Shown here: in pieces, positions 1-64,000 of the stretch | How positions within the stretch are numbered: the first letter of the stretch is position 1 | Layout: every line of letters starts with the position of its first letter | Made by a program: the position numbers and the translations under genes | From: Tubulanus polymorphus | Lineage: Eukaryota > Animalia > Nemertea | NCBI RefSeq assembly: GCF_964204645.1 | Contig: NC_134035.1 | Coordinates: forward strand, 13,638,686-13,702,685 | Length of the DNA stretch: 64,000 bases | Direction: 5' to 3' | The notes under the pieces: generated by a model | The model's input: only the letters and a program-made list of their open reading frames with translations | What the model was told of the DNA's origin: nothing | Databases searched by the model: none

Positions 1-459
1 TAAGATGATGCTGAGGTATCATAGCGCCCGCAGCTATCACTGATAACCAGGTGTCACTGTTCTCAAATACCCGAATGATACCGGTTTTTATTAACGACCA
101 CAAATCTTTCTTCCTCTGTGTTATAATATCAGCAACTCTCCCCAGTTTATCGATTTCATCTCTATTAATCGTATTTAATTTTCTTCTACCCAAATTAGGA
201 AGACGAGATGCTGCATTTTCTGAATTTTCTGTATAGTTTTTTTTTTAAATTGAATCCGGTTTTGTGTCTTCGGGCTGCAATCGATTCCTGCGAGGGTTCG
301 GTTTTTGAACTGGGGGAACTTTCTCTAATTAAGTTTTTATAATCTTTCGACGCCGTAAAATATGTTACAATAGGCTAGAAATGATGCCTTGTTTCCGGGT
401 GACTTTTACAGATATTGAATCACGTGAGTGTCCAGTAGAGACTGGGATTGAACCCTTAC

Positions 460-563
460 CTGGAAGCATACACGAATAGGACGATGTATTTGATGACTGT
501 AAACAAGCCGGATTAGCTTGTATATTATTGGACAGTGTATAACTCGGCACTTGTGGCATCGAG
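460..563 (-). CDS. Pax6: Pax6 PST transactivation-domain exon (SMPQVPSYTLSNNIQANPACLQSSNTSSYSCMLP)
   Basis: Contains the Pax6 C-terminal SSYSCML motif. Acceptor ttttattttctag, donor CCAG|GTAAGG. Phase 2 to 1 fits the previous exon. Remaining exons are outside the window. Confidence 0.9.
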
Positions 564-589
564 CTAGAAAATAAAATATAGAAAAAACA

Positions 590-960
590 TACAAATTATT
601 ATTTTACTGAAACTTAGAAGTCATCGAGAATGAGAAGGTCGTCATTAGTAACTACAATCATAATTCTACTGAATTGTTGAAAAGTTAGCGAGAATAAAAA
701 ACTAATCATAATTTTTACTGAATCTGAGAAGTCTCGAAACAGAATTAGACGGTTGTCTTCAGTAACTGATCATAATTTCACTGAATCGTAGAAGTTATCG
801 AGAATGAGAAAGTCGTCAAAGTCGTATAACTAATCATAATTTTACTGAAGTCTTTGACAATGAGAGGTTCGCCATAAGTAACAAATTATAATTTTAATGA
901 ATTGTTGAAGTCATTGAGAAGTCGTCATTAGTAACTAATCATGATTTTACTAAATCATTC
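590..960. repeat. Degenerate ~50-60-bp tandem repeat in a Pax6 intron
   Basis: Recurring agtaactaatcataattttactgaa...gaagtc...gagaa motif, about 7 copies. Confidence 0.75.
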
Positions 961-1092
961 TGAAGTTATCTTTGCCGTATTGATAAGAAATATATACGCA
1001 TTTGTATTTGCAGTGATTTAGACATAGACTGAGTGTGTAAGACCTACAGTAGCTTATCATAATTTCACTTAATCGTTGAAGTAAAGACCTAC

Positions 1093-1259
1093 CTGTATGT
1101 ATCAGCCATAGTAGCTATAGGTTGATGCAATGATGGATACATTCCGTTAGGGAAGCTGCTGTTTATCGGGATACGACTACCGCCGTTAGCCGCGTCTCGT
1201 CTCTGGTTCCGTAATTTCTCTTCGCGCCTCCATTTTGCTCTTCGATTCGAAAACCAAAC
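1093..1259 (-). CDS. Pax6: Pax6 exon: homeodomain helix 3 plus start of PST domain ([56 protein letters not shown])
   Basis: Translated by hand. Ser50 (WFSNRR) is paired-class. Acceptor atttattgaag, donor ACAG|GTAGGT. 167 nt, phase 0 to 2. Confidence 0.96.
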
Positions 1260-2692
1260 CTTCAATAAATATACATATAGTATTCATAGCAGATATCTCA
1301 TATTTTAGGTACAGCCTATAATCTGGATAGTGGAGTGCTAGGCAGGAGCATAATAATCGTGGTAAAGATATTTTGAGTGCTGGCAGTAATCTTCAAATTA
1401 TAGATCGTATTTATGTTTAAATGAATACCCCGTAAAATAATTTATTTTCATACTGAATATGAATAAATTATCTTAATAATTATAATGATACATAATAATC
1501 ATTGCTATTACAATTATTACTTTGATATCAGATATCAGAATAACTTTTACTTGGGAAACACATTTAGATAGAAACCCAGACTAGAATCGAAATATTTTCT
1601 GAGATTCTATTTTGCGATGCAATTCTTTTTCTCAAATCGGTGAATGGCGACTTTGAGAATATTTTTGATCGATGCCCCCCTCGAACAAAGTCGCGAATAA
1701 TCTCCAGTCAGAATCTCGGTAATAATCGATATCGTCGCCGCCGATACGAGGGGACTTAATAAACTCATTACTCTCGTGACGAGTTTAAAAGGACCCGGGA
1801 ATGTTTTCACTTTATTATCTACGCATTCAAGCGAACACAACTCGGTTCCTTATTCGACAATAACTATATGCAAATGAGCATTAACATGACGTTTATAGCT
1901 CCACATATATCCGCTTATCGCGCGCACTAGATCCTGTCGCTTCGTCACCTAACTCTTATCGACCGGCGCTGCTGCATTAATTCATGATTTGCGCAAAATG
2001 TCGTTTAATTTAACCCCGGATTATTTTATTTATCTCTCGCTTTCTCGATTGCGTCGCAGTTTTTATGTTAATGAGATTACGGGGGTAGTCTGTCTCGCGA
2101 CCGCTCATACATAACACAAACATCGGTTTTTTACGATCAGGTAGTTATATACGCAGCCGTAGCCTGGTTTTCTTTTAAGTGCGGCGGCAAGAATTTGGAC
2201 ACAGTACATTTCGAGCGTTTAAGCTATCCAAGACGGCAAGAACCTCGATCAATTTTTTCTAAAATCGGCCCAGCTATCCGTAGAATAAGCTCCTTACTTA
2301 AAAATAATGCACATATTAAAAAGTCTAAGAGGTCCTAAACCCTGAGCTACGGGCTTGATAATTGTGTACATTTGTATACAATGTAGACAACAATATAATG
2401 TATAATACATTGTGTGATACTATTAGTCGTGATTGAGTGTGATCACTATTTGTGATCGAGTATGATCACTATTTGTGATCACTATTTCTTGTGAGTTTTC
2501 AAAACGGAGAATAGAAATTCCGTTTATAAATATATTCGGTAATTTCCGTATCTTTCCGCCTGGTTGAAGATCGGGGTCTAACGCGTAATGCGGAAGTGAA
2601 GTCGTTCACACAGATAGTCATCGTCGTTATCTGGGAAGGCATTGAACTGAACCGCGGCGATTCTTCTCGCCTCTTAAACAGAGATAACCCTA

Positions 2693-3084
<392 letters not shown>

Positions 3085-3093
3085 GATATTTAC

Positions 3094-3243
3094 CTTTTTC
3101 CAGTGATTCTATTTGCTCGTTCGTAAACGAAGTTCGATTTCGTTGTAATTTTCGTTTCAAGCGCATGCGCATTTGTTCTTCCGATTCGCCATTTTGTGAC
3201 TCGGAACTATGTGAATTACTTCCGCTGGTGGCGCCATCTGAAC
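3094..3243 (-). CDS. Pax6: Pax6 exon: linker plus homeodomain start (GSDGATSGS...[26 protein letters not shown])
   Basis: [12 protein letters not shown] is the Pax6 homeodomain N-terminus. Acceptor tatcgtacag, donor AAG|GTAAAT. 150 nt, phase 1-1. Confidence 0.96.
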
Positions 3244-3319
3244 CTGTACGATACAAATAGATAAATCAATAAAACATTATACACACGTGTTTCAAACATA
3301 TATAACTATGTTAAAGATC

Positions 3320-3550
3320 AGTCTCAGTGAGATGATATTCTGCGAGAATGAGATTCTCATATGATTTGATATTCTGTAAGATTCTGTGAGCTGGGATTCT
3401 CGCAACATGTGATTCTCTGAGATAATAATCTCAGTGATACTTTGATATGATATTCTCAGTGATACTGTGAGATGATAATCTCAGTGATACTTTGAGATGA
3501 TATTCTCAGTGACACTGAGATCCGATATTCGCTGGGATGAGATTCTCATT
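3320..3550. repeat. Degenerate short-period repeat (gatattctcagtgatactgtgaga-like)
   Basis: Recurring attctc/tgagat units about every 26 bp. Confidence 0.7.
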
Positions 3551-5586
3551 GCTGGTGATTACTGATAAATTGATACATATGCCGCAAATATAGATTAGTC
3601 GATATAGTATATCACACTGTATGAACAATGTAATTTATTGATTTAACAACAAGTTCTGCCCCATCTCTCTCTCTCTCACAATTTCCCAGCCATACGACAA
3701 AATGTTTATCAGTGTTTTGGAGGAACCGCGTCTCTCTCCTGTTGTCGAAACAGACAACAAACAAACAGCATTTTGAAGGATTTAAGTAATTTGAAATTGT
3801 GACGTATATAACGACCATTTATCGATATATCTTTTTTAAGAACATTAGAATTTAGGCAGACTTTGCGTCAAAAACCGGCAACATTTCGAAATATGACAAT
3901 AATGATGATATCTGTAGCGCATTTTGTCGCGGTGGTCGGCTCCGACACTCCAACACGATTCGGATAAAGGATGTCGCGACTGTATGATTCTGTATCGCGT
4001 GATAACATACAAATTCACATCTATTCAAATTCTATCTTTTTACAAGAGAAAACCTGATCAAAACCTGATTAATTTTCCACACGATATATTTTTAAACTAT
4101 ATTTCTACTCGACACGATGTAGATGGCGTTGATTGGTGTTAATTGCGCTAATTACTGGTTACGCGGTGCGCGCGGTGGTCACGTGACCGCGGTGTAACGG
4201 TAATTAAGTCAGTTGTACGCGGACAGATAACGCCTGACAGTCACTCAGGGGGTCGGGCTGCACGGGTTTATCAGTATAAGGCAGGCTGCGGTTATGACGC
4301 GCCAGGCTATTCAGAATTGCAGCACTGTTGGCGCCCGTGACGGTTTGGTCACGTGTCGAGTCTGGTCCCGTGACAGGTAATCTCTCCTCCTCAGTATTAC
4401 AGCGTATAGTAGCGGAGTGACAATGTATCGATCTGATTTTATATTTAATGATATAATTTATTATCGTTATCACAGCTGAAGAGAATCCGATTTGAGATTC
4501 TTTCCCCGTTTTAAATCTGTCGCTGTTTCAGGATTCCGTTTACAAGTTACACACCGGTTATTGTAAGTGACGTCATAGCGCTCAGCGGAATTGGTTTTTG
4601 TCTTCAAGTAGGGATTGAGGGTGTTATCTATTTGATTGGTAGATTTGATAAGTTTTGATGTGTTCCCCCCTTACAAAACCACTACACCTGCCGGGAGCGA
4701 AACAAGGTCTCGGATTGAAGGTGTTGTATCGTTAGTTAGCCTGTCAGGGGACATGGACCCAGTTCCACAGTTGTGAGTTAGAGTTAACTCTGAGTGAGTT
4801 AAAGTTAGTTCATTTTCAATGAGTTAACTCTGAGTAAAATCTTAACTCACAACTGTGGAACTGGAACATGGTGTACATAACGAAAGGTTAATCAGCGGAT
4901 TAACAAAATCTAAGAGTCTCTCACATGACTTCACTTATCCAATATGGCGGCGGTCACGTGGTAAAAGGACATGGCTGATTTAATTCTATAACTATATACA
5001 GTAAAAGTGGCTGCAGCTGAAGTTGTCGTTGTTGTGACCAGCTCATTATACAGACACGAACGCTCGACTGCGCCTGCGCGATGAACCGTAAAATAGAACC
5101 TAAACTTCTTATATACAGTGACACGTGACCCGATTGACATTCTAATACTGCATCGTCACTTGCTTAGTGATAAATCCAAGATTAATCTTACACCACGACT
5201 AACTGCGCCTACTCCCGCGATTATATATATATATATACACGTAAAACATAAAGAGGTTTTACAACATTTAAATATAGCGGAATAATTGATGATAACTCAC
5301 GTTGTTTTCGACAATGGGGCGGAGGAGGAGGGGGACACAATGGACCTCTGTCTAATGAACCAATTTCGCCTTTAAGATAAAACACGTCAAAATATATACA
5401 ATATATATTGATTTGAATATCCCGGGATCAGCCTTCAATATCTTAACTAAGTGCCTTCTCTTTTGTGTTTGTGACAGTTAGGATAACAGTAGATTTGCAT
5501 AATGATGGCGATAACAAGGGTCCCAGTGAACCTGTGACGTGAAGCCGAACATTTCTGAAGTATTTCTTTGTATTTATCCGTATTCG

Positions 5587-5795
5587 CGATGACATGAGGA
5601 TGGCTCCGATATCGGTTTTAATTAATAATGACATGAGGACGGCTCCGATATAGGTTTTGATGAATAATGACACGAGGATTGCTCCGATATCGATTTAACT
5701 TATGATGAAAGGAGGATGGCTCCGAGATCTGTAATAATATGAGGGTGACTCCCGAGTGTTTTAATTAATAATGACACGAGGGATGGCTCCGATAG
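5587..5795. repeat. ~39-bp degenerate tandem repeat (atgacatgaggatggctccgata...)
   Basis: gctccga recurs about 5 times. Confidence 0.8.
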
Positions 5796-6288
5796 TAAAG
5801 CGATATAAAATCTCTAAGAGATTCTGTTCGTAGTCCATAAACAACATCACGTGTGAGTGTCTAATTTGCATATTACATTAGTATGCAAATATTTGTATAT
5901 ATAGAATTAAGTATTTTATGCAAATAGCAATTAATTAACATGAAGCCAATAAATTCGTGTTAATTAGATTTGATGATGTGTCGACAGATAATTAGATTCT
6001 GGGACATTTGTCGTTAATTGGATGTTGCAGTAGTGTGAGATAGACCGATAGCTTGAGACAACAACGATATCTCACGACGATATATCATCATTTTGACTAT
6101 CCCGCGATAACAATTCGATATTTCGAGAAAAACAATATCTAACTCTCATACACAGGGCGGATGGTAGGAAATTATCGCCAAAATCTGTTGGATGATGGCA
6201 AGTCTTAGAGGCCGCCATTTTGTTCAAGATTCCTATACATTCCGTTGACCAGAATAGCTCCCCCTAGTGACAAGTGTATAGTACTTAC

Positions 6289-6369
6289 TGAGATGTCGTC
6301 TGCCCGGTGATTCGGCTTCTTTTCGACACGCTCCAAGGTCGTACATATAACAGGGATTCGCTTGCAGAC
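6289..6369 (-). CDS. Pax6: Candidate alternative 81-nt linker cassette exon of Pax6, (G)LQANPCYMYDLGACRKEAESPGRRHL(S)
   Basis: Acceptor ttgttatgtttcag, donor CTCA|GTAAGT. 81 nt, phase 1-1, open in the Pax6 frame. I recognise no homology for the peptide. Confidence 0.45.
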
Positions 6370-7308
6370 CTGAAACATAACAATTAATATTATAATCAAA
6401 CATCGGAAATATTCATAAGTTCAAACCTCTAAAAAATATTCATACTTCAGTTTGAATGTCGCATTTCATCTGAACTATTATAGAAATTGTAGAAGTTCCT
6501 TCCTCGTACGAAAACTAGGATTCAACGAGTAGCCAATAGTTCCGATACCTTCAAGACCCACACGAAGTCCAAAAGCGGCTCTAAATCTACTTAATGAAGT
6601 TGTTAGATTGACTACAGAACGAAGTTGATCTAAGACTGGTCTTAAGTCTAAGCCGTGATTATGCAACTGAGCCTAGCTATCAAAGCTAGAAGTTTGTCAA
6701 TATGTGTGTGGGGTTGGGATGCTATATTGTTGGGGGTAGGTTGTTGAGGGGTATATCTCTAGCCGGAAATAGAAGGAAGTTTTGCGATTGATTTTCCCGG
6801 AAACTTTAATTCTACTTCCGGTTTACATATATAAACACATTCACACGCACAGACAGCGATTGCGCGTGCGCGTCAGACCGTTACCGAAACATCCGGCGAG
6901 TCGAGGAGAGAGCGATCAATTTGTCACGGGTTCGACACCTGATCCTATCTGAACGGTGGTTAATTTCACGCCGTCTGCTCGCCGACACACGTATCAACAC
7001 TCCAGTCGACAATAACGTGCCACAGTACGCTTCACTGCGCGCGCAACCGACCGTTCAATGTCCCCGGATGTTTATGTCGTATCAATTTATTACTTTATAT
7101 CGTCGCAGGTATAGAAAAAAACCGCGTGGTACATTTTAGACGTGACGGTTATATTTCTGACCATTCTGAGTTATATCTGAAGAATGGGGTAGTTATACCG
7201 GTACCGCTACTGTGACAATCGAGGATGGCCACTTATATCTTAAGAATTATGTTTGAAATGTTGCACATGTTATAAGTATATTTAGTTCATATAACTGAGT
7301 GCATTGTT

Positions 7309-7813
7309 GCTCCATCTGGTGTGTGTGCCGGTACGCTATTAGGTCTGCTCCATCTGGTGTGTGCCGGTACCCTATTAGGTCTACTCCATCTGGTGTGTGC
7401 CGGTACGCTATTAGGTCTGCTCCATCTGGTGTGTGCCGGTACGCTATTAGGTCTGCTCCATCTGGTGTGTGCCGATACCCTATTAGGTCTGCTCCATCTG
7501 GTGTGTGCCGGTACCCTATTAGGTCTGCTCCATTTGGTGTGTGCCGGTACCCTATTAGGTCTGCTCCATCTGGTGTGTGCCGGTACCCTATTAGGTCTGC
7601 TCCATCTGGTGTGTGCCGGTACCCTATTAGGTCTGCTCCATTTGGTGTGTGCCGGTACCCTATTAGGTCTGCTCCATCTGGTGTGTGCCGGTACCCTATT
7701 AGGTCTGCTCCATTTGGTGTGTGCCGGTACCCTATTAGGTCTGCTCCATCTGGTGTGTGCCGGTACCCTATTAGGTCTGCTCCATCTGGTGTGTGCCGGT
7801 ACCCCTATTAGGC
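7309..7813. repeat. 36-bp minisatellite, ~14 near-identical copies
   Basis: Unit ctgctccatctggtgtgtgccggtaccctattaggt. It accounts for the three overlapping 12-aa-repeat ORFs. Confidence 0.97.
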
Positions 7814-8022
7814 CATACGTATATATCATAAGTAAATAAATCTTGATTGGTGGTGGTGGATTTTCTTTTGTTTTGCTTTTCGTTTTTTTTCATTTCTAGG
7901 GCTGATCCCCCTGATTTGGTACTGCCTTTAGGCTTGGGGATGACCTTTCAATCACGTAGGACCAGTGGACATTAAAGCATCATTTATAGAAATCTTGTAC
8001 TACATATTTATACATAAATATA

Positions 8023-8024
<2 letters not shown>

Positions 8025-8113
<89 letters not shown>
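8025..8113. repeat. (ATT)n microsatellite
   Basis: About 29 perfect ATT units. Confidence 0.98.
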
Positions 8114-8814
8114 GTTATAAATCATCATTCGGTTCAAGGATTCTCGACTTAAAACTTAAAATGAATATATTCGTCATGTATGTCATAATATACGCCATAA
8201 AATGATAATCATTTGTGTCCGTAGTTATCAGAGATTCCTTCTATCAGATATAACGACGTCTCTCTCTTTTTATCGCGCTGGAATCACCATTACTGAAACT
8301 GAGCGGCTGTCGCACAGACTAGTGGATGTATCGTTATGGTACTAATGAGGTTATCGAAGATGAGGAGAGAGGAGAATATCGAGCATTGCGTTTAACGAGC
8401 ACCCTGTCATCGCACGCAGCATCGCCACATCAAGTATCGGTACTGTCAACATCTTCTGCCGTTTTATCATCCACTCGTCGCGCAGTGCGGTTTCTCTAGT
8501 TAAACAACACCGCGACATCCTCCCCTTCCCCCTCATCCTCCCCGTCCCCCTCATCCTCCCACTAATCTCGTCTGCTCTCAGTAACTGTACACCGCTGTGT
8601 CGGTATGTGTTTAAACAGTTGGACGATTCTTGATCAAAAGTTTCGTAGTTTCCGTTGAGGGAATAATTGACGATATGGGCCGTCCTGAATTGTGTCTTCT
8701 CCTAAGGAATTGCGAGTTATACTTAACTATCTTCTTTGGTCTTTCCTTTAAAAGAGGGAACTTCTTACAAAAAAATCTAACCAGCGCTCAAAGCACATTG
8801 TATGTTTAGGCTGT

Positions 8815-9345
8815 GGACCCAGTTCCATTGGTTTGATTTGACCCTGAATCCAGTTCCACAGTTGTGTGGGTTTAATTAGACTCTGAATCCAGTTCCACAG
8901 TTGTGTGGGTTTAATTTGACTCTGGATCCAGTTCCACAGTTGTGTGGATTTAATTTGACTCTTTGGATCCAGTTCCACAGTTGTGTGGATTTAATTTGAC
9001 TCTTTGGATCCAGTTCCACAGTTGTGTGGGTTTAATTAGACTCTGAATCCAGTTCCACAGTTGTGTGTGGGTTTAATTAGACTCTGAATCCAGTTCCACA
9101 GTTGTGTGGGTTTAATTTGACTATAGATCCAGTTCCACAGTTGTGTGGATTTAATTTGACTCTTTGGATCCAGTTCCACAGTTGTGTGGGTTTAATTAGA
9201 CTCTGAATCCAGTTCCACAGTTGTGTGGGTTTTATTTGACTCTGAATCCAGTTCCACAGTTGTGTGGGTTTAATTAGACTCTGAATCCAGTTCCACAGTT
9301 GTGTGGGTTTAATTTGACTAAGGATCCAGTTCCACAGTTGTTTGT
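8815..9345. repeat. 39-41-bp minisatellite (~13 copies) with core atccagttccacagtt
   Basis: Unit ctctgaatccagttccacagttgtgtgggtttaattaga, period 39 (8881 to 8920). Confidence 0.95.
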
Positions 9346-11913
9346 AAGTTGAATGTTATTCAAATAGTTTACAATTATTGATTAAATGACGTAGAGTTCA
9401 CTACTAAGTACAAGTTTAAATAAAGTTTGTTGTATCTGACTCATCACTGTGTGCTGCTGCTTCAGTTTCATCATCTCGTCTGCTGAGGGGGTAAAATATC
9501 ACGCATCAATAACGATCAAAGTGCAGCGAATTTTCCGAAGAAGTTACCGACAACAAAATCATTGAACGATCCTCGATTTCACACTCGGCAACCGATCGAG
9601 TGGGTATTACCAGCACGGGCCGCTATAGCCTGCGGTTTAACTAACCTCTCTCAAGTGATCGCCAAGTTCTGTCACTTTTCCTACTGATTATAAGTTCGGT
9701 TACCGACAGATAACGGTTATTTCTTAAGAGCTATTTCCGCTTAATGTCTGTTCCTAATTTCTGTAACTTATCACTTCAGGGTCAGTAAGTTGCAGCCACC
9801 TAAAACAACTCACTATCGTTCAACCACGTTAATTCGAATATCTAATTTAAAATTCAGACTTTTTCGGTCCGAACGTTTTTTTCACTCATCTAAAATCTGA
9901 ATAATGTTGACAATAGCACTTTACAACCTTTTGGGGCCTTTTGGATCGAGGGGCTGTCTACAAAATATCAATTAAAAACACAACCATTCACCAAAATGAA
10001 CAAAGTTGTTTTACATTTTCCCTCTGACCTTGACACAGAGATCTGGATGTGTAACTTCCGGGTGACCTAATTCCGGCCACCCTCGTCTCTGCGGTGCCCG
10101 ATCAATTTTTTGACTGATGTGATTTTCCTAGCAACCACCGAACGACCGAAATAACGACGTGAATTGTTGTCAAGAAACCGAGTCGGTGAAAGGAAGTGGT
10201 CGGTCGAGCCGGGACAGTGGGACCAGTCACAACGGAGCCGAAATACCCTGATCTATTTACAAATGTACAACGATTTAATTATTCTTACAGATCTTTAGTA
10301 AAACTCGTACAATCGACTCCTTTCACGACGGACTGCGATGGGCGGTTTTAGTAAACTAGCCCGACTCTTCAAACTGGCGCGTTCTCAAGTGGCCATCTTT
10401 GTGTATAATGTTGACATTATGCCGGGATTAGTCGCTGATATAGCAGACCTGACGCCATCGACGCCATCGACGCGAAACCGGAATTAAATACAACCTTCTG
10501 ACTCTATTTTTCGGTCGTCAAAAGAAAAAGCTCGAGATATTTCACCAGATTGTTGTCAGACGATATGAAAAGAAACTTTGTGAGTAGCATCTCTCGGATG
10601 GTGATGTGTGTGACCCTGTGTGATTCAAGAGCTAGATGTGGCCTACATTCTCCAACCTACACGCAATCGTCAAAAGCTCGTCGTTGATAAGGCGGCTTAA
10701 AGAGACACCTTTCTGACTCTCTGCAGCAGATACCATCGACACGGGGGCCTAAATTTTGCTTCTTACAAAATACATTTGGTTTTTAAATCTTTTTTCAATA
10801 GTATAAGTTGGTTTTTATATTATCATCTATTCACGAGCTGATATGTTAGATGTTAAGTGGGTTACGTTAATGAAACCTCGGTACGTTGACAGTGGTTGCC
10901 GGCTGCGGCAAGTGAGTGACCTGAGGCTGGCTGGCTACTGTCAGTATGTGCGGTACGGACTAATCAGATTTACGTTAATTACATGCTAGAACACACGTTG
11001 ATTGGTTCCTTAATGATCCGTATATTGCCTGTATGATGACGTCACTCGACTCGCCGATAAGTGGATCCATGTCATTACTCTGTCGTCTGTTTATTTAACC
11101 CGCAGTAATAATTACTTTTCCTCTGTTAATTAATAGAAAAACTATTTGTTTTTTGGAGATTCATCTCTCGTGGGACTCGGATGGAGTGGTCGAAAACACT
11201 GAGGCAGGTTTCAATATGGAAAAAATGATTCCGGATTCTCATCCGGCGAGCTCGTTTCGACCAAAATACGCTCTTCCTATTCCGGAATAGCGGAATCTGT
11301 GACGCTCGAAAAGGCACAATATAAGTTCGGAAACTTTCGGTAGTTGCCGGGGTTTCCCGAACGGCTCGGACTGTTGTAAAGCTTTCACCTGGACCGGTGA
11401 CGATGGTTTCCGGAACGAGTCGGAAAGTTATGAATCTCACCTGGACCGGCGTGACTATATCGGTGCTCGGCAATCTCTTGTCCACCATTTTGACAGCGGT
11501 GTACACGTGAACTGATGGTGACTAAATTACCCGTGGACAGACAATACCGGCTTGTGGGCAAATGACAGACTTAGAGAAGTCGCCGGCGGCTGATCTCGTC
11601 ATGTGGGCAGGGTTCGAATTATTGTCGCCGATTACTAATGTGAGAATACAACAGATTAAGCCTTAATTGGATGAAAAACAAAGAATCAGTTTGCACTTTG
11701 AAGACGACAAGTAGCATCCGTCTGTAGTTTCAAACATGCGAATTCGTGACGGTTATTCAACGGTCGGTATTGTTACTGTTAGCACTTGTCGTTTTTGAAT
11801 TCGTGTCAGTCGATGGAAAACCGTTTGGTTTCAAGCTGCGCAATCGTTTGCGACATCCCCGAGAACAAGTGACGAACAAGTACTTGACGCCGTGAAGATC
11901 AGTTGGCGCTACC

Positions 11914-11952
<39 letters not shown>

Positions 11953-12377
11953 GATGAAGAGAGACAGACATTTTGGTTCGATTGTAAATTAACGCCAGAG
12001 ATAAGTCGAGTGTTGAGTGTCGATTTTATTGTTACATGGATATAAAAAAAGAATGGCGGGTTTTAAATTAATTTGATGTGTAATAATATCAAAATGAACA
12101 GCGCGTTCTCAGCGTGGTTCCATCCATTCACGCGCACGCGCTACATCGCTCATTAAAAATATCCATATTGGATCATGAGATATCACGAATGAGATATCAT
12201 ATTCGTTGTATCAGTATCGATTCTGAGATATTGTTCATTAATTGTTCGCGGTTTTTGAGAGAATGTTCTTTCTTGGTAACGACGCAATAACCACCGCCAT
12301 AACTATATTGGGATCCTGCGGTTATCAAACAATGATTATTTGTATTTAAACTAATTCAATACGTCACAATACTGCCG

Positions 12378-12670
12378 CTGTGGAACCGGGTCAGAAATTG
12401 TGGAAATGGATCCAGAACTGGTGGAACTGGATCCTGAACTATGGAACTGGTTCCTGTTGAAAGGTTCAGAACTTTGTAACATGTTTCAGAACTGTTGAAC
12501 TGGATCCAGAACTGTGGAACTGAATCCTGAAGTGTGGAACTAGGTTCAGAACAGTGGAACTAGGTTCAGAACTGTGGAACACTGTATCCAGAACTGTGGA
12601 ACTGAATCCTGAACAGTGGAACTAGGTTCAGAACAGTGGAACTAGGTTTTCAGGAAGGTGGAACTCAGAA
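12378..12670. repeat. ~20-bp minisatellite agaactgtggaactggatcc (same core family, opposite orientation)
   Basis: Repeated gtggaact units about every 20 bp. Confidence 0.9.
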
Positions 12671-13261
12671 TTCAGTCGGACTAACAGTGATGACAGTGTT
12701 GTAGCTGTTGTATCTATAATGAGGACAGATGTTGGTGTGTGTGTCGATACACATCCCTTCTAGTCTGTCAAACGTAATAATTAAATAATTAGCAAAAGGG
12801 ACGGAAAAATCTATGATAACTAAATTTGTGACTGTATTTTAGTAATTAACCGGCTACCTGCACTCGTGCTTGCTACTTTGATCTTTTACACAACGATGAG
12901 TCGCAATTCGATTTAGCGAGAATTGCGATGAAATTAACGCAGCTCAGTGCAACGCGACAACGTTCACAAATAAATATTGACCATCTTCCCGCCACTGTCA
13001 ATTGGTTGTCATTGTATGCACGCTGTAGAAGCCCTGAAGCTGATTGGATAAACTCACAAAAACATCGCATTAATCTATAGCTAGACGTAGATTTTAGTAA
13101 GAATCCATGTTGACTGAAAATCGGCTGCCAGTTATAAACAGACATGAATTTTAGATTTAAGACCAGTCTAATTTCAATCTGATTCTTTAACCAGTCTAAT
13201 CAACTATTATGTTGTATCATCACAAATTTAACTGGTCTTTAAGATCAGCGTAAGGTCTTTT

Positions 13262-13860
13262 TTGTTCTATAGCCAATCTAACAACTTAAGACCAGTCTAA
13301 GCTCATTTTAGTTCTATAACCAATCTAACAACTTAAGACCAGTCTAAGCTCATTTTAGTTCTAAAACCAATCTAACAACTTAAGACCAGTCTTAGCTCAT
13401 TTGGGTTCTATAACCAATCTAACAACTTAAGACCAGTCTTAGTTCATTTTAGTTCTATAACCAATCTAACAACTTAAGACCAGTCTAAGCTCATTTTAGT
13501 TCTATAACCAATCTAACAACTTAAGACCAGTCTAAGCTCATTTGGGTTCTAAAACCAATCTAACAACTTAAGACCAGTCTAAGCTCATTTTAGTTCTATA
13601 ACCAATCTAACAACTTAAGACCAGTCTAAGCTCATTTTAGTTCTATAACCAATCTAACAACTTAAGACCAGTCTAAGCTCATTTGGGTTCTAAAACCAAT
13701 CTAACAACTTAAGACCAGTCTTAGCTCATTTGGGTTCTATAACCAATCTAACAACTTAAGACCAGTCTAAGCTCATTTTGGTTCTATAACCAATCTAACA
13801 ACTTAACATCTGTCTAAGCTCATTTTGGTTCTAAAAACTAATCTAACAACTTAAGTTAAT
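13262..13860. repeat. 47-bp satellite array (~12-13 copies)
   Basis: Unit taacaacttaagaccagtctaagctcattttagttctataaccaatc, period 47 (13561 to 13608). Confidence 0.97.
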
Positions 13861-14789
13861 GTCAGATTTAATTCTATAACTCTATATCAATAGAAATACA
13901 TTGTAAAGTATACATTGTAAGTATGTATACATGATTGTTACATTGGCTGAATCATTATTGTAACAATACATATAGTTTACAACTTCGAGGAAACAAGTTT
14001 AAATGCGGTTCATGGTTTATGTTCCAGCCGCTAACAGTCGGGGGATGGTTGCAAACTTTACAAAAGAAAGATTGATAATTTTTCCCGGTAAGGCGGTCCA
14101 CACCACACGTGACCCGCTCGTAAACTCGTAAAAGTTCGGATCGAAATTCGCGGCCGAGAAATTGCAATAATAGCGAGATCGCGCGGTTTGAAAATGTGAC
14201 AACATAATTACGGGTTTCGTTGGATAATCGGGGACCGTACAGGAAATAACAGAATACTCAAATAGACACCAGGTGATTTAAACTATTACCAGAAAATGAG
14301 CCGTAAGTCCTAATTGTTCGTGTGATAATAGTTTAAAACCAGAATATTGAGATATATCGGCTGAATATCGAGGAACTATATCAGAATGAGATATACAGAG
14401 ACACCATCATGTGTCCATATTGTACGCAAGCGTCCTATGGCTTTATGACATTGTTATTCTCAATAAGGTTCCGTTTTGACATTTATTGAAATCGGTTTAA
14501 AACGAAAATTAACCCCAATCTGTCACTGACTTCCCGCCGGTTCAAACTGGTTGGAAAATTATTGTTTCTCACGAACCAGAATTGAAATTCCTAATTATGT
14601 ACTTTCAAACAAAATTTTACCATACAAATTCGACCGCTGATCGCACAACTACATACTGTTAATTCGATTTCCGATTTCCTCCTGTTTCGCTCCCGACAGG
14701 TGTGGTGGGTTTGTAAGAGAAATATATATACCCTCAAACCAAAAGAAGCAAAATAAGAATTTAGATAAAAATAAGAAAAGTTGTCTTAC

Positions 14790-15003
14790 CTTTTTTGACA
14801 TCTGCGTGTAAAGAGGTTGGTTGTTGTGTAGTGTATTGTGGATGAGGAGCCAGGCCTGGCATTCCGGTATTCGCGTACCACGGATTCGGACGAGGCCACG
14901 CCTGTCCGTTCAATAAACCCAGTTTATCGTACATCGAATTTTGTCCTAATACTTTTTGATTTTCTGTAGCTAAATTTCGTAAAACGCGATTTATCGACGA
15001 CAC
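14790..15003 (-). CDS. Pax6: Pax6 exon: end of paired domain plus linker ([11 protein letters not shown]...[11 protein letters not shown]...DVKK)
   Basis: Contains [10 protein letters not shown] and the conserved Pax6 linker motif [11 protein letters not shown]. Acceptor attttacag, donor AAG|GTAAGA. 214 nt, phase 0 to 1. Confidence 0.96.
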
Positions 15004-18000
15004 CTGTAAAATATTGAGAACATTGATAGTTAAATCTCAAGATAATATCGAAAATATCATTTAGAAATATCATATCTCAATCTCGTTCAGATGTAGAAAA
15101 CGTTGAGCGAATATTCCCGATATCCATTTAGAAGAACAAATCTCAAAATGAAATCTCAATTTCGATATTTTTCAACAAAATTCCGAATCTCTGCCTTGCC
15201 ATTACTGAAATATCCATGTGGAGCAAGACAAAATATCTGGCAGCTAACATTGCGGGTATTACTCTGTCCCAAAAATGATACCAATGAAAACTCTTTGAAT
15301 ACTCAAATTGATCTTTGTGAAAACAAAAACGCCGGACACAGGGGTTAACAGCAGTACACTAATAGCCGGACGCTGACCGGGGACTGTAATGGGTTTACGG
15401 CGACGGCAGGAATCACATGATATAACTGTATAAACAGGTCGCTCGCGCGCCCATCGAATTGGGCCCGCGGCTAGCGATTTATTGGCCCGTTGTTAGGCTA
15501 GAAAATAACCGAGTTGGGGGGTGTGAAACGATTAGTCCGTTTGCCCACTTATAACGAGCCTTAAAAGACTCTGCAGATGTCGTCTGCAGTTCGTAGAACG
15601 AGCCATGCCCGGTAGCAATATGGCCGCCTAATAGTCGCCTGTAGCAACTAACTCATGATATGAGTGATTGTTGTGCTTGCGGCACCGTCGAGCTGAAAGC
15701 CCCGGCACAAAACGCCAATAATGACAACTTTGTTATTTCAACAATGGACGCGAAATGAACAGTTTGACAGTAGCTGAAAAAAAACTAGCCCAAGGAGAGA
15801 GACAAATGGCCGCGCGTAGTTTTTCATAATGACTGACTGATATATCGTGCAACCGTTTGAGAGATGGTTACGACCAGAGAATCAGGGCCCAGTGGCACAG
15901 CCGAAACTTAATTCCAAAAGTTGTCCCGACTATAGTCTTAGATTGCAAGATTCACTATAAAACTTAGTTGGTCTTGAATCTAAGCCATAACACTGACTGC
16001 GCGCATCCGGGCCCATATCGAGTCAGGTGTCTGTAGCCGGAGAGCCAAGCCCGTGAAGCCCTGGGTGTCAGGAGAACCAGAAGAGGACAAACTTTTTTTT
16101 GAAATTCTAAGTGCACGTCTTAATATCATTATCAATTAAATCGATTAAAAAGTGGAATCTATTTTGACACGTTTGAAGCGCGATGAGATTGAGATTGAGA
16201 GATTGAGGGACGGAAAGGACATCTTTCCGGCAAAGTCAGAGATTTGTCTACAATTTATTATTTACTAATGTAATGATGTTATCCTCATCCTTTTGATCGT
16301 TTATCCGATTATCTCCGCGGAGAGATCATTAAAGATACTGCTGATGATGTTGTCGAGGCCCGCACGTTCCTCTCTCTCGCTCCAAGTTACTGGTATTAAG
16401 AAAACGGGACGAGCTGGTTATGATTTAGTACACGGCGACTGGCCACTGTGAATAGCGGATGATAATCCTATCAGCGCAACAGAACCGTTAACACTCACAC
16501 ACACAGGTAATACCACTTAGTCAAATGAATATTCCAGCGCGCGCGCGCTATCCTGTTTTTCACGCTACTCAAACTCGACAGACACAGAGACAGAGAATCG
16601 AGCGCATCAGATCCGTTGCCGCTGAAATGATTTACTTAACTTTCATTACCAGTAATTGTTCGGTTTATGAAAACAACTTAATGAAGGCAGAAACACGGTC
16701 GCTCACTCGCTCGCAAACCTGTGCAGACGAGTTCTAACAGGCCAAACAAATCGCATTCATTTTCGATAATACACCAGGTGTAAATTCAGGAAATCGGCCA
16801 TTTTGATTTTTTCATTCCTCTGCCCGCTGAGCGCTACTCGGGGTGTAGACCTACTATCGTCAGGTTCGAGGCTGCTTTTGGCCCAGAGAAAAAAGCTTTC
16901 GATCAGGAAACTCGAAAACAACTCGAACCACCTACGCCACCACCATTGACAAATAGCCGCCATTTTGATTACAGCGCGGTAACTAAGCAAATGACCGAAG
17001 ACATGTATTTCGCTAAGGGCGCCATTGTTGTGCGCCAATGGCGTATCCTGCAGGTGGAGATGATTTCGTCGAAACGTTGTGGTTTCATTTTGGATAAATT
17101 TTCTCATATAAAATTCGAATATTGTGGACTTCATCATTTATGTACAGTTTATACACAGAGTGTGTTTCCATTGGACAACTATCGTGTTTTTAGTGCCTTC
17201 GTCTTAAATCTATCTTTTCTCTAAACAATATTCCTTCGCAATCCAACAGAACTGAAGTTTTGTTGAGAAACGAATAGATCCCGATGGCGAGCCTAATACT
17301 CCGGTAATGAATGAAGGGGAAACGCGTTTATTGAAAGCCTATATTATTGCGTGTCACGTCTGCTAACGGAGGCGACAGTAGAAATACGATAGCGGATAAT
17401 CCGCGGATAATCCTATACTTAATTAAATATCACTTCGTTATAATCTTAATCTAATTATCTACTAGTCACGCGCGCACTCATCCCGCTCGCTGATTGGTCA
17501 TTTAGATCGCTACCTCTATAACGGTTGTGTTATGATATTATTTGCCCGCACTTCAGTTTTTACGGTAGCCCATTTTGGGCGCTGAATGTTTGTAAGAACA
17601 ATTTAACCGGTGATTGTCACGTGTGCGCGTTAAACTCGAGACTAATTCACGTTGAGTGCGAAGTAAACAAATCGAACACAGGAAGTAAACTGCGTTAACA
17701 ATGGCGGCCGTTGAGTTTCGAGTTTATAACAATGTCGGCGGTTTGATAATGACTTGTAGTGTACGTGACTAGGAATAGATTTGAAGACTTAACGATTTCG
17801 ACTCCCTCTCTCAGTCAGTCTCTCCTGGCGAACACACACACACGCTAAACTGTGAAGAGCTTGAGCAAATAGACTCTCAATCATTTAACAACTCCTTCGT
17901 TTACTTAATCAAACAGATTAACAGGCAATCATAAACGTTGACACTTTCACACTTAACGGTTTATTTAAAAGTGAGATATCGTTATATTGGCTCGTTGCCC

Positions 18001-18572
18001 GTCTGTCTGTGTCGTCGTGTCTGTCGATTTAACACCGGTTTTAAGCACGACTCGGAGGATGATATTTCATTTTGACTGATATGAATCCATCGCGTACGGC
18101 GCACGCGCGTTAGAGAGAGTGTGTAAATATGAACACTCTATGTTTTATCGGCTTCGTTACATCAGCGTAACAATAGCGGTAATAGTATCAAATGCTTTTT
18201 TGCGGTCAGTCAATATTAGCGTTTTTTATTGAGTCGAAAGTCCTTAAAAATATTCAATATTTTGAGCGATATTTAAGCCAACTACAGCTACACATATTAT
18301 TAACAGTTTTATACTAGGGCATTTACAGCAAAATGGGATCATTGGAGATTTCGTAACTTTGCAAAATATGTCGTTTTGTTTTTTTGCTCGAAAAAAATAT
18401 TTTTCGACTTCAAATTGTCTTTTTCATTTCTCAAAACTCAACCAAGTTGCGCGGGTTTTTTAAATTTTGAAATATCATCGAAAAATCATTTCTTGAACCG
18501 GTAAATGAAACTCACAATTTGAAAATATTGAGGTAGGGGGACATGTGAATTAAGGTAGTCTGTGTAACTTAC

Positions 18573-18919
18573 GCTAGGTATATTATCCTGATTACAAACT
18601 CCATCTGACAACAGCCGATCTCTGATTTCCCAGGCGAATATAGACGGACATTCTCTCTTATAAACGGCGATTTTACCGACCACTTCGCTGGTGGCCACTC
18701 GAGGTTTACTGCCCCCTATCGCCCGGGGCCGGATCGAACCGGTCTCGTAGTACCGGCCGAGTATTTTACTGACGCAACCGTTCGACACTTGTAGAATCCG
18801 GCTGATATCGCAGGGTCGGGCCCCGCTGTGCGCTAGTTCCACTATCCGTTGTCGCGTACTATCCGGTAGGGGGCGCCCGTTCACGAATACGCCTCCTAAT
18901 TGGTTAACGCCACTATGCC
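18573..18919 (-). CDS. Pax6: Pax6 paired-domain exon ([10 protein letters not shown]...NQDNIPS)
   Basis: The translation is a canonical Pax6 paired domain with the diagnostic ILQVSNG (I42, Q44, N47). Acceptor ctcgtttcag, donor AGC|GTAAGT. 347 nt, phase 1 to 0. Confidence 0.98.
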
Positions 18920-20488
18920 CTGAAACGAGAGTAAATATGGATATATTGAGAATTGTGAGGCAAAAACAGAATCGATATCTCGCCATCATCTGATCATACT
19001 GTATTGCATCCTAATGATTACGGGCCCAGTACTTCAAAGTTCAAAACGTAAATTAGGTCTTAAGTTGTTTATTTATGACTGGTCTAAATGTAAGCATTGA
19101 CCGCTATGGCCCAAACAGGACTCAGTTCTACTAGTAGAATGTATATAATTGGGTCCTAAATTTCTAGATCCAATATTCTAACACGTCTACGCAGAGATAT
19201 CCATTCACGACATCTTGTTGTAGCCTCAATTTGTTTTGTATTCATGTTCGGAGTTAACGTTTTCTGTTAAGTAACGATATGTCTGGGCTAGTGACTGGTA
19301 CTGCCCGAGGGGCTCGTGTGACTGGTACACAGCCGCCAACAGTGAGGGGCTAGTGTGACAGAGAGCCCACAGGGCACACGCCGCCACTACACTGTTACTG
19401 CATGTTATTACATTTTTCGTTAACTATCCCGATCGCTGTATCAGACAGGATATCACACAACATCGTTAGGTTTTATAACGGACACGTTCGGTGCAATGAC
19501 AATATTGACTTAAGTTGGTCACTGGTAGTTCACACACACGCTGTCGTCTGTAGGCCTCAGTTATCTCTATCAGGTATCTGCCGTTCTACAGTAAAACGTT
19601 TAGCACTTACACAAAACTTGCTTTTGAAATACACGTGAATCAAGTGAATAACGCAATGTAGATTTACGGTCAAAATCCAGTAAAATGGTTAATAGATAAC
19701 CACTGCTAAATTCAAGCTAGAAAATCTAGAAAAAGACATAGGAATTTAGATTTTTAAGAATTTAAACTGAAGAAAATGAAATTCATTTTGTCATCGCATT
19801 TTCATGGATTTATTTTGACTAGATCTCTACGCGTCATTCTGAATATCAGTCAAAACATTATTGATCGTCTTTTTTAAATGATTGTATCTTCAACAATCTC
19901 CGCCGTTTTAATACGATTATTCGATATTTCATTATTCAAATATCAAACATTTATATAATTCCATTAAAACAAAATGTTGTCACACGGCTATTGTTTCCCG
20001 CAGAACCGCAGAATATCGCAGCAAACTTTCAGAAAAAGAAGACAGAATCTTTTGTTCGCTGTGATAGCTCGGGTTTGAATTTAAAATGAAAATATCTCGG
20101 CGTGGCGTAATACGAATCCAGTCTATGAAATCTAAACTGACAAGATCTGTCAACTCGAGCTTGTCAACTTGTCGACAAACAAAACCTGTCAATCTAAAAC
20201 GTCTTCGAATTATCGCGTAAGACTTCCTGCGCCGGTTTTATATTTATCAGATTTTAATTCGATTTATCAAAACTCTCACTTCGAAATCACGATTTCTATC
20301 GAAATGATCGAATTGTTATGAAATCTTAATCAGGTTTTGCTCGATGTAATTTCGTTAAAGAAATTCATGAAATATGAAAAAAACTGAAATGAAATCTTAA
20401 TCAAAATGCAATAAATTCGCAGTTTAATTTGTTACTGTTGTTATTAATCTCATTGTTCTTATAATATCTCATAATTTCGTTATAACTT

Positions 20489-20777
20489 TTATTCTTGAAG
20501 ATGACTATAAGAATAAAGTCGAAACGTTGAATAAACTGCACTAGCTCAAGGAATACAGTATTCCTGAAGACGATTATTAGGATATAGTGGAAACGTTGAA
20601 TAAACTACACTAGCTCAAGGAATACAGTATTCCTGAAGACGATTATTAGGATATAGTGGAAACGTTGAATAAACTACACTAGCTCAAGGAAACATTTCAG
20701 ACACTTTTTAATCTTAGTTTGCAGGGATTTTATATTATCTTTACAACACGCACTCAGAGTGTTTCATCAATGGTTAT
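20489..20777 (+). mobile_element. Degenerate copies of the hammerhead/retrozyme-like repeat (3 units plus long-monomer tail)
   Basis: (c/t)tgaaga...gaaacgttgaataaact...ctagctcaaggaa repeated three times, then gcagggattttatattatctttacaac. The core or stem II is mutated in each copy. Confidence 0.7.
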
Positions 20778-21236
20778 TTTAATCACATTTTCCTCGCTGT
20801 AGTAATTGGTTTAAGAAATTTATTTAATAGGAAAAAGATGTTGAAATTTAACCCGTGATCGATGATGAGACAGATTCCTACCTTGGAAGGAGTTCTTTGT
20901 TTAGGGGGAAGAGAGAGAGAGACCTCAGCGAGCAGAATGCGAGTACGCGTTCGAGTGGACCCACGAGTACGCTACGCCCCCAGGCGGATGACATAAGCAC
21001 AATAGACCCCTGAAGTTACTGTAGGTTTTAAGAGATCTGTTAAATTAATTGAAATGTTAGAGTAACGAGTTGGTGAACTAGGAATACTGGTACAATCGCT
21101 CCAGGCGCTGAACAGACGAGAGAGGGGTTACTCTGTCACTCCGTGGTCTCAAAGTTATTTTAAATCCTGTAGTTTTTTTTAGAAGCACTTCTTAATCAAT
21201 GGGTTTCATTTGCTAAACTTTAATTGGATTCGGAAT

Positions 21237-21550
21237 GGGATTTTATATTATCTTTACAACACAGACTAAGAGTATTTCGTCAATGGTTATAATGAGGACA
21301 ACATCAGTATTTCTGAAGATGACTATTAGGATATAGTGGAAACGTTGAATAAACTACACTAGCTCAAGGAATACAGTTTTTCTGAAGATGACTATTAGGA
21401 TAAAGTCGAAACGTTGAATAAACTACACTAGCTGAAGGAATACAGTATTCCTGAAGATGACAATTAGGATATAGTCCAAATGTTGACTAAACTACCCTAG
21501 CTCAAGAAAACATTTCAGACTTATTTTTCTCACTCAGTTTCCAGGGATGT
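21237..21550 (+). mobile_element. Hammerhead/retrozyme-like repeat cluster (long-monomer segment plus 3 short units)
   Basis: gggattttatattatctttacaac...aatgaggacaacatcagtatt followed by ctgaagatgactattaggat(a/aa)agtcgaaacgttgaata-type units. Confidence 0.7.
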
Positions 21551-22225
21551 TAAGACATATCGCACTAATTCATTGTTGGCTGCAGCAGACTGGTCGGAAA
21601 CTGTAACAATGGTCTGTCTCATCCCACATACAGGTCGAGCGATGAAATCACCGCCGTTCATGAAACGAGCCGCGGTAAGTGAGCGTTGTAGGGAATGAAT
21701 GAGTTTTCATAGATCTGAAACACTCGTCGATTGCCCGCTTGTAAAAGATCAAATCGACTTGGTTAATGATCCAATTTGTTCCCTGCGCTATTCTTTCAAG
21801 TCTGGATGAAATAAGACGTTACGCGTCCCGTGTGTTATAGGATTGAGAGTCTTATATCGTCGACGGCACATCTGTGCTGTTATTTAATACTAGTCAGCAG
21901 ACGACTGACTGTATGAGGGGGATGTCCCCTCCGGGTCATAGGTCTATACCCCGCGCCTTCGCCGTCCTGGACATTTTCATCGTAATCAGCTTATACGATA
22001 ACCAATTCTCAAGTCATCATTTGGAGGAGTCGTCACATTAATGAAGTCATCTCTATTTTTGAGTCTCAATTTGTATTTCTAATTCAATTTACCAAAGTGT
22101 AAGTCGTCATTTTGGATAGGTCGTCAGTCCCAGTAGTTTGCACGACCTTAAGAGTCAAATATTAGCAATATGAGAATATAGCTTTAATAGTCAGCTAATT
22201 GAAATGACTCTCAAGTCTCAACGGA

Positions 22226-22365
22226 CTGTGGAACTGACTCTAGACAGTGGAACTGTGTAACTGACTTCAGACACTGTGGAACTGACTTAAGACACTGTGG
22301 AACTGACTTCATGACAGTGGAAAAGTGGAACTGACTTCGCACACTGTGGAACTGACTTCAGATAC
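22226..22365. repeat. ~20-bp minisatellite gacactgtggaactgacttc
   Basis: About 6 imperfect copies containing ctgtggaact. Confidence 0.85.
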
Positions 22366-25300
22366 TCAACAGCGGGTCCCGACTGTCATTATCCTCTAAT
22401 GATAATCAGCTCCCATGTCGTTATGGTGATATAAACAATATAAATTAATGATTTTGTCGTTTGGTTCAAAAGCGACAGTTTATCAATAACATTGAGTCTT
22501 GTATTGATATAATATATCATATACTCCTCCTTACTGGCGGGTGCAGTATAGTGTCCTTGCCGTTACTATTTGTCGGCTCTACTGTTGTTATACAGACTCA
22601 TCATCTAAACTCTTAATTAGTCTGAATGACCAGAAATTAGATTGTCACAATCTTAACTACACCCACTTTATATATCTTTACTTCCAAACTTCATCCTCTA
22701 TCTCCACCTGCCCATTTTAACTCTTCTCAAATTTTTTCTTGATCACTCTTTTCCCCCTCTGCCCTCTCCCTCTTCTCTCTTTCGCTCCTTGTCTTTTCCG
22801 CACACTCCCATATTTTATAACAATATTCCCACGGAACGCCCGCATGCGCAGTATTGTATACCGTGACGTCACGGAAACCACTTCCATACGGCGCGTTCAC
22901 GGCCCTAATTTCAATAAAATTCAAATTATCCGTTTCACGCGATAATTCTATAGCGTCTGTCATTTAGTGCCAACCCGGAAACACGTAAATTGCTAACCGG
23001 TCGACGGAACAATGCCAAACCCTGAGTGAAATATCAAAACGTCTTTAATACGACTCAAATTAGCCGTTATACCGATCATACGGGCAGGTAGGAAAAAAGG
23101 TCGCTTTGCATTTTTGCGAGAGTATAAATTTCTGAATTACGTTTGGCCGAAAGCGTGCGAACAATAAACTATAGCAGATGACATAGACCGGTTACCGGTC
23201 ACCATTGTTAGAATTCAAATTGTAACCATTGCGACCATTACCCGGAGCAGCGGATCATTTCAATTGTTTATATCCGTCGCAATAGAGAAAGACGTTGAGA
23301 AGACCAACACGTCACCCGATAAATAAATTCGGCTTCTAAATTCACAAACCGGCTTCAGAGATCCCCCGAGGCGGGTCATAACCAACCAGGCAATTGAAAC
23401 CACCTTAGCCTGTAATTATAGTTCATACCGCTACGAATTGCGAACCGTTTGACGGAGTTCCGACCTCAAACTGTGTCGGTCCGTTTGACGGGTTCCGGGC
23501 ACTACTGTGCATAGCCATTTTACTGGTTTCGGGCACTGTCGGGCCGTTTGACTGGTTACGGGTACTACTGTGTCCGAGCATTTATTGTACGCTCACAAAT
23601 TAAATTTCAAACAATTATAGTCGAACATGATGTTTTACCAACAAAATGTTGAATTATCATTATCATCCTTTAAGCTGCCCCGAAAATCGAATGGACTGCG
23701 AGCAAACTTTGAAGGTTTCTAAGAAATTTGGGGATGTGCTGCGGGTAATGTCGATTCATAATCAAACAGTATTTATCCATTCACAACTAAATCGATTTCT
23801 CAAGAGGCACTAGAACATGTTTCAGGGGCAATATCAATAGGATCTGTTAACACCTTGTTTTCCTATGTTTACATGTGGATATCAATTCATAAAAACATTT
23901 GTTTATTATGGTTATTTTTCAAACGAATTAATTCTTGATTTAGAGATAGTATTATATATTTTTTTCGATATTGAATCCTACCTTCCTCGTTGTGACAGGA
24001 CAATCGATTTGGGAGACCTGAATCGAGATATAAAACGAACCAAATATCAGTTTTAAATATAACCGCAAAGCAGTCAGTTAGACCCAAAATGGCGGATCCT
24101 GAGTATACCGCTAGTAACGTCGTTCGGGTGGTACTCAGAAACAGATTTCCTAAATATAATTTCTAGTATTTCTCCTTTTACGCGACTCCGCAATTTTATG
24201 GTCTTCAGATATATTTTGGTTTGACTTCAATCACAAAACTAGCAGCAAGTTAGAGAGCTTGCTTCGACAGGTTTTCTGGGACGCCCTTGACAGCCCTCAT
24301 TATTGATGGCCCTCAGTAAATTTCGAGGATCACTTATTGGCTTAACAAATATATCCTTTATGCTTCAATTATCGGTTAACCTTAAAAATACTATTTGTCT
24401 TTTTCACCGGGGAAATATGATGAACAAATCTAAACTTAAGCAGTCCTATATTCAGCAGTACAGACTCATACCACCCCTAACCCTTATAACACATTCATCT
24501 CGCGTAGTTCAATAATAACTAGTAGGTCTAACCTATCTCTGGGGTATTAGACATTCAGACGAATTCTGACATTTTTTTGACAAACGAGATCCGATATATG
24601 ATCTCCTTGTATTAACTACTGCGATTCGACCTAATCTCTATTGAATATTAAATCGTTCTCGATCTGGATCGGGATGTCCGGTTTGACCAGTAGATGACCA
24701 CCACGGTGTAAAACACTATCGGGGTTTTATACTGATTGACCACTGTCCGTGCTCTGTACGATCGTCTTGGTCAGTTTCTAATCGTTTTAACCTTGAAATA
24801 GGAAATTGTGTCTCTTTTCAATTTCATCGACTGATTGTTTTTGATTTGATTTAAATTTGAAATCGAAATCTTGGTCAGTTTTTCAGCATTTCTTCATAGT
24901 CCAGAAACCTGCGCAAAGTTAGGAGGACACTTTGATGATATGGTCTCAGATTTTAGATTGTCACCTCGCACCTGCGATGGTATGTTAAACGAGTACTAAT
25001 TTGAGCCGAATTTTGTAAAATGGCTCATCTAAACTTGATATTAATTTGTGTATGAAAATGCGTGGATTGCACATATTTAAATAAAAACAGCGGTTAGTGG
25101 TAAATATTCTCGATTTTCTGCAAGGTTAGCCTGTGGACGCAAGAACGAATTTTCAATTTTTTGAGTCCATGGTTGTTTTAGACCAAACAGTACAGTGTAA
25201 TGATTTGCATAGCTGTACATAAGCAGCCGTAGCCAGCCCTCTATACCCAACACCAGCACCAACAGCTACATATATCTCTCTCTTTCTCTGTACCTCGCAG

Positions 25301-27939
25301 TTTGCAATGATACGATTAATGAAAATCAATGCTACGGTCACTCATGCGTTAACCGTCAAACACTGCGCAGCTCTACACGCCTGCCATCACCACCACCACC
25401 AATGTCAAGGTCGGTTAAACTTCGCGTTTCTCTTGACAACACGTTTGCGTTGATCGAATTCACTTTTGATCTTATTGAGGAAAAAGTTGCCGCGGCGCAG
25501 TCATAGGTTAGGTTGTATAAGACCGGTTTGAGCTTATTTTGGGTCTTAGACAATCTATTAGACTAAGACTAGACTAAGGACCCGTCCCAGAGACTATGTT
25601 AGACGACTTTTCATCCTATGGATAAAATCACGGTCCAGTTCAACAGTCATGGCTTTCATCTAAGACCAGTCTAAGACCATCTTATTTCTATAGTCATTCT
25701 AACAATCTGGACCAATCTTAAGATAAAAACCTCTTATGGACGACTGTACAACAATGGACCCTGAATTTACCTTCGTGTCTGGAAAACTTCCATATACAAT
25801 TTTACATCTTTAAGACTTGTATATGATTATGTATTCGACGCTTGGTGGCGTCGCTGTCGCCGACCTGTTTAGAATATGCTAAATATGCAAATGAGGCGAC
25901 GGCGAAGTGCGCGATCACGTGAAAAGGTGTAAGAACAAGTTTTTAATTGTCGCACGGTAAAATGACTCGACTCGTCTCAGCGATCCTCGGGTTGGCGCCG
26001 ATCTCAAGTGTTTTCTTTTTAGCCTTTTGGAAGCCGGTGAATTGCCGACATTTTTAGGACTCACGCGTTGGGCATTCAAACGGACAATACGAATACGCGT
26101 TATATATGTGACGAATTGAATAAAACCACTTGAGATATAGACCCACAGTCGCCAGACGATTATAAAAGCACATAGTATCAAACATCGGTCGTAAACAAAA
26201 CCCGTTTTAGCGAACACAATACCGAGGTATTAGACTCATTTAACGTCGCGTTTGTAAAACGATTATTGAAACTGTTGAAATAGATTTAAATGAATTGAGA
26301 GTAGGAGTTGTTATCTATGAGACCGGTTATCATAACGTTACCATGTATAGTACAGGTATATAGGACCGCGACGACGGTGACAACATTCCAGACAATTTGT
26401 CCACGAGGAGAGAACAAATTTACCTCGCTCACTATAAACCCGTCGTTAACGCATTGTGTTTGTGCGTGTTTGAATTATTATTATTTTGATAAAAGAGCAA
26501 TTCGTCCGTTCTCGCGTTAAACCCTGTATATCACTGTTATTATCTATCGCCGATAAATCATAATTAGTCGCCTAATTAAACTATATCGATTGTGTTTGAT
26601 ATATCGCGTTGAATATATCATTTTAAAGTGCTCGCTTTACCTTGAATCGGCGGCGTGAATTATTTATAAGAGTTCTCTTTAGGAATAACCCATATTTATG
26701 TTTTTATTAGGTGACAATATTTCACTATATTCGCGACCTCGATACTTTCGCATCAACTTCTACGGATTGAAAATCCGAACTCTGAAACCTGGGTAGAACT
26801 GGAACCATGTGATTTTTCTACACGTTGAGATTTTATTGAGATTTTACTATTGACGGAGAATTGCTGTTCCTTTGATTGTGGAAGCAATAATTATTCTTTT
26901 GTTTGTTCAGAAATTCTCTAAAACGCCCTCTAAACCTTATAGCAAAATTCAACGAGAAAGATGAAGTCCGAAAAGTTTCCGTTAATCCAATCATTCATTT
27001 ATTTTGATGCCTAACTAATAAACTGCATTAGCTCGAGTTAAAATTTTGGAACCTTTTATTCTTATACGGACTCACAAAAAAAGATTCACAAAGATTTCGA
27101 CTTCATTGTTTTTTTTTTGTTGATATCAAATTTAGAAATTCAATATTGAGAAATCGTAGCATTTCCTACAAAAAGATGGATGACTATTTTCTGACGGGTT
27201 ACAAGGTGATTTCAGAGGCCAACAGCTAATAATTACTGGCAGACGACACAATACGATCAGAATAAGACCTGTGTTTTTATCAGTATCGGCGGCAGCGGCG
27301 GCGGCGGGAGTCAAACACGGAGAAGATCCAATAAAACAGGACAGCTCTATGAGACCTGTGTCTACAAACGAATTAAAACCTATTTGTCACCGGCCGCGCC
27401 GTTTGACAGGTATAAGGCCTATTATTATATTATCAATTTGAATGTTATGACATTCGTGGAGAAAATTGTTTTTCACACGAAACTCGTGTGTTCCAGGGGA
27501 TGGATATCTACCAGTTGTCTGTCGGTGTTTAATCGTCTTGTCGTCGGTTTCAGCTTGGTTAGAAATCACGGAAATAGCGTTCGCGAAATACAAGAGCGAT
27601 TTGTGTCCATAATTAGATTACATAAAGCCACAATTTCATGAAGAAAAAAATAAGAGAGCTTTTACCCGATTCTACGAGACATTTCCGAGCCTAAGTTGAA
27701 AATTGCTCAACTGACTTTACTGCGGATCTGTGTCCAGGTAATCGGTCCGTTTAGCCGAGAAATCACAAAATGGTCATCGATATATCTTAAAATTATGTTA
27801 CTTCTGGTTTTCTGGTCATTCCACCTGATGATGGCTGTTAGTCAACAGCCGAAATGTTGTGGTTTCGTTCTAATAAATTATCTCATATAAAATTTGAATT
27901 GTGGGATTTCTTCATTAAACTTAAAATTATGGTATTAAG

Positions 27940-28290
27940 TTGTTGAATTGATTATAGAACTAAAATGAGCTTAGACTGGTCTTAAGTTGTTAGATTGGTT
28001 ATAGAAGCAAAATGAGTTTAGACTGGTCTTAAGTTGTTAGATTGGTTATAGAAGCAAAATGAGCTTAGACTGGTCTTAAGTTGTTAGATTGGTTATAGAA
28101 CTAAAATGAGCTAAGACTGGTCTCAAGTTGTTAGATTGGTTATAGAACTAAAATTAGCTTAGACTGGTCTTAAGTTGTTAGATTGGTTATAGAACCAAAA
28201 TGAGCTTAGACTGGTCTTAAGTTGTTAGATTGGTTATAGAACCGAAATGAGCTTAGACTGGTCTTAACTTGTTAGAGTGGCTATCGTACA
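27940..28290. repeat. 47-bp satellite array (~7 copies), reverse complement of 13262-13860
   Basis: Unit taaaatgagcttagactggtcttaagttgttagattggttatagaac. Confidence 0.96.
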
Positions 28291-29984
28291 GACTAAGCTA
28301 TAACTATGGAACTGGTCCCCTGAATTTAGAAATGTCACTGAATGTTGCAGTCCTATAAATTATCATTATCGCATTGGTCAAAGTTTGAGTAATTGAGAAA
28401 TTGATGGCGTTAAAGCGTTAATAATGAGCTACATAATGAACTAATCAGTGTTATGTATATTGCTGACGCTGCCGCTGCTGCTGCTGCTGGTGCGGTTTCT
28501 ATTTTCTCGTCTGCTGAGCTGTGATTAGTTATATCGCACCCGTTAAGCGGTAAATTACGTGTTAAAACGATGACTGTTTAAACTCATTTATTTGACAGAT
28601 GAATGTTACACCTGAACACCTGTATATAGGTCTCTCTAGACACTCACAACACACGTGCACTTAATAAACTCTACATATTCAGATTATTAAAAAACCCTAG
28701 AAAGATTTCTAAGACACCGAAATGTCTTTTAATTTTTGATTTCAAATTCAATTTTCATCTTCGTAATCTTAGTTTTTTATTAAGTAGGTTTTTAATCGTA
28801 TTATCTTTTTTCCAATTCTGAGGTACAGGCAACTACTACACAGTTCCTCCTTGACCCTGTTCCACGGTTCACAGGATCCAGTTCCACGGTTCACAGGATC
28901 CAGTTCCACAGTTCATAGTATCCAGTTCCACAGTTCTGGAACCAATTCTACAGTTTTGAACCCACTTCTACGGTTACCGAACTCAGTTCCACCGTATCAA
29001 TTAGTATCTGTTTCTGTTCGAAAAAAGATATTGAATAATGCAGAATCGTAAATTCATTATTTTCGCGACCTAGATAATGCTGATTATTCAGGTTCTGTCA
29101 ATGGACATCAGTCAGGATCGCGTGATGAAAATGACCGGACCCCCGCGCGGGTTAAAGAGAGATACGACGATTGAAATCGTTTAAATGCGGTACTCAACGC
29201 GACCCGGCGGGGGGTATACAGCGGTATAATTAAACGGAAGCCCGTCAGCGTTCGCGCAGTACCGCGGTTTAACTACGACCTAGCAACCCTCCTACCCTCC
29301 CCGCTGACAGGTCCCGCTGTGACGGTAAAAAGATGTTTTCACGAAAAAACTTAATCTTCGCACTCACTTCAGTCGCGCTATTTACCGATATACGTCAGAC
29401 TAATTAGACACAGACAATGTTTGCATTACCCCCCAGAGTTAAACAGTTGATACTTCTCTTCCCCCTCTCCCTCCCCTCTCCCTCCCCTCACTCCCCTCAC
29501 CCTCCCCTCCATCCCCCATTTCAGAGTCTCACGAAGAAGTTGCATTTTGTAACAAAATAATCTATGCGTTTGTTTTGTAGTTGACTTTTGGAAAACAACA
29601 GTACAATCGAGATCATCATTCCCAGGCCTGCACATAACGCCCCCTACCGGACGGATTTAGATCTAGTCTGTCTCTTAACGTATTTCAAAATAACAAATTG
29701 TTGAAAATCCTCAGATAATTCAGGTTATTGAATATGTATTAGGTGTTTTGTGAAAGTGTGTTTTGGCTGTATTTATCTTTGCTTGCCGCATTTCATGGAC
29801 TTTTCTAAATTCCGATAAACTCCAAAACCGATATTCTTAAATTATGACACCTAAATGTGTAGAAAAACTAATTAAAACAAAACACTTAAAAATAACTAAA
29901 AAAAGCATCTAAAATTATCACGAATTTCTAGGACTACTATACAAATGCGCATGCGTAAGAGGAGAAATCAAGATGGCGTCTTAC

Positions 29985-30017
29985 CTCGCTTTGGACGACC
30001 TTTCTTTGGTTCCTCCT
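29985..30017 (-). CDS. Pax6: Pax6 33-nt symmetric (phase 1-1) micro-exon, (E)EEPKKGRPKR(G)
   Basis: Strong acceptor ttttcttttgcag and donor CGAG|GTAAGA. Length 33 nt, no stop, in frame between the MPSK exon and the paired exon. Confidence 0.65.
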
Positions 30018-31046
30018 CTGCAAAAGAAAATCCAATATCTCTAATGCAGGTGAATCCTTCAACATTTCCTATTCATATTCAACTTTCAATTTGCCCGTGT
30101 TGGTTATTCAAAAATTCGAGAAATATTTTTTAAAGAACTAAATCAAACGAATTAAGACGACAAAACTGATCGTGAGATTGATGAAAGTTTTTCAACATTT
30201 CCAAAATTCATCTTTCATTTTTAATTCGCCCGTTGGTCTTGAAATTTCGAGAAATACGCAATAAACTAAACCAAATCAAAACTAAATAAGAAAAACTTAT
30301 AAACTGTTCATGAGGACGTAATAAAAAAAAGTTTCAAAAGGGATTAATTATTTCTTTAATGTAAATCTAATCCGACCCGGCGACGAGTTAAACAAAGTTC
30401 ACTTTCCAGAATTCTAAACCAATTAAAACTCGCCGCGCGCGCTACCGGGATTTTCTAATATCTAAATGGCATTTTACGACGGCGTAAAAACCCCTCGCGG
30501 CTGGTTTGAAATCGTCTCCGTAAGACGAAGAAAAAGACGATATCTGATTTAAAATAAAACTTGGAAATTCTTCTTAAGGAGGAGACGCGATGGTGAAATA
30601 ATAGAACGATAAAAGTGCGCGCGCAGTAACGGCGGAGACGGTTTGATATATCTAATTAAACTGGAGATGTGTTTCTAAAATCGATCAATATCACGACTAA
30701 ATCTGTAATTTAAGATTATTAAATTTTCTCGCACTCTCTCGTCAGAAGCAGACGATCAGTCGGCAGTTCCACATTAGATCCGATTAAATTCTCGAATCGA
30801 GAGATTCCGGATCAAACCAGCATCGCCAGCATCATCTGAGAGAATCTTTTTTTTCAATTAGAAATCTAACGTTAACTCTATGCACTTCCAAACGAGTCGT
30901 TGAGACCCCCCCCCCCCCCGCGAAGATGGTCGCTTCATTAACAAAATGTTAATACATATTCAAAAATAAACATAGATTAAGCATTGAGGTGTAAAAGATG
31001 CCAGGAATAGGTTCAACAATTCCATCGGCGTGGCTTAACTCGGGCG

Positions 31047-31280
31047 TAACCCTAACCCTAGCAGGACTCGAACCTCGGACCAGCGGCATGCAAACTGAGC
31101 GTGCTAACCACTAGGCCACAAAGCTGAGGTGAATGATACAGTTTGGAAGTTTGTCTGGTCAGTGCGGGTGACCAGACTGCAGTCAGCTGTATTGGTGACC
31201 AGTCAGCGGTGGCGGTGACCGGTCAGCGGTGGCGGTGACCGGTCAGCGGTGGCGGTGACCGGTCAGGTGTGATCACTGGT
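31047..31280 (-). mobile_element. tRNA-related dispersed element (Pol III A/B boxes plus TTAGGG-like tail, ~20-bp subrepeats)
   Basis: Minus strand: TGGCCTAGTGG (A box) ... GGTTCGAGTCC (B box) then TGCTAGGGTTAGGGTTA. Adjacent ggtgaccggtcagcggtggc repeats. A second copy lies near 50.8 kb. Confidence 0.65.
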
Positions 31281-34200
31281 TGTCAATCATACCTCATTAC
31301 GCTCTGATTATTTGATTTTCTAATGCTTTAGAATTCTGATTAACCAAATAGGGACATTTTCCACAAAAAAAGGATGAAATCCGAAACATTTATTTTGGAA
31401 CTAAGTGGTAGGAATTTTAGTCGAGTCAGTTCTAAACTTTACTTAAGTCTCGCAGATGTAAAACATACACAGATAACTGCTTGAGATCTATCAAATAAAT
31501 TCCTTTCATAACGAATATCAGATAATAGTGAATAAACTCTGACTATCAATTCATACAAACATATTGAGTCTGTGATAATAAATATGGGAAAATAAGGATT
31601 ATAGGTAAAGGATAGGGGTCTATTCATCATCCTGGTCTAATTGTTATATAGACCATCAGCTATAGCGGCTGAACAGGACACATAGAGTTCACTGACACAA
31701 TAACATCTAAACATCCGATTGCGTTTAGACTTTTGTCGCTAATAATCCTTAAATTATAGTTAAACCTCTTGAAATAGAAATGAAGTTTCCTCGTGAAAGA
31801 AAGACGATTCAATACGACCCCATAGTCGAGACGTCTTTCCTTGAAATCAAATGAGGCCTAAAATCACTATTAAACGATTCTGTTGTTCATTTTGATGATT
31901 ATCCCCCCGAAATTGAGCCGGTTCCCCTCCCGAGGGATGACGGCGACGACGACGAGGGATCGGGGACAATTTTCGGATTATTTCGTAGAATGTTTTGTAT
32001 AGTTATAATAGTGGCTGATCCGTGCGCATCTCGCAGCCGCATTTTAATGATACCCCCGATGATATCGATTCAACCGCGTTGTTTATTTTAATTCGAATTA
32101 CGTGATTACAATACCTGATTATATAAAACGTTAAAACGGAACCGTTCTGAGCCTGTGTTACTATTGTATTACATAGAAAACTGATTCTTCTAATGTTGCG
32201 TCATTTAGATTATCATTAAATTCACATTTATTGCGAAGTTGCTATTTTTGTTTTCATACTTCGTTAAACGACTTTTTCCGCATAATTAGTTTTGAGAATT
32301 TTCACTTCATTAAAACGTCTCAATGACGTCACAATGTCCTAAATTTCACTCACTCTCATTCAGGCCCCAAGAAAATAATTTGATACGAATTTGGAGGAAA
32401 GTGCGGTGACGATATTTGGGAAATTATCAGCAGCTTCACGAAAATTCAATTTAAGGCCGTAGTTTTTTTGTGGACCAGAATCGAATGGCTTAAGATACTC
32501 TTGTCATCTGAACCCAGTTCGGCAAAACTGATGGTCAAAATTTAAGATTTCTATTAATATCTGTTAGATAGACTAGACAACTATAATATTACTTTAGAAT
32601 GGTCTTAAATCTAAGACCCGATTTTGTCCAGCAAAACTTTGATTTTTAGAGAAAAATCCCTAAATCATGTTCCAACCTAGTGGGTCAGTGTGACACGAAC
32701 TGTTCAATAGATTTCAGATAAAGTGAATTTCGAGGATGCAATAAGAAATTGAACCGATTAAAGAGTTTTTTTTCTGTAAAACTGGACGCAGCCTAGCTAT
32801 AATATCACCGCACATTAAACTCACATAGCGCGGTCTAGTCGAAGGAGTCTGTGGCAGGTAATGAGAATGTTAATAGTTATCATTTATATGATAAACTCAT
32901 CGTGTGTCTGGGGAAGAGTTGATAATCAACCCATCGCGTGTGTCACGTGTTACTGGTTTTTATCCGTTTACGAGTAGTCGTCTATTATTTCCTATAATAG
33001 CCCCCGTAATTGGAAACTGATTTGTGGACGCGACAGTCATCGTAAACGGTGATGACGTCATTATTATCGACTTATTAACGGCTGACTGGTAGCCATCTTG
33101 AATATCGTGATGTCAGTGTGTTTAGTTTGCTGACTTACGAAGGTAACGGTAAATTGATTTCAACATTTATGTAAATTCTAAGGTCTCAATGAAGCGACAT
33201 TGAAATCATAACTTGTGAGTCTAAAGGTACTTGGGAAGGACTTGGGGGGGGGGGGGTCAATTGCGAGGAGGGGTGCCGAGATCAACCCTAAAAATTCAAA
33301 AGAAAATACCAGCGATGCCCTATGGAAGCTGATAACTTTATAGAAATCTTTAAAAAGTTTCGGAGCCCGTGAATATTTTTATGCGGGTCCCACGAGGATT
33401 CAATTTCTACTTGTAGCTGTTAACTGGTGTAAGATCCAGCATCACTTTGAGCTGCAGCATTTTGACGACTCATCCACACCCAGCATCCCTCAGCATCTCG
33501 AGCTCGCCGTTAAAACTCTGAAGATACCGATCACGTACAATAAGCTCAGTTAATACCGTTTAAGCGTCCAATAGCTTTACTAATAATTAGCTGGGATTTC
33601 TGGCTGAGGCGAAATTAAAATGCATGAATCTGTGGAGACTGAGACTGAGACTGAGAGAGAGAGAGAGAGAGAGCGGGGAGAGAGGGAGTGAGAGGGGGAA
33701 GAGATAGGATCGTGGAGTGTGACAGTACACGAAGCGTGCCTAGAATACAGCAGCTAGCCGGTGATAGAAGGGAGGAGGGATGGGGGAGGGGGGCTGATGA
33801 TGGATAAGGGTTTAATTGATGAAACCATGTCTACTGTTTTTCGGTCACAGTGTTATTTCTGATTAACCGGTACCAGACAGTAGACAGCAGGGCAGGCATC
33901 AGACAGCAGACAGCAGGACAGCAGACACTGGACAGAACTAAGTTTGTCTCAGACAAATCTTGAATCTAAGCAATGACTGTTAAACTGCAGCCCTAGGTCA
34001 GGATCCAGTTCCATCTCGAGTTGAACTTTAACGATATGAGTTCATTTGCAATAGATTTTAACTGAGAATTATGGAAGTGTGGAAGTGTGGAATTGTGGAA
34101 TTGTTGAATTGTGGAATTGTGGAAACGGTTCCTGTGAACAAAAACCATATCGTACTATACTTTCAAGAAAAGTTTTAAAATTTGATATTTCAAGGTGATA

Positions 34201-35529
34201 ACAACTTCTCTACTTGTTTCTAAACTATATATCACGTGATTTTGAGATATCATATTACAACAGTTATAAAGCCTTTGATAGAATCTTACGCGACGAAATA
34301 AAACCGAAATCCGTTTATATGATTCCCTGTAATAAGACGGAACGCGATCATAAGCGCATATACGCGCGGAGAAGGGTTTTAAAAATAGGTCGCGATGGAG
34401 AAGTGTCGTAAAATCCAATAAACACGATATTTTGTAACTATGACTTTTTACAAGAAGGGGATATAGAGTATAAGCGGTTAGTAGGAGCGAGACGCCGCGG
34501 CGCCCTGGGGCAAACCTGGGCTTGAGAGAAACACCGTACACCACCGAACACAGATCTATCTACTTGTTCTGTCTTTGTAGGTACCGCCGTTTACAATTGG
34601 TCGAATTGGTTCAAACGGAACCGCGCACACCATGTAACCCGGTTCCGGGCCCTCGGGTTACTGCGTAGGGTCCACCATCACCGATCCCTTCTATTATACT
34701 CCGTTCCTATTTATTTGTGTCGGGTGTGTTTTTTGACGACGATACAGGATTTGAATTCGACTCGCATCCTACACCGACAACTGTTTACTAGGAAATGTTC
34801 AGGTTATCTTTTAAACTAAACTGAATTAATTGTTTAATTATGAATATTTAGAAATCTCTAAAATCTCTATTTTCGGCATAGCTAATATATCAAACCCATA
34901 CCGCTGGTACTGGGCCCAAACATGCTGGATAAACCGTCAAGTGCTATAGGCTCAGACAATATTGTGCCGGGTGCCACTGGTATAAGGACACCACAAGTGG
35001 CGTTAATGACCCAGCATCTTTACACTATCAATGAAATATTGTTTGAAAACTTTTAAACTGTTAAATCAGTTTCAAAATGTTATATATCTCTAGAGTGGAA
35101 TTTGAACCGCTGTATATAACTGGGAGACAGGATTATTAAGATATAAATCTGGGTCCACCAGTAGCAGCAGCAGCTGATGAACTAAGGTGTATAGTGAATT
35201 TACCGGTGTTGTATCAGTTCACTGTGGAACAGACGCCGCTCACTCGCTCATCTATAATACAATCTATTTATTATGAAAGCCAATTTTCAGCAGTAGAGCA
35301 CACCAGGAAACAAATTACAAAACAGTTAACTTTAGCTGCGGTTAAATAAATGTTCGCGGCGGGGGAGGCGTGAAAAAAATAACACTGCAGTTCCAGTGTG
35401 TGTGACAGACAGACAGACAGACATACAGATAGACAGACAGGTTATTGGTGCACCGTGACGTACCTACACAATAACTACCTATCTCTCTCTCAGAATCTGT
35501 GTTCAACCCTATTTCAGTCCACTATACCC

Positions 35530-35740
35530 ACTCAGTTCCACAGAGGACTCAGTTCCAGTTCTGGACCCAGTTCCAGTTCTGGATTGAGTTCCTCAGTTCA
35601 GAGTTCCACAGTTCTGGATCCAGTTTCACAGTTCTGGACCCAGTTTCACAGTTCTGGACTCAGTTCCACAGTTCTGGACCCGGTTCCGCAGTTCTGGACC
35701 CAGTTCCACCTCTGTACCCACGGCCACAGTTCCGGACCAC
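35530..35740. repeat. ~20-bp minisatellite cagttccacagttctggacc
   Basis: About 9 imperfect copies. Related arrays at 28850-28995, 55405-55530, 61600-61720 and 4755-4870. Confidence 0.88.
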
Positions 35741-36695
35741 GTTGTCGGTTATGAGTTTATTTCCAACTGAAGAATCCAATTCTAAACCTGTAACTGGTGT
35801 AATACTGATTCCTGACGAGTACAAGAATCAGTTTTTCTAATCAGACAGCGAGCAGAGTACGGGAGTGGATAGGAGGAGGTGTAAATCTACGCACGTAGAC
35901 ACGTGAAGAGATGGAATAGAGTATAGTTAGTCTCGACTGATGAGAGGGCGGACACCGGTAACCAGTCCTGATGTCGCGTGGAGTAGGCGTATACCGGTAA
36001 CCAGTCTATATCTCCTCTGACCCCCGAGAGAAAGAGCGACGCGATCTAGTTTTTACACGTGGAAGTAATTAATTCCAGAGATCAGACCAGATTCACTGTT
36101 ACATCCCTTTACACTAGACACAATGAATAGCACTAATTATACAGAGTTCTTCACTGAATTTCAATCTCGTGTTGTAGGACTGAGACAGAATCGTCACTGT
36201 ACGCATCTCTCGCGAGCTCAGCGGTTTTTAAGACCTCGCTGAGACTGATTGAATGTTTACAGTTTTTTCTTATGAAGAAATATTTCCACTAAATAAAAAC
36301 GTAAAACATTTACTTGATAAGTGAACCTACAATGGATGATGTCTGATAAACTCGTCAATGATTTAACTTGACCTCATCATCAGCGGTGATTTTATTGAAC
36401 CTAGAAAAATCTTTTATTCCTGTTTTCCTATGAAAATATCTTTTTTAGATGTTTCTGCTAAATTTCATCTTGAACTCAATTTCTGTCCTATTCAAAATAT
36501 CATATAGTTATCGGTCGTATGGCTAATTTCAGTGTAACGACTTATTCAAACGATGACTTACTGAATTACTAGATTGAATTAGAAATACAAATTGGGACTC
36601 AAAAATAGAGATGACTTCAATAATGCGTCAGCTTCTCAGATAACGACCCAAAATGAGTATTTGATATTTCGACGATATTTTCAAACTACTGCTAC

Positions 36696-36727
<32 letters not shown>

Positions 36728-36979
36728 CTGGATATTATGTGGTGACATTGAAACAAACATTATCCACTGTAGACAAACGACCGAACGATTGAAACTATCT
36801 GGATGAGATACTGTGTACCTCAATCAAAGATGAAAGCTTCGTACAATGAATCGTTTGCTTTTCTTCCACGGCGCGGTCGAAATAAAACAAAGCCAAAGGC
36901 GGAATAAGAGACACTGATTCAGCCCTGGTTCTTCACTACTGTTATAATACAGAATCATATAGATCTGTGGTCTGTATAT

Positions 36980-37370
36980 GGAGAGAGGGAGATGTAAGAT
37001 TCAGAGTTAAGGGTGATAGGGTGACTGAGGGCACGGTGTTGAGGAAGGGAAAGGGAGAGGGAGAGAGAGGGAGGGAGAGAGAGGGGAGAGAGAGAGGGGA
37101 GAGAGAGGAGAAAGAGAGAGGGGAGAGGGAGAGGGAGAGAGAAGAGGGAGAGGAGCGAGAGGGGAGAGAGAGAGGGGAGAGGGAGAGAGGGGAGAGAGAG
37201 GAGAAAGAGAGAGGGAAAGAGAGAGGGAGAGATAGGGGAGAGAGAAGGAGAGGGAGAGAGAAGAGGGAGGAAGAGAGAAGGGAGAGGGGGAGAGTGGAGA
37301 GGAGAAAGAGAGAGAGGGGGGAGAGAGAGAGAGAGAGCGGAGGGAGGGAGAGGGAGAGAGAAGAGAGACA
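36980..37370. repeat. Polypurine (GA-rich) low-complexity tract
   Basis: Almost pure G/A over 37040-37367. Similar tracts at 52995-53300 (CT), 54630-54920 (GA) and 57370-57740 (CT). Confidence 0.95.
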
Positions 37371-40300
37371 TTGTGACATTGCTTATAGATATTCATATTG
37401 TATCAGGGAACCATTGTTTCACAGTAGTTCATACAAATATAGGATCTTTACTTCACGTATATAACCGGCACATTCTTATTGAAATATTCATAACATATAA
37501 ATCATCATTATTATATCATCATCCGATGAATGAGAATTATAAACCCATCATCAAAACAAACGACAAACTATCAAAATATCTGTGAAATATCGGATATTTA
37601 CCAAGTGAGATTATCAAGAGAGCGAGGCACTTATGATTCGATATTTCTTACGTGAAATATCTGATATTTCTAAAATTGAATATCGTGAGATATCTTTCAC
37701 TTATCGGATCGAGATTTATGAATTGAGATTTCGAGTACACGGGACTCCGGTAGATCCCGCAATCCCTAATTCTACGGCATATGCATACGCATAGCCTTAT
37801 CGGTAAAATACCCTCCATCATCAACCATCACAGAATCATTCATCCCAATTATCCACTGCAACAATACGATGTTCAGTGAACTGGAATCCCGCCGTTAACC
37901 CTTTCCAAGCCGAACGCCGATTTCCGATTCATAAACTCGAAAATTATAATAACACAACATCTAAAATAACAGACAGAGACCGTCCCTCGCTTGCCCGTGC
38001 CCTGCCTCTCTCAGTCGATCAGTCAATTATTCTAATCTATAACAAGAAAAGCTTTCGAATGAATTTTTGAATGAATAAAGAAATGATTTTCAATCTCGAT
38101 TCTGAAGTGTCGAACTTCCTGGATATATCAGTCTCAATCTCGGGCATGAACCCAGGTCTCATGATATATCAGTCTCAATCTCGGGCATGAACCCAGGTCT
38201 CATGATATATCGACGGCGATGGTTTCATTTACCGCTGCTGGGACGAAACGACAGCCGCCGAGAGAGAGAGAAAATTGAGCGCGCATTTCTTTTGGTCAAA
38301 TTAACGCATGGACAATAGAAATTCATTTGAGTGGAAATCTTTTCAAATCGGGCCGCGAATATTTTGGGAGTAAACTCTTGAGAAAGTCGCTATAAATTCA
38401 TCAGCTTTGTATACCGGACGGTCTGACAGTCGGTCGGTCCTATACCCCGAGAGTCCCTGTCTCTCTGTGGGTCAGTCGGAAACTTGCACTTTTCTCATTA
38501 CGCGAATCATTCGAAGACACTTTCAATGAATGAAAAAAAGGAAATTACGTTAAAAAAAGTCCTAGCAACTCATCTGAAAGTTCACCCATTCCAAAGAATG
38601 CCAAGGTCAAGGTTGGCAACGTGATAATTAGGTTAATAATGTTATTAAATACCTTGGACACGAAACGTCGACCTCGAAAATTTCGACTCGAAAGTGAAAC
38701 ATTCGATTTCGATTCAGGACAAGTAGATGATACTACGAGAAAATAGTCACAATGGAGACTTTGGTTTTTACGGGTTTGAAATCTTTGAGTTGAATATAGA
38801 AAATCCCGTATTATAAGAGTGGAAAAAGTAGTCGAAATGTTTCCTTTTTTTGTGCAGGGAATTTCCTTACAATCGTCTCAGACACAGAATCAGAATAATC
38901 ATACTTATTCAATTAAAGGTCGTCAATATATCAGTAACTGGAGGAAATATTTCGGACTCGTTTTTGTTCAACAGTGATGCTGGGTTTTCTATATTATCGT
39001 CACAGACACAGACTCAGATTTTGTCATGAATGGTTTTATCTATGATGAGTTTTACTTCCAACAAATACCGCGAGAGTCCTTCAACTACGTGATATCTATT
39101 TCAATACGAGTAATATCTCTGATATAGTTTGATGAGTATAGTTGAAGATGGTCGCTATTTTTGCGTGAGAAAATCACGCACCACATTTGAGATTTTGAAT
39201 AGAATCGTGAGATTGAGTTTGTGAAGAGACACGAAGAGACTGTCTGTCTGACTGTCTGTCTGTCTGCCTGTCTATCTGTCTCTGTCCGAATATCTATTAA
39301 ATACACCTTGCGTTCAGTCAGTCTTTTGATGGATACGAAATAATAATTAATCGCGTCACATCACGACAATTAAACGTTTTAAGGCCAAATACAACGAATT
39401 TTACGTTTTGTTTACATTTCGCAATATACTCAGACTCTGTATACTATACTATAATCAGAGTTCAATGAGACAATCTGAAATCTGTTTATTAGAAACATAA
39501 TTTCTGATGATGTGCATTTTCTCATTTCAGGATGAGAATTGAGTTTGTTTCGTTATCGCTGTTTGCATACTGCCTAAACTCCCCTTCGAAAAATAACAAT
39601 TCACTTTGATAAACTTTCATGAATTTAGATTGTCCGAATTTAGACAATCCGATAGAGATTGTCTAATAAGTTGACCTTAACTTTCCTCCGTAAGAAAACA
39701 AGTCACTTTAATGAAAAATAATAAATAGAAAAATAATTAACTTGCACCCTGTGTCTGACGAGGGGGAAATTGTAACTCTCGTAAGTGTTTGCAACAATAG
39801 ATAAATTCACTCATTAGAAAATTAAATTTGTACCGTTTTTGCTATCATGGATTTTCAACTTAAAGATTTTCAGGATTCAGACTTGAATCCAAGATCGAGG
39901 ATTGTCTGATGACAGTGATTTCAGATGGAGTTCATATTTCAAATTCTCGTGGCCTGAAATAAGACCGAGCTATTATCACTCAGTTTAGGACCGTGTCACG
40001 CGGAAAACTCATAAATCGCCATAAAATCTCGGCGATTTCTACCCGGAAAACATTTTCTCAAGTATTCGCTGTTGTATTTCCCGACATTAAACCACACTAA
40101 GGGTCAGCGTCGACCTGCCCTATCTATGTTAACCGACCTGACTTTTGTTTGTCGGTCGACGATTTTTAGAATTTTCTACATATGGCCGGGTATTATAGAC
40201 GGCTAGAGAGCTCGGGGAGAGAGAGAGAGCGGTCTGGATGGTAATGTTTAAATAAGACTTGTTAATTTCCGCAGTTTTGAGCAAAGAAGTTTAATGATAC

Positions 40301-40966
40301 CGCATCGTACCACGACACGAGATGAGGGGAATCTGTACAGTTTACATACATCAGGTGCGAATCAATCTCGAGTAGAAAAGTAGACATTATTACCCGGAAT
40401 GTATGTTTTTTTACGGATATATATTTTGCGTTTATTGAAAATCTGAGAGAGAATCATTTTACAAATAGTTTCAATTTCGATCATGCATTTCATATTTAGC
40501 TAGAAATCTTTCTAAAATAATATTTGAAATGATTTCTAGGGTCGATATGGGACCTGCACGATGAGTTAGCTAATATCTAACCCAGGTCCCAGTTACACAG
40601 TTACTCGTGAGTAAGATTCGATTCTCAAAACGTGAGTAATACACGACAAGTCGGGGTCAATGTCAGTCGAGGTTAAATTAAGATGCGTTTTCGGAGAAGT
40701 CGGACTATCTTGAGTCATGGTTTAACCGAGAATGATATCGCGGAAGTCAATTAGTTGTAAATTGTTTAGTTCGATTTCAATTACTTAACTTGAAGGGTCA
40801 ATCACAAGAACTTATCGGTGCCGTTGAACCGGGGTACCCAGCGGGATACAAGTCGTCATCAGACTATGACACGAAATGTTTACCAGCACGATGAATATAT
40901 AATTCTGATGAGGTATGTGAATAATGATAAAGAAATATTACTAAATAAATATAGATATTATTTTAC

Positions 40967-40979
40967 CTTTAGAAGGCAT
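40967..40979 (-). CDS. Pax6: Pax6 initiator coding segment (ATG CCT TCT AAA G = MPSK, phase 1) at the 3' end of an exon spanning 40967-41185
   Basis: On the minus strand: acceptor ttctgtttattttcag ending at 41186, about 206 nt of ATG-free leader, caactATG (A at -3), then donor G|GTAAAA. The phase-1 end matches the paired exon. MPSK-G-HSGVNQ resembles the short MPHKGHSGVNQ-type N-termini of protostome Pax6. Confidence 0.75.
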
Positions 40980-42922
40980 AGTTGACGCGGTCGCTGATTG
41001 ATCCTCAATTGTGGCGGTTTGATTTTAAAAACTCGACGATATTTCGGGTGAGCTCTCTGTGATATATCGGACGAGCTCTCTCTCTATCTCAGATACTGAT
41101 CACGTGTTAGATATGTTTGCGATATAGTGAATGAAGGAGAAGTCTCGATATATCAATAAATCCGTGTAAACTCAGTAGAAACAATCTGAAAATAAACAGA
41201 AAATGATAATGATAATGATATAAGTAAAAAAGATTTTGAGAGGAAAATTAATTAATTAATTAATTGATAATCTCACGACGGAGAAAGAGAGTGAGATTTC
41301 GAGCGATAGAAAAAGTAAAAATAATAATTCAGAATATTCAATTTCGTAGTAATTTAATTTTTAGAAACGTTGAACGGATTTTGAGCGTTTAATTCCAATT
41401 GTTACGTCGAGCATTAACCAATATGATAACTGCGTGAATTTATTAATATCATCGTGTGCCCCTCCCTTAGAAAAAATATTCTGCGAGAAAATGAATTCTA
41501 AATTTGAAATTATTTCCACCAAAAACTAATATCCGATCTTTCTGCGTATATTCGGGATAGTGAATTAAGTCTAAAACTTTTCTTTAGATAAAAACCCGAA
41601 ATTTGAAAAATTTTTCTCTTCTAGATTATAACTTTTCAATATATTTATTGTACCTGCCGTTTATTTAATTTTATTCCGACGAGAATCTCGAATCGCGCGA
41701 ACACAAACAAAGAATCCGATCCGCCGAAAATAAAACGATATTACCGAACTATCCTAAAATAACGACGACAACACTCTAAAATAAACTACGTCCGAATTGT
41801 GTTGAACGTAACCTCGATTTCCATCTCGTATCCGCGCCCGATTGAGAGATTGAAAGCCTTCGACGCAAAAAATTCCAGTTTTAAATCGACGACGAATTAA
41901 AATCCCGTCTTCGCATCGCAACGACGTTAAACGCGTATACACAATAGATAAAGAAAAACGTTTAAAACGTCGTCGAAAAAAACTTCGACGTTTAAAAATT
42001 CAGTATACGTTTAGAATAACGTGGTTAATCCTAGGTTTTCACCGCGGTTGCGCGCACACGGAGAGATAAAACTCTACTCCCGTTTCTGTTATTTTGTGTA
42101 TCAGTGGTTTTTGTTAGAATTGTTGTCGGTTGATGAGTGAGCGACCGAGCGACTCGTAACGCGTGTCCGATCTATTTAAAATAGTCAGCGCACAACAGTC
42201 ACTCCGCCTGCTCTCTCGGGACGCAGCGCTCGTAGCGCCGTCACGCGGCCACTTCACAACTATCAATACACCGATATATAAACCCCGAATCTAAGAGGAA
42301 TTCGTTGATTAAATTCATTCCTACTTTAGTCGTTATGAAATATCGAAATCGTGCATAAAATCATATCAGAATTTAGCTTATTCTGTTTTTGTGTCGAAAT
42401 CGTCCTTTTAGATACCTATGAAATATATAAATGTTTCTTGAAAGCAGAAACGTCTTGTAAAACTATACCAGCAAATGAAGAATTGATTATTTTAAAGAAT
42501 ATAAGCTTTAAGAATCGTGTTTTTATCATAATTACGAGAATGGGGCCCTTGCTGTTCTGGTCACAGGACACCACACTGGTTTCCATTGTTAAACTAATTC
42601 GATTTTAAAGACGCCATGATTTGAAACGTTCATTGTTTCCCGTTGGACCGGCGGTTTTTTTTATAAAGAAGTAAATCTCGGTTTCAAATTGCTCCCTTGC
42701 GTCAATCGTTATCGGCTGCGTATAACGCAGTGAATCTGTCGTCTGCGGTGTCTGGTGACTTACACACACGCTGCGGATTCGATCGGAAGAATTCGAATCC
42801 GGCGTTTTAGTAATATCTACAAAACGTCGAATCAAACGCCTTGGGAAACTCAACGAAAAAAACGTATCAAATTGTGTTTGTTTATCGATTCGTAAATATT
42901 TTGCGATATAATTTTAAATTGC

Positions 42923-43585
42923 TTTTATTCTAATAGTCATCTTCAGGAATACTGTATTCCTTGAGCTAGTGTAGTTTATTCAACGTTTCGACTATATCCT
43001 AATAGTCATCTTCAGGAATACTGTATTCCTTGAGCTAGTGTAGTTTATTCAACGTTTCCACTATATCCAAATAGTCATCTTCAGGAATACTGTATTCCTT
43101 GAGCTAGTGTAGTTTATTCAACGTTTCGACTATATCCTAATAGTCATCTTCAGGAATACTGTATTCCTTGAGCTAGTGTAGTTTATTCAACGTTTTGACT
43201 ATATCCTAATAATCATTCTCAGGAATACTGTATTCCTTGAGCTAGTGTAGTTTATTCAACGTTTCGACTATATCCTAATAGTCATCTTCAGGAATACTGT
43301 ATTCCTTGAGCTAGTGTAGTTTATTCAACGTTTCGACTTTGTCCTAATAGTCATCTTCAGGAATACTGTATTCCTCGAGCTAGTGTAGTTTATTCAACGT
43401 TTCGACTTTATCCTAATAGTCATCTTCAGGAATACTGTATTCCTTGAGCTAGTGTAGTTTATTCAACGTTTCGACTATATCCTAATAGTCATCTTCAGGA
43501 ATACTGTATTCCTTCAGCTAGTGTAGTTTATTCAACGTTACGAATATACCTAATCCTAATATCCTAAATAGCTCATCTTCAGGAA
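42923..43585 (-). ncRNA. Tandem array (~9.5 x 69 nt) of minimal type I hammerhead ribozyme motifs, retrozyme/Penelope-like
   Basis: Minus-strand unit reads UAUUC-CUGAAGA-U-GACUAU(UAGGAU)AUAGUC-GAAA-CGUU-GAAUA. It has the core boxes, a 6-bp stem II, a 5-bp stem I and a palindromic ACGU stem III. Period 69 (ttgagc at 42961, 43030, 43099). Confidence 0.8.
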
Positions 43586-46500
43586 CGTATAAATATAAAA
43601 AAAGATGAAAATATGGTCTGAATGATATCTATTTATGTGAGTTGAGTAGGAACCAATAAAATCTTGTACACTCATATTCAATAAAAGAGATGTCTCAGCT
43701 ATTCGCGCGCTAAATGCCCTCATATTTTTATCACTGCGGTGTACAGAGACATGGACGAATCATACTTGTGCACTTCAAATTAACCGATGACAAAAAAACT
43801 GCGCGATTAATCGAAAGAAAAACAGTTTGTTCGATTGTGCGCGAATAGCGTGGCATATACACGCGATTTAGTCCGCATTGTTTGTCGTCTATTGCGAGTA
43901 ATTCGAGCGGAATTTTCAATTTTACGTTTTTACAAACTCGTCGACTATGCGAGTTAGCGACAAAGCTCGACATTATTTTATAAGATTCCTGTTCCGATAG
44001 TGTGAGTGCATGTGTTTTTTAGCTCGGCGTATATCACCGTATAATGGCTTCAACAACAGGTATAATGCATAAGACTTTAATTGGGGGTATACCTAACAAT
44101 GCGCCGGGGATATAGGACAGCTTTCAATCAGTAAAACCGGCATGCGCGTCAAAAGAAGCCGAGAATGAGAAGTAATGTGTTACGGATTCCGTCGATGCTC
44201 ATTTATTTATCAGCGAACACGTATAAAAACTACACATGTATTGAGACAAGTATTCAGGCCCTCGCCCGCCCGCAGGGGACTCCTTTTCTTTAGATTTACC
44301 GTCAGTGGATCGTGTTTAAATTTGTGACATTTTTCGCTCAATAGCTCGACAAGTTGGTCCTTGATATTTATATATGGAAAAAAGTATATAAACGGATTGT
44401 AGATCGGGAATCGTATTGACTGTGAAACTCGCTACTTAAGTGTTGGGACCAGATTATCCAAATTCTTGAATTGGAATGCATTTTAGGACTCAAAAATAGA
44501 GATGACTTCAGTAATGTGACGACTTATCCAAATGATGACTTAGACTTAGTAAATCGAATTAGAAATACACAAATAATTGGGCTCAATATTATAGAGAAAA
44601 CTTTGATAATCTGACGACTTATTCAAACGATGACTTAACGCCAGTTTGACCGCGGAATTCTTCCAAAAACGTTTATGACGTCACAAACTACTGTTAAATT
44701 GTGTTCACATTTTTTTTTCTAACAACAAAATTACCCGTGAACATTTAATGAAATCGAGGGCCACGATAGAGAGCGATCTAATGAGTAGGTAAACTGTGAA
44801 ATAGCCGAGCTTCCTACGCGTTAAACGTATGTTTAATTCCGAGTTGGATATTATAGAAATGAGTAGGGGGTTCACTTGTGTTCGGGGACAATGCAATAAA
44901 ACGTAGACCGCCGTTTGAATACCGCGTCTGCTTGATAATAGTTCAGCGGTACCGCGGGCGCTTTCTGGGGGACGAAACGGTCCTTTCTTAAGAACTCGAA
45001 TTTTGATTGGTCGCCGCGCTCATTACCGATACCATCCTCTCTCCGAATCGCGGGCATCGATTTCAAAGGGATTTCGGGCGGCTTATAAATTGGCCCGGGG
45101 ATACTGACCGTACTAATACCGCCACCTAGCGATAAAATCGAACATCGAGTCGCTTTATGAAAGTAAGATCTTTATCGTACGATATCTCAGATATCTCAAA
45201 ACAGATCGATATATCAACCATATAGCAACAACACGTAGAAGAAGATTATAAAATATAAAACGATGGGTTTTTAGTTTCTAAGGAAGAGTTAGATCACTAT
45301 AATGTGTCTCTTAGGAGGTGCTAGCCACCCCCGGATACCGGCATAGGCCGACATTTTTAAGGCTATTCCTTACGTGGGCCAAACTAAACAGAAATAATCA
45401 TCTTCACAATTCTTTGCCTGAAAGAACTTTGAAAGTTTAATTGACGAAATAATTTAGAGCGAAGATACACAACCCGGTAAAAAGTTTGACTCCAGACCCG
45501 TTTCAGAGCGGTAAAACCTTGGAGTGAAACTTAAACTGAGATATTGCCGGATCGGGTCCTGGCTGATAATTATATTCTATAATCAAATCTGTTTCACAGC
45601 GGTTGCAGGTGCAATTATGACGTCATCGTCTGGTAATAAACAAACCCTAATGAACTGTGAACGATCAGCGGGGCCCCTACCCGGCGCCGTTACCTCTGTG
45701 TCCATACCCTACCCGAGCGAGTGTCCAGATGCTAACAAGTTTAACTGAGGTTTATTTATTTTGCTAAATTAGACCTCGGACTCTTCATCATCGTCATCAA
45801 CCGTCTCAAATTTTGTGCCTGGTTTTTAAAATTATTTAACAAGATCCGCCATTTTCAGTTGTTTATTTGTAACCGGCGCCATTGTTGCGCAATAAAGTAT
45901 CATCCGTGCCTCGTGACCAAATATAGCGATTTGAAGAGTTTCACGCCGAATTTCCCCATCTGCGCCGGGAGTTTCAATAACAGTGAAATTTTGTATTATA
46001 CAAATTGCTCGATTGGATACCAGACAGGTTTGTATGTCCACTTGTGGCAAAGAGCTCTCGAAAATCGTGCCGACAGCGTTTCGACATAGTCACCAAATAA
46101 AGACTCGATCTGTCGCTCTTTGTCAGGTCTAGAGTTTAAGGGTATTTTCGATTATCTATCTCATACGACTCGCGGCCCTTTTCCCCTTTTAATTGTAATT
46201 GATCCAATTTGTCCGCGTGTCCGCTACGCAAATAGATACAACACTATAACAACCCTTGACTTCTAAGCGGTTATCTGAGCTAATGGTTGAACATTCTAAA
46301 TCTCGAGAAGTTTTGGAACTTTTTGAATTGATTTGTGAGTTTACCAGCGGTAGGTTTTTCAAAACTGAAATACTACTTCTTTAAATTTAAATCGAGAGGG
46401 GAGAAAGAGAGAGAGATATGGAGAGCCTACTAGCTAGCGTCTAAAGCGATTTGCGGCCTTATTTTTCAAAATTGCAATATCCTTTCATTTAGGCCAATAG

Positions 46501-48309
46501 TTAGTTGAAATAAACTGATTCGTAAAATGAGGTGTAAGAACCAATGATATGATGATAATGATAATGATATGATAACAAGATCGATTAGGTTTTCTCATTG
46601 TTTTCAAATTAGTATAGGCCCTATAATATGATTTCATGGCGTGAGGCGCGAAACTTCAAACCGATATCAAACAACACTTTAACAAAACAATCAAAGCTAA
46701 TCACAGAAAACTATACCACCGTCGAAAATGACCCGGCATTTAACGAAACCCGATAACACGTGACATTAAACCCTAATTAACGCGCGTCGTTCAAACCTTT
46801 CAACAATCAAAACCGTTAATTAATAAATTACATTGACTACGTGTAAAAAGGGCTCGACGTTTCTCTAAAGGCGGGGTGGTTCGTCGACGCACTTCAAAGT
46901 GAAGACGATTTGAAGGTGAACTGCTCCTCCGGGTCCCGCCGGGCTATCATCAGATGATGATGTAGTAATTTAGATGGAAAAATTAACGGCTAAATTACTG
47001 GATATAACGACAACCGCGAAATGGCCGCCGTCTGCTGATTAGCGCCTTATTTTCTCGCGTTTGATTGTATTGTAATTATTGGACAGGGATTTGACGATCT
47101 CAATTTATACAAAACGCGACGCAACGGAATCAAAGGTGAATGAATCGGGAACGGACGATTTCAAATGAATTTTCAAGGGGAGAAAAGTTTTTCTAAAAAA
47201 TTCTAAATTCTGAACGCGGCAAAATGCGCCCGGTTGAGACTCGTACGGCGTGATGAAAAATGCCGAAAATGTCTAAAATTTTACACAGATACATTTCGTA
47301 AAGAATAAAAGGTAATGTCTAAATTTCTAAAACTGATTATAGACAAGTCCGAATGATCTAGTATTGGGGTTTATCGGCCGCTTTAAATCGAGTATAGAAT
47401 TTCATTGTTAAATACAAACCATTCATTTACTATAAATATATTATTAATGGTAATAATCATAATAACGATACTAATAATAATCCATTGACAAATCTGACTA
47501 TTGAAAACTCGTGTCTGTGTTATAATATAGCTTACTTGCAGCGTCGCCCGACCAGAAATAAACAAACATATTTATTGCAAGTTTTATTTTCAAAACGGAC
47601 ACTAACACTGATCTGCGTCGAGATTTCAATAAAAAGACAAATGACTTTTTAATCTTTACCAAAACTCAAGATTATTAACATCCCCGATAGCGATCCGAAT
47701 ATGCGCGCTTAAGAAAGAAAGGTAATCAGAATATCGTGATAAGTCGCAGATTCAAAGTTTTCTAAGAAAATTATTTTTTGAGAGAGACAGCTCCTTTACG
47801 GGCAGTGAGTCGATCGAAATTAGAAAATAAAAACTTAGCAAAATACAATCAAAGGCTTCAGTTTCACGAGGTAGTTATAAACTCAAATTCCTATTCATTA
47901 CTATTTATGTTTCTTATAAGGACAACTGTTAAAACTAAACCGTTTTAAATGTAAACTCATTTCGGAGTGAAACTGCTGCGCTCACTTTACAATAGTCGAA
48001 ATACTAAGATTTGAAAATTAACAACAGATAAACCGCAAAGTGAAATGGAACCAGTGATATATCGGTCTAACAGAGAGAGAGAGAGCCTGCCTACGTGTTG
48101 TAGGTGAGGTGTAAATAAAAAAATGAACGTTACGCGTTTGCATTTGTTCCACTGATTCAACAATGTTAACTGACTATTGATAAAAATGATAATGACAATG
48201 ACAATGATAACTAGAGCTCGATTTGTTCTTTCAACTCACAACTCACACACATAGTTAAACCAGCACAGAACTATCTGTAATCGATTGTAAATGATTAAGT
48301 TAGTTTTAC

Positions 48310-49080
48310 CTGAGTGAAGATCTGAATGTAAGATGATCCGCTCGAATCCGTGTGAAAATCTTTGTTCAACGTCACTGCAATAATCCAACACGAGGATGAT
48401 CGGTTCAACGGTTCTCGCAATAGACCCGATTGCACCAAGTCAGTGTAACTAACAAGACTTATATGAGACCGACCGTCGGTTAATTAAACATCAGAAATAC
48501 CGGCAACTTATGAGGTGTAAAGCCACGCCTCCTAGCGGTCAGTATATAATCGAAATTGTCGGCTGCTTCAGACGATTTGCCGGTTCCTTACGCCGAATTT
48601 CATCCGACGCGAATTTAACACTCGCTCGAGTTTCTGATTCCGCGCGCGCGCCCTCGTCTGAAATTCTCTCTCGCAGTAGAAAGTCACACACATACACTTT
48701 AAGTCGCTACTGCTACTAAAACAGCGAATGTTTTATTTGAAGTCTTTTCGACTCGCGGATTGAACGCCGTTCTGCTATACGACGGTTGTATTTACAAGCC
48801 GAGGTTTTATTTCAAGTCGTTCTATTATTTAAGGCGGGGTTTCGTCGCTAAAAGTCTCGCCTACCGTTAACGCGCGGCCTGCGGGTTTATTACTCGGACC
48901 AATGAACGCCGGTTGTCGAGCGCATAATTCGTAATTCACGCGTAACTAAACCGAGGCGTGGCGCTGCCTGTCACATACCCGCCCGCGCGACAATGGACAG
49001 TCATCAATAATTCATAGACGGCTCGACCAATCAGCGAGCGAGCACGAACGCGACACACATAATTCATGGATTCAGTTTGC
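48310..49080 (-). promoter_or_regulatory. Candidate distal Pax6 promoter and non-coding first exon (donor at 48310/48309)
   Basis: Minus-strand donor TCAG|GTAAAA. CpG-rich stretch with CCAAT boxes (48899-48903, 49027-49031), two TAATTCAT motifs (49008, 49060) and a CTCF-like site near 48525. The TSS is not determined. Confidence 0.4.
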
Positions 49081-50734
49081 GACGCGAACGCTCGCCGAAT
49101 GGATGCTGGCTGCATTGTTACGTCCAGCATCCGAGAGAGCGACAAGATGACGATGATACCGAGATGATACTCTACAAGGATTTATCTTTAAAACGATCCT
49201 GGTTAGAAATCTCAATCGGTAACTCAAGAATATTTAGTCTTAGGGACAAAGTTACTTCATAAAAGAATATAAGACTGAAACAAACTACAAACGCATTTAG
49301 AAAAACGCATTTTGAAAATGAAATAAGTTTGTGTCCCAAGAATTAATCTCAAAAGTTACTAAGAAACGATATCTATCGTCTGGGGTGTGAACAGGTTTTT
49401 TGTCGGGATCAAAATGATTCTTAGAATCTGTTACGCATCAAATTCGCCTACGTTAAACCGGACTGAAATTCTGATTCTTGTAAGTAAAATAAATAAAACC
49501 GTATTTAACAACAATCAAGAGAATGGAAAACGGTAACGGATAACAAACTGCGCGTGTAGTGATGGAAAACCGATTTTGTTGTTTTGCAAAATTAGAAATA
49601 TTCCTTATCGAACATTGATGAAACTCCCCGAGTCCGTGTCCTACCGACAATATGCCATATTACACCCAACACTCATAAATAAAATCCGAAAAGTCTCCTC
49701 GAAACTATTTGAGTTTATTCTCGACGTTTCGACTATTATATCTTAATAGTCATCTCTCTTCAACAAAGAATGATGATCAATATTGTATCGTCAGTTAGTA
49801 GTGATCCTAGTCGTGTGTTAACAATGAGGAAAACGTTGACGAAACACAGTTAAAAATGAGTCCCTGTTGTAACCACAATACACCTTAAAATCCCAAACTC
49901 AGGCAGAAAATGAATATTCCTGATGATGTTCATTAATTAACATGAAATCTTTCTGGACTCACTTTTCTTTTTGAGTGTAACATTCATTTCTTTTTGTAAT
50001 AAACATTTCTTGTTGTTTTAACGACCCAAATAATGAGACTTCCCATCCAATGATAGAACATCCCCGTATAGGGAAAAGATTCCGAACATTCTCTCTCTCA
50101 CTCATACCCCTAATAATCTGTATAATCTGTTTCGGATCTACTGGAGATACTTTCTTCATCTTCTCCTAAACCGCATTTCAAATTAGTTACCGATTCCAGC
50201 GTCAGGCGTCGCTACAATCTAATAAAAACGGTAGATATCTCGTAAGTCGAGAAAGTCTCCTCGCGGTGGTGTTAAAGAAATTCATTGTGCCCGAAATTAA
50301 GGTCACGCCGCCGCCGACCCGATCTCTTAGCAGACGACAAAACGAGTAATGAATGATGAGTTAATCAGGTATCTACAATAGTCGAATCGTCACGACATTC
50401 GTGAATATCGGAAATTGCAAACACCCCTCTTTCAGTACGTCGCACGTCACTGCAAACACCCCCCTCAATATAGACACCTCGGTGTCCGCTAAATGACTCT
50501 CTAATTCTTAATGAAGTGTTTAATTCACCTATTTCTCTCGTCTCTGCTACCACTGAATCTACTTAAGGTTCCTCTTAATTTTTCTGATAAGTAACGAGAC
50601 GAGTAGTACTGTACTTTTCTGGTAAGTGTGGTCGCTCATTTAGCTGTGGTGACCTGTCAATGATTCAGTAAAATCATTTTGCACAAAAGAAACAAAAAGT
50701 ATCGTAAGCCCCAGCGCTGAGCCCGTAAGGTATA

Positions 50735-50960
50735 ATCCTAACCCTATCTCCACCATAACCTTAACCCTAGCTGGACCGTAACCCTAACCCTAGCAGGACT
50801 CGATCCAGCGACCTACACCTCGCCAGCCGAGCATTCTAACCACTAGACCATAGACATGTAGCGATTGTAGGGGTTGGGAAGATTATCTGGTCAGTGTGGC
50901 GACCTGTTAGTTGTGGTGACCAGTCAGGTGTGGTAACTGGTGACCAGTCAGGTGTGGTGG
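50735..50960 (-). mobile_element. Second copy of the tRNA-related, TTAGGG-tailed element
   Basis: Minus strand: TGGTCTAGTGG ... GGATCGAGTCC TGCTAGGGTTAGGGTTA plus further degenerate TAGGGTT units and the same ggtgaccagtcag subrepeats. Confidence 0.6.
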
Positions 50961-51117
50961 TTCTATTCACTAACAATACCCGCTATACCATCCGACAAAA
51001 AGTCCAAAGCAATGAAACATCAGGAGGATTTGGCCAAAGAGGGGATGTTTCTACCAACACGACCTCAACGGCCTAAAACATCACACATTGCGTTACTATC
51101 GAACTCACGTTAAGTAA

Positions 51118-51255
51118 ACGAAGTCATCTCTATTTTTGAGTCTCACTTTGTATTTACAATTCAATTTACTAAGTGTAAGTCTTCATTTGGATAAGTTCTC
51201 AATATTACTGAAGTCATCTCTATTTTCGAGTCCCAATTTGTATTTCTAATTAAAA
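51118..51255. repeat. Dispersed repeat family (gaagtcatctctatttttgagtc...tttgtatttctaatt)
   Basis: Copies at 22040-22125 and, inverted, 36520-36630 and 44480-44640. Confidence 0.8.
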
Positions 51256-54200
51256 AAATTAGGATAAATCTATCAGCACTAATGCTGTGGTCCCAACACG
51301 ACGCCATATTGAATAACGAGTTTCACTGTTACCTGCTCATCTTAGATACGTCATCAGCAGAACGATTGTCACAATCACAACGACGTCTTTGTAACCAGAT
51401 ATAAAAAAAGAATATGCGTTAAAGTGTTAAAACAAGTTAAAACAATATCGTACGAGAATTCATTGTAAAAACTTCAGTTGCGAATTCCACTGTTGCGTAA
51501 ACAGAAAAATAAAACAATTAAGATTTTTTGCCGGTGAAACGAATTTCTTAAACGGTTTTGAAGACAAACGACCGCGCAGTAAAAAAGAGTTGTTAAAACG
51601 CTTCCTGATTGAAGGCAGTGTTTTAAAAAGCAGACACAGTTTGGAAATGAACCGACTGTGCGAAGGTGTTACACAAATGGCTGCTTTCCGCGCGTCGGTA
51701 TCGGATATCAAACACGGACTAAAGAAAATAGATTATCTAAACGCAGTTTAACTAGATCCGGATTTGTGTTGAGCGCGCGCGATAACGCGTTGAAAGGTTT
51801 CGACTGAAACCGACACGGCGAAACGACGATTAAAAGTGATATACTCGTCCGGATTTTTCTGATTGAGCGGGCAATAAAAACAAAACTCATTAACACCCCG
51901 CACGAAACGGTGAAATATAAAGACTAGTCGAATCGGACTCCGATATACCAGGTTAATCTGTAGTCAGAATTTTGTCACATGGTTGCGTGTAGCGTTACTG
52001 AAGCGAATGATGCCCAATTTGTTGCTAGGGACACCTGGGGATGCTGGGGATACAGCGAGCCATATGCGCAGACGACAGGCCGTATAACATCCATTCAGAG
52101 AATGAGAGAGAGAGCTAATGATAAGTTTAGATAAGATAAGATAAGCACTAATTCGACTATAGAGATAACAATTAAAAATTATCGTATTTTTTGAAACTGA
52201 AGGTAAGAGGCCTGCAACATCTTTTGTCCCGTAAAAATCTTCCGCAAGAAAAACGAGCACTTTGAAAAAATTCTCAACTCGAAATATTTGTTTACGAAAT
52301 TCTTTCTTCGTTGTCAATGGCTATGTTCGAGGTAAAATAAGAATCATGACAATTAAGAACAGATCAAGGATAGCTCCGAATTGAACATAAACCGGATGAG
52401 CTCCGAACTGGATATCGATAAACCGGAATAACTCCGAATTGGACATTTGATAGGGTTCATTTCATATTACATTTTCTTTATATCAGTTCCAATAGTGATG
52501 ATTTAAATATCTACGGACGAGCGCCCCCTCCCCCCCTCCGTACAGGTGCCCGCAAACGTGGGAAAACATCAATCTGAGGAATGAAAATTGAATACTTTCC
52601 CTCTCTCCCTCTATCTCATAGACCCCCGCGTGAAAGGGCCGGGTGTCCTTTCCCTCTCTCTCTCTATCTCATAGACCCCCGCGTGAAAGGGCCGGGTGTC
52701 CTTTCATCATTAGAGGAATATCTACAGTATCTATTGTTCTCTGTTGTTATTGTAACATTACTCTAAGTATGTGAGATACACGTGTTATATTGGTTATAAA
52801 GCCCTGAAGGTGAGGAAACGTTAGCCACTAGCCCCGTAGATATGACCGGTAGGGGAGCTCGCAGTTTCCGGTTTTAGGTTCTATAGGTTGTGTGATTATC
52901 ACATGGAGTCGTTTCCGTCAGACACCGCACGTTAACACCGCTATTAATGTGTTATATTCATTTCCTGTTCATCCGTTATAAACATCATATTACATTCTCA
53001 TCTTTCTCACTCTCTCCCACTCTTTCTCACTCTCTTCCCCTCTTTCTCACTCTCCCTCTCTCCCCCTCATCTTCCTTTCACTCTCTCCCCATTTTCTCCT
53101 CTCTCTCTATCCCCCTCTCTCATCTTACCTCTTCTCTCCTCACCCCTCTCTCCTCTTTCTCCTCTCATCGCACTCTTTCTTCTTCTCTCTCCTCTTACCC
53201 CCTCTCTTCTCTCTTTCCTTCTTTCTTTGCCTCCCCTCTTCATCTTCCCTCTCTCTCCATCTTAATTCTCTTTCTGCCCTTTCCCTCACTCTCCATTTTC
53301 AATATCAACTCATTTTAATTATTTTAACTCATGTAACTTTGTCACTGTTTCTTACAAAATCTGAAATATTTTCTTATTCTTTGCTTTTTAGTCTCTTACT
53401 GACAATAAGCTGAACTATTTCTGTGTAGAGACTGATTCTCCTCCCAGAGTTGTATAGTCGCGCCCATCAGTGCAACACAAAACAGAACTTAAAACCTCAT
53501 GAAACAAATCGCGTTTCGCTCGATTTCATCCAGAAAACACGGGCAAAGAGAAATCCGCGATGCCGCTGCGGTCGAGCGGAAAATACGGCCGTCGGACTCG
53601 AATTCCAGTTTGCACACAGCCGAACGATCACGGTCAATATAATTCAGCTATAATGCCAAATGCCTCTAGGTATAGCGCGGATTTGATTAAAATGTTTTCT
53701 TTGATGAGCTTTTTAATTGCCTCCTCGCTCTCTCTCTCCCTTTCTCCGATTCAGTGTTTGTAGTGAAACTGTTTTTCGAGTTTTTGTTTCGTACACCACC
53801 TAGAGGCCCGGCCGCGGCTGGCTGCAACTCGGGTAAACTCACAACCAAACGGTCGGCAAGTTTAAATTATGGAGTTAAGTTCTTAAACACTGGTTAACTC
53901 ATGAACCAACTTTTGAGGAATGGGCCCTCATTGGGTCCAAACAAAAATTAAAAAGAAGCTTAAAACGATTGAAAAAAAAACATGAAGTAGCAAAATCAGA
54001 AATCAAACACCAAATTTCTTGTAAAATAAATTCATTCGTTAATTGAAATGGTACTTCGATTTCCGATTTCAAAATCAAGTCCCCTGTTTCGCTGCCAGCT
54101 GGTGTGGTGGACACCAAATTAAAATAAATCTGACCAATTCTTCCAAACAGGGTCAATAAACTCTAAGATCAGATATAATACATATTTACGAAGGTCGATT

Positions 54201-57200
54201 CAAGATGTGTCGACACGTTTGCTTTGTTATGGTGAAGGTGGAGCCTGAACTGCATCGTCAGAGCTCTGTGTGTGACTTTGAACGAGGAGCAGAGATGGAG
54301 GCGAGATCAGAGAGAGCGAGGAATCAAGAGCGAGGAATATCGAGAGCAAGGAATCACCGTAGGAATCACCGGGTACACACACACACACACACATGTACCT
54401 CGTTACGCTGTCTAAAACAGACTCAAAAAACCAAGTTATTTATCGACGAATTCTATTGATCTTTAACTCCCCCTGTAAGCACCGTCGCCAGGCCTGAGCC
54501 CCTTCGCAGTTATCAGCTGCTCGGTAGAACGGTTTCTGCAGCCCGTAAATATCGATACCGTGTTAATGCTTGTCTCGTCGTACATTGTCGAACTCAATTT
54601 CGGCTACGTTCGTTTGTTTTTCAGTTTTTTTGAGAGGAGGAGGAGGAGAGAAAGAGAGAGAGAGGAGAGGGGACAGAGAGAGAGGAAGAGAGAGAAGGAG
54701 AGAGAGAGGAGAGAGGGTAGGGGAGAGAGAGGAGAGAAGGAGGAGAGGAGAGAGGAGAGATGGACGGGGAGGGCAGGGAAAGGAGGGGAGAGAGAGAGAG
54801 AGAGAGAGGAGAGAGGGACGAGGGAGAGAGAGATATAGATGCGCCTAATGAAAGGAGAGTGAAGCGAAGGAGAGAGTGAGAGTTGCTGCTGTGACTAGAG
54901 AGAGAGAGAGAGAGAGACAGCATTTAGTTGGTAGTGATATAGGAGAACTAACGTTGATTACACCCTGACTGGACTATCTCAGTAAAAAACACACCCAGTC
55001 ATCATAAACGATAACTCTGATGAACAAAGAATTTTCTCTTCGGAACAACATTCATGATTCATTCATTAGTAAAACAACTAGCAGATCATTCTCTCTACAT
55101 CTCTCGGCAGACGAGACCTCCATAACCGATCGCTCCGGTATAACAACAATCCCGTAGAACTTCATTGTCGAAATACGGTAAAATCACACACGATACAGAA
55201 ATAAGAAAATGAGGTATTGAAAATTTCCTTGAGCTTAAAGTTAAATTTCAACATTTCGACTTCCTAAAGTTATCTTCGGAAATACTAATTTTTAAACATG
55301 TTTTACCCATTTCAACACGTACAGAGTGCATCATCAACATTACGTTGAAATAATATTCACGATTTTCTAATCAACTAATTATAGCACATTAATTTATGTC
55401 AAAACTGTGAAACTGGATCCTGGGTTCAGAGTTAACACTAATTCATGCGTGGAACTGGATCCTGAGTTCAGAGTAAACTCTAACTCACAACTGTGGAACT
55501 GGATCCTGAGTTCACAGTTCACTCTGAATCTGATTCTGAACATTTTCAGATTCATAGATTTCACTAGAGAAATCTTTGTGACGAAATCTACAATTCCTAG
55601 AAACGTTAAATTCATGAATACAATTTTCTTAATTCTTTTATTATCGGAATAATTATCGGAATATTTATCGGAATATTTTCTGGTGCAAAGAAATTCATTA
55701 TTCCCGATGCTCATTAAGACATAAAGGGTTAACATATGGAGAGATAAAGAGAGTGAGAGAAGGAGAGAGTTAGTTTACGGTTGACTGAATTCTAGATCAG
55801 TTAGAGAAAGAAAATAAGATAACAGCTAGCTGTCAGAGAGTAACAGTGAGAATAGTCGGGTGTAAATGATTTAATCTCTACAGGATTAACAACTTCATTC
55901 ACTACCAGTATAACTATACGATAAGACGTTTATAACCCCTGCGGTCCCGGGTTCAAATCTAATTATTGCACCTATCAACACTATGATTATTGGAATGGAG
56001 ACGTTTGAAGTAGCTATGTAGAGGGAAGTCAAATGTTCACGTCAGTTAACCGCGTTCACTTGATGTCACAGCGCATCATACTGGCCGTCAAGGAGCAAGT
56101 GAAAAATCATAGTTTGACGGCCAGTATGAAGGCAAGTTGACGCATGTGAACCATGTGATACTTGTGACGTCAGTCAGTTTATAGTCAGGTCGTAAACGTG
56201 ATTTTTATCACGTCAGAATGGCCGGCACCATGTCGACTGGGTTCGGGTTTAATCGGAGTCCATCGAGCAGTCTGACGTCACTTGCACGACCCTGACCTCT
56301 ACAGCGCGGTTGCGAAGTTGGAGTTTTAGAATCAAGTCCGCGCGTCAAGCCTTACGGAATTCTTCAAGAGACTCGAGGAATCGCACTGCAGGAACCGCAT
56401 ACCATAGAGCACTTACAGTTCTATGGTCGATTGAACATTATATCGCCCAGGAATGATAGTATACGACATTCCTCAAGGGACTCGAGGAACTGGCAGACGA
56501 CAGTACGGAAAGTTAAAGTTCTATGGTCGATTGAACATTAGAACGACCAGGAATGAAAGTTATTCTGGTGACAACATGGGTAAACTTTAGTTTGTAGGAT
56601 CCGACTAACTCGCTCACTGAAGCTCGCCATAGCTGATCGTATTGAATTGATATTTGAGTGTTTTTTGTTCGCTGTTGATCTGATTGGGATTCACCTGCGA
56701 TACAGTCGACTAGATCCACCCCCTACAACTCCATCCTAGCGCTCTAAAACACGACACGATTTATCTATTTAATGAAATAGTGATGTTTTAGTTTCTTCGT
56801 TCATTCTTTTTTTTTTGTACCGATAAATATTTATCCATTTATGCTACAATAATACGATAAAACATCTAAAACATCATCATCAGCAGCAGCAGTAGCGGCA
56901 GTATCGGAGTTGTAGCTACAGCAGCTGCCAGGGCTTTCAACTTGTTTTTTCCCTCCTCCGAATACGACAGATCGACGTATGAGTACACCCCGACACCGCC
57001 GCCATTAACGAAATAGATTTTCCATAATATTCATATTTTTCATGTTTTACGCCGGGATGAATCGCGTTTCATTAAAGGATTCTCGGGCGCGAGTTGTATT
57101 TTCCGCTTGGTCGGATTAAAATCTATTCGTTTGGCTGCAGATGTTCCGTAGTTTCGTATTCAATAACTCAAATGTGTGACTGGTTACCGCGCGGTGTGAC

Positions 57201-58099
57201 AGAGAGAGACTGGTGCGCGCGTGCTGACTGGTATATCGATCTCGCAGTTAATAAACAGAACTAGACTAAGCGTGAATAATAGAAAATAAATTAGTTTTGT
57301 TTCTGCTCGATTTTCATCAAATGCTAAACGTTAAAATGTGCCGTTGTTATTTGGCGGCTTGTGCAATCTGTCTCTATACTCTCTCTCCCCGCTCTCTCTT
57401 CTCTCATTTTAGTCTCCTCTCTCTCTTCTGTCTTCTGACGTCTCCTCTCCCAACTCTCTCCCCTCCCTCTCACCTCTCTCTCTCCCTCCCTCTCCCCCTC
57501 CCTCTCTTACCTCTCCCCTCTCTCTCCCTCTCACGTCTCTTTATCTCCCCACTCCCTCTCTCCTCTCTCCCCACTCCTTCTCTCCTCTCTCCCCACTCTC
57601 TCTCTCTCTCCTCTCTCCCCACTCTCTCCCCTCTCCCTCTCCCTCTCTCTCACACTCTCTATCTCTCTCCATCACCTCTCTCTCCTCTCTCTCCTTTCTC
57701 CTCTCTCCTCGCTCCCTCTTTTCCTTTTCTTCCACTGAAAAAAAACTAAGACCCGATGAGAGGAACAAGAGCGAGTGAGAGGACATACCGGCAGATCAAA
57801 TTACATGTGATGGCAATTAATTTCTGACCAGATTGTAATTTGATGTTGGTCACACTGGAACTGTAGGGTGTGAAAGTGTAGTGAGGGGGTGTTTAATGAT
57901 GATACAGTCCACGCACACGACGCACACGCTCGCGCACTGACTACTGATCTCTGTGCGCAGGCCCGGATTGTCGTTTTTTTCTACGCGACAGTTGTGAGTG
58001 AGGGAGGATGGCTCCGGGGCTGAAACTGATCAGCGTAAATTCAGTATCTGACATCACTGCCACACATCTGTTACTGGTAAACAGCGCGGAATGGTTACG

Positions 58100-58145
58100 A
58101 ACTGACTGACGGACTGACTGACTGACTGACGGACTGACTGACTGA

Positions 58146-58206
<61 letters not shown>

Positions 58207-58381
58207 TGACTGACTGACTGACTGACTGACTGACTGACTGACTGACTGACTGACTGACTGACTGACTGACTGACTGACTGACTGACTGACTGACTGACTG
58301 ACTGACTGACTGACTGACTGACTGACTGACTGACTGACTGACTGACTGACTGACTGACTGACTGACTGACTAGCTGACTGG
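58100..58381. repeat. Compound (CTGA)n/(CTGG)n microsatellite
   Basis: About 70 tetranucleotide units. Confidence 0.98.
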
Positions 58382-59499
58382 CGGGGTTACAGTGTCTGGC
58401 GGCTATATGGTAATTAAACCGACCTTTCCGCTAGTGTTCAAACGCTTAATTACAACAATGCTGGCGAGATCCGCCGATACAGCAATGTCACAGAGACAGA
58501 GAGAGACAGAGAGAGAGAGTACTCTCCTCTCGCAGCGGTACACACAGATAAAGTACCGGTTTTAAATCCCTTGAGAGGAATTCAAACTCTGAATCATGAT
58601 TTTACGTTGTGACCACAAATGATAACGAGATGAACAACGAAAAGAAAATAAGAAAAATGTGTTCCCAAATTCTGAAAGTGTAATTCCGACTTATCGGTGG
58701 TAAACCGCAATTTTGATGTCTGCCTCCACGAACCCCACTATGACATCATCATGATCATTTAAATTGCCGAGGTGATTTGAAGTCTGCGTTACAAAACAAA
58801 AGGTTATTGGTAATCACTGTCGGTGCATGGTTTAATTAACGGGAGCCGCCGAGTTTCCAGGAATAGTCATCTGACTCTTTACCCAACAGTGTTCAGTCCA
58901 CTGTAGAACTCATAGTTCTGATTCTATTTCAGTAAATGAAGATTTGAGGACGCAAAAAATGATATCATTTAGTTCAACAAACTTAAATCAATTTATTATT
59001 TGTGACGACATTCTCATTCTCAATGACTTCAACGATTCATTAAAATTATGAATAGTTACTTTTGGCGATACTGTATTCCTAGATAACGTAGCTAATGTAT
59101 TATTATATATTATTATATATTACTATATATTATTATGTATTATGATAATGTGTGATCGTTTGATGAAATCGATGGATTTATAATCGTGAGATATACAGCC
59201 CCGGTGGCGCGGTCGGGATGTGAGAGTGGTAGAATGCAGCGCGTGTAGGGGAGGGGTGTTTAACTCCCCTCCCTCCCTCTCTCCCCCTCTCTCTCTCTCA
59301 GTATTTTGATATTCACGCGTGATTGGTTCAGAATCTTCCAACATCAAACGCTGTTTCAGCGAGTAATAATTCCTTCTTCCAATAAGACACACACAACACA
59401 CACAGACAGATAGCTTGATATCGAGAAGGAAAACAGCACCAGCAGCACCAGCAGCAGCCGTTACTGATATATTATTAAATATGGCCGCAATTTCAAACA

Positions 59500-59790
59500 T
59501 AGCTCCACGTGAACACACGAACGCAATCTTGGGGCTACCACGTGACCAACCGTCCGCGGTCACGGTCACGTGACAGCGAGCGAACAGGTGCTGAGTCTCG
59601 TGTCGCTGACGGTGATCACATGACCGACAGGTTCTTGGGCCTAGTAAAAGCTGTAGCACCGGCAGGTCCCGTCGGTCGCCGCGCTGCCTAGGGTGGCTGT
59701 CACGTGACACTGTTATTAATCCTGTCACGTGACCGTGACCGGCGGGTCTGTAGTATGACGTCATCGCGGTGGCGGAGGTCGTCACGTGTG
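59500..59790. promoter_or_regulatory. Dense E-box cluster (6 CACGTG, three as GTCACGTGAC) with a CRE
   Basis: CACGTG at 59506, 59539, 59567, 59701, 59726 and 59783; TCACATGA at 59616; TGACGTCA at 59756. Confidence 0.55.
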
Positions 59791-61304
59791 TAGCGGGTCG
59801 GATCTCGAGGTGCTGTAGATGATGATGTCAGCTGGGTGTGCTGTGTCGAGGTGTATCGGGTTACTGGCACCAGCACCAGCAGCAGCAGCAGCAGTAGTGA
59901 TAACCACCTGGCCTTACAATTTGTCACTGTATTACAATGTAATTAGCTACTCATCTCCGCGCTCTGTGGAGAGAGACAGCATCTGAAATGAGCATCCTCG
60001 CTGATGATTGTCTGCTGTTGATGCTGGAGAGAGATACGGAGACAGGGTTATCGTCGAATAAGTCTATTAACCAGATAATGATAATGATGTTAACTCTATT
60101 TTCCCAGTGGTTTTATAGATAACCTGCGCTGATAACGGCCGCCGCTGATGCTGTCGCCGCCGCCGCTGCTGCTGCTGGTTATAATTGTCATTGTAAAGGA
60201 TGAGAACCTCGAATCCTCCTTATTAAACTCCAATTAAACTCTCACAACTGCGTTTGCGGTTGCTTTTGAGTTATTCAAGACTTGTTAAAGCGAGTGTGTT
60301 TGAACTTTCTATTGTTTTTAAAGGTACTGTGCGTTGTTATAACGTCAAGCTGTTGGGACCAGTTTAAAACATGGCGTTATTACAGATTTTTGCAGCATTA
60401 TAGACAATAGTATTTTCAATTGAATTTGAGTTTGATTAAAGAAGGTTATTCTTTGAAAAAATTTTGGCGTTAAGTGAACAGTTGCATTAAAAAGTATAAC
60501 ATGACTTTGACTGTAAGAAATGATCAGATTTTGAATATACACGACCATTGGCCCAGTTTCACAAAAAAATGAAGCTTGATTTTTAGTGTAATTCCTATTT
60601 TGGTTAGTTCATGTTTTCGATAAGGACAAGCCAAACCGTTTTAACCTGAAACAATTTCAGTGAAATTGGACCCAGCTGTCCATTCAATCTGACGATGAGA
60701 ATTAGTTAAAATCTAGAATAATGATTTTAAGTTTTTGTTTTAGTGTATTAAGGACATTCTGAAACGATTGACAGTGTATTTAAAGTCACTCTGTATCAGC
60801 GTGGGTCGGAATCATCATCATATTCATGATTTTGCGCGAATCCCCCTGAGACAGAGGGACAGAGAGACAGAGAGACATATACTGTCAAATCTGTCATCGT
60901 TTGACATAAAAACCCTACGAGAATGATTCCATCGAAATCAGAGACGAGTCGAACGACGAGTTCACACACGATTTCCGAGGAGTTTACGAGAGTTTAAAGA
61001 GAGTCGGGGACTCTCTCTTGTGTCTTGAGAATATTTCCAGACATCAGAGATAATTTGAGAGAAGAATTTGGAAGAGTTTAGAAGAGCCAGGGTCTTTCTT
61101 TCACGGGTAACTATTATAGGAGAAATTTCCGGCGATAGATCGCTATTTGTATTTGAATAATTTGTCAAACACATGACTAAGATTTATGTAATTCTATATT
61201 ATTTCGTCAAGTATTTTTTTCTCTAATCGACAGATCTAGAAATATATTATTTGACCATTTGGGGATTAATTGTAGTTAACTTTCAATCTGATACAAACAA
61301 TATC

Positions 61305-61445
61305 TGTACTTCGATTTCCGATTTCAGACTCAAGTCCCCTGTTTCGCTCCCGACAGGTGTGGTGGGTTTGTAAGGGACACCAAATCAAAAATCAAACGAA
61401 ATTTACCAATCAAATAAATAACAGGGTCAATCCCTATTTTAAGAT
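61305..61445. repeat. ~140-bp dispersed repeat family (cctgtttcgctcccgacaggtgtggtgggtttgtaag)
   Basis: Other copies at 14663-14740, 54050-54160 and, inverted, 4600-4710. Confidence 0.85.
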
Positions 61446-63479
61446 AAAAAAAATCATCTAACCATGCACTGCTCCGTGATCTATCATACGTGGAAACTGG
61501 ATCTGCTGTTTATCTACACATTACTTATGTTTTTAAATCTTGATAAAGTTTAGATTTGACTCCGAGTTAAAACATTGAAAATGAACTAACTTAAACACGT
61601 TAACTCTAACTCACAACTGTGGAACTGGATCCTGAGTTCACAGTTAACTCTAACTCACAACTGTGGAACTGGATCCTGAGTTCACAGTTAACTCTAACTC
61701 ACAACTGTGGAACTAGATCCCGATTACAAATTTTATGGCGATTTATAAAAGTGATCCGGCCGTTAAGGAGAAACAAGGTATCAATTTTTTCTAGCTTTAG
61801 TTTTACCCGATAAAGAGTACATGTAATTAAAAGGCGATATTTTCTAAACGTACCCAGCTCGTGCGCAAAGGTAAATAGTCTACCGGTAATTAATCTGTGT
61901 CAAAATATTATTAAAAACCCATCAATAATTTCATCTTCCGATAAAACAAATTGTCATCATCAACAAAAACGGGTCTCTTTTTTTAATCAATTTCAAAATC
62001 ACGCTAAATTAGTTTCATGAACAAACACCGTGATTTCTGATTTCTGTTAATATTTATATACCGACTTTTAATAATCGAAATTAAAATCTAAAAATGTGAG
62101 TAAAAGCTCGATAATTTCTTCAGAGAATTTCAAACGTTCATAGAAAAATATCGAATTTCAAATATTGACTTTTTTCTGACAGAATTAACTGAAAAACGTT
62201 TGACCTTCGCCGCGCAAATAGAGACGTATTCGCGCGGGACAGATTCGAATTGTCGGCTACATTGACGGATTGTATTGTGCGCTATTTTGACGGATCGCTC
62301 CGCGAGGAGTTGACCGAATTGAGTCGACAGTTTGTTCCGTTGTTGTTCCGCGCATCCAGAAAATTACCACGACTACAAAACCTTTCTAGTTCGTTGTTGT
62401 TGTAACTGTCGTGTTTGTTGTTGACAATGAAAACGGTTTACGGTTCGGACAGGTAATTTTGAATTTCGCGTCAGGAGTGGATTATAGTGTTCCCATGGGG
62501 AGGAGGGGTACGGAGAGAGAGGAAGGGAGGGTAAGGGGAGAGGGGAGGGGGTGTATCAGTTCTCGACGCGCAAATTCGAAATATGAATTCAAAGTTCAAA
62601 TCATCGCAAACATCAGCCATATTGATGATGTCACAATTAGCACGGAAGTCATGAGTTTCAGTCAAGCATGTCTTTCACTACCCGGTCAGTGTGGCCGAAT
62701 TGTTAGTACTGTCGCCTCACAACCTGTGCATCCCGAGGTCGAATCCTCTCCGACGATTATTTATTTTTTCTTTTTTTTTAGAAAAATACAGAATTATCCC
62801 TGTTTAATCTGTTATTTTTGCGCAAGTTGTTCATCAATTAAGATCTTATTCAAGGGAAATGGAAACATTTGGTTGTTAAAGTTGGAACTGTGGAACTGGA
62901 TCCAGAGTAAATTAGCCTCATAAAATAGTGGAACTGATTTCGCAGACTACAGCAACCCTGAGAGACTGCTATTACTATCATCTCGGGAACAATCTTAGAA
63001 CGAGTCGCGAGACAAAAATGTAAAGAAAATGATTCTTTGTCGATGGAGTGCCATCACACAAGCATTGAAGACAGTTTTGTCGATTTATCCCGCTACCGTT
63101 ACTGCTGCTGCTGCTGCTGCTACTGCTGCTACTGCTGCTGTAGCTGGTACCGAGTTTCCCCGATCAAATATTTATGAGCTCCGCAGAAGAGACTTTATCT
63201 GTAGCGATAATAACGCTAGAATGAACACTACCGAATAATCCGGTTTGACAATATGGATGTTTCATGTATAACGCTCTAATATAGGGCCGACTCTCTCTCA
63301 CTCGCTCTCTCTTTCTCTCTTTCTTTCTTTCTCTCTCTCTCTTCTTTTCGCCGGTATACTGAAATAATGATTGCTATCTTTCTGTAACCATAAATGTCTT
63401 AAACTACTCCAGTGTAACTGCCATTATTTCTTTGAATAATTCCCGTGGTTACTGCGCAGTCCTGTATAGTTGTAATTCC

Positions 63480-64000
63480 TATACCAGGAATAAACCAACG
63501 ACCCTCGTTCTATAAACCATGGATGAAACATGATCTGAGTCCGTGTTGTAAAAACGATATAAAATCCCTGCACACTAAGAATGGAAAGGCCCAAAATGTT
63601 TCTCTTTGCTAATAGTTTATCATTCAACGTTTCAACTTTATCCTAATAGTCATCTTCAGGAATACTGATGTTGTCCTCATTATAACCATTGATGAAACAC
63701 TGTGAGTCCGAGTTGTAAAGATAATATAAAATCCCTGCACACAGCTGAGAAAAAAAAGAGTTTGAAATGTTTCCTTGAGCTAGTGTAGTTTATTTGACTT
63801 TATCCTAATAATGATTATCATCTTCAGGAATACTGTATTCCTTGAGCTAGTGTAGTTTATTCAACGTTTCGACTTTATCCTAATAGTCATCTTCAGGAAT
63901 ACTGTATTCCTTGAGCTAGTGTAGTTTATTCAACGTTTCGACTTTATCCTAATAGTCATCTTCAGGAATACTGTATTCCTTGAGCTAGTGTAGTTTATTC
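63480..64000 (-). mobile_element. Hammerhead-containing retrozyme-like array with ~168-nt and 69-nt monomers (truncated by window end)
   Basis: Same hammerhead unit as 42923-43585. atccctgcac recurs at 63564 and 63731, and tcttcagg ends at 63660 and 63828 (~168-nt period), followed by 69-nt units. Confidence 0.75.

Follow-up and report, generated by a model that had tools for sequence, protein, structure and literature searches.

Minimal hammerhead ribozymes (min-HHRs) were defined as a class in the terminal repeats (pLTRs) of Penelope-like elements (PLEs) by Cervera & de la Pena 2014 (PMC4209133). The published examples have no helix III and can therefore act as dimers only; they combine a long helix II with a helix I of 4-5 bp, and an unpaired base between A9 and G10.1 is one of their hallmarks (PMC4209133). 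Four features emerged from that study without being imposed by the search descriptor, among them covariation, the G10.1-C11.1 pair and palindromic positions 15.2-16.2 (PMC4209133). Their cleavage in vitro is only weak, and was seen in dimeric and trimeric constructs (PMC4209133).

Metazoan non-LTR retrozymes are tandem repeats that carry type I hammerheads, give rise to circular RNAs and co-exist with PLEs (Cervera & de la Pena 2020, PMC7229834). Their unit size, in the 2020 definition, is about 150-450 nt (PMC7229834). A preprint has since argued that the retrozymes of Xenopus derive from PLE pLTRs (Li, Clavereau & Pollet 2026, 10.64898/2026.07.22.740005); it reports retrozyme consensus lengths of 51 to 972 bp, with multimers enriched at chromosome ends (10.64898/2026.07.22.740005). 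Hammerheads are also found in satellite DNA, and that of the newt satellite acts as a dimer according to Forster et al. 1988, as cited in PMC4209133. In this study, we compare with these systems a tandem array found in a 64-kb stretch of DNA, called hereafter the window, and we trace its relatives in the rest of the genome.

The 69-nt array and its hammerhead motif

TRF reported one array at window positions 42926-43554 (period 69, 9.1 copies, 95% matches), free of indels. On the minus strand, eight full 69-nt units are flanked by a degenerate unit on the 5' side and a truncated one on the 3' side. Each unit reads CAG UAUUC CUGAAGA U GACUAU UAGGAU AUAGUC GAAA CG U U|GAAUA, where the bar marks the predicted cut, and ends with a 25-nt linker, AACUACACUAGCUCAAGGAAUACAG, which wraps into the next unit. 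The hammerhead parts are a 5-bp stem I, the CUGANGA box, an inserted U, a 6-bp stem II and the GAAA box; a loopless palindromic ACGU occupies the position of stem III, and the base at the cleavage site is U17. Such a minus-strand layout of a minimal type I hammerhead in each 69-nt unit had been proposed in a preliminary description of this DNA, and the reading of the units bears it out. On the minus strand, the full units start at 43506, 43437, 43368, 43299, 43230, 43161, 43092 and 43023. The components of the array, in minus-strand order, are as follows.

42926..43554, minus strand (hammerhead sense): the 69-nt tandem array, TRF limits
about 43507..43590, minus strand: degenerate first unit at the 5' array edge, with stem II insertions and an altered stem I; 19.8 bits
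43438..43506, minus strand: unit 1, equal to the consensus; hammerhead at 43460-43503; 74.4 bits
43369..43437, minus strand: unit 2, intact core; stem II with one A.A mismatch and 4 bp left
43300..43368, minus strand: unit 3, intact core; one mismatch in stem II and one loop change
43231..43299, minus strand: unit 4, equal to the consensus
43162..43230, minus strand: unit 5, dead core; CUGAGAA for CUGAAGA, GAAA changed to AAAA, and a C to U change in stem II
43093..43161, minus strand: unit 6, equal to the consensus
43024..43092, minus strand: unit 7, boxes intact; C11.1 changed to G, which breaks the G10.1-C11.1 pair
42955..43023, minus strand: unit 8, equal to the consensus
42923..42954, minus strand: last unit, 3'-truncated, stopping within the stem II loop

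Four of the eight full units are thus identical to the consensus, two differ by mismatches in stem II only, one has the C11.1 to G change and one is dead. Core boxes are kept in 7/8 of them and all hammerhead features in 6/8, in agreement with the earlier estimate of about six intact cores out of nine. In unit 1, the cut is predicted to fall between 43465 (U17) and 43464 (G1.1).

Judged by its sequence, the motif is a genuine member of the PLE min-HHR class, and no chance look-alike. The catalytic boxes C3U4G5A6N7G8A9, G12A13A14 and A15.1...U16.1 H17 are all present (as CUGAAGA, GAAA and ACGU-U), and variation among relatives falls on the free position N7 (A or U, and C at locus L064). One unpaired base lies between A9 and G10.1: it is U in the 69-nt family and in PLE2, a second PLE family described below, and A at loci L062 and L064. 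The "one extra U" pointed out in the preliminary description is therefore indeed there, but it is no oddity, being a published hallmark of PLE min-HHRs (PMC4209133). The G10.1-C11.1 pair closes the 6-bp helix II in the consensus; over 32 distinct sequences, positions 10.1-11.1 are GC in 21 and GU in 3, and a change on both sides was never seen. In 17% of the sampled copies a G is found at 11.1, so that the pair is broken there. Palindromic 15.2-16.2 positions, with no helix III hairpin, are found as ACGU in the 69-nt family and PLE2, as AUAU in L062, and as AUGU, which would pair by G.U wobble, at window position 27817. All the emergent hallmarks of PMC4209133 are present in the 69-nt motif.

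An ordinary satellite might by accident hold a CUGANGA and a GAAA box, and the absence of any Rfam hammerhead match could be taken in that sense. The search with Rfam models suggested in the preliminary description was run with Hammerhead_1, Hammerhead_3, Hammerhead_II, HH9 and HH10, and gave no hammerhead match, either at gathering score over the whole window or at E<=10 over window 42500-44000. This miss is expected, since the motif is without the stem III hairpin and with an inserted base, unlike what these models expect. Weak Rfam matches to sRNA, snoRNA and group I models (E 0.27-8.6) were dismissed as noise. As a control for chance, a minimal-hammerhead descriptor was applied to 40 Mb of first-order Markov sequence with the composition of the window. 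The relaxed descriptor gave 4 matches, i.e. about 1 random match per 10 Mb of strand, a rate which leaves some room for accidental resemblance, but at the quality observed in the array (stem I >=5 bp, stem II >=6 bp) there were 0 matches in the 40 Mb. Moreover, the inserted base, the G10.1-C11.1 pair and the palindromic 15.2-16.2 positions are all present even though the boxes do not impose them.

Penelope-like elements and the origin of the repeat

The RVT_1 and GIY-YIG domains are together the defining domain pair of PLEs. A six-frame search of the genome for the GIY-YIG domain gave 150 scored matches. Many of these fall within 817-841-aa open frames, which come in pairs, tandem or inverted, with a spacing of about 2.86 kb. 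In a sample of these stretches, a descriptor search then placed an identical 46-nt hammerhead at positions 4369 and 7225 of locus L063 and at positions 3182 and 6040 of locus L068, that is, one hammerhead per tandem unit of 2856-2858 nt. Stem I of these copies has 6 bp (UUAUUC/GAAUAA). The ORFs that they flank are 833-841 aa long and contain RVT_1 and GIY-YIG, and the hammerhead sits about 100 nt upstream of the ATG. In L063 and L068, the identical motif thus resides in the terminal repeats of an element with RT and GIY-YIG domains, the place where a min-HHR is expected, which speaks against a chance resemblance.

The second family, PLE2, has an 817-aa open frame, with a 796-aa ORF from its ATG, and at the equivalent position it carries the motif CGC-CUGAUGA-U-GGCUAA-UAGUCU-UUAGCC-GAAA-CG-U-U|GCG. 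The RT and GIY-YIG assignments confirmed with Pfam are those of the 833-841-aa family. Two further variants were found, at L062 (inserted A, a 7-bp stem II GGGUGGU/ACCACCC, palindrome AUAU) and at L064 (inserted A, N7 = C). At least two PLE families have uninterrupted frames of 817-841 aa in L063 and L065-L068 (contigs C12, C5, C1, C2 and C8). The uninterrupted frames, in head-to-tail or inverted copies, suggest recent or ongoing PLE activity, and the source PLE looks active in this genome from its sequence. Within the 64-kb window, tblastn detected no remnants of PLE ORFs. At L055 885-956 (minus strand), a PLE-end hammerhead has an internal duplication of the segment from loop II to ACGU, from which it follows that slippage occurs within the motif itself.

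Among the PLE-family variants, the sequences of stems I and II change yet stay paired, while the boxes, the inserted base, G10.1-C11.1, the palindromic 15.2-16.2 positions and U17 are fixed. A gapless alignment of 5 sequences, not fitted to any covariance model, had both sides changed in 8/14 pairs, and 90% of its cells were paired, against 27-43% for slid partners. With 32 distinct sequences, both sides were changed in 11/12 pairs and 84.8% of the cells were paired, against 33-40% when slid, in an alignment that was fitted to the covariance model and is hence biased towards structure. Both alignments thus show helices I and II compensating for changes from one family to the next. The association with PLEs and the covariation of stems between PLE families contradict the reading of the array as an ordinary satellite with two fortuitous boxes, which we consider very improbable. 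By contrast, the assignment of the motif to the minimal type I hammerheads of the Penelope and retrozyme kind, made in the preliminary description, gains support from the identical motif in PLE ends, from covariation and from the class hallmarks.

The array near the Pax6-type gene belongs to a large family. With the 69-nt unit as query, more than 220 copies of 94-100% identity were among the matches listed, on at least 8 large contigs, and the 167-nt unit of a second tandem satellite gave 148 listed matches. Matches to both queries are spread over many contigs, mostly close to contig ends. Taken together, the two satellites number a few hundred copies or more, in either orientation and spread over many chromosomes. 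The flanks of the arrays are unrelated between loci, and the phase varies at both array ends. The best 150 covariance-model matches genome-wide were all near-identical copies; the search for more distant hammerhead families covered the individual loci extracted for comparison.

The 69-nt unit corresponds to nt 1-67 of the 167-nt unit and is, on this sequence comparison, a shortened form of the 167-nt satellite. The latter is mostly located at 0.19-2.3 Mb of contig C8, and mixed 69/167-nt arrays exist, for example at window 63.6-64 kb. The 167-nt satellite and the PLE end are homologous over the first ~97 nt, with 82% identity; for the last ~70 nt of the 167-nt unit, no match was detected in the PLE copies compared. 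All hammerhead features are kept in 136/173 sampled 69-nt units (79%), and in 30/79 sampled 167-nt units (38%).

Taken together, these sequences make it highly probable that the array is a non-autonomous, retrozyme-like tandem repeat, which arose from the pLTR of a PLE and in which each unit carries the minimal type I hammerhead of that PLE. The derivation from a PLE is carried by the motif in PLE ends, the homology of the 167-nt unit to a PLE end, the covariation and the genome-wide dispersal. The family has inserted at least dozens of separate times, and the copy on the Pax6 side stands for one of these events.

An array of this sort could also grow by unequal crossing-over of its DNA, with no ribozyme activity involved, and this would count against a retrozyme-like repeat. 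It is therefore conceivable that a satellite of PLE origin grew and spread at the DNA level only, through slippage, unequal exchange and segmental copying, and that its hammerheads are inert in vivo. In line with this, the mutations of the array lie mostly in the hammerhead part and not in the linker, and arrays cluster close to contig ends, as ordinary satellites do. Across 252 copies, conservation of the core does not exceed that of the linker, as a relic would have it, but this comparison says little either way, the family being young and its copies 95-99% identical. The many unlinked loci, with their unrelated flanks and variable end phase, point to mobilisation rather than to purely local growth; every hammerhead feature is still there in 79% of the sampled 69-nt copies, and the intact PLE ORFs could act in trans. 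We give the inert satellite somewhat less than an even chance, the predicted folds described below being also in its favour.

Predicted folding of the array and the Pax6-type gene

The classical double hammerhead can be fitted onto a transcript of two units with all its helices nested. In this drawing, a shared 4-bp helix III would form between the ACGU tetrads of units n and n+1, the GAAUA past the cut site of unit n would pair with UAUUC in unit n+1 and so enclose a loop 1 of 25 nt, and the outer UAUUC and GAAUA would close the second ribozyme. The idea, put forward in the preliminary description, that neighbours complete each other's stem III in cis appears sound at the level of this model, which is the established one for double hammerheads. 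Each hammerhead would then cut after U17, to give 69-nt units with 5'-OH and 2',3'-cyclic phosphate ends, and the cleaved RNAs may be copied and inserted by the reverse transcriptase and endonuclease of a PLE. A 69-nt circle would, to our knowledge, be smaller than any ribozyme-bearing circle experimentally shown so far.

With ViennaRNA, the double-hammerhead fold of a 69-nt dimer has an energy of -12.3 kcal/mol, against -29.4 for the minimum-energy fold. At the junction of 69-nt units, which reads GGAAUAC-A-GUAUUCC, the tail of one unit can pair with the stem I strand and C3 of the next, as a competitor helix (GUAUUCC/GGAAUAC); predicted pair probabilities are 0.56-0.73 for the competitor and about 0 for the stem I pairs. 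In the PLE context the competitor is absent, and the minimum-energy fold of the monomer has stems I and II. Array units are thus expected to be poorer ribozymes than PLE copies, as far as can be judged from nearest-neighbour energies, in which neither tertiary contacts nor folding during transcription are taken into account. Cleavage in the array is probably weak, given the competitor helix of the 69-nt junction and the poor cleavage of min-HHRs in vitro (PMC4209133). The 17 kcal/mol by which the competitor helix puts the active fold above the minimum, together with that poor cleavage, are what would be expected of hammerheads inert in vivo. It seems unlikely that the whole chain of events takes place, in which the 69-nt units would self-cleave as neighbour dimers into 69-nt linear and circular RNAs, these would serve the PLE reverse transcriptase as rolling-circle templates for new arrays, and sense arrays in genes such as Pax6 would cut the host pre-mRNA.

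The window has seven places with the motif family, on the plus strand at 20.5, 21.3 and 27.8 kb and on the minus strand at 42.9, 49.7, 55.2 and 63.6-64 kb. Five of them belong to the 69-nt family, one is a 5'-truncated relative and one is a solo hammerhead of PLE2 type. Four of the places are arrays of the 69-nt family. The arrays other than the one described above, and the exons of the Pax6-type gene, are as follows.

20487..20691, plus strand: second array, about 3 units, antisense to the Pax6-type gene
21305..21532, plus strand: third array, about 3 units and a tail, antisense to the Pax6-type gene
63618..64000, minus strand: fourth array, with 69-nt units that extend beyond the window end, then two units of ~168 nt
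18618..18911, minus strand: paired-box exon, which sets the strand of the Pax6-type gene; the 42.9-kb array is about 24 kb upstream of it on that strand
about 2.8 and 1.25 kb, minus strand: homeobox exons of the Pax6-type gene, located by script

In the fourth array, one of the ~168-nt units has an intact hammerhead (63618-63667) with G.U at 10.1-11.1, and the other is broken by a deletion. The second and third arrays lie 1.6-2.6 kb upstream of the paired-box exon, and the tail of the third matches PLE1 sequence just downstream of the hammerhead. At 27817-27866 (plus strand) is the solitary PLE2-type hammerhead, with stem I CCAC/GUGG, stem II GGCUGU/ACAGCC and AUGU for ACGU; it adjoins a 47-bp satellite array at 27930-28284, which could itself be PLE-associated. 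The two other solitary copies are degenerate remnants on the minus strand, one at 49712-49755, 5'-truncated and with a stem II longer than in the 69-nt family, and one of the 69-nt family at 55242-55286, in which U4 of the CUGA box is lost.

A dispersed minisatellite, with a motif of 20-22 nt (ACTGTGGAACTGGATCCAGAA and variants), is also present many times in the window. It recurs on another contig, at positions 2141-2511 of locus L028, where it adjoins a hammerhead array.

12378-12665, 22225-22366, 28859-28936, 35545-35738, 55402-55525 and 61599-61720, both orientations: ACTGTGGAACTGGATCCAGAA minisatellite

The hammerheads and the Pax6-type gene share their sense strand, and on it some 24 kb separate the array from the paired-box exon downstream. 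The sense orientation noted in the preliminary description is thereby confirmed, array and Pax6-type exons being all on the minus strand. Such a position would suit a cis-regulatory role, in which the array, sitting in sense in a 5' intron of Pax6, would cut the nascent pre-mRNA or release small RNAs that affect the gene. The insertion is moreover found, with both its flanks, in another set of DNA data from the species. The sole public run covering this stretch (X1) has an even depth of ~23x on the unique flanks with ~1% base differences, which marks it as DNA of a different individual or haplotype; over the repeat, its depths sum to 10^4-10^5. In this DNA run, window 44486-44569 corresponds to another, very high-copy repeat, where many contigs branch and the summed contig depth is ~23,800, against ~23 on the flanks.

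Against a role in Pax6 regulation, the family of the array is scattered over the genome in a few hundred copies or more, its members nearer to the paired-box exon (at 20.5 and 21.3 kb) run antisense, and the active fold is predicted to be weak. Retrozymes are furthermore depleted in the introns of Xenopus genes, rather than recruited there (10.64898/2026.07.22.740005). We consider such a role very improbable. The link to Pax6 drawn in the preliminary description is left unsupported by the dispersed copies, by their presence in both orientations within the window and by a folding that favours an inactive alternative; an effect of the array on Pax6 is unlikely. As one ordinary insertion among many, the array has little import for the biology of Pax6.

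Comparison with described hammerhead repeats

The motif resembles the PLE min-HHRs (PMC4209133) in its type I core, its CUGANGA and GAAA boxes, the unpaired base between A9 and G10.1, and the G10.1-C11.1 pair. Helix II is long, at 6 bp, and helix I short, at 5-6 bp; there is no helix III hairpin, and with its palindromic 15.2-16.2 positions the motif would have to act as a dimer. It differs from them in being amplified alone, as a 69-nt head-to-tail array with no PLE ORF nearby. The published min-HHRs are mostly solitary, or in pairs ~3 kb apart, and heterogeneous, whereas the 69-nt family is 95-99% uniform.

Satellite DNAs with a type I hammerhead and a weak helix III are known in newt satellite 2, Schistosoma Sm-alpha and Dolichopoda pDo500 (PMC2837043). 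Their units are larger than those described here (330-500 nt), they have a helix III hairpin, and their cleavage was shown experimentally.

There is also a likeness to metazoan retrozymes. Like these, the 69-nt and 167-nt satellites are short, AT-rich head-to-tail repeats with one type I hammerhead per unit, present at many dispersed loci and with arrays enriched near chromosome ends. Autonomous PLEs co-occur with them, and the repeat has its homologue in a PLE pLTR, a relation documented for Xenopus in the preprint. The hammerhead here is of the minimal PLE kind, in contrast to the canonical one with contacts between loop 1 and loop 2. The 69-nt repeat is described here at the level of DNA. 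As for size, the 167-nt parent is at the low end of the ~170-400 nt described for the retrozymes of 2020, and the 69-nt unit falls below that range, yet is inside the 51-972 bp of the preprint. The 69-nt monomer, called unusually small in the preliminary description, is small indeed, but not unprecedented (10.64898/2026.07.22.740005).

The kind of element is thus already known, and the relationship of retrozyme to PLE is, from the sequences compared, the same as in Xenopus, now in another genome. Together in this one genome are an autonomous PLE, a 167-nt satellite homologous to the PLE end, and a 69-nt derivative made of the ribozyme and a linker. It offers in this way a clean example of a step argued so far mainly for vertebrates, and it supports the view that the retrozyme-like repeats of animals are non-autonomous offshoots of PLE terminal repeats. 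The 69-nt unit is also a very small natural substrate for tests of dimeric hammerhead cleavage and circle formation.

Follow-up and report, generated by a model that had tools for sequence, protein, structure and literature searches.

Four short tandem arrays in the window, that is, in the whole 64,000-nt stretch of DNA analyzed here, belong to one repeat family whose units of 167 and 69 nt are each organized around a predicted minimal hammerhead ribozyme. We consider it likely that the repeat derives from a Penelope-like element (PLE) and is itself non-autonomous, that the 167-nt unit gave rise to the 69-nt unit once, and that the arrays spread in trans and were then remodeled by local exchange.

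Arrays and Relics in the Window

The arrays lie at 20489–20777 and 21237–21550 on the plus strand and at 42926–43585 and 63506–64000 on the minus strand. An earlier note on this DNA had listed four clusters in both orientations, which is confirmed; its last array is also real but starts at ~63506 instead of at 63480. Tandem Repeats Finder places 69-nt arrays at 20490–20691 (2.9 copies), 21305–21506 (2.9 copies), 42926–43554 (9.1 copies), and 63818–64000 (2.7 copies). The long unit maps to 63655–63822, 20668–20777, and 21237–21317, with a diverged copy at 63515–63575. The proposal of a single hammerhead family in two monomer sizes is borne out. Of the sizes proposed, 69 nt stands, and ~168 nt is replaced by 167 nt, the genomic consensus of the long unit. 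The individual features are collected in Table 1.

Table 1. Hammerhead-bearing units, relics, and related repeats in the window.
Feature	Position	Strand	Remarks
Three hammerheads at 69-nt spacing, then long-type tail	20489–20777	+	Hammerheads at 20489–20535, 20558–20604, 20627–20673
Part of a long spacer (starting at unit position 100), then three 69-nt units and a long-type tail (to unit position 108)	21237–21550	+	
Exclusively 69-nt units, 9.1 copies, with degenerate units at the ends	42926–43585	-	Tandem Repeats Finder, 95% matches
Diverged long unit	63506–63667	-	Good hammerhead at 63620–63665, covariance model E=1.2e-11
Single long unit, 168 nt	63655–63822	-	Hammerhead broken (GAAACGTTG deleted), long spacer intact
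69-nt units	63818–64000	-	2.7 copies, Tandem Repeats Finder, 100% matches
Old relic of a related diverged family, ~222-nt unit	49600–49900	-	Degenerate hammerhead at 49712–49755
Solo degenerate long-type unit (relic)	55150–55330	-	Core CUGA changed to CCGA, long spacer recognizable, from covariance-model search
Family D minimal hammerhead, of another Penelope family and outside the 69/167 family	27821–27862	+	Covariance model E=2.4e-13
GTGGAACTGGATCCAGAAC-type repeats	8830–9341, 12378–12665, 22225–22366, 28859–28975, 35545–35738, 55402–55525, 61599–61720		

The array at the window end continues for ~1.6 further units, or 138 nt, beyond position 64000. Each of its 69-nt units has an intact hammerhead, with helix II slightly weakened by an AAAGTC variant, and the covariance model matches 63856–63902 and 63925–63971 at E=2e-15 each. 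On the broken long unit next to them, the model reaches only E=0.11, at 63799–63833. The diverged long unit is 78% identical to positions 1–94 of the family-A PLE, and its 3′ tail stops at unit position ~151, a Penelope-type 3′ terminus.

In the array at 20489–20777, the tail stops at unit position 153, and the ~20 nt upstream of the first unit resemble a PLE 3′UTR. A long-type tail closes three of the four window arrays, at 20777 (unit position 153), at 21550 (108), and at ~63506 (151). Most units of the array at 42926–43585 have a complete hammerhead, and ten covariance-model matches fall within 42975–43504, with E values from 9e-16 to 1.5e-10; its degenerate end units give weak matches at 42924–42952 (E=0.0085) and 43527–43588 (E=0.0055).

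A relic that had been noticed near 49720–49760 is real as well. Its degenerate hammerhead, 84% identical to the PLE hammerhead (covariance model E=0.022), sits between two copies of a conserved Penelope 5′UTR motif (complement TTGAYGAAAC...GAGTCC).

The Two Units and Their Relationship

The 69- and 167-nt units have their first 67 nt in common, up to CAAGGAA. The short unit then continues with TA, whereas the long unit has 100 nt (ACATTTC...GGACAACAT). The junction of the short unit, GGAA-TA-CAG, is not what a clean excision from the long one would leave. Of the 69 nt, 46 are ribozyme and 23 are not.

The most fitting interpretation of the 69-nt unit is that it derives by deletion from the 167-nt unit, and the internal deletion suspected in the earlier note is thereby supported. 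The long unit has diagnostic differences from the PLE, such as CACTAGCTCAAGGAA in place of C-TAT-CTCAAAGTTT, and the short unit shares them. Since the short unit shares the long unit's differences from the PLE and carries no PLE-homologous sequence beyond it, the size order 2856 to 167 to 69 nt is the parsimonious one. The short-type junction has a single origin, from which it spread.

The long unit is tandem in its own right. Arrays with a period of 167 nt, made of the long unit alone, exist elsewhere in the genome, one of which (L026) has 10.1 copies with 98% matches, and up to 11 long units are found in a row. In addition, the two sizes are often interleaved, for example as 167, 69, 167, 69, 167 or as 69, 167, 167, 167, 69, 167. 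The wording "retrozyme turning into satellite" overstates the case and is not supported by these observations, as both sizes occur in the same short, dispersed arrays.

The Link to Autonomous Penelope-like Elements

Many GIY-YIG matches in the genome fall within open frames of ~800–833 aa, and apparently intact PLE ORFs of 802–833 aa are present. At two loci (L044 and L048), the hammerhead of family A, identical to that of the repeat, is present in two copies spaced by 2856 nt, in the same orientation as an ORF of 802 aa that matches RVT_1 (E=6e-10) and GIY-YIG (E=1.5e-5). One copy of the ribozyme precedes the ORF by ~95 nt and the other follows its stop codon at a distance of ~310 nt, so that each pseudo-LTR has one.

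Positions 1–97 of the 167-nt consensus, which run from the ribozyme into the 5′UTR, are 84% identical to the PLE. Collinear homology continues via GGGATT and CAACACGGA to the ATG, with 29 of 38 aligned positions identical, a score for the ATG-proximal part that is reached by 8 of 1000 shuffles. The window holds no PLE coding sequence; the ribozyme and 5′UTR part alone matches. Homology from the ribozyme to the ATG, combined with this lack of coding sequence, indicates that the long unit corresponds to a PLE pseudo-LTR without the ORF and the 3′UTR. As far as its sequence goes, the 167-nt unit is essentially a PLE pseudo-LTR, extending from the 5′ strand of helix I via the 5′UTR to just before the ATG, plus a linker of ~10 nt.

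The Penelope connection proposed in the earlier note is therefore upheld, both by the identical ribozyme in each terminal repeat of tandem elements with reverse transcriptase and GIY-YIG domains and by the ribozyme-to-ATG homology of the long unit. Among the PLEs found, even the closest shares just 84% identity with the repeat, and we call it parent-like rather than the parent subfamily.

The Hammerhead Motif

Read by hand on the sense strand, the motif has the layout UAUUC-CUGAAGA-U-GACUAU-loop-AUAGUC-GAAA-CG-UU^-GAAUA, in which the caret marks the putative cleavage site, after UU and before the GAAUA that is the 3′ strand of helix I. UAUUC and GAAUA form helix I (5 bp), GACUAU and AUAGUC form helix II (6 bp, with a 6-nt loop), CUGAAGA and GAAA belong to the core, and a single unpaired U lies 5′ of helix II. 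In place of helix III is the palindrome ACGU, formed by A15.1-C-G-U16.1. The motif is a predicted Penelope-type minimal type-I hammerhead (min-HHR). The loop 1–loop 2 tertiary contacts of a canonical hammerhead were not found in it; the motif is of the minimal PLE kind.

With a hammerhead descriptor, 12 matches were obtained in the window, versus 0.1 after shuffling. Eight hammerhead examples served to build a covariance model, which gave 18 window matches with E<1e-8, plus weak ones on relics. Rfam returned no hammerhead, either at the gathering score or at E<=10, for either of the loci searched, probably because its hammerhead models expect a helix III, which is absent from min-HHRs by definition. 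The only Rfam matches were chance snoRNA-like ones arising from UGAUGA/CUGA boxes.

In ViennaRNA, the preferred fold of the 69-nt unit (-25.1 kcal/mol) contains an 8-bp stem in which GUAUUCCU pairs with the junction sequence AGGAAUAC. The hammerhead folds are at -15.2 kcal/mol for two single hammerheads and at -12.3 kcal/mol for the double hammerhead. The competing stem is predicted to cover part of the core, namely C3 and U4.

On the complementary strand of the long spacer, a candidate for a further ribozyme (TTGAYGAAAC-N5-13-GAGTCC, also present in the relic at 49600–49900) was rejected. It has no helix II and is the complement of a 5′UTR motif (CAACACGGA...GTGTTT) that is conserved between PLE families A and B.

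Conservation between Families and within Copies

Five families of the motif are recognized in the genome, as follows: A, the repeat and its PLE; B, a second PLE; C, at locus L047; D, at 27821–27862 in the window; and E, at locus L042. The palindromic ACGU is found in families A and B, and the non-palindromic ACAU and AUGU in families C and D. In family B, helix I is CGC/GCG and helix II is GGCUAA/UUAGCC.

The stems were found to covary, a point on which the earlier note had asked for analysis. In the alignment of families A to E, 93% of cells are paired, versus 28–42% when the partners are slid by 1–3 columns, and 8 of 11 stem pairs have changed on both sides; families C, D, and E had been chosen with a descriptor that already requires pairing, whereas B was found by its position and by BLAST in a PLE. 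Family B alone shows four compensatory changes relative to A. Positions T9, G10, A11, G13, and A14, GAAA, and TT are invariant across the five families.

Within the copies of the repeat, a different picture is seen. Minor-allele frequencies, taken from 52 long and 24 short units, are 0.018–0.029 in the core and 0.007–0.008 in the spacer. A C11.1-to-G change breaks the closing pair of helix II in 38% of long units, and C11.1 is changed in 21% of short units (5 of 24; four G and one T). The broken C11.1 variant is fixed across whole arrays. As conservation of the core does not exceed that of the spacer, and as C11.1 is so often changed, most copies are not under selection to cut.

Thus, a core no better conserved than the spacer, the outcome that the earlier note had said would speak against its reading, is what is seen among copies; it does not hold between families, where the core is invariant and the stems covary. 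The weaker conservation of the core within genomic copies is the look of dead mobile-element copies and is uninformative about master copies. The between-family comparison shows constraint on the hammerhead motif in the elements themselves.

Copy Number and Distribution

With at most 2 mismatches allowed, the short-type junction occurs 1,550 times genome-wide and the long-type junction 198 times; reversed controls gave 0 matches. The short form is thus ~8 times more numerous than the long form, and the expansion of the shortened form that had been proposed is borne out. In total there are ~1,600–2,000 units, roughly 0.05% of the 268-Mb assembly, for which "high-copy", the term used in the earlier note, is too strong. 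Pattern counts were 401 for starts of the long spacer, 198 for long junctions, and 1,596 for the shared spacer; as their stringencies differ, the totals do not add up.

Among the matches listed, the overwhelming majority lie within ~2 Mb of contig ends, and 99 of the first 100 lie within ~1.8 Mb. The window itself is 274–338 kb from the end of its contig. Sampled arrays are 0.3–1.9 kb long and come from many contigs. Overall, very many short arrays of 3–21 units, with unrelated flanks, are dispersed over all large contigs.

Within one array (L003), a 167-nt unit adjoins 69-nt units. In another (L030, G000:C8:3711901-3715037), 167- and 69-nt units alternate, and the long units have variants in common that do not occur in the interleaved short units. 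The resulting 236-nt (167+69) higher-order repeat points to local amplification at the DNA level. The higher-order repeat and the array-wide variants show local homogenization, in arrays that are short (0.3–1.9 kb in those sampled).

Array Ends and Mode of Spread

In families A and B, the ends of PLE copies fall either immediately upstream of the ATG or ~20 nt after the conserved GTGGGATT. The termini of 21 arrays, a small sample biased towards long-unit arrays, were compared with these. Eight of the 21 arrays end at unit positions 128–157, beside the equivalent of the ATG (p=0.02, for a window of positions chosen post hoc), and 10 of 21 start at unit positions 1–17, the 5′ edge of the ribozyme. 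Three arrays, and also one family-B PLE, have at their 5′ end a partial copy that is inverted, head to head.

At L047:1430-1475 (G000:C1, ~15.219 Mb), a pair of family-B PLE copies is arranged head to head, and both start exactly at CAGTACGCC, the 5′ edge of the hammerhead. The start shared by these copies and many of the satellite arrays suggests that the template RNA may have a defined 5′ end.

The proposed course of events is as follows. The 69-nt unit would have arisen once from the 167-nt unit, by loss of 100 nt of the 5′UTR part. Without a helix III of its own, a unit would be able to cut only when paired with a neighbor, and a tandem array would allow such pairing. Copying of arrays into new sites is probably done in trans by the reverse transcriptase and the GIY-YIG nuclease of the PLE, and at these sites the arrays would afterwards grow or shrink by unequal exchange. 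We infer mobilization in trans from the termini shared with PLEs, the inverted 5′ partial copies, and the published hallmarks of PLE insertion (PMC8557442); ribozyme activity and any formation of circular RNA are likewise putative. Against this course of events, none of the 42 termini of the 21 arrays lies within 5 nt of the hammerhead cleavage site, so that the ends give no sign of a ribozyme-processed RNA template, and no consistent target-site duplications were seen at 15 array borders.

A plainer history would have a PLE fragment captured once and then spread and homogenized by DNA-level processes only, i.e., unequal crossing-over, gene conversion, and segmental duplication between subtelomeres, with the ribozyme as an inert passenger. 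Such a satellite should form a few long blocks, whereas very many short arrays of 3–21 units, with unrelated flanks and on all large contigs, are observed. Nor would it be expected that array ends cluster where PLE copies end and array starts at the edge of the ribozyme, or that inverted head-to-head partial copies, typical of PLE insertion, occur; apparently intact PLE ORFs (802–833 aa) are also at hand in the genome. On the side of DNA-level spread are a core no better conserved than the spacer, a helix II-breaking variant homogenized within arrays, strong enrichment near contig ends, the 236-nt higher-order repeat in L030, and the lack of consistent target-site duplications at the 15 borders. 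We regard this history as unlikely.

At the other extreme, the 69-nt unit might be a working, ultra-reduced retrozyme. Dimeric hammerheads would cut the transcript, the 69-nt RNAs would be ligated into circles, and template switching by the PLE reverse transcriptase would rebuild mixed arrays. Mixed 69/167 arrays would then always finish on a long-type tail, which would supply the PLE 3′ end. Self-processed RNAs, if formed, are expected to have their 5′ ends at GAAUAAAC. If this were true, the 69-nt circles would be among the smallest ribozyme-bearing circular RNAs known. We regard this possibility, too, as unlikely.

It is very improbable that the arrays are PLE debris, that is, partial tandems and solo pseudo-LTRs made independently at each site, with no separate non-autonomous lineage. 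PLEs do normally insert as 5′-truncated partial tandems (PMC8557442), and the 3′UTR-like ~20 nt preceding the first unit of the array at 20489 would be in keeping with such an origin. Independent events, however, would hardly produce the same two deletion junctions 1,550 and 198 times with at most 2 mismatches, or a repeat with common diagnostic differences from PLE-A at 84% identity, and the window is without any PLE coding sequence.

That the CUGANGA...GAAA resemblance is chance in an AT-rich repeat is barely credible, since Rfam's failure to find a hammerhead at the gathering threshold or at E<=10 probably reflects the missing helix III, and since the descriptor gives 12 matches versus 0.1 in shuffles, the core is retained in five families whose two stems have undergone compensatory substitutions, and the motif occupies its published position in PLE pseudo-LTRs.

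Other Tandem Repeats in the Window

The family-D hammerhead at 27821–27862, on the plus strand, is followed by the conserved 5′UTR motif ATTGTGGGATTTC and then directly by a 47-nt array at 27930–28284 (7.6 copies). Possibly, the segment 27821–28284 is a second element of PLE origin whose body is a satellite. The same 47-nt satellite is found in opposite orientation at 13239–13855 (13 copies), with no hammerhead beside it.

Tandem repeats of ~20–42 nt, based on the motif GTGGAACTGGATCCAGAAC or its complement, occupy at least seven sites in the window, in both orientations (Table 1). At 50732–50799, a 23-nt repeat containing AACCCTAACCCTA is an interstitial relic of the TTAGGG-type telomere repeat, which fits the subtelomeric position of the window.

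Comparison with Known Hammerhead Repeats

Published min-HHRs have a long helix II (6–8 bp), a short helix I (3–5 bp), and an unpaired base 5′ of helix II; their helix III is absent or palindromic, they act as dimers, and they cut poorly in vitro (PMC4209133). The motif described here is like the min-HHRs of PLE pseudo-LTRs (Cervera & de la Peña 2014, PMC4209133) in its type-I topology, conserved core, helix lengths, and unpaired base, in the 2-nt palindromic insertion that gives ACGU, and in the presence of one motif per PLE terminal repeat. The published min-HHRs (PMC4209133) are mostly single genomic motifs, whereas here the motif is also amplified alone, in 69- and 167-nt tandem units.

Non-LTR retrozymes were described as short tandem type-I hammerhead repeats that give circular RNAs, with units of 150–450 bp (Cervera & de la Peña 2020, PMC7229834). 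That definition relies on canonical hammerheads with loop–loop contacts and on demonstrated circular RNAs of at least 150 nt, and the same paper separates the minimal PLE motifs from canonical retrozyme hammerheads (PMC7229834). By that definition, the present repeat differs, as its hammerhead is of the minimal kind and it is known from DNA alone.

More recently, Li, Clavereau & Pollet (2026, bioRxiv 10.64898/2026.07.22.740005) included minimal hammerheads, with family consensus lengths of 51–972 bp, and required that two or more units in succession carry complete type-I hammerheads. Such consecutive units are found in the window at 43389–43435 and 43458–43504 and at 63856–63902 and 63925–63971, each pair 69 nt apart. 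The preprint reports enrichment of multimers at chromosome ends and homology to PLE pseudo-LTRs in Xenopus, to which, by its own statement, its examination of that homology was limited (10.64898/2026.07.22.740005). The likeness to the present repeat extends to short, dispersed tandem units, dimers to multimers, a type-I hammerhead per unit, chromosome-end enrichment of multimers, and PLE pseudo-LTR homology, and 69 bp is within the reported range of lengths. Judged by these sequence features, the repeat fits the non-LTR retrozyme class of the 2026 preprint. The retrozyme–PLE link has been shown in vertebrates (Xenopus), whereas here a parent-like PLE and two steps of reduction (2856 to 167 to 69) are found in one genome.

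Craig et al. (2021) gave inverted 5′ partial copies, 5′ truncation, and partial tandems as hallmarks of PLE insertion, and they described derivatives without an ORF whose 3′ ends are shared with autonomous PLEs and whose insertions are head to tail (PMC8557442). The repeat resembles such derivatives, e.g., MRC1 of Chlamydomonas (PMC8557442), in the lack of an ORF, the head-to-tail multimers, the 3′ similarity to an autonomous PLE, the 5′ truncation, and the inverted 5′ partial copies. The MRC1-type derivatives, however, belong to the Chlamys clade, in which hammerheads are mostly missing, and are much longer, whereas the unit here is reduced almost to the ribozyme.

Tandem type-I hammerhead units are also shared with the classical satellites, i.e., newt satellite 2, Schistosoma SM-alpha, and cave-cricket pDo500, whose hammerheads have a weak helix III and work best as dimers (PMC7229834, PMC4209133). 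Those satellites have units of ~330–500 bp, canonical hammerheads, and transcripts that have been shown, in contrast to the 69- and 167-bp units with a minimal hammerhead, known from DNA, that are described here.

Significance

The repeat is a clear example of a kind of element that has already been described, and knowledge of such elements is unchanged by it. What is particular here is that the reduction can be seen in two steps, that the two sizes are interleaved, and that a parent-like PLE, apparently intact, exists in the same genome. That is, three successive sizes of one lineage are found in one genome: an apparently intact PLE with a 2856-nt period, a 167-nt ORF-less form, and a 69-nt derivative that is little more than a ribozyme, the short forms being interleaved in hundreds of small subtelomeric arrays. 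The repeat extends to another genome the link between PLEs and retrozymes, which has so far been argued mainly for vertebrates. With its 69-nt unit and with natural C11.1G variants as controls, it would also be a compact test system for cutting by dimeric min-HHRs in vivo. It is a clean natural example of the end of a retrotransposon seeding a satellite.
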